Under the pieces are notes generated by a model. It saw only the letters and a list, made by a program, of their open reading frames with translations, had not been told where the DNA came from and did no database searches. The translations under genes and the position numbers were made by a program. This document shows positions 1 through 64,000 of a stretch of DNA of 64,000 nucleotides, piece after piece; within the stretch, counting starts at the first letter, position 1; each line of letters begins with the position of its first letter. Source of the stretch: a virus (lineage: Duplodnaviria; Heunggongvirae; Uroviricota; Caudoviricetes); the IMG/VR virus record IMGVR_UViG_3300028859_000015; one strand, written 5' to 3'.

Positions 1-1228
1 TCCATAAAATTATGCTTGGTACAGTGTTTTCTTCTTTTTTAAGTCTAGAAATCTCACATAGAACGGGAGCAAAAGCCGTACCACCCGATATGTTTTTGGG
101 AACTTCTTGATATGTCTTAATATCACCTGAAAAGCAAATTTCAGAAGTGTGTAGAATAAGATATACTGGATTTCTGGTGTATTTACAAGTAATTTCTCTA
201 ATAATATTTAGAGCATCATTTAATTGCTCACTTGACATACTTCCAGAGCAATCGAGAACAACCATAAATTTTCTGATTAAGTCTGGGGCAATATCAACCA
301 TAGAAGGAAGTCTTATATTTTTTGGCATCATATGGTCCATTCGAGAACCTCTTCTTGAATATCCATAGTCTTCTGAATTTTCTCTGTCAGTAATGTGCTT
401 TAAAATCTGCCTTAGATTTACTTTTGGAGGCTCAAGAAGCATCTCAAAATCTCTTCCATACTCACTGCCAGACCCAGGAAGCTTATTTGAGTTTTTAGAA
501 GTATAATCTTTTAATTCTGATTTAATAATATCTCTGGCCATTTGTTCTTCTGGAGATAAAGGTTTTCCATTCTCGTCTTTTCCAGAACTTCCATCACCTA
601 CCATATCACCATTTAGAGTCCAACCTTCATAGTCCTTTCCTCTCATACCTACTTTATACATGTCATCATAGGTACCTTCAGCTGAAAGTTTGGCATATTT
701 AGCTGGGTCAAATACAAATTGTTTTTCAAGAACTCCCATAAAACTTGTATAATTAGCATCTGACTTAAAAATACCACTTTCTTTCATTATTCTTGCCACA
801 AACTGATTAATTTGAGCATCTGTAGCTACATTCCAAAGCTTCATATCTCTATGTTGAGCTCTGCCAAAACTATCAAAAACAATATGACCTATCTCATGTA
901 AGATAGTAAAAGAGATACCTAGTTCTGGAGTTTTAAACCATGGCTTGTTTTGTTTAGCTGCCAACATTTCATGAATAGTATATAGTTTAGTAGAAATATA
1001 AATTTTAAAGCTATCAGTAAACGCAAAACTTGGGAATTCTTTTGCTTTATCACTATTATTAATTTCTATATTAATTTGTTGTAAAGCCTGTGAATAGAAG
1101 GGAATCTGTTTTATTATGAATTGTCTTAGACTGGCTAGATTAATGTTTGGAACATTTATATTATCCCAGTCGTCTAAAAGACTCTGGTAGTATGCCTTTA
1201 AATCTGTTGGTGATGTTTTAGCTGCCAT
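1..1228 (-). CDS. HExxH metallopeptidase-like + von Willebrand factor A (MIDAS DCSGS) domain protein; 3' end outside window
   Basis: Minus-strand ORF from ATG 1228 (SD GGAG upstream) with no stop before position 1. Translation contains ILHEIGHIV (HExxH) and VVLDCSGSMSS (vWA MIDAS motif). This architecture commonly partners MoxR-type ATPases. Confidence 0.55.
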   Translation of the reverse strand, partial: MAAKTSPTDLKAYYQSLLDDWDNINVPNINLASLRQFIIKQIPFYSQALQQINIEINNSDKAKEFPSFAFTDSFKIYISTKLYTIHEMLAAKQNKPWFKTPELGISFTILHEIGHIVFDSFGRAQHRDMKLWNVATDAQINQFVARIMKESGIFKSDANYTSFMGVLEKQFVFDPAKYAKLSAEGTYDDMYKVGMRGKDYEGWTLNGDMVGDGSSGKDENGKPLSPEEQMARDIIKSELKDYTSKNSNKLPGSGSEYGRDFEMLLEPPKVNLRQILKHITDRENSEDYGYSRRGSRMDHMMPKNIRLPSMVDIAPDLIRKFMVVLDCSGSMSSEQLNDALNIIREITCKYTRNPVYLILHTSEICFSGDIKTYQEVPKNISGGTAFAPVLCEISRLKKEENTVPSIILW

Positions 1229-1408
1229 TTTTTCTCCATAAAAGGCTAGAGTTAATCTATTTCTATAATTTCAAAATTATTTTTACTTCTATTTCTACGC
1301 TTACATAGTTTAGTAATCCAAAAATTAGCGTTTTCTATTGAAGAAAGTTCAAAATATAAATTTCCAGCATAAAATGTTATATATTCTCCAGAAATTACAT
1401 CTAAAATT

Positions 1409-1627
1409 TTATAGCTTTTCATTAATTTCCTCTATTTCAAACTCCTCCAAAGTTACTTCATAAGATATATCTTTATTATAATCATTCCACGTACCTCCAC
1501 GCTTTGTAACCCAGTTAATATCGTTCTTAATAGACTCCATAGCATCATCATAAGAAATATAAACTAGGTCTGTTCCTGAAAAACTTCTCATATATTGTCC
1601 AGAAGTTATGCATAATATTTTATACAT
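1409..1627 (-). CDS. HIPTG/EFEIIEI small-protein family member
   Basis: N-term MYKILCITSGQYM, C-term EFEIEEINEKL. First copy of tandem array 1. Confidence 0.6.
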   Translation of the reverse strand: MYKILCITSGQYMRSFSGTDLVYISYDDAMESIKNDINWVTKRGGTWNDYNKDISYEVTLEEFEIEEINEKL

Positions 1628-1868
1628 TATCTTCTATCCTTATAATTTCAAATTCGTTCTCATTAGTGACTTGTCCAATATCTACATTTTCATATATCCA
1701 GCAGGGAGATTGTGAATAAGTATATACTATTGACTTAATCCATTCTTGGCAAGCTAATTCAGTATTAAAAGTAGCTTTTCTATTTTTACCAGAATACACA
1801 TATTGCTCTGATGGTATGTGTAAAATAATGTACATATATTTAGAACTTCCAAATATGACTATGACCAA
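1620..1868 (-). CDS. HIPTG/EFEIIEI family member (true start probably internal Met at ~1835)
   Basis: Internal MYIILHIPSEQYVY, C-term NEFEIIRIEDNV. Confidence 0.6.
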   Translation of the reverse strand: MVIVIFGSSKYMYIILHIPSEQYVYSGKNRKATFNTELACQEWIKSIVYTYSQSPCWIYENVDIGQVTNENEFEIIRIEDNV

Positions 1869-2070
1869 TAAATAGTCTTTGAAGTAGTTCTAGCATTTGA
1901 TTTTTCCTTTAGCTATTAGGAGGAAGACTTCTTAATATATAATGCTCTAATGCTTGTATTTTTATATGTAAATCTTGTATATCTGTTTTTAATGCTTGTA
2001 TTTGGTTATTCATTGCTAGACATGAATCTATTAATTTTACCATAGCTTTCATTTCTTGTGGTGTCATTTC

Positions 2071-2313
2071 CTATTCCTCTGTTTTATATTTAATATATGG
2101 ATTTAAAATTTCATCTATTTCTCTCATTGCTGGTGGTAATCCCAAATACATATCTGCTCCTCCTTTACCACCAGATTTCCACAATTTCGGGTCTTTTCGT
2201 ATAGTTTCTAATGTGTTTGTTAGACATTTAGCACAAGGTTTATCATATTTAATATCTCTTGTAGGACCTTGTTGCCAATATTCTCCACAATTATTACATT
2301 TATATGTTGTCAT
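2071..2313 (-). CDS. zinc-ribbon protein (CNNCG...CAKC)
   Basis: 80-aa ORF with two CxxC pairs. Stop/start overlap with neighbours. Confidence 0.4.
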   Translation of the reverse strand: MTTYKCNNCGEYWQQGPTRDIKYDKPCAKCLTNTLETIRKDPKLWKSGGKGGADMYLGLPPAMREIDEILNPYIKYKTEE

Positions 2314-2314
2314 T

Positions 2315-2587
2315 TTATTTCTCCTGTATGGGGTTTGTTTTTATTAGTTCAAATTCAATATAGGATACTGGTTTATAGTTAGAAAATTGTTCACACCTCT
2401 TGTGTTCTGTTCTAATATAATAATCCAAATCTTCATTGTAGTCATTAATAGCATTTATTAAAACCCAATAAGCCTCTGACTTACTTTTAAAATTTTGAGT
2501 ATATACTTCAATATTATAATTATAAATACGCATATATTCTGATGAGGTTAATCTCAATATATTCCAAACTAATTTTTCTTTCTTCAT
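2315..2587 (-). CDS. divergent HIPTG/EFEIIEI-like family member
   Basis: C-term EFELIKTNP. The N-terminus is degenerate but sits in the array context. Confidence 0.45.
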   Translation of the reverse strand: MKKEKLVWNILRLTSSEYMRIYNYNIEVYTQNFKSKSEAYWVLINAINDYNEDLDYYIRTEHKRCEQFSNYKPVSYIEFELIKTNPIQEK

Positions 2588-2833
2588 TTATTCTCCTAGT
2601 TTTATTATTTCAAACTCTTCTTTAGAAATTCCTTCTCCAATATCAGCATTATACTCATTCCAACAAAAAGAATATGTAGAATTTATAGCATGCCACTCTA
2701 AGTTATTATCTATCATTATTTGAGCTTCTTTTTTTGAGTTTAAAAGAATATCACTATTTTTATAGTTTTTTAAATAATGTCCAGTAGGTATATGTAAGAT
2801 TTTATACCTTATCATAAATAACTTCAAATTCAT
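2588..2833 (-). CDS. HIPTG/EFEIIEI family member
   Basis: MIRYKILHIPTGHY ... EEFEIIKLGE. Confidence 0.6.
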   Translation of the reverse strand: MNLKLFMIRYKILHIPTGHYLKNYKNSDILLNSKKEAQIMIDNNLEWHAINSTYSFCWNEYNADIGEGISKEEFEIIKLGE

Positions 2834-3005
2834 TAATTATAAAATTACTCCAATTTATTTGCGGATTCCAATCTATTAAACTTGTTCCAAAGTAGTCTTC
2901 TAAATTATCTATTACTTGTTTAGCTGAAAAATCAGATAAAAACTCCCATGGTGTATCATAATATAGTAGATAAGTCCCAGTAGGTATATGTAAAATTTTA
3001 TACAT
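2802..3005 (-). CDS. HIPTG/EFEIIEI family member
   Basis: MYKILHIPTGTYLLY ... NEFEVIYDKV. Confidence 0.6.
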   Translation of the reverse strand: MYKILHIPTGTYLLYYDTPWEFLSDFSAKQVIDNLEDYFGTSLIDWNPQINWSNFIINEFEVIYDKV

Positions 3006-3008
3006 CTC

Positions 3009-3242
3009 TCATACCTCCACTATCTCAAATAATATCTTGTTTTCTGGTATTACTATATAACTAGCATCTGTTGGATATAGTATAATACGTTCATTTAGTT
3101 TCTCAATAGCTTCTTTTTTTGAATCTACTTCATATATATGATATGAAGATGTATTAGTAATTTCATTAGAACAATATAAATTTCCCTCAGGAAAGAAACA
3201 GTACAAATATTCCCCAGGTTCTATAAATAATATTCTATACAT
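3009..3242 (-). CDS. HIPTG/EFEIIEI family member (MYRILFIE subgroup)
   Basis: MYRILFIEPGEYLYC ... LFEIVEV. One of three near-identical tandem copies. Confidence 0.6.
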   Translation of the reverse strand: MYRILFIEPGEYLYCFFPEGNLYCSNEITNTSSYHIYEVDSKKEAIEKLNERIILYPTDASYIVIPENKILFEIVEV

Positions 3243-3244
3243 AG

Positions 3245-3478
3245 CTATACCTCCACTACCTCAAATAATATCTTGTTTTCTGATATTACTATATAACTAA
3301 TATCTGTTGGATATATTATAATATTTTCATCTAGCTTCTCAATAGCTTCTTTTTTTGAAGCTACTTCATATAAGGAATACAAATTAGAATGAGGGGTATT
3401 ACTTAAGTAATATAAATATCCATCAGTATATAGGCAATATAAATATTCTCCAGTTTCTATAAATAATATTCTATACAT
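3245..3478 (-). CDS. HIPTG/EFEIIEI family member (MYRILFIE subgroup)
   Basis: MYRILFIETGEYLYC ... LFEVVEV. Confidence 0.6.
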   Translation of the reverse strand: MYRILFIETGEYLYCLYTDGYLYYLSNTPHSNLYSLYEVASKKEAIEKLDENIIIYPTDISYIVISENKILFEVVEV

Positions 3479-3480
3479 GG

Positions 3481-3735
3481 CTATACCTCCACTATCTCAA
3501 ATAATAATCTATTATCAGGTATAGTCAATAGAATTTTATTAGCTAGTTCAATCTCTAAAACTTCAGATAGTTTATCAATAGCTTCTTTTTTTGAAGCTAC
3601 TTCATATATTTTAAACTTATAACATATATTCTTAGGAGGATTATTAACTTCATATGAGTAATACAAATTAGCATAAGGGGTATTACTTAAGCAATATAAA
3701 TATTCTCCAGTTTCTATAAATAATATTCTATACAT
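3481..3735 (-). CDS. HIPTG/EFEIIEI family member (MYRILFIE subgroup)
   Basis: MYRILFIETGEYLYC ... LFEIVEV. Confidence 0.6.
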   Translation of the reverse strand: MYRILFIETGEYLYCLSNTPYANLYYSYEVNNPPKNICYKFKIYEVASKKEAIDKLSEVLEIELANKILLTIPDNRLLFEIVEV

Positions 3736-3737
3736 GG

Positions 3738-4010
3738 CTATACCTCTACTATATCAAATAATAACGGATTTTCATCTAAGTAAATATCATTATGAAGTAT
3801 ATCAAGTATAGAAAATGAAGGATACTTAATAGTATCAGTAGCTTCAAATAGTATTTTTGCCTCTTCAATAGTTTTAAATTCCCAAGGAACAAATAGATTC
3901 TGCTCACCATCACCAACTATTTCATAAACAGAAAATTTTGAATCACAGTGAGGAGTGCCAATATATCTATAAATATAATCTCCACTTTCTATATATAATA
4001 TTCTATACAT
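3738..4010 (-). CDS. HIPTG/EFEIIEI family member
   Basis: MYRILYIESGDYIY ... LFDIVEV. Confidence 0.6.
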   Translation of the reverse strand: MYRILYIESGDYIYRYIGTPHCDSKFSVYEIVGDGEQNLFVPWEFKTIEEAKILFEATDTIKYPSFSILDILHNDIYLDENPLLFDIVEV

Positions 4011-4141
4011 AAATATCCACTATATTTCCTAAATAGTTTTTATTGGTTATATATTCTTTTATACCTTCTTTTTTATTTACTGGCTCTACTTTTCTGTAAA
4101 AAGTTATTTCATAATTAGGTATATAATTTGGAAATTGTATA

Positions 4142-4390
4142 TTAGCTATCATATTTATCCTCAATTTCTATTATTTCAAATTCATTTTCTACACATTGTT
4201 GAAAAATAAACCATTTACCAGAGTTTTTCATAGCAATACCTCTTCTAACTATATCGCATACAGTGACTATACAACTATTTCTTAAATTAGTCTTATACAA
4301 GTAAAATTCATGATTTGGTTGTCCACTACAAAGTATACCTAAAAAAGTATATATATATTCTCCAGTGGTTATATGTAAAATACAATACAT
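4142..4390 (-). CDS. HIPTG/EFEIIEI family member
   Basis: MYCILHITTGEYIY ... NEFEIIEIEDKYDS. Confidence 0.6.
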   Translation of the reverse strand: MYCILHITTGEYIYTFLGILCSGQPNHEFYLYKTNLRNSCIVTVCDIVRRGIAMKNSGKWFIFQQCVENEFEIIEIEDKYDS

Positions 4391-4391
4391 A

Positions 4392-4634
4392 TCATTCTCC
4401 TATTCTTATTATTTCAAATTCATTTTTATTGGTTTGATATAAGTTATGAAAAACTGGTTTTGAATTTGATATGTATATTCCTATTTCTACTATCGTTAAT
4501 ATACAAGCATTACACATTTCTATTGAGTTTACTTTAATGATTTTATATAGAGAATTTTTAAGTTCTCCACTATAAAATGTACCACTATAACTATATACAT
4601 ATTCTCCAGTTGTTATATGTAGAATAGTATACAT
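4392..4634 (-). CDS. HIPTG/EFEIIEI family member
   Basis: MYTILHITTGEYVY ... NEFEIIRIGE. Confidence 0.6.
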   Translation of the reverse strand: MYTILHITTGEYVYSYSGTFYSGELKNSLYKIIKVNSIEMCNACILTIVEIGIYISNSKPVFHNLYQTNKNEFEIIRIGE

Positions 4635-4635
4635 A

Positions 4636-4863
4636 TTATTTCTTTATTTCTACAAAGGTAACTTCAGAAAATAAATTATCAAGTCCTGCTGAACTTTCTT
4701 TAATTTCATGATTAAACGTAGTATATCGTAAAGTAGTTAGGATAACTTGTCGTAAAATATCAGCTTTATCAAATTTATCTTCTGGTATATTTCTAATAGT
4801 TATAGGTTTATTATAATAGTCCATAACATAAGTTCCAGTAGGTATATGTAGAATTTTATACAT
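4636..4863 (-). CDS. HIPTG/EFEIIEI family member (divergent C-term)
   Basis: MYKILHIPTGTYVMDY ... VTFVEIKK. Confidence 0.55.
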   Translation of the reverse strand: MYKILHIPTGTYVMDYYNKPITIRNIPEDKFDKADILRQVILTTLRYTTFNHEIKESSAGLDNLFSEVTFVEIKK

Positions 4864-4865
4864 AG

Positions 4866-5084
4866 CTAATCCTCCAGTCTTATTATTTCAAATTCATTTA
4901 TTGCTACAACTGTTCCTATATGTTTGTTATGTTCATTCCAGCCTAGGTAATTTAGTTTAGACAAAGCTAATATACACTTAATCTGTGTAGTTGCTTGTTT
5001 AATACTTTTGTAAATATCATTATTTCCATCACAGTCTTTTAGATATTCTCCAGAAGGGATATGAAGAATATAACATCTTTTCAT
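4866..5084 (-). CDS. HIPTG/EFEIIEI family member
   Basis: CYILHIPSGEYLK ... NEFEIIRLED. Confidence 0.6.
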   Translation of the reverse strand: MKRCYILHIPSGEYLKDCDGNNDIYKSIKQATTQIKCILALSKLNYLGWNEHNKHIGTVVAINEFEIIRLED

Positions 5085-5135
5085 TTAATCCTCATTTCTT
5101 TTATAGAATTAAGTATGTAAATATAAGGAGGTAAT

Positions 5136-5309
5136 ATGTCAGATTTCGTATGGTTTATTATTAGTTTCGTGGCCGGTTTTATTGTTGGTGCTCTTGTTTT
5201 TAAGAACAATGAAAAAATAGTAGCTGCTGATACCGCCAAAGTAAGTTCAGTGGTAGCAGAAGTAAAAACAGTAGTAGCTGATGTTGAAAAAGACGCAAAG
5301 AAACTATAA
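5136..5309 (+). CDS. small membrane protein (57 aa, N-terminal TM helix)
   Basis: SD AAGGAGG 6 nt before ATG. Sequence MSDFVWFIISFVAGFIVGALVF... Below the 60-aa cutoff of the ORF track. Followed by a terminator. Confidence 0.45.
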   Translation: MSDFVWFIISFVAGFIVGALVFKNNEKIVAADTAKVSSVVAEVKTVVADVEKDAKKL

Positions 5310-5327
5310 TAATTAAAATAAAGAAAA

Positions 5328-5370
5328 ATGGTATGAATAGTTTTTTAGGCTATTCATACCATTTTTATAT
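5328..5370. terminator. bidirectional rho-independent terminator between convergent genes
   Basis: 13-bp perfect stem atggtatgaatag/ctattcataccat with a T-rich loop. A-run on one side and T-run on the other. Confidence 0.6.
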
Positions 5371-5387
5371 TTAGCTAACTATTACTA

Positions 5388-6674
5388 TTAGCCAATATTT
5401 GATTGAATTTCAGATTGTCCTGCAGCAGTATCTTTTGCGTAACGAATAATATCCTCGCGAGTTAGACCTTTTTCTTTTGAAACTCCACCGAGAAGTTTAT
5501 TCATAAAATCGGTTGAGAGCTTACTTTCTCTCATTGCCTTTGCTACACTTTGAAGTGTCATAGTGGCAAGTTCCGCTGAAGTGGCATCTCCCATAAAACG
5601 AACACAGTAATGAATACCAGCTAGAAGTTTAAAAGCAGGAGAATTTTCATTATCAATTCGAACTGTAATTCCCTTAGTAGCAGCACTATTTACCTGAGCA
5701 ATACAGTGGTTAATACAGCTCATCATAGTTAGAAACTGAATTGCTACGTTATCCTCAATTTTTTCCTTCTTTGCAGTTAAAGTTCCCTCATAAATTTTCT
5801 CAATGTCAGGAATACGATTCATGTAAGCATAAGTAGTAGCAAACTCTGATGCTGCCTGAATTCCCACAGAACCTTCAACTAGAGGCTTAAGAAGAGAATA
5901 GTCTACCACATTATTTACTTTGGCACCTGATAGAGCATTAATGGACTGTGAAGCAATTGTCCATGAACGAGGGCAAGGAAAGGGTTCATTAGCTCCTGGT
6001 TCTGGAACTTCATAAGCAGAGCCAGGATAGATGCTCCACTTAGCCTGAAGAAACCGGCCAGAAGTTTTCTTATGGAATGCTGTGATAGAAGGATGAATAG
6101 AACCAGTAGCCATTGCGTAGTTGATAAAATCATCTAGTGAATAGTCAATAACAATGTTAATACAACGTGAAATTGTAGGAAAGTTCAAATCATTTGCTAG
6201 ACTATTGGTGCTTGGAGGATTACAGGCAGCAATGATATGAACATCACTATAGTCATCACCACCAATTGACTTAGAAGATAGAAGGTTCTGAACTGCTGCC
6301 AGTGTAGAAGGAGCACAGTTATTAAGCTCATCAAGAAAAAGATGATGCTTACCACGACCAAACATATCAGTTGGAGACATTCTAGTAATATCACGATTGT
6401 CTTCATCCTTCTGAATATTTGGCAGACCATTGGTATCTAGTGGGCCAATCTGAGAAAGAATAACAGTACGAAGCTTACGGGCACAAGAAGCAAACGTAAG
6501 TTCAGTAATTACACTCTTTGCGCAACCCGGCGCTCCCCAAACTATAATAGGAGCGAAATCCCTAGGGTCTGTATTCAATACAACGTTCTTCAAAAACTGC
6601 TCAAATTGCCCAATGGACATCTTTGTGGAGGTGGAGAAGAAATCCTTACTGATTGTTTCAGTTTTGTGAGCCAT
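5388..6674 (-). CDS. MoxR/CobS-like AAA+ ATPase
   Basis: Walker A VWGAPGCAKS, Walker B HHLFLDELNNC. 428 aa. Confidence 0.6.
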   Translation of the reverse strand: MAHKTETISKDFFSTSTKMSIGQFEQFLKNVVLNTDPRDFAPIIVWGAPGCAKSVITELTFASCARKLRTVILSQIGPLDTNGLPNIQKDEDNRDITRMSPTDMFGRGKHHLFLDELNNCAPSTLAAVQNLLSSKSIGGDDYSDVHIIAACNPPSTNSLANDLNFPTISRCINIVIDYSLDDFINYAMATGSIHPSITAFHKKTSGRFLQAKWSIYPGSAYEVPEPGANEPFPCPRSWTIASQSINALSGAKVNNVVDYSLLKPLVEGSVGIQAASEFATTYAYMNRIPDIEKIYEGTLTAKKEKIEDNVAIQFLTMMSCINHCIAQVNSAATKGITVRIDNENSPAFKLLAGIHYCVRFMGDATSAELATMTLQSVAKAMRESKLSTDFMNKLLGGVSKEKGLTREDIIRYAKDTAAGQSEIQSNIG

Positions 6675-6789
6675 TAGTTTTTCCTTTTAGGAGGATTTGA
6701 GGTTAGAGGGCATATCACTTTGATGCCCCTCGCTATGAATTTACTAAAGTTTTTATGACATTTTCCGATACTGTTATTGAGGAGACTGT

Positions 6790-7581
6790 ATGCCAAAAAA
6801 GATAGACTACACTAAATATATCGGTATGAAGTATGGTAATTTAACTATTCAAAGTATAGAAAAGGCTACTTATGGAGGAATGGTAGCTAACTGCCTGTGT
6901 GACTGTGGTAATGTGACAAAAAACACAGCTTTTTATGGATTAATTAATAATAAAATTACTATGTGTAAATCATGCTCAGGAAAAATTAATGGTGCTAAAG
7001 GAATTGTCTCTTTTAGAAACTCTAGTAAATATAATTACTTAATTGGAACAACTGTAAATTATTTTAAAGTATTAAGAAGAGCAACTTATGAAACTGACCC
7101 AACTGCTAAGATAGGTACTTTTGTTTGCCAATGCGTATGTGGAAATATTAGATACTTAGATGCTTATGGGCTAACAAAGGATTTAACTAGAAAATCATGT
7201 GGTTGCCAGTCAGGTAAGTTGCTATCTTTAGCTGCTGGTGGAACTGGTATACCTCATGAAATTTCCTCTATTAATGATTTGATTAGAAAAACTGACAGAT
7301 ATGAACAGTGGAGAACAGCTTGTTTTGAAGCTGCTAATTATACATGTGCTATTTCCGGAATTTGTGGACATTCTCTTAATGTTCATCATATAATTTCTCT
7401 TAAGACTATAAGAGATACATATAATATAACAAAAGAAAATTATACTGAGTTCTATGATGAACTTTTTGATATTAATAATGGTATTGTTTTAACTGAAGAA
7501 TTACACAAGAAACTTCACATAACTTACGGAAAAAACCCAACACCTGAACAACTTAAAGAATTTATGGCTTCTTATCAATAA
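6790..7581 (+). CDS. HNH homing endonuclease with duplicated Cys-rich zinc-finger N-terminal modules
   Basis: C-terminal HNH motif CAISGICGHSLNVHHII...NGIVLTEELHKKLH. Two CxCDCGN...CKSCSG-type repeats. One of the few plus-strand genes, inserted between minus-strand genes. Confidence 0.7.
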   Translation: MPKKIDYTKYIGMKYGNLTIQSIEKATYGGMVANCLCDCGNVTKNTAFYGLINNKITMCKSCSGKINGAKGIVSFRNSSKYNYLIGTTVNYFKVLRRATYETDPTAKIGTFVCQCVCGNIRYLDAYGLTKDLTRKSCGCQSGKLLSLAAGGTGIPHEISSINDLIRKTDRYEQWRTACFEAANYTCAISGICGHSLNVHHIISLKTIRDTYNITKENYTEFYDELFDINNGIVLTEELHKKLHITYGKNPTPEQLKEFMASYQ

Positions 7582-8194
7582 GTTCAAGAAAGTTAAATGT
7601 AGTTTTAAAACATTTTAGTTTGTCATCCTTTTTAAGCTCCTCAATAGTTTCCTTGACAATGGTTGTATTATCCATGTTAAGGATTTTTGCTATCCACTCA
7701 AGTAAATCAGAGTCTACTGAGAATACCAAAGAAAGTGGGATGCTTGTATCTTGGGCAGTCTTATCAGAGCCATCAATACATGTATATTCTGTTGGCATTA
7801 CATCTTCGTCAAAAATACAATTTTCTGCTAATTTTTTTGTAAGCATCATGTCATAAACAGATATACCATCTTCTGCTAAAGTTTTCATTTTTTCTTCATC
7901 TAGATTTAACATATCTTTTAGCTTTGTCTTATCTAAGAGAAATGTCTTAGAAGTCATCATCTCATCAACTACTCTAGTATCTTCTAAATCAGCTACTAAA
8001 TTAGACGTCTGATTGAAGGCACCTACAAAAAACATCTTATCATTAAATACATCTGATGAGATTTGACTAAAATCAGCAATACCATTATCGCCTATAACAA
8101 GAGTATTATATAGCCAATTAGAAAGAACAAATAATCCTAAGGTATATCTAACTGTAAATTTAGGATTACTCGTTAATTGTTCCAGATTCTCCAT
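7562..8194 (-). CDS. hypothetical protein (first gene of a seven-gene overlapping operon)
   Basis: 210-aa ORF. Its start overlaps the end of the 802-aa ORF. Confidence 0.45.
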   Translation of the reverse strand: MENLEQLTSNPKFTVRYTLGLFVLSNWLYNTLVIGDNGIADFSQISSDVFNDKMFFVGAFNQTSNLVADLEDTRVVDEMMTSKTFLLDKTKLKDMLNLDEEKMKTLAEDGISVYDMMLTKKLAENCIFDEDVMPTEYTCIDGSDKTAQDTSIPLSLVFSVDSDLLEWIAKILNMDNTTIVKETIEELKKDDKLKCFKTTFNFLELIDKKP

Positions 8195-10574
8195 TTGTTT
8201 CTCCTTCTTGAAGAATATTAGAGACTTCTTCTACTACTATAGTTGTAGAAGTATCTTTAGCTTTATGACCGCGTTTTTTAATTACTTCTACAGGTAAATA
8301 CGGAGTTTCAAGAAGTGCTAACTCTTGTAAAAGCAGCTCTGACTGTTCTAAGAATAGTTTATTTAACTCATGAGTAGCAGATTCTTCTAAATTAAGAATG
8401 TTTTTAGAGATTTCCTCTAAAGTGGGTCTTACATTTTTAAACCAATTATAATAATCTGTAAAGGTCTTACTCTTTTTTAATGCTGTAAATGTATCTAATA
8501 CATCTTGACCATATGTAAAACAATTAGAGTATGGTATCAATTCATTAGAAATGCTAACATAGTTCTCATCTTTTCTACATTCTAATTCATCAGATTGTTG
8601 TTGGTCAGTAGATAAAAAGTTATTAGAATATAAATAATACAATAGCTTACCAGTTAATTTTGAATAGTAATAACTATCAGTGGATAAATATTTGGTATCT
8701 GTTCTAAAATAGTCTTGCTTCATTTCAGAGTAGATATTTGAACCCAATTTAAAGATATTTAAATTTCCTGAAGATGGAGAAAAGTAACTTATATCCTGTA
8801 ATGAGGATGAGAAAAAGGACTCATGAAAATTACACAATAAATGTTTGAATACATTATTTATCTGTTGTTGATAAGGTATTCTATTAAAAGCTTTGTAAGA
8901 AGTTCCAAGTATAAATGACTCTATACACTGCTTAAAAGGAGTTCCCTCATAAGAAGTATCCTTATATAAATCTGAAATAGTGAGTGCTGCTATTGGCTTT
9001 AATTTACTAGCAGACGTGGTTTTAAAGTCTGTTAATTGCTTAATAAACTCTTCAGATAATTTATCATTTATTTGTATTTCTGAAGTTTCTTCTGGATTAG
9101 AAAAAGTATTAAAAAAGATATTTCCTGTAGCATATTTGGTGTCTGGAGATAAGGCCTCTAAAATAGACGCTTTGAAATTATATTTTTTATTTACTAATCC
9201 AGTCTCAAAATCTCTTATTGAAAATAATCTAACTGCCATATCTATTACTGGAGCCATGGCAGTGGAGATTTTTCTAGTTATTGCTGTCTTTTTAGCAGCC
9301 TCTTTTGCTAAAGAAGTCTTACTTAATAAAATTATTTTCTTATCTTTATTTTTTATTGGTATATATCTTCTATTAATAGACTCTATTTCAGAAATCATTG
9401 AATTAGGTTTCATAGCAAATTCAGTTTTTAGAAATTTCTCTTTAGATGTGGTTACTGACATTGCCTCTTTATTATCTAGATACATTTGTTTAATAGAGTC
9501 TATAAATTCAGAATTCAACTCTATATATTCCTCTACTCCTAAACTACGAGAAATTTCAGTAGTAGTTAAATTATCACTGTTTATAAATATAAAGGAATTA
9601 CCAATCCCGGAAGTATATCCTCTTTTGGAAGAATTAGAAAATTCAAATATGGGATTTAAAGATATACTATCATTTAATGCTTGGGATGAAAAGACCTCAT
9701 CAAAGGTCCTTGTAAGAGATGCTGTATTATAGCTAAAATTAAGAGGAGACTTTGATGGAAAAGAGCCTAATAATGTATATACTTTATTATCAAGGTAAGT
9801 AAAACCTGATAATCCCATGAAATCTGGGCCTAACGTTATAGATGTTGAATCTGACCAAGAAAATAAAGGAGATAAAGCTGCTATTAATTGGCTTCTATGT
9901 CTTATAAAAGAAGAAGTATCATGTATTAACTCAGATGGAATTTCTAACTCTTCTTTTATTAAAGTTTTTACTGAGGATGTAGGTAGATTGAAAGTTAATT
10001 TATTATATATACTAAGAATTTCATCTTCTGGAAGATTTGCTATAGAATTAATCCTATCAACTGCTTCAAAAGCAAAGGCTCTATAGGAATTAGCACTTAT
10101 TATTTTACCTTTATATAAATTTAAAAACATTCCAGATTGTAAGGTCTCAAAAAAGAAAGTATAAGAAGTAGCTACATTTCTATATAGCTCAGAGGCTTCA
10201 GAAACTTCTTGATTTGTAAATAAAGTTGTTGCCTTTTTAATTATAGGTATAAATAAGCTATTAACATAGTATTTAGTGTACATAGATGGAGTATCATATA
10301 TAAAATTACATGTCTCAGACCACTTACTTTCTGAATATACTCTGGAACCTGCTGGACTTCCACAATAGATATAAACTCTTGTTGGATTTTTTTCATTGAT
10401 AAATTCTGATAGTATTGTTTCTTTACCTTTATAAATTCTTTCATATAATTCTAAATAATTTTCTAAATTTTTAGCCTTTAAAATTTTAATTGGGTATTTA
10501 GCTGCTGTTTTTCCAAATAGCAATAGTCTTTCTTCTTCTGACAAAACTCTATAATTTAAAGTGTAATCAGTCAT
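8166..10574 (-). CDS. large hypothetical protein (802 aa)
   Basis: Longest ORF in the window. No motif recognisable by eye. Ser/Thr/Asn-rich. Confidence 0.55.
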   Translation of the reverse strand: MTDYTLNYRVLSEEERLLLFGKTAAKYPIKILKAKNLENYLELYERIYKGKETILSEFINEKNPTRVYIYCGSPAGSRVYSESKWSETCNFIYDTPSMYTKYYVNSLFIPIIKKATTLFTNQEVSEASELYRNVATSYTFFFETLQSGMFLNLYKGKIISANSYRAFAFEAVDRINSIANLPEDEILSIYNKLTFNLPTSSVKTLIKEELEIPSELIHDTSSFIRHRSQLIAALSPLFSWSDSTSITLGPDFMGLSGFTYLDNKVYTLLGSFPSKSPLNFSYNTASLTRTFDEVFSSQALNDSISLNPIFEFSNSSKRGYTSGIGNSFIFINSDNLTTTEISRSLGVEEYIELNSEFIDSIKQMYLDNKEAMSVTTSKEKFLKTEFAMKPNSMISEIESINRRYIPIKNKDKKIILLSKTSLAKEAAKKTAITRKISTAMAPVIDMAVRLFSIRDFETGLVNKKYNFKASILEALSPDTKYATGNIFFNTFSNPEETSEIQINDKLSEEFIKQLTDFKTTSASKLKPIAALTISDLYKDTSYEGTPFKQCIESFILGTSYKAFNRIPYQQQINNVFKHLLCNFHESFFSSSLQDISYFSPSSGNLNIFKLGSNIYSEMKQDYFRTDTKYLSTDSYYYSKLTGKLLYYLYSNNFLSTDQQQSDELECRKDENYVSISNELIPYSNCFTYGQDVLDTFTALKKSKTFTDYYNWFKNVRPTLEEISKNILNLEESATHELNKLFLEQSELLLQELALLETPYLPVEVIKKRGHKAKDTSTTIVVEEVSNILQEGETNGESGTINE

Positions 10575-10586
10575 TAGTGTTCCTTA

Positions 10587-11171
10587 TTAGTTTTTACTCA
10601 TTAATTTAGCATTATTAGACATTAGAAATGGAGTGATATCGAAGAACGCAAAATTAGCCATAAGTAGTTTACTAGTGGCAATTTTAGGATAAGCTATCTC
10701 AATGGAGAAGCCTTTTGTAAAAAATCCTGCTATAACTTCATACCAAGTAGATGAGCCATTGACAAAAATTATATCTGTTAGATGTGGATTTACAAGATAA
10801 TTTCCTTCATCATCTATTAAAGGAGAAATTACATTTTGCCAAATAGCATCTAATACGGATTCCATGTTTCCCGTTTCCTTATCATAGGAAACTCTTAATG
10901 GAGTCCAGCCAAAGGTAGTTAATTTCTGTACAAACTTTTGATTGTTTTGTAATTGTGTTAAAGACCTAGTATTTGATGAAATATCTTGTTGAGATACTAC
11001 ATAGGCAGATAGTAAATTTCTATCTTGGCCAACTAAATATTGTAAAAGGTCTTTATAGTCAACCCTTAACTTAGAATAACTACCATCAGCATTTTTAATA
11101 GAGTGGTTTAAAGTCCCTGTAAAATTAGCACAATTCAATACTATAATACAGTTACGCATAATTTCTCCCAT
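10587..11171 (-). CDS. hypothetical protein, possible NYN/PIN-like nuclease domain
   Basis: IIVLNCANF near the N-term and DIIFVNGSSTWYEVI near the C-term resemble the acidic-residue strands of NYN/LabA-like domains. Weak evidence. Confidence 0.3.
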   Translation of the reverse strand: MGEIMRNCIIVLNCANFTGTLNHSIKNADGSYSKLRVDYKDLLQYLVGQDRNLLSAYVVSQQDISSNTRSLTQLQNNQKFVQKLTTFGWTPLRVSYDKETGNMESVLDAIWQNVISPLIDDEGNYLVNPHLTDIIFVNGSSTWYEVIAGFFTKGFSIEIAYPKIATSKLLMANFAFFDITPFLMSNNAKLMSKN

Positions 11172-11182
11172 TTTAATAGAGG

Positions 11183-12058
11183 TTATTGGGGTATGTAAAT
11201 AGATTTAATCTCTTCACAAAGTTTATACTGAAGAAAATTTATGGCTTGATTTTTAAGTAAGGAAACCATAGAATTTTTAGACTCATGGGAAAGTTTTCCA
11301 AGTTCTTTTCTTAGACTATCACAACAAAAAGCTATGAAGTCTAAAGGTTTATCAGCTTGTTCTAAGGTTGCTAAAATAAGATTACTATCTTCAGATAAAA
11401 AGGAAGATAGCTCATTTGTTTTTAGATAATTTAAAGTTATAAAATATAATTTAACTAAGCTAGGTAGTTTAGGATATATTACTTTTATTTTTTCTTTGTA
11501 GGAATATCTACCTGTAACTTCTACTATTTCTCTACCTACAGCTTCTAAACTACCTAAGACAGAGATAGCTAAGATATATTTAGAAGGTAAAAAATTAGAT
11601 TTAATAGAGAAGAAAAAAGTATCAAAATCTCTACTCTTCCAAATTATATTACTTTCCTCTAAAAACATTGAAAAGAAAGGGTCCATTGAGTTTACTAAAT
11701 TAAAATTACAAAATCTGGCCATAGTGCTTACTATAATTTTAGATATATCTGAGAAACAATCAGAAAATTCTTGAAGAAGATATTTATTCTCTTCACTAAC
11801 ACGGGACATAAAAAAGGAAAAGACTTCAGTGTTAGTATATACAGTCTCATAAATAGCTTCAATAGAACTTCCTGACACATACTTAGTAAGGATAGATGAC
11901 ATAGTTGGAGTATAAACTAAGTGTAAGGTTTTTTCTATTCTCTCAAAATTAGTTGACAAAGTTTGTTCCATTACAGCATACTCAATAGAAATATTTGAAA
12001 TTTTATTTATAGTTTCAATACATTTTATTAGATTAGGCATTTGTATCATTAACTCCAA
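11183..12058 (-). CDS. hypothetical protein
   Basis: 291-aa ORF within the operon. Confidence 0.45.
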   Translation of the reverse strand: MELMIQMPNLIKCIETINKISNISIEYAVMEQTLSTNFERIEKTLHLVYTPTMSSILTKYVSGSSIEAIYETVYTNTEVFSFFMSRVSEENKYLLQEFSDCFSDISKIIVSTMARFCNFNLVNSMDPFFSMFLEESNIIWKSRDFDTFFFSIKSNFLPSKYILAISVLGSLEAVGREIVEVTGRYSYKEKIKVIYPKLPSLVKLYFITLNYLKTNELSSFLSEDSNLILATLEQADKPLDFIAFCCDSLRKELGKLSHESKNSMVSLLKNQAINFLQYKLCEEIKSIYIPQ

Positions 12059-12737
12059 TCAAGTAGTATTTTAAGTTATAGCTTTTAGCTACTAAGAAGT
12101 CATAGCGGTTATATTGTAGCTTTCTAATTCCTTTTGGAACTATCTTACAAAATAATGGGTAAGAGTTTCTTTGTATTTCCAACTCTATTTCAGATAAAGG
12201 TAATCTATAAAAATTCTCTTCCTTTGTTATTGAGAAGCCATATAAAATAATGTGTCCATTCTTCTTTGAGGTTAACAGTTGTTTAAAGTCATTATTAAAA
12301 GCAAAAGCAGTTAATCCTGAAGAGACTGAATAATCACTCCCTATGTATAAACAAGAAACAGAAGCTTCCACAGTGTCCTTTGTTATATTATTTTTTACAT
12401 ACCACTCTATTTGTGGTAATTTTCCAATATTTAAGACAGTAGAAATCAATTCAGTTGGAAATAGCATGGATAAACAAAGAGCAGCATATAATTTAGCAGG
12501 CTCATAGGAATATTTTATAGTTTCTTTAATAAACTTACTTTCACAAATAAATGAATCAAGTAAGGAAATTTCATAATATTGAACATTATACTTAGTTTTT
12601 ATATTGATTAGATTAGTTAAAGATATCAAAGTGCTTGTTTTAGGAGATATTTCAGGCCCCAAAAATATTTCAGCATGATGATTATGTGAGAACTCAATTA
12701 GTTCTTTTAGAGTCTCTTCTAAATTAAACATACTCAA
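12033..12737 (-). CDS. hypothetical protein
   Basis: 234-aa ORF overlapping both neighbours. Confidence 0.45.
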   Translation of the reverse strand: MSMFNLEETLKELIEFSHNHHAEIFLGPEISPKTSTLISLTNLINIKTKYNVQYYEISLLDSFICESKFIKETIKYSYEPAKLYAALCLSMLFPTELISTVLNIGKLPQIEWYVKNNITKDTVEASVSCLYIGSDYSVSSGLTAFAFNNDFKQLLTSKKNGHIILYGFSITKEENFYRLPLSEIELEIQRNSYPLFCKIVPKGIRKLQYNRYDFLVAKSYNLKYYLIGVNDTNA

Positions 12738-13506
12738 TATCCATTCCTGATATCTCTTTATTTATTAGATTATTAAATTGAGCCATAACTTCATTATTTG
12801 GAATTCTAAAACCATAATTTACAGTATATTTATAAAATCTTTCAGCTGACATTTGTTTTTCATATAATGGTGATTGTCCAGTGTTTAGAAGAAGTAATTT
12901 ATTAGCTAAGCTATAAAAATAATCTGGATGAATTACTACACTATTTAATGTAAATGAAGGAAATACTGAAGATACTGGAGATGTTTCTATAGATATATCA
13001 ATTCCAAAACAAGCTGGAATAATATCAAAAGCAGAAAGTATATCATCTGCTTCTGTTGGTAAAACAGAAATTCCATTATCCACAATAGATTTTGAAATAA
13101 TTTGAATTTTATAAGGTAGCTTTTGTAATCCATCAAAAGTTATTATATCTATATGAGAATTAGTGCCAGTATTTCCAGAAATTTTTTTTGATTTAATAGA
13201 CTTTCTAATAGCATTATTATATATAGTTATTACATTAGTAGAAGAAGCTAATGGATAGATATCTACATCTGACGGAAGCTCATTAAAAAATAGGGAACGA
13301 AAAACACCTCCAGCTATACAGTATCTTCCTTGTGGTAAGATAGATATTATAGGATTTATTCCTAATTTAATAGCTGGATAAACATATCTTGAAAGTATTG
13401 ATTCGTGTGTTGGACTAAAATGTAAAGCATTAGAAGCATTTAAGGCACTACTATCTAAAACCTCCTCTAAGGAGGTTTGTGGAAAGTTTAACATAAATTT
13501 CTCCAA
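12724..13506 (-). CDS. Pol-beta-superfamily nucleotidyltransferase-like protein
   Basis: IAGGVFRSLFFNELPSDVDIY matches hG[GS]-x(9-13)-DhDh. A possible third carboxylate lies in HIDIITFDG. Confidence 0.4.
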   Translation of the reverse strand: MEKFMLNFPQTSLEEVLDSSALNASNALHFSPTHESILSRYVYPAIKLGINPIISILPQGRYCIAGGVFRSLFFNELPSDVDIYPLASSTNVITIYNNAIRKSIKSKKISGNTGTNSHIDIITFDGLQKLPYKIQIISKSIVDNGISVLPTEADDILSAFDIIPACFGIDISIETSPVSSVFPSFTLNSVVIHPDYFYSLANKLLLLNTGQSPLYEKQMSAERFYKYTVNYGFRIPNNEVMAQFNNLINKEISGMDIEYV

Positions 13507-13559
13507 AATAAGTTATTTATTAATTAGGTTAGCCACTTTTGTGTATAAACCTTCTTCAT

Positions 13560-13916
13560 TTAATGCCAACTTTCTTTCTTATATGGAGTACTAATAATCT
13601 CTTTAGCTTTTTGTTTTTCTCTGTCTAACTTTGACTGAGCTTCTATGGCAGCCATTTTAATTAGAAAAAATTTATCTATGTTGTTTCGTTCTAACCAAGA
13701 CTCTACAATGGGTAGGTCTTTCTTATTAAACATTCTATGGTCTGTATTATTAACATACTGACCTACTACAAATAACGTACTCATTACCTCGTCAAAAGAT
13801 AAGGTATCTGAATAATCACACAAGTCAAAGGCTAGCTTAACACTTAAAACCTCTTTATTCTTCTTTGGATTCACTTTTTGTGCAGGTGCTTCTGTGGTCT
13901 CTTTTTTCCGTGACAT
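13560..13916 (-). CDS. hypothetical protein
   Basis: 118-aa ORF. Confidence 0.4.
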   Translation of the reverse strand: MSRKKETTEAPAQKVNPKKNKEVLSVKLAFDLCDYSDTLSFDEVMSTLFVVGQYVNNTDHRMFNKKDLPIVESWLERNNIDKFFLIKMAAIEAQSKLDREKQKAKEIISTPYKKESWH

Positions 13917-14059
13917 ATATAAGTCCCTTTCCGCAGCAATTACTACATATTTTTTCGATTCCTTTGCTATTTTCTACAACTCCACCATCACACATATCGC
14001 ATTCAACTTCTACTACTTTACTCATTTCTTATTTAAAACTCTCCTATACTTAATTTATA

Positions 14060-14557
14060 TTATAGAATTCTAAGTTCTTCTGGAACACCATCTTTATTAA
14101 TGAATCTAACCAACTTAATACCATGCTTTTTCAAACTATCAATACACATCTTACATGGCCTACTATTAACAAACTTTCCCAAATTATTTACCCTTGCTAC
14201 ATACATAATCAATTTAGAATTTGTATAATCATAATGTTTAATAGCACATAGGGTATTTTGTTCTGCGTGACACGAAATAGTATACTCTGTTCCATCTTCT
14301 TTTTTAACTGTATTTCCAGGTTGACTTTTACCAGTAAAGTTATTACCAGTAGCTAAAAGCCTATTACCACAAAACAAAGCAGCACCCATAAAATGGCCCA
14401 TACATCTATCTGGAGAATAACTAATAGCCTCTTTAGCAGTAGCGAAGCCCTTTACCCATCTATGGGTTAAAGGTTTTACTTTAATGTATACTGTAGAATC
14501 ATTTATCTCATACCTCTTAGAAGCAGTATACTCCATATTAAAGCCTCGCAAACCCAT
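14060..14557 (-). CDS. dCMP/cytidine deaminase family zinc enzyme
   Basis: SCHAEQN ... PCKMC zinc-binding motifs. Confidence 0.8.
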   Translation of the reverse strand: MGLRGFNMEYTASKRYEINDSTVYIKVKPLTHRWVKGFATAKEAISYSPDRCMGHFMGAALFCGNRLLATGNNFTGKSQPGNTVKKEDGTEYTISCHAEQNTLCAIKHYDYTNSKLIMYVARVNNLGKFVNSRPCKMCIDSLKKHGIKLVRFINKDGVPEELRIL

Positions 14558-14791
14558 ATAGCTCCCTTTATTTTTTCTTGTCTGTCACAGATTGGCACGT
14601 CTCAGGAATAGAGAACCCAATTTTGGATTTCTTTGGGGTTTGTTTAGTTACTTTTTTAAGATTTAAAATTAATTTGATTGGAGGAACTCTCAAAGCCCAT
14701 TGAAAATATGCCATATAAACTATAAGCATTTTACATAAAAATGGAAGCAGGAGAGTTAGTAGTAATATTACAGTTATTGACATATTAACTC

Positions 14792-15166
14792 CTAGTTAGT
14801 TTCTTCTATTTTTTCGTATTTTACAATGCCAATATACTTTATTTTAAGAGCTTTTGCTACTGCCATATTTAAATCAAGAACCCTACCTCTAACATAAGGT
14901 CCTCTATCATTTACTTTGGCAATAACACAATCCCCAGTTTTAATATTTATTATTTTTAATAAGGTACCAAAAGGAAAAGTTTTACTAGCCACTGTAAATA
15001 ATTTAGAAGTTAATCTCTCTCCAGAAGCCGTTAATTTTCCCAATAGTCTATCTGAATTATTACCATATACAGAAGCAACTCCTGTTGTAGCACCAAACAA
15101 ATGACTGCTTATTAACATATGTATAGTTATATATGTAGTTATCTTTTTTATTATTTTTATAGTCAT
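14792..15166 (-). CDS. RlpA-like double-psi beta-barrel (DPBB) protein with N-terminal signal/TM segment
   Basis: ASVYG...LTASGERL...FPFGTLLKIINIKTGDCVIAKVNDRGPYVRGRVLDLNMAVAKAL matches the RlpA/expansin-like DPBB consensus. Confidence 0.7.
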   Translation of the reverse strand: MTIKIIKKITTYITIHMLISSHLFGATTGVASVYGNNSDRLLGKLTASGERLTSKLFTVASKTFPFGTLLKIINIKTGDCVIAKVNDRGPYVRGRVLDLNMAVAKALKIKYIGIVKYEKIEETN

Positions 15167-15184
15167 TAGTGTCCTTTTAGTTAA

Positions 15185-15601
15185 TTGTTAAGAGTTAAAT
15201 ATATGGTTAAACTTAAAAACGAATTAGTAAAGGGAAACAGAAGCTTAGCAGAGCAAATAACCATAGATTTGTTACGATTTAAATTTAAAAAATTAAAAGT
15301 TTTAACAAATGATAAAACAGCAATAGGAAAAGAATTAGATATATTTTTACCTGATTTTAAAATAGCAATTGAAATAGATGGTATTTTTCATCAAAGAATA
15401 GTCTACAGTGAAAAATCATTTGAAGCCACAAAGAAAAACGATTTAAGAAAAAACATTCTCTGTAAGGATGCTGGAATATTACTATTTAGAATTCCATTAC
15501 CAGAAGACAGCAGAACCTACTATACTTTTCTTAAAAAAGAAATATTAGAAAATATTGCCCCAGCTATTTCTAATATTATTAATGCTCCTACTATTTCTTA
15601 G
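15185..15601 (+). CDS. Vsr/DUF559-like PD-(D/E)xK endonuclease domain protein (possible free-standing homing endonuclease)
   Basis: ELDIFLPDFKIAIEIDGIFHQ motif. Plus-strand gene inside a minus-strand block. Confidence 0.45.
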   Translation: MLRVKYMVKLKNELVKGNRSLAEQITIDLLRFKFKKLKVLTNDKTAIGKELDIFLPDFKIAIEIDGIFHQRIVYSEKSFEATKKNDLRKNILCKDAGILLFRIPLPEDSRTYYTFLKKEILENIAPAISNIINAPTIS

Positions 15602-16208
15602 TATAAGTAAACATTGTTTGTATGTCTTTTCTTTCTCGTTTAATTAGCTCAAACTCTGCTGTTGAGAAAGAGTATGTCTTTCTGTCTTGTTTTTGTTTAT
15701 ATTGTCCAGAATGACGAATGTAAGAAGCCTCTGTAAATTTCAAGACACCAAAAGATTCCAAAAATTCTATAAATTCTTTGCCTAATTTTAATTGTATTAT
15801 CATGGTAAATAGGCTATTATGTTTATTTGTAAAGTCTTCATCTAGAAATAGTTGAGGGTCTTTTTGAAATAAAAAGGCTCCAACTAATGACGATTGTTTA
15901 GCATAATTACACAAAGAAGTCATAACGGAAAAGGCCAGCACAGCGTATAATTGGTCTATATCTTCTTCTTTAACCCAAATTTCTGTGCTTCCAAGACTGT
16001 AGGAAGTATCTAATGAAACTCCATTTATAAAATACTCTAAAATATCTGTTCCGCCCAAATAAAATTGGGTGATATTCCAATTCCTACGTCTAGAAAAAGT
16101 TTCTCCTGGTTTCATATTCCAAGTGTAGGCTTGTTTTAGTTGTCCGGAAAGTGTTTGAGCACTTACAAGGTTTAATAAAGAATAGAACACATCTGTTTTT
16201 TTAGCCAA
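15591..16208 (-). CDS. hypothetical protein
   Basis: 205-aa ORF. Confidence 0.4.
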   Translation of the reverse strand: MAKKTDVFYSLLNLVSAQTLSGQLKQAYTWNMKPGETFSRRRNWNITQFYLGGTDILEYFINGVSLDTSYSLGSTEIWVKEEDIDQLYAVLAFSVMTSLCNYAKQSSLVGAFLFQKDPQLFLDEDFTNKHNSLFTMIIQLKLGKEFIEFLESFGVLKFTEASYIRHSGQYKQKQDRKTYSFSTAEFELIKRERKDIQTMFTYTKK

Positions 16209-16254
16209 TTAAAATTTCTCCAAAATTAGGCTATAAGTATTAATAGACTATTAA

Positions 16255-16821
16255 CTAAAATAATTCTTCTGTATATTTTTTAGGAGTTATCCATTCACGA
16301 ATAATAAAGGGAGTTATAGCATGTATCATTTCAGTAGATTTAGTAATATTAAATACTTGTTTCCATGTTTCTTCTTTCGACTTTTGATTAGCGTCATATC
16401 TATCATATAATTTATCAAAAAGTTCTTCATCTTTTGTTGTCCAATTATTTGACATATATAAACAAAGTCCTCTAAAACCTAACGAACAATTCATGAAGGG
16501 ACCAGTACACCAAAGGTCATCATCCAGTAATAATATGTCTTTGTCATCTACGTCAGCCATTAATAAGATTTGATTTGTTCCTTGCTTTTGTTGATGCTTA
16601 AAACATCTTAAAACTTCTTTAATATCTGTCTGCCACCAAACTGCTGCTGAACTAAATTCATTTTTTTTGATTGTATTATATTGCTCCATTAACCATCTGT
16701 AAGGTCTTTCAAAGGACTTATCACCTTCTAACATACCGCATTTATTAAAATCTGGAGTATATATTCCATAAATAGTTAAACTCTCTAAAACTTCTAGAGA
16801 TTGTATGGTATATAATCTCAA
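16255..16821 (-). CDS. hypothetical protein
   Basis: 188-aa ORF. Confidence 0.4.
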   Translation of the reverse strand: MRLYTIQSLEVLESLTIYGIYTPDFNKCGMLEGDKSFERPYRWLMEQYNTIKKNEFSSAAVWWQTDIKEVLRCFKHQQKQGTNQILLMADVDDKDILLLDDDLWCTGPFMNCSLGFRGLCLYMSNNWTTKDEELFDKLYDRYDANQKSKEETWKQVFNITKSTEMIHAITPFIIREWITPKKYTEELF

Positions 16822-17609
16822 GGTATTTCTCCAATTAAAGAGTTAAGCCAAAAGTTTCTTTGTATAGGTTATTAATTCCTATAACTAGAGCACGAAACTC
16901 ATACACCGTCAGTTGAATTTCTTTATCTTCTTTAATTATTGTCAGTAATTCTCCATTTTCTGACATATTTATTATGATATTAGGAGTGATTATTCTTTTA
17001 TGTGACATAGATAGAAGCGGAACCAATTAAAGCTCCGTCATTGTTGATATACTTAACTTTAATATTTCCTCCAGTATATCCTAGCCTGTAAGCCATTCTG
17101 CGAGCTAATATTGAGGCCTCTGATAAACTAGAGGCTTCTCCTACAAAATTATTCTCTACTATAACTTTTATGGTATTCAACTATTCTCCAATACTTTCAT
17201 CGTTTTCTTTATTTTTAATATATAAAACATCTTTATTCAATAGAAATAAATTTGTCATAAAAGCTATTTCTCGTTTCTCTATCTCATTTCTCGCTTTAGC
17301 TAATCTATTGTATACATTTTCTGGATTTTCTGTAATTGTATCAGAAATAATCTCTCCATATTTAGGAGAATATTTTATAGAGAAGGTAGCCTTTTCCGTA
17401 TCTAAAATTACTGCTCCTTCTATAATTTTTGAGGATATTCTGTCAAAAAACTCTTCCTCTAAATCTTCTACAATATCTAATTTTAGAACCATTCCCAACT
17501 CAGTTAACGCATAGCAAATCATATAATTACCATAAAAAAGTATAAATTTTTGACTTAACTCATAGATTTCTTAATAAGTGCTACAGTAAGTTGAAATTCT
17601 ATCTTATTT

Positions 17610-18695
17610 TTAACTTTTGTGATTTTTAAGAGCCCGTAACCAGTCCTTTAATGACTGTTTACTGTAATTATTAAGAAATCTATGGCAGAACTTTTGATAT
17701 AAACCAGTATTTCTTAAATACCACGCAATATTTATTTTTTTAAGTATATCTTTGCTACTAGTTGGATCTGCGTGTACGATACATGGAGACCACAAAGACT
17801 CTTTTGAAGTCACTATAGGTAATCCAACATGTACCATATCAGCACTTACTATATTATAAGTTTCTGAAAAACTTACTTGTAATCCTATATCCATTGTTTT
17901 TAATAAGCTAAGAAACTCATCATGTGGATACCAACCGTGCTCTATTAGTTCAGCAGCAGGTAATTTATTAAATAAAAGCCGTAAATTCTTTAATACATTT
18001 TCACTTATAGAGCCTCCCTCAACTCTTCCTCCATTTATATGAAATCTTAGTTTTTTATGCTTATTTTTGGCAAAGTTAATAGCAGCAACTGCTTGTAGTA
18101 GTTGGTTCTTAAGTGGTCGTATAGCACCAAAACATGCCACATCTAAATATTCTGATTCTTTTTTTGAGAGTTTAGATTCATGTCCTAATAAGGTATACAT
18201 GTTTGGAAGGTATATTACTTTTTTATTTTGTAATGGATAAGCTGCTTCAACTAAAGCTGACATATCATAAAAAGACCTATAAGAATTGGCTGCTATATTA
18301 ACATTTTTATAGGCTAAATATCTTAAAGACCAATCCATTATAATTCCCTCCTGAGCTGCAAAGGGTATTTCTGAATGGTTTCTTACAATCCAAGTAATAT
18401 TAGGATGAAGTTTAGTAAGAATTTCAAATTTTTCTGGAACTACCCAAAAAGCTTCTATAATAACAACATCAGGTTTAAATCTTGTTGTCTCCCTATCTAT
18501 ACTGTTATTATCTTCTACTTGAACTAATTCAGCTTCAATTTCTTTTGTTGTATTTAAAGCATCACAAACAAAAGTTGCTGAATTTAGTAAGCCAGAACTT
18601 AAAGAATAGTTATTAATACTAGTAGATTTAATAGAGGCATTCCAATAGGATTCTCTATGTTTTAGAATAAATTGAACTTTTATCTTGTCTGACAT
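17610..18695 (-). CDS. glycosyltransferase (GT-B fold, GT4-like)
   Basis: C-terminal half resembles GT1/GT4 nucleotide-sugar binding domains (…GLQVSFSETYNIVSADMVHVGLPIVTS). Confidence 0.45.
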   Translation of the reverse strand: MSDKIKVQFILKHRESYWNASIKSTSINNYSLSSGLLNSATFVCDALNTTKEIEAELVQVEDNNSIDRETTRFKPDVVIIEAFWVVPEKFEILTKLHPNITWIVRNHSEIPFAAQEGIIMDWSLRYLAYKNVNIAANSYRSFYDMSALVEAAYPLQNKKVIYLPNMYTLLGHESKLSKKESEYLDVACFGAIRPLKNQLLQAVAAINFAKNKHKKLRFHINGGRVEGGSISENVLKNLRLLFNKLPAAELIEHGWYPHDEFLSLLKTMDIGLQVSFSETYNIVSADMVHVGLPIVTSKESLWSPCIVHADPTSSKDILKKINIAWYLRNTGLYQKFCHRFLNNYSKQSLKDWLRALKNHKS

Positions 18696-19216
18696 TATAT
18701 TCCCAAAATTCTTCGTACGTTATAGTATCTATTAATATATTACCATTAAAGTTAAGCACATTTTCAAATTTAAAAAACATATTTAAAGAACCATACTGCT
18801 CTTCATATAACTTAATTGCTGATATTACTTTTTCGTCATTTCTTAGAGATTTATCCCATATATTAAAATCTAATGTATTTTTTATAGTTAGACAACAAGC
18901 CTTGGGACAATTTTGTTGTAGGAAAAAAATAAAACTATCTGGAAGTTTTTTATAAAAATTCTTAAAAAGAAGAATAGATATCATTTTTTCCTTTCGGAGG
19001 ATAATATCAATAGCAATAAAAAAATAGTACCAAAAAGAAAAATATCCAATAGTCTATCTGCTTTTTTAGGAAGAGATACTTTACTCTGTTTTATTTTATT
19101 AAACATAAGTAATGTAAGAATTGTATTTAAAATAAAATATAACAGTATAAAATACATACTAACCCCTACATATTTATAAACTTAATTAGATATGTGGGCT
19201 ACTACTAATACTTACA

Positions 19217-19771
19217 TTAATCCCACAGATTATCAAAGTATTTTATAAAATACTTCATTCCTCTTTCTTTTCTAATTGCCATATCATTATATATCTCATA
19301 TAATGCATGGTTTTTATTGCTTAATAAAGAGTCTCCAGAACTTTTTAAGTTTAAGATAAAATTGTATTCAAAGGCAAATATCATATCATCTAACACTAAT
19401 TCCCAAGACTTATTTTTAGCTTCCTCAGAGTCTTTTTCATTTCTATCGTATGGTTCAACATCATCTGAATAACCATTATGACATTTACGAAGTAATCTTA
19501 ATCTAGGTAAAATAAAATATGAGATAGAAGAATCTAAATTCCACCAATCTCTCTTAATACGATGACTTTCAGATACACAATCTAAAAATAAGTTATATAT
19601 TTCTTTTATATTTCTTCTTATTCCGTAATAAGAAGTCCACGAGTATCCGACAATACCCTGAGATACTAACGACCATCTAATTTCTGGTGGTAATGTTTTA
19701 TAATAGTTTATGGCCTTTCTTTTGGACTTAAATAAAAGAGTTAACCTATGTTTTATATAGATATATTTCAA
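19217..19771 (-). CDS. hypothetical protein
   Basis: 184-aa ORF. Confidence 0.4.
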   Translation of the reverse strand: MKYIYIKHRLTLLFKSKRKAINYYKTLPPEIRWSLVSQGIVGYSWTSYYGIRRNIKEIYNLFLDCVSESHRIKRDWWNLDSSISYFILPRLRLLRKCHNGYSDDVEPYDRNEKDSEEAKNKSWELVLDDMIFAFEYNFILNLKSSGDSLLSNKNHALYEIYNDMAIRKERGMKYFIKYFDNLWD

Positions 19772-20103
19772 ATCTCTAACTCCAATTCTATATTGCCCAT
19801 TTGTTTCATGGCCTCTTTACATCTCTCACAAAATTGTCCGGTTCTTACATGCCATTTAAAACATCTAGGACATTTAGCAATATCTAAAGAATTTCTATGT
19901 TCTGTGAAATACTCTAAACATTTTTGTTTGATACTATCTTCAGAAAGACCTTCCTCATTAATAATTTCAAAGTAATAAATTTGACTATAATTACTAAAAC
20001 AAACTCTATATACATCTCCATATTCATATGCTGATGCTTTAATATCTAACATTTTTTCTTTATTTTTAGAAGCTTTTACTTGAAGTTTCCAGGTTATATT
20101 CAT
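19768..20103 (-). CDS. zinc-ribbon protein
   Basis: CPRCFKWH...CERCKEAM. Confidence 0.4.
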   Translation of the reverse strand: MNITWKLQVKASKNKEKMLDIKASAYEYGDVYRVCFSNYSQIYYFEIINEEGLSEDSIKQKCLEYFTEHRNSLDIAKCPRCFKWHVRTGQFCERCKEAMKQMGNIELELEI

Positions 20104-20471
20104 TTATCATCCTCAATTTCTATTATTTCAAATTCATTTTTTGTTAGTGGCTTTTCTCTATTAATGGCTCTTACTTTAAGTGTATCATACTTAATAAATA
20201 AAGGATGAGTGATACTAATATCTTCTTCTAAATAATAAAACTTTTCTATTGTTTTTCCACAATTAGTTTTTCCAGTTCCCTTTCCTAATCTGTAGCTATC
20301 TATAATTTGACCTGCTCTACCTTTAGTATTTGAAGTAGCTAATTGAGTTTTAGTAGTTTTTTCACAGTATTCCATTAAATAGGTTCCAGAAAGTATATGA
20401 AAAATCTTAAATTTCTTACTTTCTGTAGCTTTATATCCAGCTTCTTTTAATTGTTGTTTAAGAGATTTCAT
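20100..20471 (-). CDS. HIPTG/EFEIIEI family member (long N-terminal extension)
   Basis: ...FHILSGTYLMEY ... NEFEIIEIEDDK. Confidence 0.55.
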   Translation of the reverse strand: MKSLKQQLKEAGYKATESKKFKIFHILSGTYLMEYCEKTTKTQLATSNTKGRAGQIIDSYRLGKGTGKTNCGKTIEKFYYLEEDISITHPLFIKYDTLKVRAINREKPLTKNEFEIIEIEDDK

Positions 20472-20770
20472 ATAATCAGTCTCCTTAAAATACCGCCCAG
20501 TTTAATTCTTTTTAGAATTAGAGGCTGGGCTACGTGGAGGTCTATGGCCTAATATCAACTACTATCCAAAAGTTCCTCCAATAACTTTTCCATTTGAAAT
20601 ATTAGGAAAAAATCTGCTAAAATCTACTCTACACTCTGCTGTAACAATAGTTTCTGGAGGTATTACTGAAACTCCATATTTAAGTGCTTTTCTGATAAAT
20701 GAATCTAAGGTTAACTGTTCCTCTATTAAAAGTCTAATCATACTTTCTCTGAACTGTTCTTGGGAGGACA

Positions 20771-21034
20771 TTAATAGTCTCCTAGAGAATCTGGAAGTTC
20801 AACTATTTCAAATTCATTTCTAATAAGCGGATAAACTATTTTGTTAGTTTCAAAAAAGGAATCATTCTTACTCCAAGTAAACATAGCTTCTAATATCTCT
20901 TCTGGATTAGTAGCATATTTATTTGTTTTAATATTTTTAATATTGTGATTATATAAAATTTCTAAAATAGAAGAATCTTCATAGCCAAATACTAAATACC
21001 TTGCTTCTGGTATATATAAAATCCTATATTTCAT
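20771..21034 (-). CDS. HIPTG/EFEIIEI family member
   Basis: MKYRILYIPEARY ... NEFEIVELPD. Confidence 0.55.
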   Translation of the reverse strand: MKYRILYIPEARYLVFGYEDSSILEILYNHNIKNIKTNKYATNPEEILEAMFTWSKNDSFFETNKIVYPLIRNEFEIVELPDSLGDY

Positions 21035-21035
21035 A

Positions 21036-21347
21036 TTATATTTCTACTATATCAAATTCTAATTTAGTTGTTATCGGACCTGGAATATTGTTATAATTAA
21101 ATATATTTGTCATTAAAGCAAGTTTTCTATCGTCTTTTCTCTTTTCATTATAGGTAAGTCTATGACCAATAAACCATTTGGCTGCCTTTTCTGTTTTAAA
21201 TTCTAAATATTCCCAAGAATCCGAGTATAGATTTATAGTTAGATTTTCTTTTATTTCAGGAGGCATTTTATATAATATTTCATAGCCTATAAAAGGTTCA
21301 ATTTTAAGATAATCACCGCCAGAAGTATAACAAATTATTCTAAACAT
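21036..21347 (-). CDS. divergent HIPTG/EFEIIEI family member
   Basis: MFRIICYTSGGDY ... EFDIVEI. Confidence 0.5.
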   Translation of the reverse strand: MFRIICYTSGGDYLKIEPFIGYEILYKMPPEIKENLTINLYSDSWEYLEFKTEKAAKWFIGHRLTYNEKRKDDRKLALMTNIFNYNNIPGPITTKLEFDIVEI

Positions 21348-21924
21348 TTAAATAAGCTCTATACCGTGAAGATTTGAAAATTCTTTAGTTTCTATCTCTG
21401 TATTAAACGGACCAAAAACTGAAAGTTGTTTTTTAGTATTTTCATCAATAACTAATAGAAAATATTTATATTGAGAAATAACTCCTGATGTGGTAATAAT
21501 TTCTTTTTTTTCAATATATCCCCTGTCTTTGTGAACATGCCTCCCCAAACTACCTAATGTTTGAGGCGGTTTTACGGATAAGTTCATTGGAAGTTTTGTT
21601 CCAATATAGCCACCTAATTTAGATATTGGCATCTTTATTCTCCTCTATTTTTATTATTTCAAAGCACTGACTATCCTCAGTGAGATAGTATTTCTGGCCC
21701 TCATGCTTAATAAAATCTGTGGTAACAGGGGCAAAATATTCTTCCCAACTAGATTTCTTAAACACCTGTAGGGCAGCTTTTTTAGAGGTAAAAAATAAAC
21801 ATTCATAACCTTCTATCCAATATTTAGTTTCTTCCGGAGAAAATAGAGCAGAATTAGGGGAATGATTTTCCTACCTGTGTATACAAATATTCTCCACTTG
21901 GAATAAATAAGATAGCATATTTCA

Positions 21925-22218
21925 TTATTCTATCCTTATAACTTTTCCATAAATAGTATGAGTCCAACCATTATCTCTGTGATGGTTGTTAGATATTAAA
22001 TATCCTTTATTAGAATCTGTTTTTGTAATTAGGTGAGCATCTATTGTTCGGCCAGATACACAGCAAAATACTATATCCCCTACTTCGTAATATTCTTGTT
22101 TTTGAAAAGTTAAGAGGCTACCACTTTTTATAATAGGCATCATAGAATTTCCAAAGCATTTCATTTTACCAGTTCCTACAGTGACTAACTCATTTTTGAG
22201 CCTTTCATATTTATTCAT
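21925..22218 (-). CDS. S24 (LexA/UmuD-like) peptidase domain protein
   Basis: GNSMMPIIKSGSLLTF ... GDIVFCCVSGRT resembles the S24 Ser-Lys dyad peptidase core. No HTH domain. Confidence 0.5.
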   Translation of the reverse strand: MNKYERLKNELVTVGTGKMKCFGNSMMPIIKSGSLLTFQKQEYYEVGDIVFCCVSGRTIDAHLITKTDSNKGYLISNNHHRDNGWTHTIYGKVIRIE

Positions 22219-22498
22219 TTATTTTTATTACCTCAAATAAACTTCTATTTTTAAGACTACAAAGTGAAATTTCCTCTCCATTCATTACTACATAAGAATC
22301 ACCATTCCTACAGTCCTTACTTTTCCAATAAGTATTACAAAATATAACTTCAGCATCTTTTTTGGAGGGAAATAAAGCCAATTCTACATCATCTATACAG
22401 TGGGTTCTTACTTCCTCTTCTGAAAATATAAATCCGTTATGGATAGCTGTTCCAATATATAAATAATCTCCTGTTAAGATATTCAAAATAGCATACAT
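22211..22498 (-). CDS. divergent HIPTG/EFEIIEI family member
   Basis: MYAILNILTGDYLY ... LFEVIKINE. Confidence 0.5.
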   Translation of the reverse strand: MYAILNILTGDYLYIGTAIHNGFIFSEEEVRTHCIDDVELALFPSKKDAEVIFCNTYWKSKDCRNGDSYVVMNGEEISLCSLKNRSLFEVIKINE

Positions 22499-22816
22499 TA
22501 AAACTCATCCATTTCAGAGGAATAATAAAAAATATTCTTAGCTTCTTTACATTCCGGAGGAAGAGCAGTAACTACTTGCTTCCTCATTTTATCATATACT
22601 AAAACTATCTCAGTATTTTTATATACTACAAGATGAACAGTAATTCTATTACTTTGCTTTGCCAAAAATTTCACTTCTTTTTTATCATTGTTTTTAATTT
22701 TTCCTATCAAACACTCACAATCAGTATCAGTTAGAGTTAAATTATATCTTTGAAGAAGCCGTTTTTTAAAGTGTTTTCTTTCTTGGTCTCGTTTGTTCAT
22801 GTTCCTTTATTTTTCA

Positions 22817-23104
22817 TTAGTCATCAGCTACTAATTCAAAATAGCTTAATGGAATTGGGTTAGCTTCATCATAGCCTACTATATCTATGTCAGCAAAAGT
22901 ATATAATTTTGTATAAAATCTTATGTGAGATACTGCTTCAATAATTTCTTGAATTGATGTACTTGTTTTATAAATTTTATTATAACTATAAGTATAAGCT
23001 TCTATTGAATCTAAAGGAGAAAGTATTCCCACTGAGGGAATTTTAAAAAATCTTACATACTTACCACTAGGAATATATAAAAGTTCTTTCATACTAGATA
23101 TCAA
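22817..23104 (-). CDS. HIPTG/EFEIIEI family member (LLYIP subgroup)
   Basis: ELLYIPSGKYV ... YFELVADD. Confidence 0.5.
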   Translation of the reverse strand: MISSMKELLYIPSGKYVRFFKIPSVGILSPLDSIEAYTYSYNKIYKTSTSIQEIIEAVSHIRFYTKLYTFADIDIVGYDEANPIPLSYFELVADD

Positions 23105-23357
23105 CTACTTCAAACATTTCTCTTGTTATATATGAACTGTATAAATCATATCTAGCATAAAAATTATTGCTAAATTGTTCAGATGTTATGGCCCCTATAA
23201 CAGAACTTTCAGTTAATTTATTTCCATTAGTCCAAGTTAATTTGTTATAGTCATCATTATTGTTTCTAACCTTTATGTATTCTTCTATGGAATATTCTTT
23301 GCCGTCTATATTTATAGTAATAAACTTACTATCTGGAATATATAAAAGTTGTCTCAT
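23094..23357 (-). CDS. HIPTG/EFEIIEI family member (LLYIP subgroup)
   Basis: MRQLLYIPDSKF ... MFEVVDI. Confidence 0.5.
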   Translation of the reverse strand: MRQLLYIPDSKFITINIDGKEYSIEEYIKVRNNNDDYNKLTWTNGNKLTESSVIGAITSEQFSNNFYARYDLYSSYITREMFEVVDI

Positions 23358-23578
23358 TTATTTATTATCTCAAAATGATTTTTTTCTAATTGGTCTTTAG
23401 ATGGTAAACCGTTTCTATCAAAAAAAGTATCACTAAATGTACCGTCTAATATTTTATTTATCACAAACTGCTCAGATACGTTCCATTTTTTAGTGTATTC
23501 TTCTAAAGAACCCATAGTATTCTCTTTAATATAAAAAGAAATATAATTACTATTAGGAATGTAAAGTAGCTGTTTCAT
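23354..23578 (-). CDS. HIPTG/EFEIIEI family member (LLYIP subgroup)
   Basis: MKQLLYIPNSNY ... HFEIINK. Confidence 0.5.
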   Translation of the reverse strand: MKQLLYIPNSNYISFYIKENTMGSLEEYTKKWNVSEQFVINKILDGTFSDTFFDRNGLPSKDQLEKNHFEIINK

Positions 23579-23588
23579 TAGTTCTCTC

Positions 23589-23978
23589 CTAGTCCCATTT
23601 ATGAGTTATAACATTTTCTGAATAAGCATTTTGTAATGGAATACTTATTTCCTCATCATATACCCTAGAAGTAACACAATGACATACTCTACACTCCCAC
23701 ATAAAATTAAACCAAAGTTTCAATTGTCTCCTCTTAAAAACCGAAGCTGGTAGCCACTTACAACAAGTTCTGTCAGGTTTATACTTATCTCGGCAAAAGC
23801 TATCCTGCCTATCAACTCTTTTTTTCCATTTATTTTGTACATTCCGTGAAATTTTACCTGTAATCTTAAATTTTATACTTAGGTGTTTAATCTTAGCTAA
23901 ACAAATTAGTAAATCATTTTCTTCTATTTTTTTATTTACTCGTAATATTTTTTCTTTGTATTTATTCTTTTTTTTCAT
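23589..23978 (-). CDS. Cys-rich hypothetical protein
   Basis: 129 aa with multiple Cys/His (CRDKYKPDRTCCKW...CRVCHC). Confidence 0.4.
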   Translation of the reverse strand: MKKKNKYKEKILRVNKKIEENDLLICLAKIKHLSIKFKITGKISRNVQNKWKKRVDRQDSFCRDKYKPDRTCCKWLPASVFKRRQLKLWFNFMWECRVCHCVTSRVYDEEISIPLQNAYSENVITHKWD

Positions 23979-23981
23979 TCT

Positions 23982-24236
23982 TTATACCTCAACTATAGCT
24001 AAGGATTCTGTATCAACCTTATGAAAGATACAAATAGTTTCTGAGAGTCTATATCTATAACAAGCTGCGTTATCTGACTCTTCTAATCTCTCTATAGCCT
24101 GTTTCTCATTATGTGCTTTATATATATGATGGTTACTGTGTCCATATATTGTTAACTCATATTCAGTATATAACGACACATTATTCTCTACTTCATATAA
24201 AAATTCTCCAGTTTCTATAACTAATATACTATACAT
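23982..24236 (-). CDS. HIPTG/EFEIIEI family member (MYRIL-like)
   Basis: MYSILVIETGEFLY ... LAIVEV. Confidence 0.55.
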   Translation of the reverse strand: MYSILVIETGEFLYEVENNVSLYTEYELTIYGHSNHHIYKAHNEKQAIERLEESDNAACYRYRLSETICIFHKVDTESLAIVEV

Positions 24237-24834
24237 TATTATAATTCATAATATTTATTAAAATATCATCCAATTTAACTGGTTTAAAGTTATTGGCATC
24301 TACTCCAACATCGTACATTCTCTCTCTTTTCATTGTAATCTTAGAATGTTGGTGGCCATGTAATAAATACTGTCCAAAATCTTTAATATGATACTGTCTA
24401 TATTTTTCATCAAATGGTAAAATAATGTTATCCTCAAAAGGAAAATGGCTTAACTGTATTTTAGAAATATCATATGTAGGAAATGGTATTTCATTATCCA
24501 TTAAAACTTGAACCAAAGAAATATTTTCAGAATAAACCTTTAAAAATCCAGCCTCTAAATATTTTTGTGTCCATAAAGGCTGATAAAATGGTTTATCATG
24601 ATTTCCTACAATCAGAAAATGACTACCATTTAACTGCTTAACCATTTTAAGACTTTCATCTACTTTTCCCATACAAATATCACCTAAATGTATACAAGAA
24701 TCTGTATCTTTAACTAAGATATTAAAATTATTAATTATAGTCTCATTCATTTCTTCCTTACTTAGAAAAGGCCTATTTGCTAGAGCCAATATATTTTTAT
24801 GATTTAAATGCTCATCAGATGTGAAATAAATCAC
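24229..24834 (-). CDS. calcineurin-like metallophosphoesterase
   Basis: SDEHLNH, GDICMG, GNHD motifs. Confidence 0.75.
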   Translation of the reverse strand: MIYFTSDEHLNHKNILALANRPFLSKEEMNETIINNFNILVKDTDSCIHLGDICMGKVDESLKMVKQLNGSHFLIVGNHDKPFYQPLWTQKYLEAGFLKVYSENISLVQVLMDNEIPFPTYDISKIQLSHFPFEDNIILPFDEKYRQYHIKDFGQYLLHGHQHSKITMKRERMYDVGVDANNFKPVKLDDILINIMNYNNV

Positions 24835-25219
24835 TAATACCTCCCTATATTTGATAAAGTTAACTATACCTTAATCTATGTTCTATCATTTTTAAGATTA
24901 TAGCATCTTGTATTTTATCTAATACAAGAATATTATTATTAGTTATTAACTTTTCTATACCTTTATAAGTGAAATGTAATTGTTTATTAGTAAATTTATC
25001 TAAAATTACATTATAATTACAAAGCCATATACCATACATTTAACTATACCTCAATCTATATTCTATAGCTTTTAAATATACAGCACAATTTATTCTATTA
25101 GATACTGGAAGATATCTGTCTTTTATCCACCTAGAATATATCTCATAAGAGTAAAGTAATCTTATAACTTTCATACTATTTAACATTAATACATTGTCTT
25201 CTAGTAGAAAACTGTTCAT

Positions 25220-26551
25220 TTAAATATCAATTACTGATTGCTCATCTTCAATATTAGTATTACCTTTGTCTGCTTCTTCTGTTTCAGCCTTCATTCTAAA
25301 TCTAAAATTCTTAAGTTTGTAAGACCTACGTTCAAATAGATTATCTACAGAAAGCACTATTCCTTCTTCTGGAACTTTATTATTACAATAAGGACAGTCA
25401 GCATCCAACATAAAAGTGCTTGTAAGCAACCCTAGAAAATTTTCATGCCAGTGTTGACTTACTGGAATTTGAGGGAAATAATCTTTTGCTTTACCATAAT
25501 AAAAAGTATTAGGCATTTCAAATCCATAAGTCTTACAAAAATCAGTAATTTGTGACCACGAAAACTCAATTACTTTACCATCATAATTTGTAGAAGTAAT
25601 TCTATACACTAGAAGTTTATATGTTTTAGGAGCACAGCCATAATCAAAGGCTACTCCCTTGGCTTCTTGAATAGCTCTACCAGAAGGAAGAAAGCCAACA
25701 CACTCTCCATATAGTGTAATGCCTTTAGGAATTAGGTGTTTAATAGACTCAGCAATTTCTCCCCATAAATCCATTCCATAAAAATGACTTGGGTTAGCAT
25801 TTATAAATGAATTTTTTACAACTTTTCTACTGCTATAAATGATACCATAGTTTAACTCATCTCCAATTCCAAGCCAGGACGTTATTTTTTGTTTCCATTT
25901 AGGTATAATTTTCTTAAATAAGACATTACCAACAGCCCAAGAAGTTCCATGATACTTAGATGAAATGCTAATAATGTCATCTGGATTGATATTATCAATC
26001 TCTTTGGCTAGCATTCCAGTATCATTCATTAGTCGATATTGATTTTCAACTACTCTATTTACTTTTACTGACTTCTTATTTTTCTTTTTACCACTATCAG
26101 ATTGCCCTGTATTTTCTTTTCCTTGGATAATGTATTTTTCGCAAACTATCTTACCATCAATAATATTAAAGTCATCTCCAATATTAAAAGTAAAGTCTCC
26201 TAGATAGTTTAAAGAATCAAGAGTAATGAAAAAACCAGATGACTTAAATTTACCATTAATCATTTTACAACATTTAACTCTTCCACTAATTTCAAAAAAT
26301 CCACTTTTAGTAGTATCTTTATTAAGAGTCTTATCTTTATACAAATTATTATTAGATAGAAAATCTTTACTCAATTTAGTTTCAATTGGAAAAAACAATC
26401 CAATATCATTTACTTTAGTATTCTTTCCAACAATGACGGAATTACCAAAAATAATAGCATGTTGAATAGTTTTAGCACCTTCTAATTCTATAAGAGTATT
26501 AATCCTTACTACACTAGCACAATAATTTTTATCTTTAACTTCCAGCTTCAT
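25220..26551 (-). CDS. Rnl2-type RNA ligase (covalent nucleotidyltransferase superfamily)
   Basis: Motif I SKYHGTS (KxHGT as in T4 Rnl2). Motif IV-like EGIVLS. Motif V-like KLK. 443 aa. Confidence 0.6.
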   Translation of the reverse strand: MKLEVKDKNYCASVVRINTLIELEGAKTIQHAIIFGNSVIVGKNTKVNDIGLFFPIETKLSKDFLSNNNLYKDKTLNKDTTKSGFFEISGRVKCCKMINGKFKSSGFFITLDSLNYLGDFTFNIGDDFNIIDGKIVCEKYIIQGKENTGQSDSGKKKNKKSVKVNRVVENQYRLMNDTGMLAKEIDNINPDDIISISSKYHGTSWAVGNVLFKKIIPKWKQKITSWLGIGDELNYGIIYSSRKVVKNSFINANPSHFYGMDLWGEIAESIKHLIPKGITLYGECVGFLPSGRAIQEAKGVAFDYGCAPKTYKLLVYRITSTNYDGKVIEFSWSQITDFCKTYGFEMPNTFYYGKAKDYFPQIPVSQHWHENFLGLLTSTFMLDADCPYCNNKVPEEGIVLSVDNLFERRSYKLKNFRFRMKAETEEADKGNTNIEDEQSVIDI

Positions 26552-26574
26552 TTTTTCTCCTATTAGAGTTAGTG

Positions 26575-26844
26575 TTAGGTATCTATTAGCTCAAATTCAG
26601 ATTCTAATATTGGTTTAGAAGTATCAATCTCAGCACTTTTATAAGTAGTCTCAGTATAACGTCCTTCATAAAAAGCTTTAAGTATATTATCATAAGAAGT
26701 TTCCCAAATAACATGAAAACTATCAGTATGGTTATCCATAAGCTTGGCTTTGGCTAGACAGCTTGTTAAATATTCCTCTATAGAGACTTGACCACAATTA
26801 AATTTTACATATCTACCACTTGGTATATATAATAGTTCTTTCAT
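26575..26844 (-). CDS. HIPTG/EFEIIEI family member (LLYIP subgroup)
   Basis: MKELLYIPSGRYV ... SEFELIDT. Confidence 0.5.
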   Translation of the reverse strand: MKELLYIPSGRYVKFNCGQVSIEEYLTSCLAKAKLMDNHTDSFHVIWETSYDNILKAFYEGRYTETTYKSAEIDTSKPILESEFELIDT

Positions 26845-27590
26845 GGGCCTCCAATTTAAGGTCTATTTATGGTAAATTATTATAATAATCTAAACCTAAA
26901 TAAGGGTCTGTATAATAAACATCCACAATAAGATTTCTTATTTTATCTTCTATTTCATTCAGAGTAAAAGTCTCTTCATAAAAATCTTCCATAACTATCC
27001 CCATCTTAGTAACTTAAGATTAATTCATATAACTTAGTTATAATCAATATATCCGCAAAGTATTAGTCTGCGGATATTTTCATTATAATGTCATTATCTT
27101 TTTTAAATCTACTTTAAATAATTTTATCTCTGGCATTTTTCTTACTTCACTAATTGATAATTTTATTTTTTGTAGCCTACCAAAACTCCAAAAACTATTA
27201 TCGGTCTTGTCAAAGCGTATAATATTAGATTCGTTTAAGCATACAAAAACAGTATTATCTATCATTTTTTGACGTTCTTCTTCATACAAGAATTTATAAC
27301 AAGTAATAGAAGAACCTAAGGCACAACTCATAATAACTAACGAAGTACTGGTAAAATTACAAACTTACTTTGTTTAACACTTTTACGTTCTTTGGCTATT
27401 TCTTTATCTTTCTTTTTTTCTTCTTTTAAAAATTCTTTGTGCTCTTTAGTATCAACTTTACTCATGCGAATATCCCTCTCAGCATTTCTCCGAAAACGGT
27501 AGAAATATTAATATCTTCTTCATGAGAAGGTTTTTTAGTATTTATTAATTCTTTTTTAATTTTCTTTTTATTCTTTCGTATACTTGTCAT

Positions 27591-29378
27591 TTATTTAGAT
27601 AAAACTGTATTAAAATCCTCTACTTGAGCAATAATTGACAAGAAATCTCTCACGTCAGGAGTCTTTTTATTAGCCTTATGTGCGAGCGCCGTTACAAGTC
27701 GAATACAGTTCTTAATCTGACGACCATTAAGATTAGCTGAGGCTACCTTGTCAATATTTTTAGAGCTTAATGTAATGTTATAAAGCTTTAGATGATTGGT
27801 CCAAATCTGTTTACGTGCCTCGTCAGAAAGATCTGGATATTTGATAGCAAGACTAATACGAGAATAAAAAGCACTATCAATGTTAGTTACCCGGTTGGTA
27901 GTTAAAAATAGAATTCCATTATAATACTCTAACAAACGTAAAAATACTCCAACAAGAGCATTACGCTCAATATTCAAATCACGCTTCTCAATAAAAATAT
28001 CAACTTCGTCAATAAGAAGAACAGCATTCCAAGAAGAAGCAATCTCAAGAATATTTCGAAGATTACTATCCAAAGTTTTTACATTTGTACCAAGCTCACC
28101 AACAGAAACCATATAAAGGGGTCTGTGAAGTGTTTCGGAAATCGCTTCGGCCGTAAGAGTTTTACCATTTCCTGGTTTTCCATGAAGTAGGAAAATACAC
28201 CCACCGCCTTTGTTATCAACAATGTCTTTACTTTCACCACTATATTCAGCAAGTGAGAACATAGTATCTTTAGTTTCTTGGTTTAGTACCAACTTACTAT
28301 AAGCATCAGTTCTAAATGAAATATCAGAAATAGAATCGATTTTAAATTCTCCCCATTGCTTGGCAACTAACGAAAAACCATAACAATAAGGAGACATTAC
28401 TAGATATTGACTTTCTGTAATATTCTCTTCTGAGATTCTTTCTTTGAATCTCTTATTTCCATTTCTATCTATATTACCATTGCCACCAAAGTATTTATCA
28501 TAATTTGGATCAGAACGCATCATTCCAGACCTATCAAGAACAACTCTTCCTGTGGAGTTGAATAGAGAGTTCTTATACCAATTTCTACGAACCATACTAC
28601 CTGTATATTGTCCGTAAAAAGAAGTATTTTGATGAAGTTTAAAACACTTCCTGCCTCTTTCAATAAGTTTATTACGTTCTTCCGGATAATCATCTAACTT
28701 AGTTATACCAATTTCAGATAGCATCTTATCTCTAGAATAGAAACCAACTGCTGTAGAATATTCACCAGATGAAAATTCTATTCCATTATGAATAATAATA
28801 GAACCTGAAATATTTAAATAGGTTCCAAAGAAAGACGTAATAATAGATGCCTCTTTAAGAATAAAGCCAACCGTTACTCCATCCTCAGAAAAGGCATATT
28901 CCTCTCCCTTTTTAAGAACGTAAGGAAGACTTTGAAATGGAACTTTAGTGTCCTTATTAGCTCCAGCGTATATAATTGCTAACTCTGCCTCATACTTTTT
29001 AATTGCCTTAATAAAATTAGACCACTCTGGTTTATTGACCACATTATTAAGCCATTGATTTTCAGTACCGTCATTAATTAAATCAAAAATAGAGTATCTA
29101 CAACTAATAAGCTTAATATCCTTACTCTTATCAGCATCATCAATTATATGTGAAGTGATAATAAGATTGGAATCATACTCCATCATAGTTTGCTTAATAA
29201 AATTAGAATTGATTTGTATACGGGCTTTAAAAATATCCTGGTCACTAATGACAACAAAGGCCTCTGTCTTAGGTGCTTTTGTAGTAGTTTTTGTAGCTTT
29301 TTTAGAGATTAGTTTACCAATCAAAATATTCTCCTCATTTATATTTCCTGAAGCTTTGTTTTTAGAAGTAGTCGTCAT
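27591..29378 (-). CDS. classic-clade AAA+ ATPase with ~370-aa N-terminal domain of unknown function
   Basis: Walker A HGKPGNGKT, Walker B LLIDEVD, SRH-like TTNRVTNIDSAFYSR. 595 aa. Confidence 0.7.
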   Translation of the reverse strand: MTTTSKNKASGNINEENILIGKLISKKATKTTTKAPKTEAFVVISDQDIFKARIQINSNFIKQTMMEYDSNLIITSHIIDDADKSKDIKLISCRYSIFDLINDGTENQWLNNVVNKPEWSNFIKAIKKYEAELAIIYAGANKDTKVPFQSLPYVLKKGEEYAFSEDGVTVGFILKEASIITSFFGTYLNISGSIIIHNGIEFSSGEYSTAVGFYSRDKMLSEIGITKLDDYPEERNKLIERGRKCFKLHQNTSFYGQYTGSMVRRNWYKNSLFNSTGRVVLDRSGMMRSDPNYDKYFGGNGNIDRNGNKRFKERISEENITESQYLVMSPYCYGFSLVAKQWGEFKIDSISDISFRTDAYSKLVLNQETKDTMFSLAEYSGESKDIVDNKGGGCIFLLHGKPGNGKTLTAEAISETLHRPLYMVSVGELGTNVKTLDSNLRNILEIASSWNAVLLIDEVDIFIEKRDLNIERNALVGVFLRLLEYYNGILFLTTNRVTNIDSAFYSRISLAIKYPDLSDEARKQIWTNHLKLYNITLSSKNIDKVASANLNGRQIKNCIRLVTALAHKANKKTPDVRDFLSIIAQVEDFNTVLSK

Positions 29379-29459
29379 CTTTTCTCCAAAAAATCCATGA
29401 AAAAACCCTAATAGCTATACCATTATAACTATTAGGGAGTGTTAAACTTATAAGTATTT

Positions 29460-29867
29460 CTATTCTTTGGTATTTTCTACTTCTGAGCTATTCGTTCCAG
29501 GCAAGCAACAGTCTCCATTTTCAAAAGCTTCCTGACAGTTTTCACAATTCTCATCACACGTTCCAGAATAGCTATCTTCCTTATTTAACTCTTCAAAAAG
29601 TTCCTTTGCTGTGCTAAATCTTGGAGTAGACTTATTGTCCAGCATTTCATCACACTCTTTCATTGCCTCAATAGTTTCTTGATTTGGGATTAATTCTCTA
29701 TTGTATTCAGCTATTTCTTCATCTAATAATTCAGCAATTGGTGCTGAATATGGTGAAGTCATATTAGAAAATCCTGGAAAACATGAAACCAAATAAGCAT
29801 CATGAGTCTTAACTCGCTGAAGATGATTACCACGTTTAGTAGTTCTATTATTTTTTGATTTTGACAT
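29460..29867 (-). CDS. acidic Cys-rich hypothetical protein
   Basis: SD AAGGAG upstream. C-terminal CDENCENCQEAFENGDCC. Confidence 0.45.
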   Translation of the reverse strand: MSKSKNNRTTKRGNHLQRVKTHDAYLVSCFPGFSNMTSPYSAPIAELLDEEIAEYNRELIPNQETIEAMKECDEMLDNKSTPRFSTAKELFEELNKEDSYSGTCDENCENCQEAFENGDCCLPGTNSSEVENTKE

Positions 29868-30097
29868 TTTGTATCTCCTTCTTTGGTAGTTTAATAATCT
29901 GTAATTCTTTTATGTTAAAGTAATTATATGATGGATCATTAATCAAGTTAGATATAGGACACCCAAGATCTTCCAAACAACTCAAATAACGTTTAGCCTC
30001 TCGTTTATACTTCCACATTACATCAAAAGCATAACAAAAACCATTTTCAGAGTAATAAACTTTAAGATACTCTCCAGAAAGAATATGTAAAATACAT
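29855..30097 (-). pseudogene. frameshifted HIPTG/EFEIIEI family copy
   Basis: ATGTATTTTACATATTCTTTCTGGAGAGTATCTTAA: the start codon is out of frame with the ILHILSGEYLK...ELQIIKLPKKE body. Consistent with a small deletion right after the start. Confidence 0.5.
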
Positions 30098-30099
30098 TA

Positions 30100-30321
30100 T
30101 TAATGTACCCAAACTATATCAAACTCAGAAATAAGTGGAGAATAGTAAGCAGTATTGCCTTCAATAAAATGAGTAAGTTGAGATGAACGCCGATCACCAC
30201 CACTAAAATAGTAGTTAAATACCTTCTCTATTTCCTCTTTAGACTGTGTTTTATATATCTCATGACCATCTTTAACACGCACTAAAAAACTTCAGCTTGG
30301 TATATGTAGAATTGCCCACAT
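30100..30321 (-). pseudogene. HIPTG/EFEIIEI family copy with in-frame TGA at the conserved Gly codon
   Basis: ATG TGG GCA ATT CTA CAT ATA CCA AGC TGA: MWAILHIPS*, where the family has IP[ST]G. The remaining frame continues to ...EFDIVWVH. The ORF track only recovered a GTG-initiated fragment at 30100..30282. Confidence 0.5.
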
Positions 30322-30524
30322 TAACCCACCAAAATTTCTGGGAATGGAATATTAAGTTTAGTTATATAATCAACTGCTTCATTTGTCCTATTTTTAGCTG
30401 ACTCAATAGACAAACCATGTAAAACAAGCTGAGTAAATAAAGCAGCATGGTATCTTCTACCTGCTTCTTCTCTATCATAACTAATTGTTTGTGTTTTCTT
30501 TTCTTCTGTCATAAGGTAATCCTC

Positions 30525-30926
30525 CTAAAATGGACACTCTTTTATAGAGTCCCATAACATACCCCAGCCACCTAAATCATCGTCAGTCTTGTTAATTAAA
30601 CGACAACCTCCAATATGTGTTTGACCAATAGCAACTAATCCTACATGGATATCATCCTCACCTACTTCAAAAGAATAATAATAAGGACATTTATCACAAT
30701 AAGAACCCTTAGGAATAACAGATAAATCAGGTAATCTTCCATTGTGGAGCTTTTGCCAGCTCCTAATTACTCTTTTAATGTAATTCCTATATTTAATATT
30801 CTTATAATGATTTCTTTTACGAGTAAGTTTATTACTAACTTTCAGATATTTAATATGAGCGCTAAATGAGGTAAATGAGGTAAATGCTGTAACAAAGCCT
30901 AAGGAAGTCACGCTTTCCTCCAACAT
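30525..30926 (-). CDS. hypothetical protein
   Basis: 133-aa ORF containing YCDKCPYYY. Confidence 0.4.
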   Translation of the reverse strand: MLEESVTSLGFVTAFTSFTSFSAHIKYLKVSNKLTRKRNHYKNIKYRNYIKRVIRSWQKLHNGRLPDLSVIPKGSYCDKCPYYYSFEVGEDDIHVGLVAIGQTHIGGCRLINKTDDDLGGWGMLWDSIKECPF

Positions 30927-31225
30927 AAATAGTAGACTAAATAAGAAATGGATGGGATGTAGCGAATTGAACGCTATCTAAAACCTTCAAAGGGTCCTGT
31001 GCTACCGTAACACCTCATCCCAATAACTCTATTATCGTCCAATTTTTATTTTTCTTTATAGATAATATCCAATACCAAGCATAAAAATATCAGCATCTTT
31101 ATTGTTATCTGTTATTACTCTATCAAATAAGGCCTTTGTTGATTAGTTTTACCATAAGAAAAATCAATATCTTGAGAATATAATGATAAACAAGACATAA
31201 CTAATACTAAACTCATAGATTTCAT

Positions 31226-31438
31226 TTATTCCTCCAATTCTATAATTTCATAGAGGTTCTTATTTTTGAGAGCATCATACCTATACCACATACAATCGTT
31301 ACAATTAGTACCATAACACTTTTTATATTTTATACAAGCTCTTGTTATTACATAAAACAAATCATGAATCTTATTTTCTTCTATACAAGCTTCTTCAAAC
31401 TCTCCAGTTGGGATATGTAGACTTCTATATTTCTTCAT
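31226..31438 (-). CDS. HIPTG/EFEIIEI family member
   Basis: YRSLHIPTGEFEEA ... LYEIIELEE. Confidence 0.55.
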   Translation of the reverse strand: MKKYRSLHIPTGEFEEACIEENKIHDLFYVITRACIKYKKCYGTNCNDCMWYRYDALKNKNLYEIIELEE

Positions 31439-31529
31439 TTTTTCTCCAAATTTTCATAAATATCTGTAAGCACTTTACAATACAGCCCTAATTACTGGGC
31501 TGTATGTTAAAATACTTAAAGAATAATAA

Positions 31530-32387
31530 CTACTTCTTTGTTACATCAAGAAAGGGTGTAGGACCGTTTCCCATATATTCTGGAAGTTTCCCAGACCACT
31601 TACTGATTGCCTTTTCTTGAAGATCGTAGGAGCGCCACTGAAGAAGTGCAGGTGTAAGTGAGGAAGCGAGAGCCTGATTAGACTTTGCTTCTCCTTCTGC
31701 TTTAGCAACTTGCTTCTTTGCCTGAGCCTCTGCTTCTCTTAGTTCATTTTCTGCTTTGATAGCATTCTGTGTTGCAGAAAGTTTTGAATTAATAGCATCA
31801 ACAAACTGTTGAGGAGGACGAGGAGCTCCAACAAAACCAAGAGACTCAATTACAAGACCAGTATCCTTGAATTCATTATTTAGACGAGTTTTAACTTCAG
31901 TCACAAAGGCTTCCTTTTTAATTCCGTAAATATCTTCTGCAAGATATTTGGAAGCTACATTGTTAAATTCATCTCTTGCTGTTTGCCTCATAATACCATG
32001 TGTAAATTCACTAATTTTATCAGACTTATATTTAACATAAAAATATGGAATCTTTGCCTGCTCTAGATGATAGCTCAAATGTACATCTGCATTAAAAAGC
32101 AGTCCATCTTTAGAGTTAAAAGTGATTGATTCATCTACTGGATTTCCTTCTTCTAGGGAGTGAGTCCATACTGCTGTTTGAACAAAAGTTGGATAAGCAA
32201 TTACACTTGCTGCAATAGGATTATAGAATACCCAACCAGTTCTTACTGGAATATCAGCTACTCCACGAGAGGAACCTGCCATTGACACAACAATTCCATC
32301 CTCTCCTACACCAATTCTCGAACAAGCAGTAATAGAAAACATAAACATAAACAAAAGCGCAGTAAAGAACGGCAAAAATTTCTTCAT
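31530..32387 (-). CDS. SPFH/band-7 (prohibitin/HflKC-like) lipoprotein
   Basis: Lipoprotein signal MKKFLPFFTALLFMFMFSITAC. C-terminal SATQNAIKAENELREAEAQAKKQVAKAEGEAKSNQALA is typical of SPFH coiled-coil tails. Confidence 0.65.
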   Translation of the reverse strand: MKKFLPFFTALLFMFMFSITACSRIGVGEDGIVVSMAGSSRGVADIPVRTGWVFYNPIAASVIAYPTFVQTAVWTHSLEEGNPVDESITFNSKDGLLFNADVHLSYHLEQAKIPYFYVKYKSDKISEFTHGIMRQTARDEFNNVASKYLAEDIYGIKKEAFVTEVKTRLNNEFKDTGLVIESLGFVGAPRPPQQFVDAINSKLSATQNAIKAENELREAEAQAKKQVAKAEGEAKSNQALASSLTPALLQWRSYDLQEKAISKWSGKLPEYMGNGPTPFLDVTKK

Positions 32388-32394
32388 GTTAGTT

Positions 32395-32610
32395 TTATTC
32401 CTTAGAAGAAGTAGTGTTAGGTGCGATAAACTTGGTCCAAATCCAATGATAAAGCCAAGGGCTAAATACTACAAGACTTCCAATAACACAATAACCACAG
32501 AATATAGCTAAATTTGAAGCCATATTAAGAAGTTTAAAAGAACTTCCTATAATAACTAAAATAAACAAAGTTAAAATACCCATCAAAAATAAACCCAATC
32601 TAATTTTCAT
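32395..32610 (-). CDS. small two-TM membrane protein, possible NfeD-like partner of the SPFH protein
   Basis: 71-aa hydrophobic ORF immediately upstream of, and co-oriented with, the SPFH gene. Confidence 0.4.
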   Translation of the reverse strand: MKIRLGLFLMGILTLFILVIIGSSFKLLNMASNLAIFCGYCVIGSLVVFSPWLYHWIWTKFIAPNTTSSKE

Positions 32611-32929
32611 CTTTTCTCCTATTTACTATAACTAATAATTATATCTGAGTGACGCAATAAAAACATTATAGTAGACCAAACTACCAAAGTAATAAAGGAA
32701 ATATTAATAATATCATACACTACTTCTACTAAACACTCACCTAATTTTTTTAGAAATTTCTTCATTCTTTCTCCTTTAGTGTATATTTAAATTGGTTAGA
32801 TAGGGTATAATATTTCTACTATACCCTATCTATTTGAGGTTTACAGAGCGCTTTTTCAAACAACTAATAGTTATCGTTCTAAAGCCGACCTTATTTTCTG
32901 TAAATCCTCTGACTATTTACTTTAACAAT

Positions 32930-33307
32930 TTATTCAATAATATGCTTACTAATCAAAGAAAGTTCAAAACCATTAAGAACATTAGTATTACAATCAATAT
33001 GAAAATATCGCTTGCTCTTCAGCACGAAATTCTGCATAGCATAATACATGTCATTGGGAACAACAATATCAGAATTTGGTTTAAAAGCTTCCAGACGACG
33101 CATAGCAATCATCAAACCCTTATTCTTATCATAGGCGTTTCGTTCCATATCCTTCTCATGGGTTAGAGACCATCCAAAACGAATAGAACCGTTGTGAAGC
33201 TCTGCAACCATGATACCGTAAGGTTCACCAAGAAAGGGCTTACCATCAGAACGAAGACCAGTGTTAACAGGCTCAAAACGGAGATATTCACGGATAGAAG
33301 TATTCAT
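32930..33307 (-). CDS. hypothetical protein
   Basis: 125-aa ORF. Confidence 0.4.
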   Translation of the reverse strand: MNTSIREYLRFEPVNTGLRSDGKPFLGEPYGIMVAELHNGSIRFGWSLTHEKDMERNAYDKNKGLMIAMRRLEAFKPNSDIVVPNDMYYAMQNFVLKSKRYFHIDCNTNVLNGFELSLISKHIIE

Positions 33308-34104
33308 TGTATTGCTCCTCAGTGGATTTGAGAGTTTGCGATAGACTATTACGAAATGTAATAGCTACCAAGTATTAATAAATAAATATATTAATAAAAT
33401 ATATTATACTGTCTGAACTGACCAATAATTAAAAGAATCCCCAAAAGAAGGACGAACAATTACAAACGTAAGGACCTCATCAAGAGGCTGTGTGGAAAGC
33501 AAAATAGCCTTTTTATACTCTTTCGTAGAAGGCATCTTACCCTTCTCAAACTTCTGAGAAACCCATTCACCATTATTCTGTTCAAGCTGCCATTCAAAAA
33601 GCATCTTTATCTCCTTATACCAGTGGAAGTTTGATGGACCAATAAAATACAAACTTATGATAATTTCTAACATAAACTAAGGTAGCAAATGACCAGCCAC
33701 TTTTACCGTCTTTTTCAGTTTTTTGAATCAGAGCAAAATACCAACCCAAAACGTTTCTATAAAACTCTAAGAAACTTAATTTATTAAGTTGTTTAATTAT
33801 TTCCAAGAGTCTTTTCACGCTGTCTCCCTGAAACCCTCTTCTTCTTTTCTACTACCTTAACTTCTGTAGTTTCCTCAGAAAAGGCCGGAATAACAACTTC
33901 CTTTACCTGCTTAATATTTCGTGCCTCAAGCTTCCAACACTTCTTAGAACAAAACGACCATCCCTTATTATTTACTAGGTCTTCTGCGTTTTCATTACTT
34001 ACACGCTTAATTTCATTGTCTTTTGATACACATTTCATATCTCTAGTCTCCTCATATGGGCTAATTATAAAAATTACAGTCTATTCCTGGGAGAATATTA
34101 TACC

Positions 34105-34608
34105 TTATTTTTTATTAGTGATAATAGAATAAATAGTCTTGCCTTCCATGTTTGGAGAAGCTTCCACATTATAATTATTAAACATAGACATTACCCTAGA
34201 AAGCATGGCAAATCCTACATCTCTATGGGCAAGTTCTCTCCCCTTTAAAGGAATACTAATCTTAACCTTATTACCATCAGCAAGAAACGATAGAATGTGT
34301 CTTACTTTCACACCCAAATCATTGTCTGCTATATTAAGCTTAATTTTAATTTCCTTAAGAACCTCTACTTTTTGATTTTTTTTAGCCAGCTTTTCTTTTT
34401 GGATAAGAGAGAACCTATAACTATCATACTTCATAATCTTACAAGTAGGAACAGTTGGGGAAGCAGAAACCTCAATCAAATCAAGGTCTTTACTCTCAGC
34501 CAATTTAATGGCGTCTGAAGTAGCCATTTTACCTAAAAACTTATTAGTATTATCTACTACATTAACTGTAAGGGCCTTAATTCCATCATTGATTACGATT
34601 TCAATCAA
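34105..34608 (-). CDS. infC: translation initiation factor IF-3
   Basis: Collinear similarity to bacterial IF-3 over both domains: LDLIEVSASPTVPTCKIMKYDSY vs [23 protein letters not shown], and QKVEVLKEIKIK...GNKVKISIPLKGRELAHRDVGFAMLSRV vs QKVIQVKEIKFR...[28 protein letters not shown]. Confidence 0.85.
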   Translation of the reverse strand: MIEIVINDGIKALTVNVVDNTNKFLGKMATSDAIKLAESKDLDLIEVSASPTVPTCKIMKYDSYRFSLIQKEKLAKKNQKVEVLKEIKIKLNIADNDLGVKVRHILSFLADGNKVKISIPLKGRELAHRDVGFAMLSRVMSMFNNYNVEASPNMEGKTIYSIITNKK

Positions 34609-34897
34609 GTGACTATATCTCCAGATAGGGTTATGAGCTAATTACTTTAATTTTATATTTTTTAATTATTTCTTGATGAAGTATTAAATAATCATCTATG
34701 AATAGTTTTGGAACTCTATCTCCTACTAATTCTTCTTTTGTCTTAGGGTCAGTCCATGAAATTTTGCCAAACTCACATGTAGAATAATCAAGCGTTACAA
34801 AACTCATTCAAATTCTCCTTTAAAATAAAAAATCTGGCGGAATTAGGCCAATCCGTTAGGCTTTTCCGGCAAGAGAAAGCACCAGTAGTTATTACTT

Positions 34898-36076
34898 CTA
34901 CTTACTTGTAATAACCTCAATCTCTACCCTACGATTAATTGCAGACTCTTTTGAGGTCTTTCCAACTGATTTAATATTTTTAGAAGGAATTCCAGCATTA
35001 ATAAGAGCATCTGAAATTACTTTTGCTCGTTGATTACTGAGCCGTTCATTAAATGAGGGAGTTCCAACTACCGATGTAAAACCAGAAATATTTAGTAGAT
35101 AATCATTACGATTTTTAAGGTCATTAACTAAATGACTAATTACAGCTTGACCTTCTGAAGAAATAATTGCCTTACCATTATCAAAATGAATTACCACTTC
35201 GTCCAAAGTGATTTTAACATTATGTGAAACAGGTTCTTCAGTAATAACTACTGGTGCTACTGGAGGAGCAACTACAACTGGGAATGTAGTAGCTACAGGA
35301 ACAATTACTTTAGGCTGATTAATTTCTTTAAGAGCAAGAACAACCATTCCTTCAGTATAGACAGGCTTAGCTGTGGCATGATTAAAACCAGTGCCACCAG
35401 AAGAAGCTTGTGATTGGTTCATCTGATTGCCATTAATACCGCCAGCAACATAACCAAGACCTAACCCAAAACCAGTACTTGAAGTTGCCTGACCAGTTAC
35501 TTTTTTCATTAGAAAAATAGAATCAGCACCTGTATCAAGAGCTTCAAGGACAGCTTTACCAATTACATCAACTGTGGTTGCCTTTTTATTTCCCTGAAGA
35601 AAAATAAAAGCCCTTCGTTCGAACTTACTATCGTCTGGAACCAAAGTATCCTTACCATCAGAACCGGTAATCTTTTTCAAAGGAAGCTGAGTAAGAAGCT
35701 TACACTCTTTAAACTGAATAGAACCATCAGCCATTCTATTTATACGTGCCGAAACTCCTCCATTATACATCAACTTAGCCTGTTCAAGACTAATGACCTC
35801 AGGAAGGAGACGCAAATCATCGATAATGTTACTGCCCGTATTCCAGGGCCCAAGATAAGGGAGCACAGGAGCCTGATAGGGTTGTACTGCATTAGTAAAA
35901 AGTCTTCCAGTAGTTGGATCTGAAGAAGCAAAATTCTGAGTTAGAACAGCAGCCGCATTGTTATTGGCGCTTGATGTTGTACTTGTTCCTAAAACTGGAG
36001 TAGCAATCACAGAGTTAGACTGTGCCGACAAGGTTACTGCTACAAGCGTAAGAGCAAGAAATGGGATAATTTTCAT
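34898..36076 (-). CDS. secreted OmpA-C-like (peptidoglycan-binding) domain protein
   Basis: Signal peptide MKIIPFLALTLVAVTLSAQS. C-terminal NISGFTSVVGTPSFNERLSNQRAKVISDALINAGIPSKNI...NRRVEIEV matches the OmpA/MotB C-terminal domain. Confidence 0.7.
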   Translation of the reverse strand: MKIIPFLALTLVAVTLSAQSNSVIATPVLGTSTTSSANNNAAAVLTQNFASSDPTTGRLFTNAVQPYQAPVLPYLGPWNTGSNIIDDLRLLPEVISLEQAKLMYNGGVSARINRMADGSIQFKECKLLTQLPLKKITGSDGKDTLVPDDSKFERRAFIFLQGNKKATTVDVIGKAVLEALDTGADSIFLMKKVTGQATSSTGFGLGLGYVAGGINGNQMNQSQASSGGTGFNHATAKPVYTEGMVVLALKEINQPKVIVPVATTFPVVVAPPVAPVVITEEPVSHNVKITLDEVVIHFDNGKAIISSEGQAVISHLVNDLKNRNDYLLNISGFTSVVGTPSFNERLSNQRAKVISDALINAGIPSKNIKSVGKTSKESAINRRVEIEVITSK

Positions 36077-36087
36077 TTACTCTCCTA

Positions 36088-36819
36088 TTACTTAGAAACT
36101 ACTGGGCAAGCTGAGGAAGTCACAGAAGCCGAAGAAGCTGCAGAATATCCATTTCCAAGATTAGATACCTGTGAATAGCCGGTTTGAATAGTATAACCAT
36201 TTCCTGACCATGTTCCATTTGAGCCATTTCCAGAGGTTCCAGAAACTGAGAAACTAAAACCACCAGTAGTAGAGCTAGAGGCAAAAGCACCATTTGTTGG
36301 GGAAAGTCCAATACCATTAGCATTTGTAATAGTGGTAAAATTACCAATAAGTGCAGAAGTTCCTGTAGATAGACTACCATAACCAATAAGAGAGAAACTA
36401 TCAGAGCCACACGGACTATTAGTTAGAGATACAGACCCTGCTCCTGAAGTAGAACCATTGGTCCAAGAACCTACAGTATTTGTTCCTTGAATAAGAGAGC
36501 CATTAACTACAGTGTTACCTATAGTGTAACCTGAACCACTTCCTGATTCATCTACAGGACAATTAGAGGGTGAGGACATTGAAGAAGAGAAGCCAATATA
36601 GCCTGTCTGCGAGCCACCTGCACCAAACGAGGATGAATAAACATTAGAAAGAGACAACCCAGTTCCAAGAGTAGTTGGAAGATTATAATTAATAGTTCCC
36701 TGTGTTGCTACACCATTAGTCTGTGTAGCAGTCCCATAAAAACTAGTAGCCTCCTGTGCCACCATAGGAGCAACAGAAGAGATAACAAGAGCAGCAAAAA
36801 GAGAAGTAAACTTATTCAT
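36088..36819 (-). CDS. secreted Ser/Gly/Thr-rich low-complexity protein
   Basis: Signal peptide MNKFTSLFAALVISSVAPMVAQEA. More than 50% S/G/T/N. Confidence 0.55.
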   Translation of the reverse strand: MNKFTSLFAALVISSVAPMVAQEATSFYGTATQTNGVATQGTINYNLPTTLGTGLSLSNVYSSSFGAGGSQTGYIGFSSSMSSPSNCPVDESGSGSGYTIGNTVVNGSLIQGTNTVGSWTNGSTSGAGSVSLTNSPCGSDSFSLIGYGSLSTGTSALIGNFTTITNANGIGLSPTNGAFASSSTTGGFSFSVSGTSGNGSNGTWSGNGYTIQTGYSQVSNLGNGYSAASSASVTSSACPVVSK

Positions 36820-37477
36820 GGTATTTCTCCGTAAAAGGCCAATAATTAGGCCATATTTGAGCTGAATTGATCAAATTAGTTATTAATTACTTCCCTAATT
36901 TCAGAAGTATGGGTATATTTATTACTATTAGGCCAAAAAATAACCAAAATAGAGCCTACAGCAGATTCAGTAATAATGTCTGAGCTTGAGGCAGGACCCA
37001 TAAAAAGCGGAATATACTTTGCAGACTGAAGAACGATTTCGGAATACTGTTTATACTCACCATCATTACCTTGATTATAGGTAGGTTCTTTAGTTCCAAT
37101 TAATCGTCTCACTTGTTTATTTTCTACATCAAGTTCGTACATAGAATTTTGAGTTTTAATTAGAGTGGTCATTTTTGTTCCTCCAAGAAAAATAGCAGTC
37201 TTCTTGACTGCTATTATTAACTTAAAAACTACTACAACTACTTACAAACGAGCCTACACTCTACCACTGAATTAGACAGCCTTTGTTTAGCAATCATTTG
37301 CGCTATTAATGCTTCTTCCTCTTCTGGTGTCATCAAATCCCAATTTAGCAAGAGTTCTCCTATGGATTAACTAAAAATGGTAGCCCTAGTAGGTGCTGCC
37401 CCTACGACTTCCGACTTATAAGGTCGGCACTCTACTGTTGAGTTACAGGGCCTTCTAATCAAATTATCGGCTATTTC

Positions 37478-37699
37478 TTACATTGCTTTAATGCTTTTTA
37501 ATGTTTCTATATAATCATCTACTGCCAGTTCAAACTCTTTCTGTACATCACTTGGAGTATCTGCTTGAAACATAACTAAGTCAGTTATACCAAGCAACTT
37601 ACCATGATACGCTTCTGTGTGTGTATCAAACTCCACACTACATTCATAACCTTTATAACAAAGATTAGGTTCCATATTATCTCCAATAAAAATTAACAA
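37478..37699 (-). CDS. HicB-like (UPF0150) antitoxin-fold protein
   Basis: YKGYECSVEFDTHTEAYHGKLLGITDLVMFQADTPSDVQKEFELAVDDYIETL resembles the HicB N-terminal domain pattern. No HicA seen nearby. Confidence 0.4.
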   Translation of the reverse strand: MLIFIGDNMEPNLCYKGYECSVEFDTHTEAYHGKLLGITDLVMFQADTPSDVQKEFELAVDDYIETLKSIKAM

Positions 37700-37994
37700 T
37701 ACTTATTAATAAGTTTAACATCTTCTATAAGAGACATAAATGACCTTTTACCAGAACTCACTAACCAACTTTCTTGAGAATTTAATCTTAAATGATTATT
37801 TGGACTAGTTCTTTGTATAGAATCCCCAGTAACAAGCTCAAAGGGACCCACCGATTTAAGCACTGTCTTTATTTCTTCCAACTCAAGTTCTAAGTCTATA
37901 ATTTTTATTTCATCATCAGACAAACCTAAAAATTCTTGTGTATTTGAAACAGTATATCCAGCTTTCTCTAATTTGGCTTTAAGTTGTTCGTCCA

Positions 37995-38447
37995 TTATTT
38001 TAGATATCCCATTTCTTCTAGGGTTAGAACAATATAATTAGCTAATTCCGTTATTTTTTCAGAAGTTAATTCATTACTACTATGAAAAAAACCATTATTA
38101 ATAAAAGCCATACCAAAAGTTCTTGCTAGTATATCCCTATCATACTCCTTTGAATCACCACCAGAATAGACAATACCTTGAATTGGCTTTATAAGTTTAT
38201 CAGCAAATTCTGTGGCCTCTTTAAATGCTTCCTCTTCTTCTTTGTTATTAAATGACAGAAACCTACCAAAATCATAACAAGTTCTAACAAAATTAACATC
38301 CAATATTACTTTTGGAGTATTGTCATCTATAAACAAGCTTACTGGATACTCTCTGTACCCATCATATTTTTTAATATCAGGATAATTACTTTCTTCTTTG
38401 GGATAAATAGATAGGCATTTGTTATATCTCTCATCACTATCTTGCAT
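37995..38447 (-). CDS. hypothetical protein
   Basis: 150-aa ORF. Confidence 0.4.
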   Translation of the reverse strand: MQDSDERYNKCLSIYPKEESNYPDIKKYDGYREYPVSLFIDDNTPKVILDVNFVRTCYDFGRFLSFNNKEEEEAFKEATEFADKLIKPIQGIVYSGGDSKEYDRDILARTFGMAFINNGFFHSSNELTSEKITELANYIVLTLEEMGYLK

Positions 38448-39835
38448 CTATCATTTCTCCTATTAGATATATTAAATTGGATGACCTTCATCCAATTCAT
38501 CAAATGGAATAAAAGCAGTATAAATATTAGATCTATTATTAATAAGAACTGTAGAAATATCTTCTTCAAAAGAACAATCTATAATATTTTGCTCTACTAA
38601 TCTTTTCTCAATAGTATTAGCATAATCTACATCGTAATATAGGGATGATTTTGTATTTGATAACATTACAGCTCCTGTTGATTACAATTTAATTATTAAT
38701 GATTTTACTTATCACTGAAGAGTATCGGTAAAATACTCTCCAGGTATAAATAAAATGATTAAAGGTTAGAGTTTTTCTCTAAATTTTTTGGGAACTCTGA
38801 ATGAAAATTTACCTCCTTCAAGATTAGTAAATACCTCCATTGTTTTTCTATTGAAGGAAGGAACTACAGTATTAGGGTCCAATAAAAGTACTACCAACAT
38901 ATGTTGTTCAAGCTTTGAGGCAGCTTCTTCATTCTTGAAACTATCTCCAAGCCAATCAAAAAGAAGTTCAAAAGTCATATACTCTCCTAATTATTAAGAG
39001 CACACTTAGGAGTAAAGGGCATAGAGAATTTGACCCACTTCTCACCCTTTGGAGCATCCTCACATCGAGCATACCAGCATGCTTTGTGAGTAGTATTCTT
39101 CTCACTTCCACGCTTCTTTTCCAGTTTTCTCAGACCAGTAGGAACCTGAATCTTGCTTCCACCTTTAGCCATTTAGATATTCTCCTTGCAGCCTATTAGT
39201 AAATCTATTTAATGTGGCTGAGACATTAAATAGTTTTTGTAGCTTCTTTATGCCAAATTTTAGGATTGTGTGTAAAATCTATGTCCAAACAATCATTACA
39301 ATAACCACTATTAATAATACTTTTAGCATCTAATGTATTATCTTCTTTTACTTCTTTTTTACACCCAAGACATGTATGCATTTATTTACTCCAGAAGAGT
39401 AAGTTTGTTTTCATAGTTAGAGATAGCCTTATTTAAATATTCTTGTTCTTTTTCATTATAGTTTCTACTTTCAAGTAAATTTTTATTGTAATTTAGCATA
39501 AAATTATAGACTACTTTCCAATATTGCTTTTGTTCTGGCGTCATTTTCTCTATATTAGATTCCATATATTCTCCTATTTATAACGTAAATGATCGTAAGC
39601 ATGTGGATAAAATTGATTAAAAGTACACTTATGAAGAGTGAATAACATTCTATCATAAGAAGGCCCATTAATATACATGTTATGTAAATACTCATAATTT
39701 TTATTATTTATCATACCTATTTCAGCCCTTATTAAATTCAATAACCTAAGTCTAAATTTAAAAACTAAGGCATTTCTTATTAGAAGAATAATAGGCGCAC
39801 CTATTAAAATTAGAGGAATAATTTCCCATATTATA

Positions 39836-40276
39836 TTAAACATACTTTTGTAATGCTTTTGTTAATGCTGGACACATTTTAAGACTAGTATATTTAGGAA
39901 TATCTGTAAGTAGCACATACTCAAATCTATCCACTTCTGGAAAATTTCTATTATACATTTCAAAAGTAGATGTACACAGCATATTATTAATATTAGGTAT
40001 AGTATCTTCCATATCATATAAGAACAAATGAAGCTTCTTATAAGGAAGATAATCAAAGATACCTAAATCAAGAAATCCATCACTATCATTAGTATTTGTA
40101 AAATCAATACTTGTTTCTTCTTTAAGTTCCCTAATTACACAATCAATAGGAGTTTCCCCATTTTCTAAAACACCTTTAGGTAAATCCCATTGAGGCTGAT
40201 TAGTTACATGGCAAAGCAAGACTCTTTTTCCTTCAAGACTATTAATAAGCAGAATCAATCCGCAAGAAGTTAGCAC
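39836..40276 (-). CDS. Nudix hydrolase
   Basis: Nudix box GVLENGETPIDCVIRELKEETSI. Confidence 0.85.
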   Translation of the reverse strand: MLTSCGLILLINSLEGKRVLLCHVTNQPQWDLPKGVLENGETPIDCVIRELKEETSIDFTNTNDSDGFLDLGIFDYLPYKKLHLFLYDMEDTIPNINNMLCTSTFEMYNRNFPEVDRFEYVLLTDIPKYTSLKMCPALTKALQKYV

Positions 40277-40916
40277 AGTCGTATTCTCCTATTTTCCAGT
40301 AAATTGCTTTTTCTTAGCCAAAAACTGAGGATGAGTTTGATAGTCACAACCACTTTCTTGACACCACTTTGTAAATGGGTTATGAATAAGGACTAAACCA
40401 CATTTCTCACATACTAAATACGGTAAGCATTTAATTTTTTTCTTAAAACTATGCTGTTCCATTATTCAATCCAATAAAGAAAATTTATAACAGCTAAAAC
40501 AGTAAAACATTCAGCCCAGATATACCTGCCAGCATTAAAATCAATGACTGCCATCAAAGCACACAAAATTGCTGCAACCAAACTAGGTTTCATTATAGAC
40601 ATATTCGTTTCTCTTCATTATCTGCAATGAACTCTTCTAAATCAGGTGAATGAAATTCTTGAATCTTACCACATTTAAGACAAATTTCAAATTTAACATA
40701 TTCTCCATCTCCCAATCCAATATCTCTGGGAACATATCCAGTATATTTAAGATTTTTCATAGTAAGAGAGAATTTGTCAGAACATTTAGCCTGAACATTT
40801 GCGATTTTAGGATTACCACAACAAGCATTCATTTTAGGTTCTCCAAGAAAAATCAATTAACTATAATTAAATATATGGTAATAAGCCCCAATCTTGTTAA
40901 TCAAAGGAGATTTTAA

Positions 40917-41321
40917 ATGCTAACACCCTATCTACAACTTAAGGTAAATCCCTCAGCTGCTCCAGAAACTCAGACTAATCTTGAAGCTATTGATGCTGCC
41001 TTTGGTTCTCTGCTGACTGTTTATACAGCTACACTTTCTGCTGGCACTGTTACAGTCCTCAATGCTACAGTACCAACTACAGCACTAAGTCGTATTGTTT
41101 TTGCTAGAACAACTGCTGGCGGAACTGTCGGCACTGTTTCTTGCACCCTAACTGCTGGAACTTCTATTGTCTTTTCTAGCTCCAGTTCTTCAGATACCAG
41201 TGTAATTAGTTATCAGGTAGTAAATTCACCAGCTTCTTTCGTTCTTGGTGAAGAGCCCGCATTTGTTGCCGATGCTAGTGCGGATACTCAGACTGTTCCA
41301 GCACAGATTAAAAATTACTAA
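40917..41321 (+). CDS. Ala/Thr/Ser/Val-rich protein on plus strand with its own terminator
   Basis: SD AAAGGAGA 7 nt upstream. Local GC is much higher than surroundings. Followed by the terminator at 41345..41370. Confidence 0.55.
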   Translation: MLTPYLQLKVNPSAAPETQTNLEAIDAAFGSLLTVYTATLSAGTVTVLNATVPTTALSRIVFARTTAGGTVGTVSCTLTAGTSIVFSSSSSSDTSVISYQVVNSPASFVLGEEPAFVADASADTQTVPAQIKNY

Positions 41322-41344
41322 TACTATATAAAGATTATTAATAT

Positions 41345-41370
41345 GGCCCGATTAATTTCGGGCCTTTTTA
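41345..41370 (+). terminator. rho-independent terminator
   Basis: ggcccg-attaattt-cgggcc followed by ttttta. Confidence 0.65.
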
Positions 41371-41520
41371 TTACCTATAGCTAATGTAATCATAGTAGAA
41401 GATATTAAAAGATACAAAATAGCTGGCCAATTACTGTCTCTAGCCCAAGCATCTAAGGAACATAAAAAGAAATATAAAGCAGCTGTGATTTGAACCCAAA
41501 GCTCAAGCATCTTAATCTCC

Positions 41521-42021
41521 TTAGAGTTTCATGAAGACTTCGTCAGCAGGAACAGGGCAATTAACAATCCAAACCATATTATCCTTAACTTTCCACATAC
41601 TCAAATCAACATAAGAAGGAATAACTACTTCCTTAAATACATTAAGTCGCAAAGAACTAAAAGAATAAATCGCTCTATTAGCAAGTATTTCATTATTAAG
41701 AATAATGAAAGCATCCAAATCTTTAGGTTCATGAAGAGTTAAAGTAATACCTTCAAGATGATATTTTAGCAAATTAATAGTATCATACAATTCGTCAACT
41801 TTAGCTGTATACATATAAAGTTTAGTAGTAATTGGGAACTTACCAATAGTGCTTCTTACTATTTCTGGATGAAGCATAGGCTCACCACCAGTTAAATAAA
41901 CCTCATCCCAAGTATCAAAATTGTCAATTACTGGAACTTTGTCAAAATCAATTCCTTTATTACAACAACCCTCACAAGACCTATTACAATCACGAAACAG
42001 AAGAAGTCTAAGTTTTTTCAT
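41521..42021 (-). CDS. small radical SAM protein (NrdG-like activase or QueE-like)
   Basis: CNRSCEGCCN (CxxxCxxC) near the N-terminus and LTGGEPML SAM-binding motif. 166 aa. Confidence 0.6.
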   Translation of the reverse strand: MKKLRLLLFRDCNRSCEGCCNKGIDFDKVPVIDNFDTWDEVYLTGGEPMLHPEIVRSTIGKFPITTKLYMYTAKVDELYDTINLLKYHLEGITLTLHEPKDLDAFIILNNEILANRAIYSFSSLRLNVFKEVVIPSYVDLSMWKVKDNMVWIVNCPVPADEVFMKL

Positions 42022-42918
42022 TTTAGCTTCGTTTCCTCATATAGATTAGCTGAATCTTCGTTTATCTTTGAAAAAACCTTCCTTTTTTACCACACATCCA
42101 AGGAAATATTCCCCACATTCTAAACTCTTGGCAAAAAACCATATTATCTGATTCCTTTATCCTCTTACTTCCATCAGTAAGGTCAATTTCAACACTACTA
42201 AAATGCTTACGTCTTTGGCATACGTAAGGTCTAGAATCGTTAGGTTTAATATATTCACAATTAATACAGAGATTAATTTCTTTTTCTTTTTTAGGCTTAA
42301 AGGGCCACATTAAAGCCACCCGATTTGTTTAGAAATTTCAGGAGTCATACCGCCCAAGGAATTAAATCTCTTCATAAAAACATCACTAAAAGGAAGAGAC
42401 CTATCAAAATAAATATGTCCTGGACTAGCAAATCTATATAAACTGGCCATTTCAATATGAGACATCATATTAATCTTATCTAAAGGCTGTTTAATTTCTG
42501 TATTAGTCATGCTGCTTCTCCTTAGCTTGACAACCTTCGGGCTTTTCAACCCAAACTTCATTATACCTGTCATAATAGTTCCCTTTTCTATCCCACTCAT
42601 ATCTTCCAATATGGCTCTTAAAAGCACCTACATCATCACAGCCACATTCAGGACATACAGTCCTTTTGGAACCATCCCAAGGAACATAACCACAATGACA
42701 TTGATATCTAAAAGTCCATGGACCAATTACATGAACAGCCTGAGAAGAAAAAAGAGTTTTCCAGAAAACACCCATTTTAGTCTCCTATCATCAAGGAAAA
42801 AGTTTACCGGCCCCCTATTAGACACGTTTGAGCTCAACTTCATGAAACCTCCAGGCACGATTATTCCATGAGGATTGATATTCAGATGTTACAAAAAAGT
42901 AAGTCAACGGCCCAATAC

Positions 42919-43344
42919 TTACCAAGGCATAAGTTTATTTTCATCATCCATGTCAGACCACATTTTACAAAATGCCATATTTTTTGCCATTCTAACAATC
43001 TCAGGACGATGATGAGAACAAAGCAAATCACACATAAAAACAGTGTCAGATGCCCTCAAACCACTCCAAACATTATTCCATTCAAGGCCACACTGAGTTC
43101 TTCCAACAGTAAACATCTTTGAATAAGCTGCTTTAAGCTGAGCCATAACAAGAAGATATCTTGCTTGAATCATGCTCTCATGAAGCATAGCAGCATCAAC
43201 AATCTTCATTCGTTCATAACTAGGCATCTTACAGAGTTTGTCAATAATTTTATTCTGTTTCTCAATTGTAGGAATATTGAGAAGTTTCCTAGCATATTTC
43301 TTTTGACGCCAGTTCTTTCCACAAAGATAGAAGGTTTCTTTCAT
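42919..43344 (-). CDS. hypothetical protein
   Basis: 141-aa ORF. Confidence 0.4.
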   Translation of the reverse strand: MKETFYLCGKNWRQKKYARKLLNIPTIEKQNKIIDKLCKMPSYERMKIVDAAMLHESMIQARYLLVMAQLKAAYSKMFTVGRTQCGLEWNNVWSGLRASDTVFMCDLLCSHHRPEIVRMAKNMAFCKMWSDMDDENKLMPW

Positions 43345-43399
43345 GTTAAGCCATCCTTTCAGTGATGGAAGATTAATGTGGTTGTGTATACTGTTTTTA

Positions 43400-43451
43400 T
43401 CAAAAAAACTAAGTCAACGATATCTGAAAATTATACAGATATCGTTGACTT
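43400..43451 (-). terminator. strong rho-independent terminator
   Basis: Perfect 16-bp inverted repeat aagtcaacgatatctg/cagatatcgttgactt with a 9-nt loop. T7 run on the minus strand immediately after. Confidence 0.7.
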
Positions 43452-43455
43452 AAAA

Positions 43456-43540
43456 TGGTGCTTCCGACGAGCCACGACCTCGTAATCCTTTTCAGGCGCG
43501 GGTTTTTAAGACCCGAGTGTATACATTCCACCACGGAAGC
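43456..43540 (-). tRNA. candidate class-II tRNA-Leu(UAA) with encoded CCA
   Basis: Hand fold of the minus strand: 7-bp acceptor GCTTCCG/CGGAAGC. U8, A14. 3-bp D stem. Anticodon arm CGGGT-CTTAAAA-ACCCG (U33, anticodon UAA, A37). 15-nt variable arm with CCT-GAAA-AGG. T arm ACGAG-GTCGTGG-CTCGT. Discriminator A73, then CCA. D- and T-loops are non-canonical. GC-rich island in AT-rich DNA. Confidence 0.45.
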
Positions 43541-43587
43541 TTTATATAAAATATTATCGTCACAGTCTAACAAAACTTTAACAAATT

Positions 43588-43680
43588 TTACAATTTACTT
43601 AGTCCCATTAGAAACCACTTAAGACCTAAAGCAATCGCAAAAGCAATTCCAACATATACAAAAGCTTGTGGCCAAGACAT
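43588..43680 (-). CDS. 30-aa hydrophobic mini-protein
   Basis: Strong SD GGAGGAA 5 nt before ATG. MSWPQAFVYVGIAFAIALGLKWFLMGLSKL. Below the ORF-track cutoff. Confidence 0.4.
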   Translation of the reverse strand: MSWPQAFVYVGIAFAIALGLKWFLMGLSKL

Positions 43681-44731
43681 AATTCCTCCAAGAATTAGTT
43701 TGTGTATGCTGTTTTTTGGTTTATATTTTCTTATTTTTGTTAGAGTTATGTTAAAAAATAACGAATAATTAAACGAAGTTATTTAGAGCTAAAAACTACC
43801 TAACAGAATATTTTTTAACTACGTAACGTAAAAAAGCACCTGAGAAATAGAAACAAAAGGTATTAAAAGATAACATCCAGACTAACCAATCAATAAACCG
43901 TAAAAAAGATAAAACACTAATATACAAGCATAATTTAAATAAGTTAATCATTTTTATTTTGTGGGTAAAAATATAAAAACGGTTTCTTTCCTTCCAAGCA
44001 TTCTATAAATGAATGAAGTATTTTAATATCTTCTCCATCCTCTTCCAATTTTTCTGCTAAAAATTTAACATATTCAATAGACCCTTGTTTATCTCCTTGA
44101 TGAGCTAAACGTAAGGCCGTCATAATTATAGTTAAATGTTTCATTTTTATGCTCCTATTATTAACAAAAAATAACAATACTTGAAAACATACCTTCATAT
44201 TTAAAACTCAATAACGCAATACAGTCCTCCTGATTATCATAAATATTATTTTTATAAGCCTCACGAATGGTTTCCATTTGGTCAAAAAAGTCTTCTTTAT
44301 CGCAAATATTCTCAGATAAACTAACAAAACCTACAAATTCATTATTTGGAAGCTTAAAAATAAATAAAGAACAGAGCTCTTTATCCGGGCCCTCTTGTGG
44401 TTGATGAAATTCAACTATCTCGTCAGAAAGCCCTCCAGCTTCATATATTTTACGTTCAGCCTCAGTTAGTGGGCCAAAATCTGGATTGGGATTAAAGGGA
44501 ATGATATTATCAGTCATTGCTGAAATCCTTTATGGAAGTTCTGGAGAAGTCTTTCTCTTTTGGTTTAGAGAGCCGCTTTTGACCATCAGCATTTTCTGAT
44601 TCATGCCAGGGACAAATGCTACAATCTTTATTTTTATTTGTTACTACTTTTTTATATGTTTTCTTATATACAGAACGATTAGATGTAGATTCCATTTCTT
44701 CTTTTGGTTTCATTTTATTTTCTCCTTAAAT

Positions 44732-44785
44732 GTAAAATAGTAGCTATTATCAATATTAAACGTAAAATAGTAGCTATTATCAATA
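44732..44785. promoter_or_regulatory. two 24-bp direct repeats (30-bp period) in a promoter region
   Basis: gtaaaatagtagctattatcaata occurs twice, 19-72 nt upstream of the minus-strand gene starting at 44713 (SD AAGGAG). Confidence 0.5.
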
Positions 44786-46659
44786 CAATACCTACACATT
44801 GTAAAACAATAACTAAAAATGAATAACAAAAACTAATAAATTTAGCAATCATTGTAACTCCTATCTATTCTTTAATTAATTTTGTAAAAATCAATAGTTT
44901 GTTAGTATTTAATGGCATATACTAAAAATATATGCCCTTTAAATATTAAGAACTATTCTAAATCCTTTATATAAACTCTTGTTAAACTACTCTCCTCAGA
45001 AATTAAAGTTGTTCGTAAATTTTGGGTTTCTTCTTTTGAAGGAACTCTATAAAGATTAGACAAAACTTCGTGAACATGGTTACAAGTAGGACAAGTTTCT
45101 AATTTTTGCCCTTGAATTCTAAAATATTTATTCATATCTTCATATGTAATTTTACCTACATCATCTCCATTTGTTTCATCCACTTGATTTTCCCATAGTA
45201 TTTTACCTTTACAAATACTACATTCAGGCTCTGTCATATCATGATAATAAGTATCTTCCGAAGTCAAATGCCCATTCTCACAAATTAGTTGAACGTAACC
45301 TTCATAGGACATAATAGTCTCTTTGATTAGCTCAAGTAAAGTAGTCATATTAATATGTATCATTACTCATAATTACATACATTTGTACGCGCTCAATTAG
45401 AGTTAGCTCAACTTCACAGGTATCGTCCACAAAACGTCTAACTCCTTGAGCATCAAGAAACTCAGAAAGTTCAAGAGCCTCAGCAGCTCTTAGTTCTTGT
45501 TCAAGATTCATGATTTATTTCTCCTCAAAAAAATCAGTTTGATTAATTTCTACATACTTTCTCTGTTCATTAATTTTTCTCATTTCATCAATGAATTTAA
45601 GAGTATTTGCCCACTTATATTTAATGTTAGCTCTAATATCAGCCATTTTCTTTTCTGTAGTTTTATCTGTATTAGCATGAATAATACTTAGTTGAAGTTT
45701 GATTTGGTCTTTATCAGAGAATTCAAACATTATTTTTTATCCCTATAATTATCAATAGCCCAGGCGCCAGTTGTGATTATGCAACACGCACCTGCTGTTG
45801 CCAGTAAAGATAAAAATGTCTTAGCTCCAGCCTCGGGGGCGTTCAGCACAACAATAAAATACATAAGGCTTAATACACTAAAAGTAAATATAATTATCCC
45901 CATACCAAAAGTGATAATAGCCATTGCTTTATTCATTTCCTTTACTCCCCTCAGGAAACTGGCATGAAGTTATGTAAAATGTCTAATACGTCTTGGTCTT
46001 CTCTTTAATTTTCTTACTTTAGACCTAGTTAAAGGACTATTTTCAAATAACTCTAAAAGATATTTAACTTCCTCTTTATCTGGCTTTTTATTCATACTAA
46101 CCTCCACCCATAATAAAATTAATGATACTAAACCATACTCTGCTAATAAGGTATGGTTTTTTTCTTAGCCCTTTTAGTGCCATATTAGCCTCCCTATTCA
46201 GATTGAGCCTGTATAACGTATTAGATTATACAGGATTAATATGAATTATCTGCGCTTTTTTCTACCTAAGTGCCTATTATTTATATACTTTGACATACCT
46301 GAGAAACCAAAACTCAGAGTATCAAAAAGAAAATTATATGCGCTAAGCATTCCAAACCTCCGCAAAAAATTATCCCCTGATTAGGTGTATAATCTATAAC
46401 ACTATACTAAATACAAGAAACTCTATGAATTATACCAAAAAGCTTGTTTCTGGGATTTTATCTTAATCGTCATCAGTAAGAGAAATAGCAGTTATAACAA
46501 AAATAAAGCAGGTAATCCCGGTAGGAAGCGCAACCCAAGAATAACCATGACAAGTATAATAAACACCTAACCAAAGAGTCAAAATAGTAAGAAATAGAAA
46601 TAGAGCAACCAATTTCTTCATGTTATTCTCCTATACAGTCAATCATTTAGCCCAGAAAA

Positions 46660-47373
46660 TTAAACTACTGAATTTATATCATCAAATATAACCTCTATTT
46701 TTTCTTTTGTTAAAGCAGCAGCATATTCCGCTATAAGTTTAATGTCAGGGTGTGCAGCCTTAGACATACGAAGCTTAAAAAAGTTTCTTAAACTTCTAAA
46801 ATTAAAGGTAGCTATTAACTCTGTTTTTGTGGCATGTGGTAAAAATGTTCTTGCTTCTTGAGGAGTCCAACCAAGTTTAAGAGCTTCATGATAGCTTTTA
46901 AAAGCTTCACATAAACCATTATACCAGAACACCTTTTCTTCATCTGATTTATTTATTAAATGGTAGGGGTAAATAACCTGCCCTCCACCTTTTTTACTAT
47001 AATTAACATATCTTGTGCTTTCTTGTGAATAAGAAGCTATTCTATGCCTTACAACCTCATGACTAATGCCTCTATCAATTACTAGTCTAAAAGAAATTAC
47101 AGCAGCATGTTCAATAGTGCTTTCATGATGAGTTACGTGAACTAACTTATTAACTAATACTTTATCTGACCCAGGTTTGATAGCACCCTCTGATTTATAA
47201 CAAGTTCTCATAATACGTTCTAAACAAGGGAGTATTTTATCCCAATTAATAATGTCTTCATTTTCAATAGATACTGAAGGAGCAATAACTTCTACATCAC
47301 CAATAAATAAATGAGAATCTAATTTTACAGCTTGTTTAACTTCTTCTAAATGTAATTTCAAATCTTCAAACAT
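46660..47373 (-). CDS. thyX: flavin-dependent thymidylate synthase ThyX
   Basis: ThyX signature RHRIASYSQESTRY (RHRxxSxxxxSxRY). Confidence 0.85.
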   Translation of the reverse strand: MFEDLKLHLEEVKQAVKLDSHLFIGDVEVIAPSVSIENEDIINWDKILPCLERIMRTCYKSEGAIKPGSDKVLVNKLVHVTHHESTIEHAAVISFRLVIDRGISHEVVRHRIASYSQESTRYVNYSKKGGGQVIYPYHLINKSDEEKVFWYNGLCEAFKSYHEALKLGWTPQEARTFLPHATKTELIATFNFRSLRNFFKLRMSKAAHPDIKLIAEYAAALTKEKIEVIFDDINSVV

Positions 47374-48169
47374 TATAGTTTACCAGTTAGATAGTAGCTT
47401 TTTTAATTATTCCTCTTTCTTTGGAGTAGAGGGAAACATAGCATTAACAACATCAATAACTAAACAGACAAGAGCAGTCATACCAATATTGTACACCAAT
47501 ACCCAATTAGTTAGAGGAGTATCAAATACCTTATCAAGTATCGTCAAAATAGCATACCAGATAACAAATCTACTAATATTTTTCTTTAGCATATAAAATC
47601 TCTTTCTAGAATAGGTAGAATAACAAAATTAGATTTCTCTGGATCTTTTTCAATACCGCATACATGGCATTTCATGTTTATCTCCTAGAAAATGTCCAAT
47701 TCTCAACTTCCTGTATGAATAAAAAATATATAAGGCTAATGAATCCAAAGACCCATTAGCCTTATAGTTACTTAGAGAATAGAATTTTTAGGCAGTAGAG
47801 TAAACAATGTCAAACTTCCACTAATATTAAGATGTAGATGAATTTCTCTATTTGGACATTTACTTCTCTGAGACATGGCAGAACTATAATTGATGTTGTG
47901 CTTATTACACCACAAAGCAAAACTACCAGGACCAATAGCAGTTACCGCATTTCCTTGTCTTATAAGAAATTTAGTAGTTCTCTTATGATCGCTTGGAGAT
48001 TTGACAGCAAGAATTACAGTATTATTGAGTAGCTCAAGAGTTGGAATATGTTTTGGCATAAGGCCTCCAATAGTTTACTAGAGAAAAAAGAAAAGAATGC
48101 CTCCAACAATAAATCCAACACCAACAGAGAACTAATATTTACCTTTCAAGCTATCTCCTTAAATGAAAA

Positions 48170-48222
48170 GAGCAGTAGTAGATTCAGAATATTCTATATC
48201 CCTATCTATCTTAATACTGCTC
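48170..48222. ncRNA. structured repeat element, copy A (covarying stem-loop)
   Basis: Outer stem gagcagta/tactgctc. Inner palindrome agaatattct. Conserved core gtagattcagaata...tatctatcttaata. See copy B at 52966..53018. Confidence 0.5.
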
Positions 48223-48310
48223 AACTAACAGTAATATATTATATTATAGGATTTGTTCATATAGGCTACATAACTCCTCCTTTGAGGAAGACTTTAGGTC
48301 TTCTATATAA

Positions 48311-48342
48311 ATGAAAAAAGGCTCCCTAAATTAATAGGGAGC
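48311..48342 (-). terminator. rho-independent terminator after the J-domain gene
   Basis: ggctccct-aaattaat-agggagcc with a T6 run on the minus strand. Confidence 0.65.
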
Positions 48343-48369
48343 CAGTAAGCATGGGAATATTAGATATAT

Positions 48370-48963
48370 TTAAAAATACCTACCAAAAGATTTATACCAA
48401 GGAAGCAAAGTTAATGACACATCTACAAGTGTATTTTCAAAAGTATAAGATTTATTAAAATATTCTTTTTGTATTGGATTAAGCTTTGTCTCTAAAAAAC
48501 ACAGAACAGAGTAAAATACTATTAATTCATGTGATTCATCTATAAGATCTACTGAGGTAGTAAATAAAGTCTTATAATCATAAATATTATTAATAGTAAC
48601 AATTAAAGTATTATCTAAATATACAATTTCAAATGTTTTAGCACGTCTAGATAAAGATAGGACAATATTATCTATTTTACCCTTAATACACTCTTTTACC
48701 CGCCAAATCTTATCTTCTGTCTCACTTTCTGAACTGTATGAATAGTTATTATCTTCATTAGTAGAAGTTTTCTCACATTCTTTAAAAGAAGTATTTAGCA
48801 AGAGATTTTTAGCAAGTGTAAGACCTCTAAACATTTCTACTGAACCGCCTGTATCTGGATGGCATATTAGACTCACTTTCCTAAAGGCTTCTTTAATTTG
48901 GTTGTCTGTAGGATTCTCAGATTCGTTAAATCCAAGAATAAGTAAAGCTAATTTATCAGGCAT
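48370..48963 (-). CDS. J-domain (DnaJ-like) protein
   Basis: ILGFNESENPTDNQIKEAFRKVSLICHPDTGGS: HPD tripeptide in J-domain helix II/III context. Confidence 0.75.
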   Translation of the reverse strand: MPDKLALLILGFNESENPTDNQIKEAFRKVSLICHPDTGGSVEMFRGLTLAKNLLLNTSFKECEKTSTNEDNNYSYSSESETEDKIWRVKECIKGKIDNIVLSLSRRAKTFEIVYLDNTLIVTINNIYDYKTLFTTSVDLIDESHELIVFYSVLCFLETKLNPIQKEYFNKSYTFENTLVDVSLTLLPWYKSFGRYF

Positions 48964-49493
48964 CTTAGTAACCCTAGGTTAGCTATCTGTGTCGTCCCTG
49001 TTTCCTTTGCCCATATTACAATCCTCACACAATATCTGAAGGTTTGAAAGCTCAAAAGCTAATTCAGGATATAGATTTTTTGGCTACCTTTAAAGGGTTT
49101 TATACTTCTATATATTTCAGACATTAGTTTTTGACATCTACATAAGGTTTCGTCATAAGCCATCTTTGTTTATCCTATAAAGGAGAACTATATCTATTAA
49201 ATTTTTATATTAATAGGCATTATCTACTTCCTTATGGGTTGCTCGAACTTCGTTCTCTCAACCCAGTTCTCAGCTTCGCTTCGAACGATTTATTTTTGTT
49301 TTGAACTTTTATCTTTTAGGCTTTGCTTGAAGGTTAATATTTAAGCGACAAGTTGCTGCTTTATTATCGTATAATATTGGAGAAACTTTAGGGTTTTTGA
49401 AAATAAATATTTGACTGTGTAAGTGTTGAGTTAGTTTGTGTAATCCCAGTAATTTTAATTGTCTACTGGGATTAGACCTACTAACCTATATTA

Positions 49494-49742
49494 TTACTTA
49501 TTAGACTTGCTGTCTTTCATGCCATCATCAAATCCACGGCACCAGAACCTATATTCCCTGGTATCTGGAGCATAAGGACATTCTCTGACTTTGGTCTTTC
49601 GATATGTCTTGCCAGAGACATATCCAGACTTTGCTGCTTCAATGATGGACGGCTTTTGGTTCTTGAGCTGTTGTGGAATAAGACCAACAGCATCAATAGT
49701 GATACCAGATTTTGCAAGGGCCTGACCAAGAGCAGTGGACAT
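49494..49742 (-). CDS. hypothetical protein, homolog of 57998..58291 (SIIEAA-SGY...TREY-FWC-GFD family)
   Basis: Shares SIIEAAKSGYVSGKTYRKTKVR..PY..TREYRFWCRGFDDG with the 58-kb copy. GC about 43% vs about 27% background. Confidence 0.55.
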   Translation of the reverse strand: MSTALGQALAKSGITIDAVGLIPQQLKNQKPSIIEAAKSGYVSGKTYRKTKVRECPYAPDTREYRFWCRGFDDGMKDSKSNK

Positions 49743-49902
49743 AAGTCCTCCTTAAAGAGAAAAGTTATAGGTTATTAGCTTTAGGGACTAATTATGAGAA
49801 TTGAATTAAATAACTCAGTCACTCTATCTGAGCAATAGAATCAATTCACCCACCACTTATTTAGTGTCTATAGAGTTTATGGGAAATTAATTATTTTTAT
49901 CT

Positions 49903-50139
49903 TTAATTATGTTGATTAAATATTTGATTCCATACCTGCTTATTTACTTGATTCTCTACTTGATCCCATACTTTATGGTGTAATTCATTAGCTACTTGAT
50001 TCCATACTTGCCTAAGTATTTGATTACTTATTTGAGTCTTTATTTGGTTACTTGCTTGATTATAAACTCTATTCCTTACTTGACTACATACTTGATTCCC
50101 TACTTTATTATCTACTTGACTCCTTACTGATTTAAGCAT
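49903..50139 (-). CDS. MLKSV-(xNQV)n tandem-repeat small protein
   Basis: SD AAGGGGA. Start ATGCTTAAATCAGTAAG. Body is 12-nt repeats N-Q-V-x. Confidence 0.55.
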   Translation of the reverse strand: MLKSVRSQVDNKVGNQVCSQVRNRVYNQASNQIKTQISNQILRQVWNQVANELHHKVWDQVENQVNKQVWNQIFNQHN

Positions 50140-50218
50140 TATTTATCCCCTTCATTGGTTTGTTAGTACTTGATGGAATAGCTATAAAAGCTACTCCACT
50201 AAATACTAAAATCAAATA

Positions 50219-50557
50219 TTAATCAGCAACGTTCCTCGTATAACCCTGAACATATTCCTTCTGAATATAGGATTCAAAGGTCTTACCAGCAGGAAGATTG
50301 AAATGGCCATGTTCTTCATGAGTGAGTTCGGCAGGAGCTTCATCCACATGAAGATAAATCTTACCTTCCAGCTCGTAGGCAGAAATACCAGGAATGGCCT
50401 CAACAGCATGATGATGGCCAGTCACTTCTCCATCAGCAAGAATATATCGGCCATTCACGGCTTCCAGCTTCTTGGCATTTGTTGGAATTGAAGAAACTTC
50501 CTCAACAAATACATCACCCTGACGAGCCTGCTTGTCAAACTTCTTGTTAGTCTTCAT
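50219..50557 (-). CDS. hypothetical protein (GC-rich cargo)
   Basis: 112-aa ORF. GC about 42%. Confidence 0.5.
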   Translation of the reverse strand: MKTNKKFDKQARQGDVFVEEVSSIPTNAKKLEAVNGRYILADGEVTGHHHAVEAIPGISAYELEGKIYLHVDEAPAELTHEEHGHFNLPAGKTFESYIQKEYVQGYTRNVAD

Positions 50558-50770
50558 TGATTTCTCCTCCAGAGAAAGGTTTTGTTGCTTTATTAATTTT
50601 TGACTTTATAGTTATAGCTTTGTGTAACTCTGTAATATCTAATAGACTTGATACTTCTATGTTAATATCATTACTAACTTTTTTCCATACTATATAATTT
50701 ACATTATTAAAGACACATCCACTTACTTGGGCTGTTACTTTACTTAACATCTCCCTTTTAACAGAATTAA

Positions 50771-50977
50771 TCATGTTTTTAAATCCTCAGTAATTATTTC
50801 TATTCTTATTTGCTCTCCTATTCCTATGAATGCTGTACTATCTATTTGATTACTTACTTGACTACTTACTTTCTTATTTATTTGGTTACTTGCTTGATTA
50901 AACACTTGATTAAACACTTGATTAAACACTTGACAGAATATTTGATTTCTTACTTGGGGCTTTATTGATTTGAGCAT
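50771..50977 (-). CDS. MLKSI-(xNQV)n tandem-repeat small protein
   Basis: Internal Met MLKSIKPQVRNQIF of track ORF 50771..51085. Directly follows the stop of the 328-aa gene. Confidence 0.5.
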   Translation of the reverse strand: MLKSIKPQVRNQIFCQVFNQVFNQVFNQASNQINKKVSSQVSNQIDSTAFIGIGEQIRIEIITEDLKT

Positions 50978-50981
50978 TTTA

Positions 50982-51968
50982 CTAGGTCTCAATGCTCGGA
51001 TTGTATTTAGCACCAGTCTTACCAAAGGTCGAAGCAACCGCATTTTTTGCGGTAAATTTTTGAGCTGCTCCAAAGGTTCCATCAAGCTTCATAGGACGAA
51101 GCTGGGGGTGAACACGAAGGAAGTAAGTCTTGTACATATGTTCTTTCCAATAATCCAGGTCTTTCTGATATTCAGCACGAGTCATATATTTCTTAATATC
51201 CCACTTTGGCTTAGGTTCAGGAGTGGAATTAAGCACTTCCACCATCATAATGTCTTCATCACCGTCAATTTTCTTACGCCAAAGAGTCCCAAAGGAATCA
51301 CTATGAATCTTTTCAGCATTGGTTCCCTTGAGATATTCAGCAACTCCAAACAAATCAATCATAATTCTTCGAACTTCCGCATTGGTTTCTTTTTCAATGC
51401 GGTCAACGGTAATGGAAGACCTGTCAAGAATAATATCTTCTGGAACACTGATACCATGAAAGAAGTACAAAAAATAACCATCACGATACTTAACAGCTGG
51501 GCCAGAAGTATTGTGAAGCCTATTTTCAGGGTCACGATGAAGCTCTGAAGGCCTGTCTTGGAGAACGGCAAGAGTTTCGTAGGCGCTCCACCAGCAACAA
51601 TTCTTCGCAAATTCAACAAGAAGATTAAACCCATTAGTAAAACCAGTGACCCCAACAACTTCCTGCATGTACTCATAGAAAGAAAGCCAAGAAGCCTCTT
51701 GATTACCGAAAGACATGTCAAAGAAAATGGAACTCTCTGACATAGAACTATCAATATTCTTAATAATAGAAATAGCTTCCTTCGGGGAACGTGCATAGAG
51801 GATGGTGTCGGGGGCCTTCAATCCAGTTTCTTCGTACAATTTTACTGCGCTTTTCTTTGCCTCCTCAAAATTGATAGGGTCTGTCGAAAGACCAATCTTC
51901 TGCCACTTATCGACAAATTCCGGAAATCTTGCTTCCTGTTCCTTGGTCAAGCTAGCGATTTTAGCCAT
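50982..51968 (-). CDS. hypothetical protein (328 aa, GC-rich cargo)
   Basis: Long ORF. GC about 40%. Confidence 0.55.
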   Translation of the reverse strand: MAKIASLTKEQEARFPEFVDKWQKIGLSTDPINFEEAKKSAVKLYEETGLKAPDTILYARSPKEAISIIKNIDSSMSESSIFFDMSFGNQEASWLSFYEYMQEVVGVTGFTNGFNLLVEFAKNCCWWSAYETLAVLQDRPSELHRDPENRLHNTSGPAVKYRDGYFLYFFHGISVPEDIILDRSSITVDRIEKETNAEVRRIMIDLFGVAEYLKGTNAEKIHSDSFGTLWRKKIDGDEDIMMVEVLNSTPEPKPKWDIKKYMTRAEYQKDLDYWKEHMYKTYFLRVHPQLRPMKLDGTFGAAQKFTAKNAVASTFGKTGAKYNPSIET

Positions 51969-51981
51969 TGTAGTTCTCCAG

Positions 51982-52218
51982 TTAGTGGGTTAGGTTATTT
52001 GATAGACTATTAAACAAAGCTCTTCTTGTGAGTTCTATTTGATTATCTACTTGATTCTTTATTTGATTATATACTTGATTATTTACTTGATTCCATACTT
52101 GAATATTTGTTTGCTTATATACTTGATTCTTTACTTGATTATCTACTTGATTCTTTATTTGATTATATACTTGATTATTTACTTGATTCCATACTTGGGG
52201 CTTTATTGATTTAAACAT
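51982..52218 (-). CDS. MFKSI-(xNQV)n tandem-repeat small protein
   Basis: SD AGGGGAA. 12-nt repeat body. Confidence 0.55.
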   Translation of the reverse strand: MFKSIKPQVWNQVNNQVYNQIKNQVDNQVKNQVYKQTNIQVWNQVNNQVYNQIKNQVDNQIELTRRALFNSLSNNLTH

Positions 52219-52220
52219 TA

Positions 52221-52331
52221 TTCATTCCCCTATTTGATTATATACTTGATTCCATACTTGATTCCTTACTTGATTATATACTCGTCTCAATACTTGTTCA
52301 CATACTTGACTCTTTACTAATTTAAGCATTT
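52221..52331 (-). CDS. short MLKLV-(xNQV)n repeat protein (36 aa)
   Basis: ATGCTTAAATTAGTAAAG start. Its stop TGA overlaps the SD of the next repeat gene. Confidence 0.4.
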
Positions 52332-52547
52332 TATTCAACACATTTGAATAGGAAATTTTTATCACTATTAGTCATATTAGGATGAAATTGTTTAGTCATA
52401 TTCCAGGCATGGTCTAAAATACTTGTTAACTCAAGGTCAGTATATTTTGCTTTACAATATTTGACAGATTTTTCAAAGTCTGGAAGATAAACATCCATCC
52501 TGAAAGAGTTATTAGACATGTGAGTCTCCTGTAGAGAGTGTTGAGGT

Positions 52548-52802
52548 TTATTCCCAAGGACAATCTATGCCTCTAACATAATTGAAAGGGTCTACCTCAA
52601 CTGATTTTCCATCTTTTACAGCAAATACAGTATTACATTTTTCACAAGTATATGGAGAATGCCTATTAACATTTACAAGAACTGATTTAGGAGCTTTTTT
52701 AAGTGAAAAAGTATCCAAATTACAGTTACCACTCTTACTCTGAAAATCTTCCCTGTGGCCACATTTAGGACAAGGTACTTTTACAGTATCATACATTCCC
52801 AT
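52548..52802 (-). CDS. zinc-ribbon protein
   Basis: CPKCGH...CEKCN. Confidence 0.45.
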   Translation of the reverse strand: MGMYDTVKVPCPKCGHREDFQSKSGNCNLDTFSLKKAPKSVLVNVNRHSPYTCEKCNTVFAVKDGKSVEVDPFNYVRGIDCPWE

Positions 52803-52965
52803 AGAGTTTCTCCTTGAGGCAATAAAAGTGAAGGTTATTCAGGCGATACCTTCAAACGCTTATCGAGGGCACCAGTAGTTTTTTTAAGAGAAACTACAAA
52901 CTCCTGGAGAAGATGCTGGTAGACTCAGGCACTACCCATATCTATCCTCATAGCATCTAAATAGT

Positions 52966-53018
52966 AGTGCTAGTAGATTCAGAATAGTTTTTCTATTCCT
53001 ATCTATCTTAATAGCACT
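52966..53018. ncRNA. structured repeat element, copy B
   Basis: Outer stem agtgcta/tagcact: three base pairs changed relative to copy A, all compensatory. Inner stem gaatag-ttttt-ctattc. Same conserved core. Confidence 0.5.
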
Positions 53019-53031
53019 CTATCAAATCAGC

Positions 53032-53211
53032 TTAATCCAAGAGCTGTTTCAAGAGTTTAACAAATAAAAATCCCACGGCAATACCAACAATAAAAAGCCA
53101 ATAATTATGAATTACAACACTAGGGAACTGTTTATACATTACATCATTCCAACCAAGCATAAGAATATAAAGAAGAAACATACCAAGAATAATGGAAATA
53201 ATTTGTTTCAT
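53032..53211 (-). CDS. 59-aa membrane protein
   Basis: MKQIISIILGMFLLYILMLGW... Not in the ORF track. Confidence 0.4.
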   Translation of the reverse strand: MKQIISIILGMFLLYILMLGWNDVMYKQFPSVVIHNYWLFIVGIAVGFLFVKLLKQLLD

Positions 53212-54236
53212 ATTGACTAATCTCCTTGTGGGGGCTATTAAATTATCGTCTTCATCTGGATTAAAGAAAGACCTACAATCAAAATTAAAATAAAATTTTC
53301 TTTCTTCTAACTCTGCTTCATAACTAGCAAGTTCTTCCTGGGCATCTAATTTTTCATTATAATATAGTTCATCAAGGGCTTTTTAATTTCTTTCTTTGAA
53401 GAAAGAAGTTTAGCCCTCACCTAAAAATCTTTATGAAATTGAATGCTGGTATTAAGGAGATTTTTCATACCTCTCCAAAAACCACGTTCCTTGAAATGGC
53501 AAATCCAATCATTGAGCTTATAATTATATGACCCGCAGCCACACTTAAAATAGAGTTTCATTGTAGTTCTCCTATGTTTCTATTTCTCGTTCCCATTTAA
53601 GCTGGGCCCTATGAGAGTTATAGACAACTTGTTCACAACCTATTCTAATATCCATATTGTTAACTTCATAACAACTAATAACAAAGTTAAAATCTTTAAA
53701 AAACCATAAATGTTTTTTAAACCATTTATTAAAACATGGCATATTTTTAAATCCAAATTTGAAATAATCTCTAAAATCCTCCCCCAAGCCATCATCTCTG
53801 GGAGTAGTCATATCCCCAAGCTCTGAATAAACCCCTGAATCACATAAGGCAGAATAAAAAATTTCATTTCTAAACCTATAGTTAAAAGGACCTTCACGAG
53901 TAATTTTATGTTCAAGTCTAAAAATTTCCATGTAGTCCTCCTAGGTTAGTGAATCAAATTAAGGGTTAGGTAATAAATACCTAACCACTAATCAGATTGG
54001 TGGGACTTGGAACTTTAAATTATATACTAGTATTTATTTTTCGCTGTATTTATAAGTAAGAATAGCTACAGGACTAATTTCCGTCTCACCTTCAAGAATT
54101 GGATGACCTTCAAAAACCATCCAACAATTACCTGAATAAATAGGCAGTTTAAGAACCTTGCTCAAATCATTTGTAATCACACGCTGCATTTTAGTTACCT
54201 TAACGTCACTATAAATAAGGGTATAGGGCTTCATTT

Positions 54237-54365
54237 TCAGTCCTTTCTTGTTATTCCGTTAAGTATTGATTGATTATATACTTGACTATATACTTGATTC
54301 CCTACTTGATTCCATACTTGAATACTTACTTGATTCCTTACTTGACTCCTTACTGATTTAAGCAT
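54237..54365 (-). CDS. short MLKSV-(xNQV)n repeat protein
   Basis: Same conserved start. Stop 3 nt before the next gene start. Confidence 0.4.
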   Translation of the reverse strand: MLKSVRSQVRNQVSIQVWNQVGNQVYSQVYNQSILNGITRKD

Positions 54366-54562
54366 TATTTATTCTCCTTTATTTGATTGTATACTTGATT
54401 CCATATTTGATTTAGTACTTTTTCTAATATTTGAAGATATACTTGATTCTTTATTTGATTATCTACTTGACTATATACTTGATTCCCTACTTGATTATCT
54501 ACTTGATTCCCTACTTGATTCCATACTTGAATACTTACTTGACTCTTTACTGATTTAAGCAT
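54365..54562 (-). CDS. MLKSV-(xNQV)n tandem-repeat small protein
   Basis: SD AAGGAGA. 65 aa. Confidence 0.55.
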   Translation of the reverse strand: MLKSVKSQVSIQVWNQVGNQVDNQVGNQVYSQVDNQIKNQVYLQILEKVLNQIWNQVYNQIKENK

Positions 54563-54565
54563 TAT

Positions 54566-54763
54566 TTATTCTCCTTTCAAGAGATAAGATTGTTCTTGAT
54601 TCCATATTTGATTTGGTACTTTTTCTAATATTTGAAGATATACTTGATTATTTACTTTACTCTCTACTTGATTACTTACTTGATTCCATATTTGACTCGT
54701 TACTTTGTCCTTTATTTGATGTCCCACTCTACTTCTTACTATAATAGTCTCTGATTTAAGCAT
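54566..54763 (-). CDS. MLKSE-(xNQV)n tandem-repeat small protein
   Basis: SD AGGAGA. 65 aa. Confidence 0.55.
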   Translation of the reverse strand: MLKSETIIVRSRVGHQIKDKVTSQIWNQVSNQVESKVNNQVYLQILEKVPNQIWNQEQSYLLKGE

Positions 54764-54779
54764 TACTTATCCCCATTCT

Positions 54780-56342
54780 TTATGGGACAATAGGCAAGCT
54801 GTCTGCTTCATTGACACTTGGAAATACAAATTGCCCATACCCTGTTCTATGGCCTTGTTTAAGATATCTAAAATTATATGGTTGAGTCAAAGGTCTGCTA
54901 CTATTATACATACCCAGAGTAGCACAATTAGTTTCAGCAATCTCTTTAATGATTCTATATGATTCAAGAAAATTAACTTTCATATCTTCAGCACACCAAT
55001 GATTACAAATTAAAACAGGCCTACCCACTGTTCGTCTTGCTGGCCCTGACACTCTCATATTCTGAAGAGAACTATTTAATGGGAAGAATTTTTTAGTATA
55101 GTGAACTTGAATAATAATTTCAAATTGATTTTCTTTGTCAGAATAATCAGTAAAGCTAACACCACGACTAGCCATAAAGCCAGCGATGATAATAACTTTA
55201 CGAAATCCCAAATCTTTTTGTTGTTTAATTAAATCAGCTAAAGTCTCTTCTGAACTTTCTTTGGTTTCTGAATTCATTACAAATAATCCAACTTTATTAC
55301 TTGCTCCCAATTCATTAAGATGTCTTTTAATTACCTCAGCCATTCCAAATTGTTGAATTTTACGATTTTCAAGACTAATTAAACAAAGTTGTACAATATC
55401 AGACCCCTCTTCCTGTTTGTTAGCTGCCTTTACAAACTGTTCAGTAGCAAAACTAACAGCTGGATAGAAACTATTATATGCTTGGTCCATATAATCACCA
55501 GTCCAACGATTACGAGCCTTACATCTATTTTCAACAATACGACCATCTAATACTATATTAGCAGGATGGTCAATACCAATACCGACATAATTTTGATAAG
55601 GTTGTTTATAAAGAACTAACCAATCATCCTTTTCTGCTGTAAGAATAGCAGCAGGAGTAGCAGAAACAAAGATAGTTCTACTATTAGATCTAGATTTAAC
55701 CATATTTTTAATTTGAAGAAGAAGCATAGTCACTGGAGGAAGGGAACTACCATCAGCTACTGGCTCTTCATCTAAAGTGTCTTCGTCATCAGATTCTATA
55801 TTTTTTTTCTTACTTTGCTTTCTTTCATTAGCCTCAATTGTATTTCTGGATTTGTCCGCCTCGTCAATTACTACAGTCACTGGTAAATCTTCCAGCATAT
55901 CTAGGATATCTTCTAGTTGTTTTAGATTATTAATTTCCATAAGCAAATGAATAATACGTTTTTTACCTACTGATTCTTTTAGAAACTTACCAAGTCTAAT
56001 ATCATCACGATAATTGACAATCTCAAAGCCAAGACTACGGGCTCTACTATTAGTCTGTGATGCTAGGCAGGTATTCTTATCACTAATAAAAACAATGGCA
56101 GATTCTTTATAGAAATGGCTAACTGTTTTAAGAACATCACTAGTTTTGCCACTTTGTACTGATTTGAATAAAATAATGCTGGTATAAGACTTATGCTCAA
56201 TTAAAACATCTTTAACTTCCGTACTGTTGGAGAGCATTAGGAATTTACCCATTGTATTTCTCCTATTTGGCAGCAAACTTCCACATGCCATTGTTGTTAA
56301 CTTCAGGTTTAGTATTGCTTGATGGATATGTAATAAATACAT
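54780..56342 (-). CDS. SF2 DEAD/DEAH-type helicase-like ATPase
   Basis: Motif I VQSGKTS, motif II VVIDEADKS, motif III FVSATPA. The track ORF starts at GTG 56348; the first ATG is at 56342. Confidence 0.55.
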   Translation of the reverse strand: MYLLHIHQAILNLKLTTMACGSLLPNRRNTMGKFLMLSNSTEVKDVLIEHKSYTSIILFKSVQSGKTSDVLKTVSHFYKESAIVFISDKNTCLASQTNSRARSLGFEIVNYRDDIRLGKFLKESVGKKRIIHLLMEINNLKQLEDILDMLEDLPVTVVIDEADKSRNTIEANERKQSKKKNIESDDEDTLDEEPVADGSSLPPVTMLLLQIKNMVKSRSNSRTIFVSATPAAILTAEKDDWLVLYKQPYQNYVGIGIDHPANIVLDGRIVENRCKARNRWTGDYMDQAYNSFYPAVSFATEQFVKAANKQEEGSDIVQLCLISLENRKIQQFGMAEVIKRHLNELGASNKVGLFVMNSETKESSEETLADLIKQQKDLGFRKVIIIAGFMASRGVSFTDYSDKENQFEIIIQVHYTKKFFPLNSSLQNMRVSGPARRTVGRPVLICNHWCAEDMKVNFLESYRIIKEIAETNCATLGMYNSSRPLTQPYNFRYLKQGHRTGYGQFVFPSVNEADSLPIVP

Positions 56343-56360
56343 ATCCACTAAACAATAATT

Positions 56361-56600
56361 CTAGTTAGCTATTTTATTACTTACTTGATTATATACTCGT
56401 CTCAATACTTGTTCACATACTTGAATTCTTACTTGAATTCTTACTTGAATTCTTACTTGATTACTTACTTGATTCCATGCTTGATTAAATACTTGATTAA
56501 ATACTTGATTAAATACTTGATTAAATACTTGATTAAATACTTGATTCGTTACTTGGGTATATATTTGGTTATCTACTTGATTCCTTACCGATTTAAGCAT
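56361..56600 (-). CDS. MLKSV-(xNQV)n tandem-repeat small protein
   Basis: Five consecutive FNQV units. 12-nt repeats. Confidence 0.55.
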   Translation of the reverse strand: MLKSVRNQVDNQIYTQVTNQVFNQVFNQVFNQVFNQVFNQAWNQVSNQVRIQVRIQVRIQVCEQVLRRVYNQVSNKIAN

Positions 56601-57589
56601 TGTCTATAGCCTTGATGCTAGTCCACCATGCTAGACATTCTTCAACTTTATCATAAGCCAATGGACAAGTTAGATTGTATTCGCATTGGCCACATATCTT
56701 TTCAGCCAATTCATTATGTTCGTTAGTTGTTTGTTCTTTATTGTCACTCATATAATCTCCTTGTTTTGAGTTTGTTCTTAGTTAACTAGGGGATGTCCTT
56801 TATTCAGAGTTCCTAGTTGAATAAAAACAAATACTGGCCCAGGATAGTATGTTCCCAGGCCAGTATATTTTACTATTGTTCTATAATCTCTAGGTTTAGT
56901 CTCAACGTTGTGGTAGTTTTTATAAGTTGGCTTAACTACCAAACCATGGCATATATCTAACCCTGCATGTACCACCTCACAATTCCCTATATTACCCAGG
57001 CGATTAGGTAATATAGCTCAAGAAGATTGGAGTTGTATTCTTGGGGGATTTAGATATGCGGAAAATCCCCAACAACCGCTTAATTAACATGACATTGTTC
57101 ATCTTTTCTCCTATTGGTGTGGGTGCCATTTTCGATAACAGCATTCCACAATTGCTCTAGCTCTTTCAAGCTAGGACAGTTAGAAGGAGACTCATGTTTA
57201 GACACAGGCTTGTATCCATAAACAAGAGTCAGTAAGAAAAAGTTGAGGGTTTATACGATACCCACAAACGTTTATTCCCCAGTCGCTTCACAGGTTTCCC
57301 TCCACATACTGGGGTACTTCTACTATGTGAGAGTTTGAGGCTATATAGTCCACCACTATGTAGACTATTAGTAGGATACTACTGGAATATAAACAACTCC
57401 CAGCAATATGCAGCTCACAACCAGACGTGAGGGTTATTCGATACCAAACTGACCCCCTAAAAATCAATTTAATACAGCCAAGCGTATTAAACTTGGCTGA
57501 ATAAACTGATTGTATTTATTTGAGCTGTAATAGGCCTAGGAGACCTACTTGCCGTTCTTCATCTTACCGTGTGCCTTGATCTTTCCGGC

Positions 57590-57691
57590 CTTACTTTGCC
57601 CGGTCCTGGTCTTGTTCAGGCGGTCGGAAACGGTGAGTTTGTTCTTGTTCACCTTGTCGAACTTCTCAACCTTGACTTTGGCTTTGGCCAT
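57590..57691 (-). CDS. small Lys-rich basic protein (about 35 aa; a +1 shift at a C4 run would extend it to about 50 aa)
   Basis: SD AAGGAG. MAKAKVKVEKFDKVNKNKLTVSDRLNKTRTGAK*. The other frame continues QSKAGKIKAHGKMKNGK. GC-rich islet. Confidence 0.35.
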
Positions 57692-57748
57692 GATTACTTC
57701 TCCTTTTTGTTGTGTTGTTTCTTGTATATAGAGGGAGGATGTTGAGGT

Positions 57749-57889
57749 TTATTCGAAATGAACGGTATAACGGGTATCCTTGTGAGAGATGCCCTTGTTC
57801 ATGCGCTTCTGTTTGTTGTTCTGGAGACGCTTGTACTGCTTTCGTGAACCTGCCTTATCCAGAGTGAGGAACTTCTCAGTGGTTGACAT
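57749..57889 (-). CDS. 46-aa basic protein
   Basis: SD AAGGAGAG. MSTTEKFLTLDKAGSRKQYKRLQNNKQKRMNKGISHKDTRYTVHFE. Confidence 0.4.
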   Translation of the reverse strand: MSTTEKFLTLDKAGSRKQYKRLQNNKQKRMNKGISHKDTRYTVHFE

Positions 57890-57997
57890 GTTTCTCTCCT
57901 TGTTAATAAATACCAGGAACTATTCCTGATAATATAAGATTATCTTGATGATAGTCTAGGAGTTAGCCAGACCACCACTAAAACAACTGATTATTTA

Positions 57998-58291
57998 TTA
58001 ATCTTCAGAGGCATAATCCTCCGTATTGTATTCGGGCTCCTGGTGAACAAGCTTGGCATCCTGGATACCGTAATCAAAACCATGGCACCAGAACGTGTAC
58101 TCCCTGGTCGTCTTCTCGTAGGGATTGAGACGAAGCTTGAACTTCTTGTAGGTGTATCCGGCATAATACCCGGACGTGGCCGCTTCGATGATGGACCGAG
58201 GATAGCCCTTCAGCTGACGTGCCACCAGAGAAACATTGTCGATCTTCACAATGTTCTCACCTTCGATGTGGATGTTTTCAAGACCTTTCAT
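57998..58291 (-). CDS. hypothetical protein, homolog of 49494..49742
   Basis: SIIEAATSGYYAGYTYKKFKLR..PY..TREYTFWCHGFDYG. SD AGGAGA. GC about 47%. Confidence 0.55.
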   Translation of the reverse strand: MKGLENIHIEGENIVKIDNVSLVARQLKGYPRSIIEAATSGYYAGYTYKKFKLRLNPYEKTTREYTFWCHGFDYGIQDAKLVHQEPEYNTEDYASED

Positions 58292-58366
58292 GACGTTCTC
58301 CTATCTTTCTTGTGTTGTTGGAAATAAGTCTTAATCACTATGACTAAGACCAGTAAAAAGCCGGTA

Positions 58367-58660
58367 CTAAAACTTATTGAGGAAGTGGATAGTAACAAGG
58401 CTAAGACTAAGGATACCCCATATACAGAAGGTACCCAGTCCCATGAACAAGATAGCATCCAGTAAAGAAATACCAGATTCTTTCTTGTCCATATCAACTA
58501 TCTTGTTAGACACAATGAACTGACCATTATGTTTGGCCCATTCCTTGCATCTTTTGATTCCCTCATTGTCTGCGAGGGTAGAGAAGTGTGTACGCCCAGG
58601 ATTTTCAGGCCTCCCACTAACTAAGGACATTATCTGTCCTTTCTTGATTATGTTGAGCAT
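58367..58660 (-). CDS. hypothetical protein with C-terminal TM helix
   Basis: 97-aa ORF. Confidence 0.45.
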   Translation of the reverse strand: MLNIIKKGQIMSLVSGRPENPGRTHFSTLADNEGIKRCKEWAKHNGQFIVSNKIVDMDKKESGISLLDAILFMGLGTFCIWGILSLSLVTIHFLNKF

Positions 58661-58792
58661 TGTATGATTCCTCCTATAGATAAAGAAACTGTTGTTGACA
58701 AATATGAGAGGGAGGTGTTAATGAGATACTAACATTTAACACTCAATCTCACATTTAGCAAAAACAGTAATAAATTATGGCATATATCTACC

Positions 58793-58984
58793 TTAGGGTA
58801 TAATTTCTGCCCTTATTTTATTAACTACTTGATTATATACTTGATTAAACACTTGATTAAACACTTGATAGAATATTTGATTTCTTACTTGGGTATATAT
58901 TTGGTTATCTACTTGATTCCATACTTGATTCTTTACTTGGGTATATATTTGGTTATCTACTTGAGTCCTTACTGATTTAAGCAT
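58793..58984 (-). CDS. MLKSV-(xNQV)n tandem-repeat small protein
   Basis: SD AAGGGGA. 63 aa. Confidence 0.55.
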   Translation of the reverse strand: MLKSVRTQVDNQIYTQVKNQVWNQVDNQIYTQVRNQIFYQVFNQVFNQVYNQVVNKIRAEIIP

Positions 58985-59150
58985 TATTTATCCCCTTTGT
59001 TAGTTAATGAATTGTTTTAAGAATATCCTGTGCCATATTGATATTACTAGGAGGGGCAGGGTATTATTAAAGCAACTAATATAAATATACTATGGGCGAG
59101 AATCACAGTTCTATCAACTATCCTACACAAACACTCCATCTAATCTAGCC

Positions 59151-59281
59151 TATCTAACCCGTGTTAACTTGTGTTGACTTTATCTAACTTATTTAAATTT
59201 ATCTAACCCGTGTTAACTTGTGTTAACTTGTGTTGACTTTATCTAACTTATTTAAATTTATCTAACCCGTGTTAACTTGTG
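59151..59281. repeat. about 2.5 copies of a 49/59-nt tandem repeat with internal 10-nt GTGTTAACTT sub-repeats (iteron-like)
   Basis: tatctaacccgtgttaacttgtgttgactttatctaacttatttaaatt repeated. The second unit carries an extra gttaacttgt. Confidence 0.7.
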
Positions 59282-59584
59282 CGGATTCTTGATAATATTT
59301 GTTTAAATTCTCCTAAATTTCTGTCAGGATTTGTCGATAATCTAATAATTAAGTATGTAGACCAAGATAGGAGACCTTGTAACATTCAAAGCTTTGTAAG
59401 ACTCAATCGGTTCGTCCAGAGCATAAACACTAGAATAGGGACAATGGTTAAATAACTTCCTTTACAAATTATGTTGTATCTATACTATATAAAGTTCATT
59501 ATACCCTGACGGATTATGACCGTCTTTAATTGTTTATGTTACTATTACAGGGTGGATAACAAACTAATTCAAACAAGAAAATTA

Positions 59585-59694
59585 GAATTACTCTTAATAA
59601 ATATGAGGGGGGGAGTCTAAACCTCAGCCTCATATTTATTAAAAATAAAAAGGGTCTGTCACAAGATACCCTTTAGAGGGGCAAGCTTATGACA
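59585..59694 (-). terminator. two tandem rho-independent terminators downstream of the 243-aa gene
   Basis: 13-bp stems aaagggtctgtca/tgacagacccttt and aataaatatgagg/cctcatatttatt. T-runs on the minus strand. Confidence 0.55.
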
Positions 59695-59714
59695 GACCCT
59701 TTTATATTGCCGTA

Positions 59715-60446
59715 TTACTTGGCAGGCTTTTCGGAAGTGTTACGGAGCATGACGATATTGTCTTCATCCAGCCCGTTCTCCTGGAACTTCTTTTCCAGGA
59801 AGGTGATGTAGTCTTCCTTGGAAACTTCCTTGGCCTTGGCCTTGAGGGCGACCAGAGCATCGATCTCGTTCTGGATGTCTTTGATGACAGCAGAAGAAGG
59901 ATCGTTGACGGTACGGATGTCAAGATACTTCCCAGACTTGCAGAACCGGCGCTTGACATCAGCTTCAGGATCAGCAGTAGATTTGTTCTTGTTCAGGTCG
60001 ATGATGCGTTCCTGAATTTCCGACATGACCCCACGGAAAAACTCAGGAGTCTTCTCTTTGGGCTCCAGTTCGGCCTGTTCCTGATCGAGCTTTGCCTGCT
60101 GTTCCGTGATGTAAAGGCTCAGGCCAGGTGCAAGCTTCTTTTCGGAAAGCCTGATTAGCTTGTTGTAATCCATGTCTTCAACAGTCTCTCCGATGCTTTC
60201 CATGACGGAGAAGACATCAGAAAAGGAACGCTTGGACATGGTGACAGGGCCGACAGTTGCGGGAACCTTGGCCTTCTTTTCTTCACGGGTCCTGGGCTTT
60301 TCTTCCACGAATCCCACGAAGTTGAAAAAGACACTGGTGGAGCCTTTTTCCTTATCTGCGCTGGCCTCGGTCACGATGATGTTTTCGTGGACCAGGAAAG
60401 CTTCGTCATGCTCTGTCCCTGAGATAGCCAAGAATTTATAGGCCAT
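59715..60446 (-). CDS. hypothetical charged/coiled-coil protein with foreign composition
   Basis: 243-aa ORF. GC about 46-48% vs about 27% background. Codons such as CTG/GGC/GAC are unlike the rest of the window. Confidence 0.6.
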   Translation of the reverse strand: MAYKFLAISGTEHDEAFLVHENIIVTEASADKEKGSTSVFFNFVGFVEEKPRTREEKKAKVPATVGPVTMSKRSFSDVFSVMESIGETVEDMDYNKLIRLSEKKLAPGLSLYITEQQAKLDQEQAELEPKEKTPEFFRGVMSEIQERIIDLNKNKSTADPEADVKRRFCKSGKYLDIRTVNDPSSAVIKDIQNEIDALVALKAKAKEVSKEDYITFLEKKFQENGLDEDNIVMLRNTSEKPAK

Positions 60447-60649
60447 GGTATTACTCCCATATAGAATACTACTGTGCTACATTCAAAGGTATGTAGCGAA
60501 CCTATGTGTTTGTTGCCAGTGTACAAAATAAAAACCAGATAAGAAAATAACAAACTGGATTGATTAGCATTGGTTAGTCTTTGATAGACCTTCGTTGCTT
60601 TCCAGTTTGTTATTTGCCATCGGCTCATCATCATATATACCCGCAAATC

Positions 60650-61210
60650 TTACATGTCCATCCGATTATGGCATTATTTGTGCTTATACTTTAACCATTC
60701 ATAATTAATCCTTCATACGAACTTATATTAAACACTCATATGAACTTATATAAACTAAACATATTAATCATTCATGAGAAACTTGGCATGTTTTATGCTT
60801 ATAGTTAAATGGTTTATACTTATTGTTAGTATGAATTAGTATTAAACATTCATATAAACTTATACTAACAAGATATATTAGTTCATATTAACCTGCCATA
60901 TTAACTCATATGTCTTGTTAGTATAAACCCATATAAAAGTGCCATATTTTCTCATATATATTATTCATGAAAAAGTTGGCACGATTTTTGCCCCGGCTTA
61001 TATGAATGATATATCTTACATTATGAAACCTATGAATGGCTAATAGGTGATTGGCAATAAATATTCGTGTGATAAATTTTTTTCCAATTTTTTGAAATTA
61101 TTTTTTTAGTTTTTCCAATTTTTTGAAATTGCTTTTCTAAATTTTTGAACTTGTTTTTCTAATTTTTCCTAAAATTTTCTAATTCTTTCTCTAATTCATT
61201 AACTTTATTT
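60650..61210. repeat. repeat-rich non-coding block
   Basis: Multiple TCATATGAAC-like units. ATTCATGA-AAA-TTGGCA-G occurs twice. TTTTCCAATTTTTTGAAATT occurs twice. No ORF of 60 aa or more. Confidence 0.6.
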
Positions 61211-61357
61211 ACTGCTATCACATAATTCATATACACTTTTCCAAGTATAATTAGTAGCTTTCTTTCTTGTGGTCAGAAACATCAACTGGTAAGGGCACAA
61301 TCTCCATAAAATTATCCTAAAATATCTCAAATTTATTAATGGTTTGGTGGCCAGTCT

Positions 61358-61633
61358 TTATATAACCCTGCCAATATCTCTCAAATATTCTATTTCTTTG
61401 TCAGATATCTCAATTATCTCAAACTCATTCTTACAAATTTTAATATAATATTCAGAACCATATAAATTACAATAACCATTATTTAAGACATTAATAGCTT
61501 CTTCCATAGTTTTAAGACACATAAAATTATATGAATTATGAGTTAACGTGACATAACAAACAGAATCTTTTGGAGTTTCTGTTAATATAGGTCTAATATA
61601 TTCTCCGGTTGGTATATGTAATATCTTATACAT
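61358..61633 (-). CDS. HIPTG/EFEIIEI family member
   Basis: MYKILHIPTGEYIRP ... NEFEIIEISDKE... Confidence 0.6.
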   Translation of the reverse strand: MYKILHIPTGEYIRPILTETPKDSVCYVTLTHNSYNFMCLKTMEEAINVLNNGYCNLYGSEYYIKICKNEFEIIEISDKEIEYLRDIGRVI

Positions 61634-61886
61634 TCTTATCTTCTATCTCTATTATCTCAAATTCATTTTCACAAATATCAGTTATCCATGAAGGTTTATC
61701 ATTAATACGAACTGTAATACCATTAAGTTTTCTAACATATTTTAGAATTCTAGCTAAACAATATTCAGCATCAAGTATATCAGGATAAGTTTGAACCATA
61801 TATAAAGGAAAATCAGCAAATACAGGACTAGATAGTATACCAGAATAATAAGTACCGGTAGGAATATGTAATATTAAATATCTCAT
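61626..61886 (-). CDS. HIPTG/EFEIIEI family member
   Basis: MRYLILHIPTGTYYSG ... ENEFEIIEIEDKNV. Confidence 0.6.
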   Translation of the reverse strand: MRYLILHIPTGTYYSGILSSPVFADFPLYMVQTYPDILDAEYCLARILKYVRKLNGITVRINDKPSWITDICENEFEIIEIEDKNV

Positions 61887-62117
61887 TTTATTTCTATTAT
61901 CTCAAATTCATTTTCACAAGACACTTCAAAACAGCCCTGATTATTAATATAGATATATTGATTTTTTATACTGTTAGTTGTAAGCTCTTCAACCTTTCTG
62001 ATATTAATCATATTGGCCGTATTTTTATCATTAGAAAATACGGCAATATTATACAAAAAAAATATCCGTTTCAGCATTATACCAAGTACCGGTTAATATA
62101 TGAAAAATATAATACAT
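61883..62117 (-). pseudogene. HIPTG/EFEIIEI family copy frameshifted at a T8/A8 homopolymer
   Basis: Frame A: MYYIFHILTGTWYNAETDIFFV*. Frame B (track ORF 61883..62077): ...IFFLYNIAVF...CENEFEIIEIK. The switch occurs at the a8 run at 62054..62061. Confidence 0.5.
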
Positions 62118-62125
62118 CTAATCTC

Positions 62126-62371
62126 CTATATCTTTATTTCTATTATAGCCAATTCATTTTCTAATATCAGCATAGTCTCTAATGTATCATTAATAAGAAA
62201 ATATGCCGGATTATTTTTACAGTAATTCAATATACTACTTATTTTAAATATACTATCTTTATTATTTTTAAACTCTTTACTATAGTCATACCTATCACTA
62301 AAAGTAGGAATATCTATAGCGCCCATAAATGTATAATAGCTACCTGTCGGAATATGTAATATCTTATACAT
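62126..62371 (-). CDS. HIPTG/EFEIIEI family member
   Basis: MYKILHIPTGSYYTF ... ENELAIIEIKI. Confidence 0.6.
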   Translation of the reverse strand: MYKILHIPTGSYYTFMGAIDIPTFSDRYDYSKEFKNNKDSIFKISSILNYCKNNPAYFLINDTLETMLILENELAIIEIKI

Positions 62372-62630
62372 TATTGTCTTCTATCCTCTTGTATTCTATC
62401 TCTATTACTTCAAATTCATCTCTATCTGGTATCCTATAACTATCCTCAAAACGTACTTCAGTATGTAACATATGAAGTAAATAGCTAGTAGCTTTCTCTA
62501 AAGTAATAAAGGAACTTGACAAACCAATATAGGAGGTAGTAAATATCAAATGACCAGCAAAACCTCTAACTTCTCCAATATAAGTTCCGCTTAATAAATG
62601 TAGTATTTTATATCTAATCCCATCTCTCAT
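62364..62630 (-). CDS. HIPTG/EFEIIEI family member
   Basis: RYKILHLLSGTYIGE ... DEFEVIEIEYK. Confidence 0.55.
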   Translation of the reverse strand: MRDGIRYKILHLLSGTYIGEVRGFAGHLIFTTSYIGLSSSFITLEKATSYLLHMLHTEVRFEDSYRIPDRDEFEVIEIEYKRIEDNNV

Positions 62631-62907
62631 CTATTATTTCAAACTCATTAAAGTTAACATAGATTATATTAATAGTTTGTGTTTGTTTATAGTTTGGACT
62701 TATATTTATTTGTGATACCCCTAATAACTTTTTTAGGTCATTATAGGCGGATTCATAAGAGGTAAAATATTTAGCCCATTCAAAGTCTACAAATAAAAGT
62801 AAATGATTTATTACATGTGTAGAGCTATAATAAAATTGTCCTGATGGTATGTGTTTTATTTTATAATTCATATTAAGATATGGCATAGAAATAGAGAATG
62901 TTTTCAT
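62614..62907 (-). CDS. HIPTG/EFEIIEI family member
   Basis: YKIKHIPSGQFYY ... NEFEIIDERWD. Confidence 0.55.
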   Translation of the reverse strand: MKTFSISMPYLNMNYKIKHIPSGQFYYSSTHVINHLLLFVDFEWAKYFTSYESAYNDLKKLLGVSQINISPNYKQTQTINIIYVNFNEFEIIDERWD

Positions 62908-62952
62908 ATTAATTTCCAGATATAACTTAATTTCTGGATTCTTTATAATAAA

Positions 62953-63126
62953 ATACTAACTAATTTCTATTACCTCATAATTACTAGAAAACTCTGGGCA
63001 TTGTATTGTTATCCAGCCAATCATACTTTCTGCCGTTTGCTTCCTAGAAAATATCCAACGCTCATGAATACTATTAGGAACATATTCTCCAGATATTACG
63101 TTAAGAATAACATATTGTTTAGCCAT
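62953..63126 (-). CDS. HIPTG/EFEIIEI family member (57 aa, below track cutoff)
   Basis: MAKQYVILNVISGEYV ... NYEVIEIS. Confidence 0.45.
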
Positions 63127-63313
63127 TTACTAAATTCCATGAATCCCTACTTATATTAATATCTACTTTAATTGCCTCATATTTATCTTCGCCATATAAT
63201 AAATTAGCAAATGAAGCATATCTGTAAGCTGCTCTTTCTGTTTGCCAGTACCATTTAATACACACATCTGCTGGAACATATTGGCCCTCTAAAATACTCA
63301 GCACAGCATACAT
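63119..63313 (-). CDS. divergent family-like small protein
   Basis: SD GAAGGGG. MYAVLSILEGQYV... The track ORF extends to 63421, but that would overlap the plus-strand gene; an internal Met with a good SD is more likely. Confidence 0.4.
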   Translation of the reverse strand: MYAVLSILEGQYVPADVCIKWYWQTERAAYRYASFANLLYGEDKYEAIKVDINISRDSWNLVNG

Positions 63314-63371
63314 AATGTCTACCCCTTCTATCATCCACATATAGAATATCGGCAAAACCTCAATTAAATGT

Positions 63372-64000
63372 ATGAGAGAACGCCTAGAACTAGCTGAAAT
63401 TTTACTGTCTGAGTCTGGCAATAAACCTACTGCCAGGGTATGGTATTATAGAATGGATAATGAACCATTAGTTAAAAAGATTATAAAATTTCCTATTAAC
63501 TATGCCGAAATAGAGGTCAGGAAATTTTTACGTAATAGTGGTATAACATATCCTATTACATTATGGCCAGGATTTAGTAAAGAACCTCCAATAATACATA
63601 AGAATATAACAGAAGATATAGAAATACTAGATGAAGAGACTAAATGGCCGGAAATTAATGAGGTATATGAAAGAATACCAAAACATGATATAGAAAATTG
63701 GTTTATTAGATTCACTAAGGGTGATAGATTTGGGATGAATTATAATGCCACTCAAAGAGGACATTTCGATCCAGTTGGTATATATGCCTATCCATTAAAT
63801 TGGTTTTATAATAAAATGAAGGGTAGTTATTACGGAACTGATAGGCCAGGAGTTTATGTATTTAGAGTAGATTTAAATGCTCCTGGTGTTTATTTTGCTA
63901 ATGCTATTCCTAATAACTTATTAAACTTATTAAAAGCAAGTTTATTACATTACGGTAAGACATTAAAAAACGGATACTATACTTCTGCCCTAGAAAGATG
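63372..64000 (+). CDS. hypothetical protein, 5' partial in window (more than 209 aa, no stop before window end)
   Basis: Open frame with no stop across more than 630 nt of about 27% GC DNA: MRERLELAEILLSESGNKPTARVWYYRMDNEPL... Not listed in the ORF track. Confidence 0.5.
   Translation, partial: MRERLELAEILLSESGNKPTARVWYYRMDNEPLVKKIIKFPINYAEIEVRKFLRNSGITYPITLWPGFSKEPPIIHKNITEDIEILDEETKWPEINEVYERIPKHDIENWFIRFTKGDRFGMNYNATQRGHFDPVGIYAYPLNWFYNKMKGSYYGTDRPGVYVFRVDLNAPGVYFANAIPNNLLNLLKASLLHYGKTLKNGYYTSALER

Follow-up and report, generated by a model that had tools for sequence, protein, structure and literature searches.

Gene content of the region

The window, the whole stretch of DNA analyzed here (64,000 nucleotides), belongs to a large, AT-rich, and probably virulent phage with a backbone that includes AAA ATPases, an RNA ligase, ThyX, HNH, tRNAs, and co-oriented small genes. 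Between 49.5 and 60.5 kb (hereafter the region), the only ORFs longer than 120 aa are those for a DUF6745 protein, a 522-aa P-loop protein, and a 243-aa orphan, accompanied by the small genes, (xNQV)n tract genes, and non-coding elements listed in Table 1. The 243-aa protein has just 12 homologues, all unannotated metagenomic sequences, and the contexts checked were those of syntenic relatives. No recognizable function was found for the 243-, 48-, 46-, and 97-aa proteins; the 97-aa protein at 57998–58291 gave no above-threshold family match, and the other, at 58367–58660, has a single frame that is clearly best in tblastx. The 82-aa protein, 48% identical to its 97-aa paralogue, carries a weak Rmf/CrpP-like signal (Pfam RMF, E = 0.018; NCBIfam Rmf_like_phage, E = 0.0092, neither reaching the cut-off). 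The 522-aa protein, previously taken for an SF2 helicase from the sequence alone, does match the PADLOC Helicase_II model (2.6e-7), but in its N-terminal part only, and Pfam, NCBIfam, and PDB gave no match; its orthologue in the related contig L002 is 91% identical at the amino acid level.

Table 1. Features of the region and one related ORF, by position in the window
Position	Strand	Feature	Remarks
42919–43344	−	141-aa ORF	adjoins tRNA-Leu(UAA)
49494–49742	−	82-aa small protein	GC3 0.39, z = +2.9; mild tier
49903–50139	−	tract gene, 78 aa	free-standing (xNQV)n
50219–50557	−	112-aa protein	phrog_27831 (PHROG 3.1e-14); GC3 0.35
50547–50774	−	degenerate tract-like ORF, 75 aa	decayed period-4 V/I pattern in translation
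50771–50977	−	free-standing tract gene	start at MLKSIKPQV, 4 nt after DUF6745 stop
50982–51968	−	DUF6745 protein, 328 aa	tract-less form
51982–52329	−	two tandem tract genes	51982–52218 (78 aa), 52222–52329 (35 aa); directly upstream of DUF6745
54237–54763	−	three tandem tract genes	42, 65, 65 aa
54780–56348	−	522-aa P-loop/helicase-like protein	native composition, GC3 0.20
56361–56600	−	tract gene, 79 aa	
56825–57480	−	ORF-less conserved stretch, candidate structured RNA(s)	GC 0.40; ends at terminator hairpin 56831–56866
57469–57501	−	hairpin element	3′ of 48-aa gene
57545–57691	−	48-aa lysine-rich protein	GC3 0.80, z = +9.6
57749–57889	−	46-aa basic protein	GC3 0.62
57952–57981	−	intergenic element	at variable slot
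57998–58291	−	97-aa small protein	GC3 0.62; paralogue of 49494–49742
58367–58660	−	97-aa protein, hydrophobic C terminus	GC3 0.48
58793–58984	−	tract gene, 63 aa	83 aa in L008/L009
59161–59281	.	62-nt perfect direct repeat	iteron-like, with 10-nt sub-repeats
59588–59703	−	two consecutive terminator hairpins	3′ of 243-aa gene
59715–60446	−	243-aa orphan protein	GC 0.50, GC3 0.64; outside tract-gene array
60447–61357	.	repeat-rich non-coding region	AT-rich (0.28); upstream of 243-aa gene

Tract genes and their relation to DUF6745

The tract genes, nine clear copies and one degenerate, have a common RBS/start context, and each is predicted to encode one long amphipathic α-helix; the AF2 model of the 56361–56600 protein is a single 77-residue helix (pLDDT 92.8). 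Both gene copy number and unit number vary among 99%-identical strains. For example, the gene at 56361–56600 is a chimera of two tandem genes found in such strains (L017, L018, L019, and L009), and the locus holds 3, 4, 5, or 7 FNQV units depending on the strain; in the relative L002, there are no tract genes at the position matching 54237–54763. The tract genes probably evolve by slipped-strand events and unequal homologous recombination, hence these differences in unit and gene number. NQV is written AAT-CAA-GTA in the window and AAT-CAG-GTC in L020, a distant metagenomic phage, a difference that suggests conservation of the tract at the protein level.

A phmmer search of 1.84e9 proteins with one free-standing tract protein, that of 49903–50139, retrieved mostly DUF6745 proteins, which accounted for 63 of the 81 best matches. 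At least 34 of 120 DUF6745 homologues (about a third) carry an internal tract at residues ~75–170, preceded by an N-terminal segment and followed by the core. The protein in the window clearly belongs to the family (Pfam PF20530), and the repeat unit, x-[NDAS]-[QS]-[VL], is as in the fused forms; the window and L020, on the other hand, encode the tract in separate multi-copy small genes. The gene order in L020 is three tandem tract genes, a tract-less DUF6745 gene, and a 109-aa homologue of the 112-aa protein, and in Microcystis phage Ma-LMM01, the homologue gp175 adjoins gp174 (DUF6745), an adjacent partner of ~110 aa being common to all three phages. No free-standing tract genes lie alongside DUF6745 in L014, L015, or Ma-LMM01. 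Judged from these sequence matches, the (xNQV)n genes appear to be a detached form of the tetrapeptide tract internal to many DUF6745 proteins, and family architecture and gene adjacency suggest that the tract proteins are linked physically or functionally to DUF6745. Together, the tract-less DUF6745, the ~110-aa partner, and the tract genes make up a conserved module (module A) at 49.9–52.3 kb, further copies being scattered as far as 59.0 kb. We found no publication on the DUF6745 family and no solved relative of its fold.

Non-coding elements, tRNAs, and variable slots

The second part of the region, at 56.8–60.45 kb (block B, or the island), contains an ORF-less stretch of ~650 nt that is a structured RNA candidate: tblastx shows no frame preference, the MFE z is −7.6, and compensated pairs number 21 against 3–5 in slid controls (0/500 shuffles), with no Rfam match at E ≤ 1. 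The non-coding region at 60447–61357 is also conserved, relative to L003, without frame preference. In relatives, block B holds tRNA genes as well; in the window, it has none. L003 and L008 carry the hairpin element at 57469–57501 in duplicate, the copies preceding tRNA genes or inserts, and in L008/L009 the element at 57952–57981 forms direct repeats on either side of a 1.3-kb insert. These bracketing elements, each single-copy in the window, have a promoter-like site as well as a stem-loop. Gene content does vary among relatives, but the variable slots are flanked by short intergenic repeats and not by repeat genes. Gene gain and loss in block B would occur at slots between such repeated intergenic elements, akin to T4-type PeSL-mediated shuffling.

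Composition of the genes in the region

The stretches previously singled out as GC-rich ORFs, of about 40–48% against about 27% elsewhere, are indeed elevated (0.438 at 49494–49742, 0.434 at 50219–50557, 0.413 at 50982–51968, 0.431 at 57590–58660, and 0.499 at 59715–60446), but the background is higher than claimed (0.315 over the whole window, 0.295 for an average gene), and 57590–58660 is not a single ORF but four small genes with their spacers. Nor is heterogeneity in raw GC limited to the region, since 5801–6700, 35601–36800, and 40901–41300 likewise reach values of at least 0.40. The genes there have normal GC3 (0.20–0.27), and their raw GC therefore comes from amino acid content; GC3 and codon fit are the measures that discriminate. 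Against a background GC3 of 0.21 ± 0.06, the 48-, 46-, and 243-aa genes and the two 97-aa genes form a strong tier (GC3 0.48–0.80, z = +4.4 to +9.6), and the 82-aa, 112-aa, and DUF6745 genes form a mild tier (GC3 0.35–0.39, z = +2.4 to +3.0), which is equalled by a few genes elsewhere (e.g. 38987–39172, z = +2.9). The reported shifts toward CTG (0.34 versus 0.03), GAC (0.41 versus 0.19), and GGC (0.19 versus 0.11) are present, and those toward ATC (0.77 versus 0.07), AAG (0.79 versus 0.29), and CAG (0.94 versus 0.28) are larger, but the increase in CCG is confined to the mild tier. By composition-normalized tetranucleotide signature, the island stands out only moderately (z = −1.7 to −2.5), but the strongest outlier lies at 27–29 kb (z = −3.5), and 49.5–52 kb is no outlier at all. 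The region is the most heterogeneous part of the window in composition and structure, as the sequence-only reading had it; the compositional heterogeneity is real, was overstated, and has two different causes.

Maintenance of the codon usage

Because the relatives are short metagenomic contigs, synteny could be followed only piecewise: L002 aligns to 56284–50975 at ~82% nt identity, L003–L007 align to 61107–56749 at 71–82%, and L008/L009 align at ~92%. Synteny extends to the genes of odd composition, which lie in the same order in the relatives at 74–83% nt identity. For the 243-aa gene, divergence at fourfold sites (K4) is 0.90 (L003) and 1.23 (L012), and GC3 is 0.64/0.71/0.70 in the window and relatives, a range (0.64–0.71) held independently by three lineages. 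In both L003 and L008, GC3 is high in each of the five island orthologues and low in every backbone gene. Island spacers have a GC of 0.31–0.37 versus 0.308 for intergenic DNA of the genome. Since GC3 is the same in relatives at K4 = 0.9–1.2 and the spacers are native, this is maintained gene-specific codon usage rather than recent import, and the most GC-rich genes are old residents with stably maintained codon usage, not recent imports or dead satellites.

The sequence-only reading had taken the repeat genes as markers of a hotspot for recent acquisition, with the GC-rich ORFs, helicase, iterons, and terminators as possible remnants of integrated small replicons or satellites. Several of its elements hold: the GC3 and codon anomaly, the iteron-like repeats, the tandem terminators, and the repeat-rich block (60650–61210, AT-rich at 0.242) are all there, gene content differs among related genomes, and actinobacterial and cyanobacterial plasmids, too, carry DUF6745. 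However, no integrase, replication initiator, Rep, or primase was found in the region, no att repeat in its flanks, no relative that lacks the island, and no match to the 243-aa gene in phage or plasmid collections, and the repeat genes themselves belong with the DUF6745 family. The one clearly recent transfer, the 141-aa ORF, of which a 99.8% identical copy lies in the island slot of L008/L009 beside tRNA-Lys, is moreover near-native in composition (GC3 0.30). Relatives share both the cargo and its positions, yet the compositional anomaly survives quantification. Because of the synteny and the stationarity of GC3, recent import or a satellite origin is largely refuted, and we hold it to be extremely improbable.

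Stationary GC3 speaks to maintenance and not to cause, and the island genes may be of ancient foreign origin. An ancient acquisition, in which the host or a different phage was the GC-richer donor and its codon usage is not yet erased, would suit the mild tier: the L020 module has a GC3 of 0.44–0.60, and the fourfold-site GC of DUF6745 is 0.34 in the window versus 0.20 in L002 (backbone, 0.14–0.16), as if decaying. The mild GC3 excess of the DUF6745 and 112-aa genes would thus fit a module that arrived from a GC-richer phage and was partially ameliorated. For the strong tier, on the other hand, a neutral two-state decay model toward the backbone equilibrium predicts 0.28–0.38 over the observed divergence, not the 0.56–0.77 seen, the independent constancy in three lineages also counts against such an origin, and no donor-side homologues were found; for the region as a whole, it seems unlikely. 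A segment prone to recombination could also have gained GC through GC-biased gene conversion or some other regional mutational effect. This reading would draw on the mosaic identity to relatives, which points to frequent recombination: in the 48-, 46-, and 97-aa genes, the window and L008 agree at ~100% of sites, with flanks at about 89–92%. A regional process should, however, also affect the spacers and the tract gene interleaved in block B (GC3 0.20), neither of which is GC-enriched, and we consider it very improbable. Constraint at the RNA level, by which island mRNAs would be GC-rich for structure or for escape from an AU-targeting ribonuclease with the codon shift as a by-product, is in keeping with the strong structure and covariation of the neighboring ORF-less stretch and with the fall of third-position A from 0.34 to 0.14. 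Differences from L003 in the 48-aa gene are nevertheless distributed 1/1/10 over codon positions (9 synonymous, 2 non-synonymous), that is, nearly all are synonymous third-position substitutions, which argues against tight base-pairing there. We give this explanation a very low probability.

The most likely cause of the island codon usage, we infer, is synonymous-site selection for the unmodified host tRNA pool, in early or high-level translation. The island genes avoid TTA (p = 2e-6), CAA (1e-7), AAA (3e-16), and ATA (1e-3), the very codons for which the phage lineage has tRNAs of its own (the window encodes Gln-UUG and Leu-UAA, and relatives encode Lys-UUU and Leu-CAA), and it is from this tRNA set that we call the remaining codons host-like. 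The unusual usage has stayed constant while synonymous sites took about one substitution each, and it is limited to codons and the structured RNA, leaving out the spacers. Early and late phage genes are known to differ in codon usage, partly in relation to the host tRNA pool (PMC5683454). Taken as a whole, the 49.5–60.5-kb region is rather likely a hyperplastic, fast-changing accessory-gene region holding two unrelated things, the DUF6745/tract module (A) and a small-gene/stable-RNA block (B), which the sequence-only reading merged into one.

Comparison with known systems

The region resembles the hyperplastic regions (HPRs) of T4-type phages and their PeSL-mediated modular shuffling (Arbiol et al. 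2010, PMC2839356; Comeau et al. 2014, PMC4122927). In both, small, mostly orphan, co-oriented genes are clustered with a content that differs between close relatives, indels are flanked by short repeated intergenic elements with a stem-loop and a promoter-like site, and, in relatives of the window, tRNA genes and a mobile ORF are variably present. In contrast to PeSLs, the bracketing elements of the window are not a dispersed multi-copy family, and the window adds a protein-coding repeat family, the tract genes, as a substrate for unequal recombination. Hints of a T4-type phage are limited to a Phage_T4_Y00F match of a neighboring gene in L002 and general resemblance.

The codon usage recalls stage-specific usage in phages (Mioduser et al. 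2017, PMC5683454) and the relationships between phage tRNAs and codons (Nolan et al. 2006, PMC1524935). A gene subset has distinct synonymous codons and the phage's tRNAs correspond to the AT-rich codons used in the bulk genes, but the contrast in the window is extreme (GC3 0.8 versus 0.2), concerns five small genes, and is stable over deep divergence.

In phage T4, the tRNA gene region combines small stable RNAs with a free-standing homing endonuclease. Block B is similarly a GC-richer block with tRNA genes in relatives; a candidate structured RNA free of ORFs adjoins it, and a mobile ORF lies beside tRNAs. On the other hand, the block in the window is without tRNA, the 141-aa ORF matches no endonuclease family, and the stable RNAs of T4 are much smaller than the ~650-nt candidate.

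The tract genes also recall the coding tandem-repeat loci of the VNTR or contingency type in bacteria. They share with them a 12-nt in-frame unit whose number varies among near-identical strains and whose copies are homogenized within a genome, but they sit in a phage, in multi-copy genes, and their unit changes keep the reading frame, therefore giving variation in length and surface rather than on/off phase variation.

Composition of the region

The window (64 kb, GC 0.315) is part of a large phage genome, and almost all of its genes lie on the minus strand. Besides tRNAs and large families of small paralogous genes, it contains genes for AAA ATPases, an RNA ligase, ThyX, an HNH protein, and OmpA- and Band7-like proteins. 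Paralogous genes for proteins of 55-100 aa, which start MYKILHIPTGEY... and in many cases end ...EFEIIEI, occur in at least 25 copies in the window, arranged in several tandem arrays (see table), and adjoin the region of interest at its high-coordinate side. No close relative was found among GenBank phages by megablast of the region or by tblastn of backbone and island proteins, and scanning IMG/VR with the 522-aa protein and the DUF6745 (Pfam PF20530) protein of the region gave no match. The relatives used here are metagenomic contigs (within the series L001-L020) retrieved via two proteins of the region: L001 and L016-L019 are strains 99-100% identical to the window, L008 and L009 are about 92% identical, L002 about 82% and L003-L007 71-82%, and L012 encodes a homologue of the 243-aa gene product with 52% amino acid identity.

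The sequence-only reading had described GC-rich genes lying between tetrapeptide-repeat genes, on a background of about 27% GC, as the only heterogeneity of the window. The raised GC of these stretches was confirmed (0.41-0.50), but the background was measured at 0.315, and three further stretches of the window reach a GC of at least 0.40; the GC3 of the latter is ordinary (0.20-0.27), so their GC reflects amino acid content. The flagged genes were told apart by GC3 and a codon-fit score against a background of 130 genes (GC3 0.208 +/- 0.061). A strong tier of five genes within 57545-60446, encoding proteins of 48, 46, 97, 97 and 243 aa and called island genes here, shows GC3 of 0.48-0.80 (z = +4.4 to +9.6) and codon-fit z of -5 to -10; a mild tier (49494-49742, 50219-50557 and 50982-51968) shows GC3 of 0.35-0.39 (z about +2.4 to +3), equalled by a few genes elsewhere in the window. 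The stretch 57590-58660, taken earlier for a single ORF, is made up of four small genes, two of which (48 and 46 aa) are easy to overlook; the 48-aa gene is certainly real, because its differences from L003 are distributed 1/1/10 over the three codon positions. In composition-normalised tetranucleotide analysis the island stood out only moderately, and it is surpassed by 27-29 kb. This strongest outlier of the window (27001-29000, z = -3.5) overlaps the 595-aa AAA ATPase gene at 27591-29378. Across the window, intergenic GC (0.308) exceeds backbone GC3 (0.206), where in an AT-rich genome one would normally expect the reverse. The iteron-like repeats, tandem terminators and repeat-rich, AT-rich block are all present as described, and the view of the region as heterogeneous and plastic is borne out by its codon and GC3 outliers and by gene content that differs among relatives. 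A perfect 62-nt direct repeat (59161-59281), whose copies overlap by 2 nt and are built from 10-nt sub-repeats GTTAACAC[AG][AG], lies in the spacer that separates the terminators of the 243-aa gene from the next tetrapeptide-repeat gene; it has no conserved counterpart in L003.

Codon usage of the island genes

Recent acquisition had been proposed for the compositionally odd genes, but these are syntenic in all relatives and their GC3 has held steady over large synonymous divergence. For example, fourfold-site divergence (K4) of the 243-aa gene amounts to 0.90 against L003 and 1.23 against L012, with GC3 of 0.64, 0.71 and 0.70 in the three lineages, whereas two-state decay toward the backbone equilibrium after such K4 would leave a GC3 of 0.28-0.38; the decay of atypical composition with divergence that the amelioration model predicts was not seen for the strong tier in three lineages. 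The five island orthologues in L003 and L008 have GC3 of 0.48-0.88, and every backbone or repeat gene there lies at 0.16-0.22. Spacers among the island genes have a GC of 0.31-0.37 versus 0.308 for intergenic DNA genome-wide, and a repeat gene within the block has a GC3 of 0.20; the excess is thus confined to codon third positions, plus one structured RNA-like stretch, rather than being a property of the regional DNA, which argues against both the composition of a donor and biased gene conversion as its source.

The codons avoided in the island genes, TTA, CAA, AAA and ATA (Fisher p 1e-3 to 3e-16), are those read by the tRNAs of the phage lineage: Gln-UUG, Leu-UAA and a tRNA-like gene with anticodon UAU (37381-37452) in the window, and Lys-UUU in relatives. 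The tRNA-like gene, on the minus strand, is recognized as tRNA by Rfam (50.8 bits) and not called by ARAGORN; its T-arm is unusual, and with an anticodon loop CUUAUAA its UAU anticodon would read AUA. We infer that selection for translation by the host tRNA pool acts on the synonymous sites of the island genes. This reading fits published evidence that codon usage can vary from one class of phage genes to another, partly in relation to that pool (PMC5683454). Recent transfer in a phage cannot be deduced from atypical GC or codon usage alone, and the island genes, by avoiding the codons of phage tRNAs, provide a clean natural case of partition between host and phage tRNA pools.

A candidate structured RNA in the tRNA slot

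The block at 56.8-58.7 kb carries tRNA genes in relatives, Lys-UUU in L003, L008 and L009 and Leu-CAA in L003; none was found in this block of the window. A stretch within it (see table) consists of conserved blocks alternating with indel-rich segments, folds far better than its shuffles (MFE z = -7.6) and keeps 21 base pairs via double changes versus 3-5 in slid controls and 0/500 shuffles, a count drawn from about three effective sequences with the structure derived from those same sequences. A coding role was considered and rejected, since no reading frame is preferred and the sole ORF preceded by a ribosome-binding site (MNNVMLIKR...) is frameshifted in L003. No Rfam match was obtained at gathering score or at E <= 1, and a metagenome scan for diverged relatives returned strains about 99% identical only, which are of no use for covariation. 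This stretch is a candidate for an unclassified structured RNA in the tRNA slot, as judged from folding and base-pair conservation, and offers a lead to a new structured RNA in a phage tRNA region. In L003, an insert of about 125 nt (6023-6148), absent from the window, directly follows the extra tRNA-Leu(CAA); with its 11-bp closing stem CTTGAGATAGC...GCTATCTCAAG and internal hairpins, it is possibly another small structured RNA.

Positions of the candidate RNA, the small-paralogue arrays and the copies of the 141-aa ORF
Feature	Position	Strand	Remarks
RNA candidate	56825-57480	minus	about 650 nt, GC 0.40, ORF-less; between the hairpin of the 48-aa gene and a terminator hairpin
55-100-aa paralogue arrays	1252-5084, 20100-24236, 26575-26844, 61358-63126	minus	several tandem arrays
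141-aa ORF copies	window 42919-43344; L008 3307-3774; L009 3355-3822		just downstream of a tRNA gene at both positions

The repeat genes belong to a DUF6745 module

Nine clear (xNQV)n tetrapeptide-repeat genes and one degenerate one, here called tract genes, lie at 49.9-59.0 kb, all on the minus strand; they begin MLKS, MFKS or MLKL and have a common RBS/start context. A PeSL-like promoter cassette upstream of them was rejected, that context being all that is shared there. The tract genes had been regarded as markers of an acquisition hotspot, but the same kind of tract occurs inside many DUF6745 proteins, and the tract genes belong to a module with them. A word-indexed homology search with a tract protein returned no matches because the protein is of low complexity, and a full HMMER scan was needed; against 1.84 billion representative proteins this yielded 416 matches, and 63 of the best 81 are DUF6745 proteins by Pfam scan. 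An IMG/VR pattern scan with a tract protein gave one weak match, 63% over 19 residues in a 425-aa ORF of a giant-virus MAG contig (L013).

The window gene 50982-51968 is a DUF6745 member by the PF20530 gathering score (170.5 bits versus a cut-off of 27, E = 3.7e-50) and has the invariant or near-invariant columns of an alignment of 54 members, namely N-terminal LTxEQ...SP and, in the core, RLH..GPA, NAEVRR and NSTPEP. At least 34 of the 120 best DUF6745 homologues carry an internal tetrapeptide tract, which follows the N-terminal segment and precedes the core (residues of about 75-170). This option, taken up by about a third of members, is absent from the window protein, and the free-standing genes directly on both sides of it encode the tract instead. 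On contig L020 (GC 0.43), three tandem tract genes are followed by a tract-less DUF6745 gene, whose product is 50% identical to that of the window, and by a gene for a 109-aa homologue of the 112-aa product of 50219-50557, and in Microcystis phage Ma-LMM01 the DUF6745-like gp174 adjoins gp175, a homologue of the same 112-aa protein. Together with the internal tracts, these arrangements show that DUF6745, the protein of about 110 aa and the tract form one module and are not independent cargo.

The repeat is conserved at the protein level: the codons for NQV are AAT-CAA-GTA in the window but AAT-CAG-GTC in L020, homogenised inside each genome. For a tract protein, AlphaFold predicts a single helix of 77 residues (pLDDT 92.8). 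The DUF6745 model is also confident (pLDDT 94); no solved structural relative of it and no literature on DUF6745 or PF20530 were found. Variation of the tract among strains was exposed by the approximately 99% identical strains from the scan aimed at the RNA candidate. At 56361-56600 the window has one tract gene, and L009 and L017-L019, the latter three being strains 99% identical to the window elsewhere, have two in tandem; the window gene is a chimera as expected of unequal recombination across a common RIQVRIQVCEQVLRRVYN segment, and the number of FNQV units at this locus is 3, 4, 5 or 7 depending on the strain. The number of tract genes also varies in L008, L002 and L003. These findings provide a first handle on DUF6745, which has a conserved partner gene and, optionally, a tetrapeptide helix encoded either in cis or in trans, with tracts that vary between strains.

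DUF6745 genes are present in bacteria, on plasmids and in phages whose GC content varies widely. GC3 of the same module in L020 is 0.44-0.60, and fourfold-site GC of DUF6745 differs between the window and L002 (0.34 versus 0.20, backbone 0.14-0.16), a pattern of partial decay. The modest GC3 enrichment of DUF6745 and the 112-aa gene would fit an early entry of the module from a GC-richer phage and partial amelioration since then. In two unrelated phage-like contigs with GC of 0.60 and 0.50, DUF6745 genes (L014 8001-8918 and L015 8001-8963) have GC3 at or above that of their neighbours (z = +1.7 and +0.6, respectively), hinting that a small GC3 excess may be typical of the family.

An Rmf/CrpP identity of the small paralogues 49494-49742 and 57998-58291 was rejected on sub-threshold matches and kept as a lead. 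The former scores below the cut-offs (15.5 versus 27.9 bits for Pfam PF04957 and 15.4 versus 40 for NCBIfam NF041887), the latter matches no Rmf/CrpP model, and PDB phmmer retrieved no RMF. A 50-aa protein (L008 4098-4250) in the variable insert of L008 and L009 gives a weak RMF-model match (E = 0.051); such candidates thus recur in the region in three forms, of which 0/3 pass a family threshold.

One could go further and imagine, although we consider this unlikely, that the free-standing helices, DUF6745 and its partner of about 110 aa constitute one widespread phage system, in which a hypervariable repeat helix, supplied in cis or, as here, in trans from multi-copy, fast-recombining genes, would serve as a diversifiable length or surface element of the DUF6745 core, and that the adjacent host-codon-optimised cassette of tiny basic proteins and the new structured RNA of about 650 nt may act on host translation. 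If true, this would amount to a slippage-driven diversification device in phages.

No trace of an integrated replicon

The region had also been thought to hold remnants of integrated small replicons or satellites, for which we found no sign. Searches of 49-61.4 kb with Pfam, PHROGs, NCBIfam and PADLOC detected no integrase or recombinase, replication initiator or primase domain, and the only ORFs longer than 120 aa there encode DUF6745, a 522-aa P-loop protein and the 243-aa orphan. No att-type direct repeats were found flanking the block, which all relatives recovered contain in syntenic position, with no presence/absence polymorphism of a whole element. Homologues of the 243-aa gene are found only in unannotated metagenomic sequences, the contexts checked being those of syntenic relatives, and none was found in phage and plasmid collections. 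The 522-aa gene, previously taken for a helicase, encodes a P-loop protein of native composition with only a weak helicase-model match. A defence-system identity (PADLOC models) was rejected, the only match being a weak N-terminal one to a helicase model.

Gene shuffling and comparison with hyperplastic regions

What does vary among relatives is a slot at about 57995, which is vacant in the window, holds a tRNA-Lys and genes for 141-, 50- and 52-aa proteins in L008 and L009, and holds 114-aa and 66-aa genes with a tRNA-Lys in L003. The L008 insert has a 44-nt direct repeat at both ends, and in L003 and L008 a 36-nt hairpin element occurs in duplicate, with copies just upstream of tRNAs; each element occurs once in the 64-kb window. 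The 141-aa ORF of the L008 insert matches no family; it shares 99.8% identity with window 42893-43360, its flanks only about 92%, and by this identity it is a recent transfer. Its composition is native, and its sequence contexts suggest a mobile selfish gene associated with tRNAs. This is a caution for the calling of islands, as the genes of oddest composition are the oldest residents and the sole demonstrably recent transfer is compositionally invisible.

Hyperplastic regions of T4-type phages undergo modular shuffling mediated by PeSLs (PMC2839356, PMC4122927). The window region shares with them small non-essential ORFs that vary between close relatives, and gene shuffling at the slot may, by analogy, work like the PeSL-mediated process. 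On the other hand, PeSLs are dispersed multi-copy promoter/stem-loop cassettes, and the elements bracketing the slot are not classed with them because each is single-copy in the window. The region is a new variety of hyperplastic region in a phage, set apart by a split, fast-evolving tetrapeptide-helix family tied to DUF6745, by very small genes whose non-phage codon usage is stably maintained, and by a candidate for a new structured RNA.

Follow-up and report, generated by a model that had tools for sequence, protein, structure and literature searches.

The 64,000-nucleotide stretch analysed here (the window) derives from an uncultured large phage and carries nine minus-strand ORFs of 35-79 aa with the common head MLKSV[RK]xQV, plus one degenerate copy. 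These mini-genes appear to represent, in free-standing form, a repeat module that is usually built into DUF6745 proteins. The explanation towards which we lean, at somewhat better than even confidence, is that they are real translated genes encoding single-helix [V/I]-x-[N]-Q proteins, a split form of the DUF6745 repeat module that acts with DUF6745.

In every mini-gene the four-codon register ([V/I]-x-N-Q)n runs unbroken from the ATG to the stop, position 1 being V or I, position 2 variable, position 3 mostly N and position 4 Q; the ends are limited to a head of 4-9 residues and a short tail. Period-12 arrays were detected at each mini-gene site using Tandem Repeats Finder, and this array type is confined to 49.9-59.0 kb within the window. 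With up to 3 mismatches allowed, 9 occurrences of the head sequence ATGCTTAAATCAGTAA were counted (2.5 expected), a number reached in none of 100 shuffles. The sequence-only reading had announced ten genes, all starting with an SD and the invariant head. All nine ORFs that it listed are present on the minus strand; it gave nine coordinates, and the tenth is the degenerate copy at 50547-50774 (MINSVKREMLSKVTAQV...). One gene was placed at 52221-52331 and is present, but its true span is 52222-52329 (35 aa), since the stop codon of the upstream gene ends at 52331. A recognisable SD, in the form RGGRGAWTAAATA-ATG, precedes six of the nine mini-genes, and the remaining three start at or inside the stop codon of the upstream gene. 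The encoded products are small and basic (pI 8.8-10.9). No Pfam match above threshold and no convincing PHROG or Pfam family was obtained for them, a single match was found in about 50,000 phage genomes, and no description of such genes was found in the searchable literature.

Repeat mini-genes and associated genes in the window, in order of decreasing coordinate
Feature	Position	Strand	Description
Mini-gene, locus A	58793..58984	-	63 aa, MLKSVRTQV...; ORF, SD and register present; allele identical in six other contigs; 3 units differ in L261
Mini-gene, locus B	56361..56600	-	79 aa; overlaps at its start with the stop of the Cys-rich 52-aa ORF that precedes it
Mini-gene, locus C, first of three in tandem	54566..54763	-	65 aa; divergent head MLKSETII
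Mini-gene, locus C, second	54365..54562	-	65 aa
Mini-gene, locus C, third	54237..54365	-	42 aa
Mini-gene, locus D, first	52222..52329	-	35 aa, MLKLVKSQV
Mini-gene, locus D, second	51982..52218	-	78 aa, MFKSIKPQV; ends 13 nt ahead of the DUF6745 start
DUF6745 protein without internal tetrapeptide repeat (proposed mini-gene partner)	50982..51968	-	328 aa
Mini-gene, locus E	50771..50977	-	68 aa; start 4 nt past the DUF6745 stop
Degenerate repeat gene	50547..50774	-	75 aa, MINSVKREMLSKVTAQVSGCVFNNV...; 4-residue register held for about 11 units; 99.5% identity in L002
'QGD...GHHH' protein, phrog_27831	50219..50557	-	112 aa; PHROG match E 3e-14
Mini-gene, locus F	49903..50139	-	78 aa; predicted single helix (AlphaFold2)

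Selection at the protein level, proposed earlier from the variation of one codon per unit, is borne out by the comparison with other genomes. The motif h-x-[N/D]-Q is written in other codons elsewhere (GTC/AAC/CAA in L001, CTC/GAC/CAG in the DUF6745 protein of a mycobacterial prophage), and its periodicity is held, in differing codons, across genomes ranging from about 30% to more than 65% GC. Unrelated IMG/VR phages also have the head MLKSVR, with synonymous changes (CTG/GTT/AGA versus CTT/GTA/AGG), and each phage lineage conserves its head and tail peptides. Codon use is, on the other hand, far more uniform in the arrays than in the genome background (GTA 91% versus 39%, ATA 80% versus 27%, CAA 99% versus 68%), so that nucleotide-level constraint or homogenisation must also be acting; GTC is predominant in 40 of 45 IMG/VR loci. 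In some arrays of the window the antisense frame is open as well.

Arrays of binding sites or structural nucleic-acid elements (iterons, regulator sites, an RNA motif), in which the ORFs are incidental, would account for the near invariance of 9 of each 12 nt in the repeat unit, for the single orientation shared by all arrays, and for Val and Gln codons fixed beyond codon bias. We nevertheless regard this explanation as scarcely credible: no Rfam match was found for the arrays, the mini-gene mRNA shows no unusual degree of structure (z -0.9 and +2.0), promoter-like sites show no enrichment (40 found, 41.7 expected), conservation across phages and DUF6745 proteins is at the peptide and not the DNA level, and starts, SDs and stops are kept in all alleles.

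Contigs 99.5-99.98% identical to the window differ from it mainly at the mini-genes, both in unit number (VFNQ is present 2, 4, 5 or 7 times) and in gene number per locus (1 or 2, 3 or 4). The variation in repeat number that the sequence-only reading had asked about is thus real, and its suggestion of a recombination hotspot can be retained with slippage added to it. Arrays are 67-90% identical where the flanking genes are 99.5-100% identical, and distant loci have exact blocks of 30-45 nt in common, such as the 45-nt block of the first gene of locus D and the 56361-56600 gene. At locus B, all other strain contigs have two genes (55-75 aa and 59 aa, with VFNQ x2, 4 or 7), and the single gene of the window looks like a fusion through the common VRIQVRIQVCEQVLRRVYN block. 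Locus C has four genes in L012 and L262, compared with three in the window, and is wholly missing from the relative L006. For locus D, a 65-aa allele of the first gene is found in L011, and 66-aa alleles of the second in L002 and L011, with the tail IELTRRALFNSLSNNLTH unchanged. Locus E has alleles of 64, 68 and 72 aa among strains (VFNQ x2 or x3), with a block replacement in L002, and locus F is identical in L260-L265 and has 67% nucleotide identity in L002, between flanks at 99-100%. The arrays therefore change fast. Slippage in 12-nt steps, together with unequal or ectopic recombination among the copies, alters unit number, gene number and content and preserves the reading frame. None of the 21 distinct alleles first gathered from near-identical strains has a broken register or ORF, and the same is true of further alleles from longer contigs; start, SD and stop are kept in every allele. 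Codon 2 of the unit varies at all three bases, with all four nucleotides, in addition to the variation in unit number, and the check for a DGR found no RT among the ORFs scanned, which are part of the window's ORFs.

Much of this would also be produced by selfish or neutral 12-nt minisatellite cassettes (RBS, start, array and stop) that spread and are homogenised at the DNA level, with a tolerated product and, as main effect, homology for the shuffling, duplication and deletion of neighbour genes. Synonymous sites are strongly homogenised within a genome, the cassettes are present or absent at gene junctions between relatives, copies are mosaics of common blocks, genes are fused or split at locus B and change in number at locus C, and the invariant head, which is closed by stop codons in the two other frames, provides the stop of upstream genes. 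We judge this explanation unlikely, though of appreciable weight, since the periodicity h-x-[DN]-Q persists both over the GC range given above, in different codons, and within a conserved globular protein family, heads and tails are conserved at the peptide level in each lineage, and no allele has an internal stop. Cassette behaviour can, moreover, coexist with a protein function.

The 328-aa protein of the window belongs to DUF6745 (Pfam PF20530; E 3.7e-50, 170 bits for a cut-off of 27), is without a repeat insert and has mini-genes on both flanks. A profile search built on the paralogs matched 1,444 proteins. DUF6745 proteins account for 141 of the best 150, and in these the tetrapeptide repeat (median 25 units) separates the N-terminal from the C-terminal part; the best-scoring matches are DUF6745 inserts, with E-values down to 1e-56. 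The insert consensus is V (80%), x = R/G/W, D/N/S/A and Q (93%), other members of the family having LxxN, VxxS or LxSS variants at the identical insertion site. Insert and mini-genes thus have in common the hydrophobic-x-[D/N/S/A]-Q unit, a position 2 of W/R/G type, 12-nt units and a widely varying unit number. The insert belongs to a single polypeptide, in which it links the N-terminal region to the core, whereas the mini-genes are separate genes with their own starts and stops, beside an insert-less DUF6745. DUF6745 proteins with the repeat occur in phages and bacteria. The cultured-phage relatives found were limited to DUF6745 genes in Microcystis phages of the Ma-LMM01 type, which are without the tetrapeptide repeat, and to one M. 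abscessus prophage. No fold match was obtained for DUF6745.

About 200 stand-alone mini-genes were found in 66 of 120 sampled IMG/VR loci, with up to 17 per locus. The DUF6745 genes near them are all insert-less (24/24) and on the same strand (24/24), 13 of the 24 lying within 165 nt and 23 within 1 kb of a mini-gene, which suggests that fused and split forms belong to one system. Conversely, mini-genes are missing from all 28 loci in which DUF6745 is of the fused form (0/28), a contrast that is biased because the loci were chosen for containing an array, several of them being near-duplicates. The partnership is not obligatory, as repeat-less DUF6745 genes without any mini-genes nearby exist (L008-L010), and in the window the distance to DUF6745 exceeds 2 kb for five of the ten copies. 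The 112-aa phrog_27831-type family is a recurrent DUF6745 neighbour: it is present in 18 of 77 IMG/VR loci having mini-genes, and also adjoins the repeat-less DUF6745 in L008 and L009. Mini-genes that adjoin an insert-less DUF6745 gene, one of them degenerate, could also be the decaying fragments of a former repeat insert. This is very unlikely, given that the copies each possess a separate start, in most cases a separate SD, and a head and tail typical of the lineage, that the arrangement recurs in dozens of unrelated phage contigs, and that alleles remain open across strains.

Structure prediction of the locus F product (49903-50139), performed using AlphaFold2 with an alignment of the paralogs, gave one helix over residues 2-77 with a pLDDT of 90.8 (85-91 over five models), bearing in mind that AlphaFold2 tends to draw helices for repeats. 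The mini-gene product is accordingly modelled as one continuous α-helix. The hydrophobic moment reaches its maximum at 86-92°, corresponding to a period of 4.0 residues, and is small at 100°; with its peak at 90° instead of 100°, the helix is therefore not of the conventional amphipathic or coiled-coil type, and the heptad (3.5-residue) periodicity of a canonical coiled coil was not found. The β-solenoid or amyloid-like character proposed from the sequence is not what the prediction returned. Such assemblies would fit the N/Q-rich composition (23-40%) with β-branched V/I and aromatics, as well as the 90° hydrophobic periodicity, which is a misfit for an ordinary amphipathic helix. We give them little probability, as all five models are a single helix, the module in DUF6745 immediately follows a helix (residues 62-72 in the protein of the window), and some variants of the module have a high content of E, K, R and A (P0079). 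Pentapeptide-repeat proteins and other short-period β-solenoids resemble the mini-genes in their very short period and in one conserved hydrophobic residue per unit; the class was set aside, since it requires a period of 5 and a β-helix, and period 4 and a predicted continuous α-helix were found.

Each repeat gene had also been thought to abut a downstream cargo gene. This is partly right, but the helicase-like gene starts 90 nt downstream, at 56270, and the Cys-rich 52-aa ORF is upstream, overlapping the start of the repeat gene. An obligate leader-plus-cargo unit is not supported in that form: in the relative L006 (about 82% nucleotide identity), the helicase is directly followed by the next cargo gene, without repeat genes at this site. 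Translation of the mini-genes as leader or coupling ORFs controlling downstream cargo expression would agree with the tight or overlapping spacing between mini-genes and neighbours at several junctions, and with the tails of upstream copies, which encode the SD of the next gene. The same cargo genes without repeat genes in L006, the position of the helicase start past the only clear hairpin (after the 56361 gene), the several copies followed solely by another copy or an intergenic gap, and the up to 17 tandem copies of other phages make this control role highly improbable. The consistent partner across many phages is the repeat-less DUF6745, not cargo in general.

By analogy, the closest studied counterpart is the tetrapeptide-repeat counter-defence protein gp54 of mycobacteriophage Tweety, in which 40-48 tetrapeptide repeats lie between unique N- and C-terminal domains (PMC9262239; PMC2884959). 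Like the mini-genes, Tweety gp54 and its relatives Che8 gp57 and PMC gp51 have a 12-bp tetrapeptide unit whose number differs between related phages, variation in particular codons (G/W/Q, S/Y) with invariant third codon positions, and a gene that is dispensable and missing from a close relative (PMC2884959). According to the account in PMC9262239 (citing Dedrick et al. 2017), changes in gp54 repeat number lead, in experiments, to escape from the Phrann gp29/gp30 defence, the only defence system for which a function of gp54 is known. Unlike the mini-genes, gp54 has the motif A-A-[G/W/Q]-[S/Y] and is a single-copy gene with its repeats between unique domains; it has no Pfam domain, and a comparison of gp54 against DUF6745 gave no sequence relationship (hhalign probability 0.1%). 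VR2 of bbp36 in Bordetella phage BMP-1 is, as mentioned in PMC2884959, likewise an in-frame tandem repeat of isolate-variable copy number in a non-essential gene, but with a 24-bp unit (19-bp repeat and 5-bp spacer) within a larger protein instead of a mini-gene family. PeSL cassettes of T4-type phages are also short dispersed repeats at gene boundaries in variable regions, giving homology for modular gene gain, loss and replacement, but are non-coding promoter and stem-loop motifs (PMC2839356, PMC4122927); identity with them was rejected, the mini-genes being coding, with promoter-like sites at shuffle expectation and one clear hairpin. Perfect (VSDQ)n/(VTDQ)n linkers of bacterial Fic and AlbA_2/Schlafen-type ATPase proteins share the Q-V-x-D tetrapeptide and the 12-nt unit and sit between two domains; they differ in having identical units without a variable position, in 5-12 copies, in unrelated proteins, before a C-terminal winged-helix region.

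Under the split-module explanation that we favour, the repeat module, which most DUF6745 proteins accommodate between their N-terminal part and the core, would in this phage be carried on neighbouring mini-genes, having spread also to other intergenic junctions. The helices would act together with DUF6745 and probably also with the conserved 112-aa 'QGD/GHxH' neighbour, and specificity may be set by the exposed residue 2 of the unit (W/Y/F/R/K/D/S/G) and by helix length. By analogy with gp54, the likely role, which is a conjecture, is that of a mutationally 'tunable' part in phage-host or phage-phage conflict. More tentatively, and in our view possible but rather doubtful, many uncultured tailed phages may possess an unrecognised two- or three-part system, composed of DUF6745, the 'QGD/GHxH' protein and a cassette library of hypervariable single-helix mini-proteins. 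These would be interchangeable determinants of specificity or length, diversified by slippage and recombination among up to 17 copies, and the system would parallel the tunable Tweety gp54 counter-defence in a split, combinatorial form, with a logic similar to that of antigenic-variation cassettes.

Whatever their function, it is mainly at the arrays that genomes with 99.5-99.98% identity differ in structure, and the arrays are therefore relevant to strain tracking, to metagenome assembly (contigs break there) and to the reshuffling of variable regions in large phages. If the mini-genes act with DUF6745, a widespread domain of unknown function would gain a testable partner and a rationale for its repeat insert, the principle of tunable tetrapeptide repeats, of which Tweety gp54 is to date the one demonstrated example, would gain a second and far more widespread case, and a multi-copy class of phage genes largely missed by cultured-phage databases would be recognised. 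Together, the mini-genes and DUF6745 point to a widespread, unstudied and fast-evolving phage system.

Nine small open reading frames (ORFs) were read on the minus strand between 49.5 and 59.5 kb, at the positions that a sequence-only reading of the window had given for its repeat genes, which were thereby confirmed. Each of these mini-genes starts with ATG-CTT-AAA-TCA-GTA-AGR or a near variant and keeps a four-codon register unbroken to its stop: V or I (GTA or ATA), a variable residue, mostly N (AAT), and Q (CAA). The coordinates of the 35-aa mini-gene were corrected, and a degenerate tenth copy was added (see table). Period-12 arrays were detected at every mini-gene site using Tandem Repeats Finder, no such array was found elsewhere in the 64-kb window outside the mini-gene region, and the 16-nt head occurred 9 times at ≤3 mismatches versus 2.5 expected by chance. 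A clear SD within a conserved RGGRGAWTAAATA-ATG context precedes six copies; in the remaining three of the nine, the start lies at, or inside, the stop of the preceding gene. The encoded mini-proteins are basic (pI 8.8-10.9), with an N + Q content of 23-40% (12% in the degenerate copy) and 3-8 aromatic residues each. The invariant head has stop codons in both other frames, and at the overlap sites of the table the head AATGCTTAA (or AATGCTGAAATCAGTTAG) doubles, in another frame, as the last residues and stop of the upstream gene (...NA-stop, ...NAEIS-stop).

Positions of the mini-genes and of other features (window coordinates unless a contig is named)
Feature	Position	Strand	Remarks
Locus A	58793-58984	-	mostly stable among strain contigs
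Locus B	56361-56600	-	two genes in all other contigs; single 79-aa gene in the window
Locus C	54237-54763	-	three or four genes
Locus D	51982-52329	-	
35-aa mini-gene	52222-52329	-	corrected coordinates
Locus E	50771-50977	-	64, 68 or 72 aa
Locus F	49903-50139	-	mostly stable among strain contigs
Degenerate tenth copy	50547-50774	-	
DUF6745 protein, 328 aa	50982-51968	-	without insert; DUF6745 match E 3.7e-50
112-aa protein	50219-50557		QGD...GHxH family
Helicase-like gene, 496 aa	54780-56270	-	PADLOC Helicase_II, residues 30-153, E 1.8e-7 (weak)
Head/upstream-stop overlap	56593-56600		
Head/upstream-stop overlap, L006	4400-4415		
Head/upstream-stop overlap, L214	6785-6805		
Overlapping tandem mini-genes, L001	1-950		
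Overlapping tandem mini-genes, L214	6620-6985		
Perfect hairpin	56310-56340	-	
Second multi-copy family	61358-63126	-	7 or 8 tandem small genes, 56-97 aa
Paralogous small gene, 82 aa	49494-49742	-	
Paralogous small gene, 97 aa	57998-58291	-	
59-nt direct repeat	59161-59281		2.1 copies, 100% identical
236-nt tandem repeat	2991-3764		3.2 copies, 79-83% matches
tRNA	37381-37452	-	Rfam call, no ARAGORN call
tRNA-Gln	30949-31022	-	ARAGORN call, absent from Rfam list at gathering score
tRNA-Leu(TAA)	43456-43540	-	ARAGORN call, absent from Rfam list at gathering score

No Pfam family matched the tetrapeptide repeat, PHROGs gave weak, partial matches only, and none of the nine window alleles had an exact match in a 15-billion-protein collection. 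An exhaustive profile search was needed because a word-indexed search with a mini-protein found no homologue. A profile of the ten paralogs, searched against 1.84 billion representative proteins, matched 1,444 of them, 25 below 1e-30. Among the best 150 of these 1,444 matches, 141 were proteins of the DUF6745 family (Pfam PF20530) of 300-600 aa, which carry the same tetrapeptide repeat as an insert, preceded by a conserved N-terminal region (LTxEQ...KW..IGLST) and followed by the DUF6745 core; in these 141 the insert has a median of 25 and a maximum of 56 units, and the four positions hold V in 80%, R/G/W, D/N/S/A, and Q in 93%. At this insertion site, further members of the family have repeats of the type L-x-[A/D]-N, V-x-[A/D]-S or L-x-S-S, and the conserved feature is therefore a hydrophobic residue, a variable residue and two residues that are small or polar. 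The DUF6745 protein of the window is flanked by mini-genes, one ending 13 nt upstream and one starting 4 nt downstream.

IMG/VR was scanned with a degenerate DNA pattern corresponding to five consecutive units, which retrieved at least 120 loci, and the array-holding ORFs were classified heuristically with our own script. Among the matches listed, about 198 complete stand-alone ORFs of ≤130 aa (median 63 aa) were counted in 66 loci, with up to 17 mini-genes in one locus (L193), together with 28 DUF6745 proteins having an internal repeat. Heads (MKSVKNQV, MKQVSDQV, MTLENKV, MKAVNNQV and others) and tails (KENLK, DDIEM, NDLRK, WDEK and others) are lineage-specific. Mini-genes and a DUF6745 gene occurred together in 23 of the loci listed; all 24 DUF6745 genes near mini-genes were without insert and on the same strand, at a distance of ≤165 nt in 13/24 and ≤1 kb in 23/24, and none of the 28 listed loci with an insert-bearing DUF6745 contained mini-genes. 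Ranking second among recurrent neighbours (18 of the loci listed) was a 107-126 aa "QGD...GHxH" protein, of the same family as the 112-aa gene of the window, which also adjoins an insert-less DUF6745 in the array-free contigs L008 and L009. The pattern is that of one system with fused and split forms, in which the array is optional, as read from loci chosen for having an array, several of them near-duplicates, and from a heuristic classification. In two IMG/VR contigs (L001 and L214), neighbouring mini-genes of a tandem share about 17 nt in shifted frames, and successive arrays therefore lie in different reading frames.

A scan of bacterial genomes for a DNA pattern returned mostly another feature, perfect VSDQ/VTDQ linkers of Fic and Schlafen-like proteins, and says little about the taxonomy of DUF6745. 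These (VSDQ)n/(VTDQ)n linkers have 5-12 units and are located, in Fic-family proteins and in ATPases of the Schlafen/AlbA_2 type (bacterial loci L023-L136, e.g. L036, L041, L130, L024, L100), directly before a conserved C-terminal region (...LSHRPTFRKNYLxPAL...), and represent another use of the 12-nt/tetrapeptide unit.

A β-solenoid or amyloid-like structure had been proposed for the repeat proteins, and was not supported by modelling: using the paralog alignment, AlphaFold2 predicted the 78-aa mini-protein as one helix covering residues 2-77 (mean pLDDT 90.8; 85-91 over all five models). The hydrophobic moment of the mini-proteins peaks at 90°, not 100°, and on geometrical grounds the Val ridge would wind round the axis of a standard α-helix once per nine units, a geometry that matches neither a heptad coiled coil nor an amphipathic helix with one hydrophobic side.

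Selection at the protein level, also claimed by the sequence-only reading, is borne out by phages that write the same amino-acid pattern with other codons. L001, an unrelated T4-like contig (gp32, gp59), has five tandem small ORFs encoding (V-x-[N/D]-Q)n as GTC-NNN-AAC/GAC-CAA; gp38 of the Mycobacterium abscessus prophage prophiGD102-1, a DUF6745 protein, contains (L-[W/R/G]-[D/G]-Q)n with codons CTC-NGG-GRC-CAG; and two IMG/VR phages share the head MLKSVRKQV, written with CTG, GTT and AGA codons. It is therefore the amino-acid pattern, not the DNA word, that is kept between genomes. A test of stop-codon avoidance (P ~0.009) is partly circular and was given little weight. Within a genome, synonymous uniformity far exceeds what codon bias explains, since in the window GTA represents 91% of Val codons in the arrays versus 39% in other genes, ATA 80% versus 27%, and CAA 99% versus 68%. 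This uniformity is explained by concerted evolution of the arrays, which does not account for the cross-genome preference for GTC (the Val codon in 40 of the 45 IMG/VR mini-gene loci among the matches listed, L137-L256, with a median of 96% within a locus). Protein-level and DNA-level signals are thus both present, and the mini-gene cassettes may lead a largely selfish, DNA-level life, which may coexist with a protein function. As regards nucleic-acid signals, mRNA folding of the arrays was not unusual (z -0.9 and +2.0), Rfam gave no match for them, and promoter-like sites were not in excess.

Array dynamics were examined in 14 further contigs of the same phage and in a more distant relative (L006, ~82% nucleotide identity). 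The long strain contigs are 99.5-99.98% identical to the window, with alignments interrupted at the arrays and at the 59-nt intergenic repeat, which suggests that the latter varies in copy number. This repeat, with GTGTTAACTT sub-repeats, is located in a gene-free stretch of ~700 nt upstream of the first mini-gene. At locus B, the first gene of the other contigs has VFNQ two, four or seven times, with or without AWNQ-VSNQ, and the 79-aa gene of the window joins the head of this first gene to the tail of the second within a block that both share, a fusion seen once only. Strain L002 is more divergent: its arrays are only 67-90% identical, against 99.5-100% for the non-repeat genes. Exact blocks of 30-45 nt are common to window loci up to 8 kb apart, and the reading frame is open in every allele. 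Random misassembly is argued against because identical alleles recur in independent assemblies. The earlier suggestion of a recombination hotspot is well founded, and the arrays change by slippage and by recombination between copies.

A 2.1-kb deletion of cargo genes between loci C and D in L002 is unproven, as the junction has only 77 nt of contig upstream of it and the same tail occurs at locus D in L011, another strain contig; the junction may result from ectopic conversion or misassembly. L006 lacks locus C and carries one degenerate gene of 37 aa at locus D, so that a repeat gene is present upstream of DUF6745 in this relative too. The proposal that each repeat gene forms a leader-plus-cargo unit does not hold in general, given the absence of locus C from L006.

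The label "helicase" for the 496-aa neighbour is tentative, as its weak PADLOC match is accompanied by no significant match in Pfam (best E 0.084, below threshold), PHROGs or the phage database. The 112-aa protein had no Pfam, PADLOC or NCBIfam match and no significant PDB relative (best E 0.019). The gap of 90 nt that separates the locus B mini-gene from the helicase-like gene holds the perfect hairpin (GGATATGTA-TTTATTA-CATATCC). Most of the repeat-gene region is enclosed by the 82-aa and 97-aa paralogs (56% identity, E 2e-26), and the second multi-copy family has a head like Y[KR]ILHIP[TS]G in most copies and a tail like NEFE[IV]IEI in nearly all. A large, uncultured tailed phage is indicated by several features: the window genes are all on one strand (GC ~30%), PHROG/Pfam matches include RNA ligase, AAA ATPases, ThyX, an SPFH protein and an OmpA-like protein, one gene of the region belongs to the T4 family Phage_T4_Y00F, and this phage has metagenome contigs of up to 113 kb. 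The closest RNA ligases (37-39% amino-acid identity) are those of Synechococcus jumbo phages B3/B23 and Lak megaphages. No nucleotide match to the region was obtained by megablast against ~50,000 sequenced or cultured phages, and tblastn of the 802-aa and helicase-like proteins gave none against cultured phages.

No mention of DUF6745 or of the mini-gene repeat strings was found in the searchable literature. The nearest studied case is gp54 of mycobacteriophage Tweety, with 48 copies of A-A-[G/W/Q]-[S/Y] in 12-bp units with invariant third codon positions, a copy number that differs among related phages, and a gene missing from one close relative (PMC2884959); the gp54 sequence was confirmed. 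According to a later report, defence-escape mutants of Tweety have a changed gp54 repeat number, thought to tune the protein so that it blocks the Phrann gp29/gp30 (p)ppGpp-synthetase-type defence (PMC9262239). In gp54 no Pfam domain was found, nor any similarity to DUF6745, and it is therefore considered an analogue, not a relative. The PeSL cassettes of T4-type phages (PMC2839356, PMC4122927) offer a parallel for the recombination role, but are non-coding, unlike the mini-genes. In the best-supported reading, the mini-genes would be a translated family of helical tetrapeptide-repeat mini-proteins, representing the DUF6745 repeat module in split form; by analogy with gp54, it may reasonably be conjectured that they have a tunable role in the conflict between phage and host.
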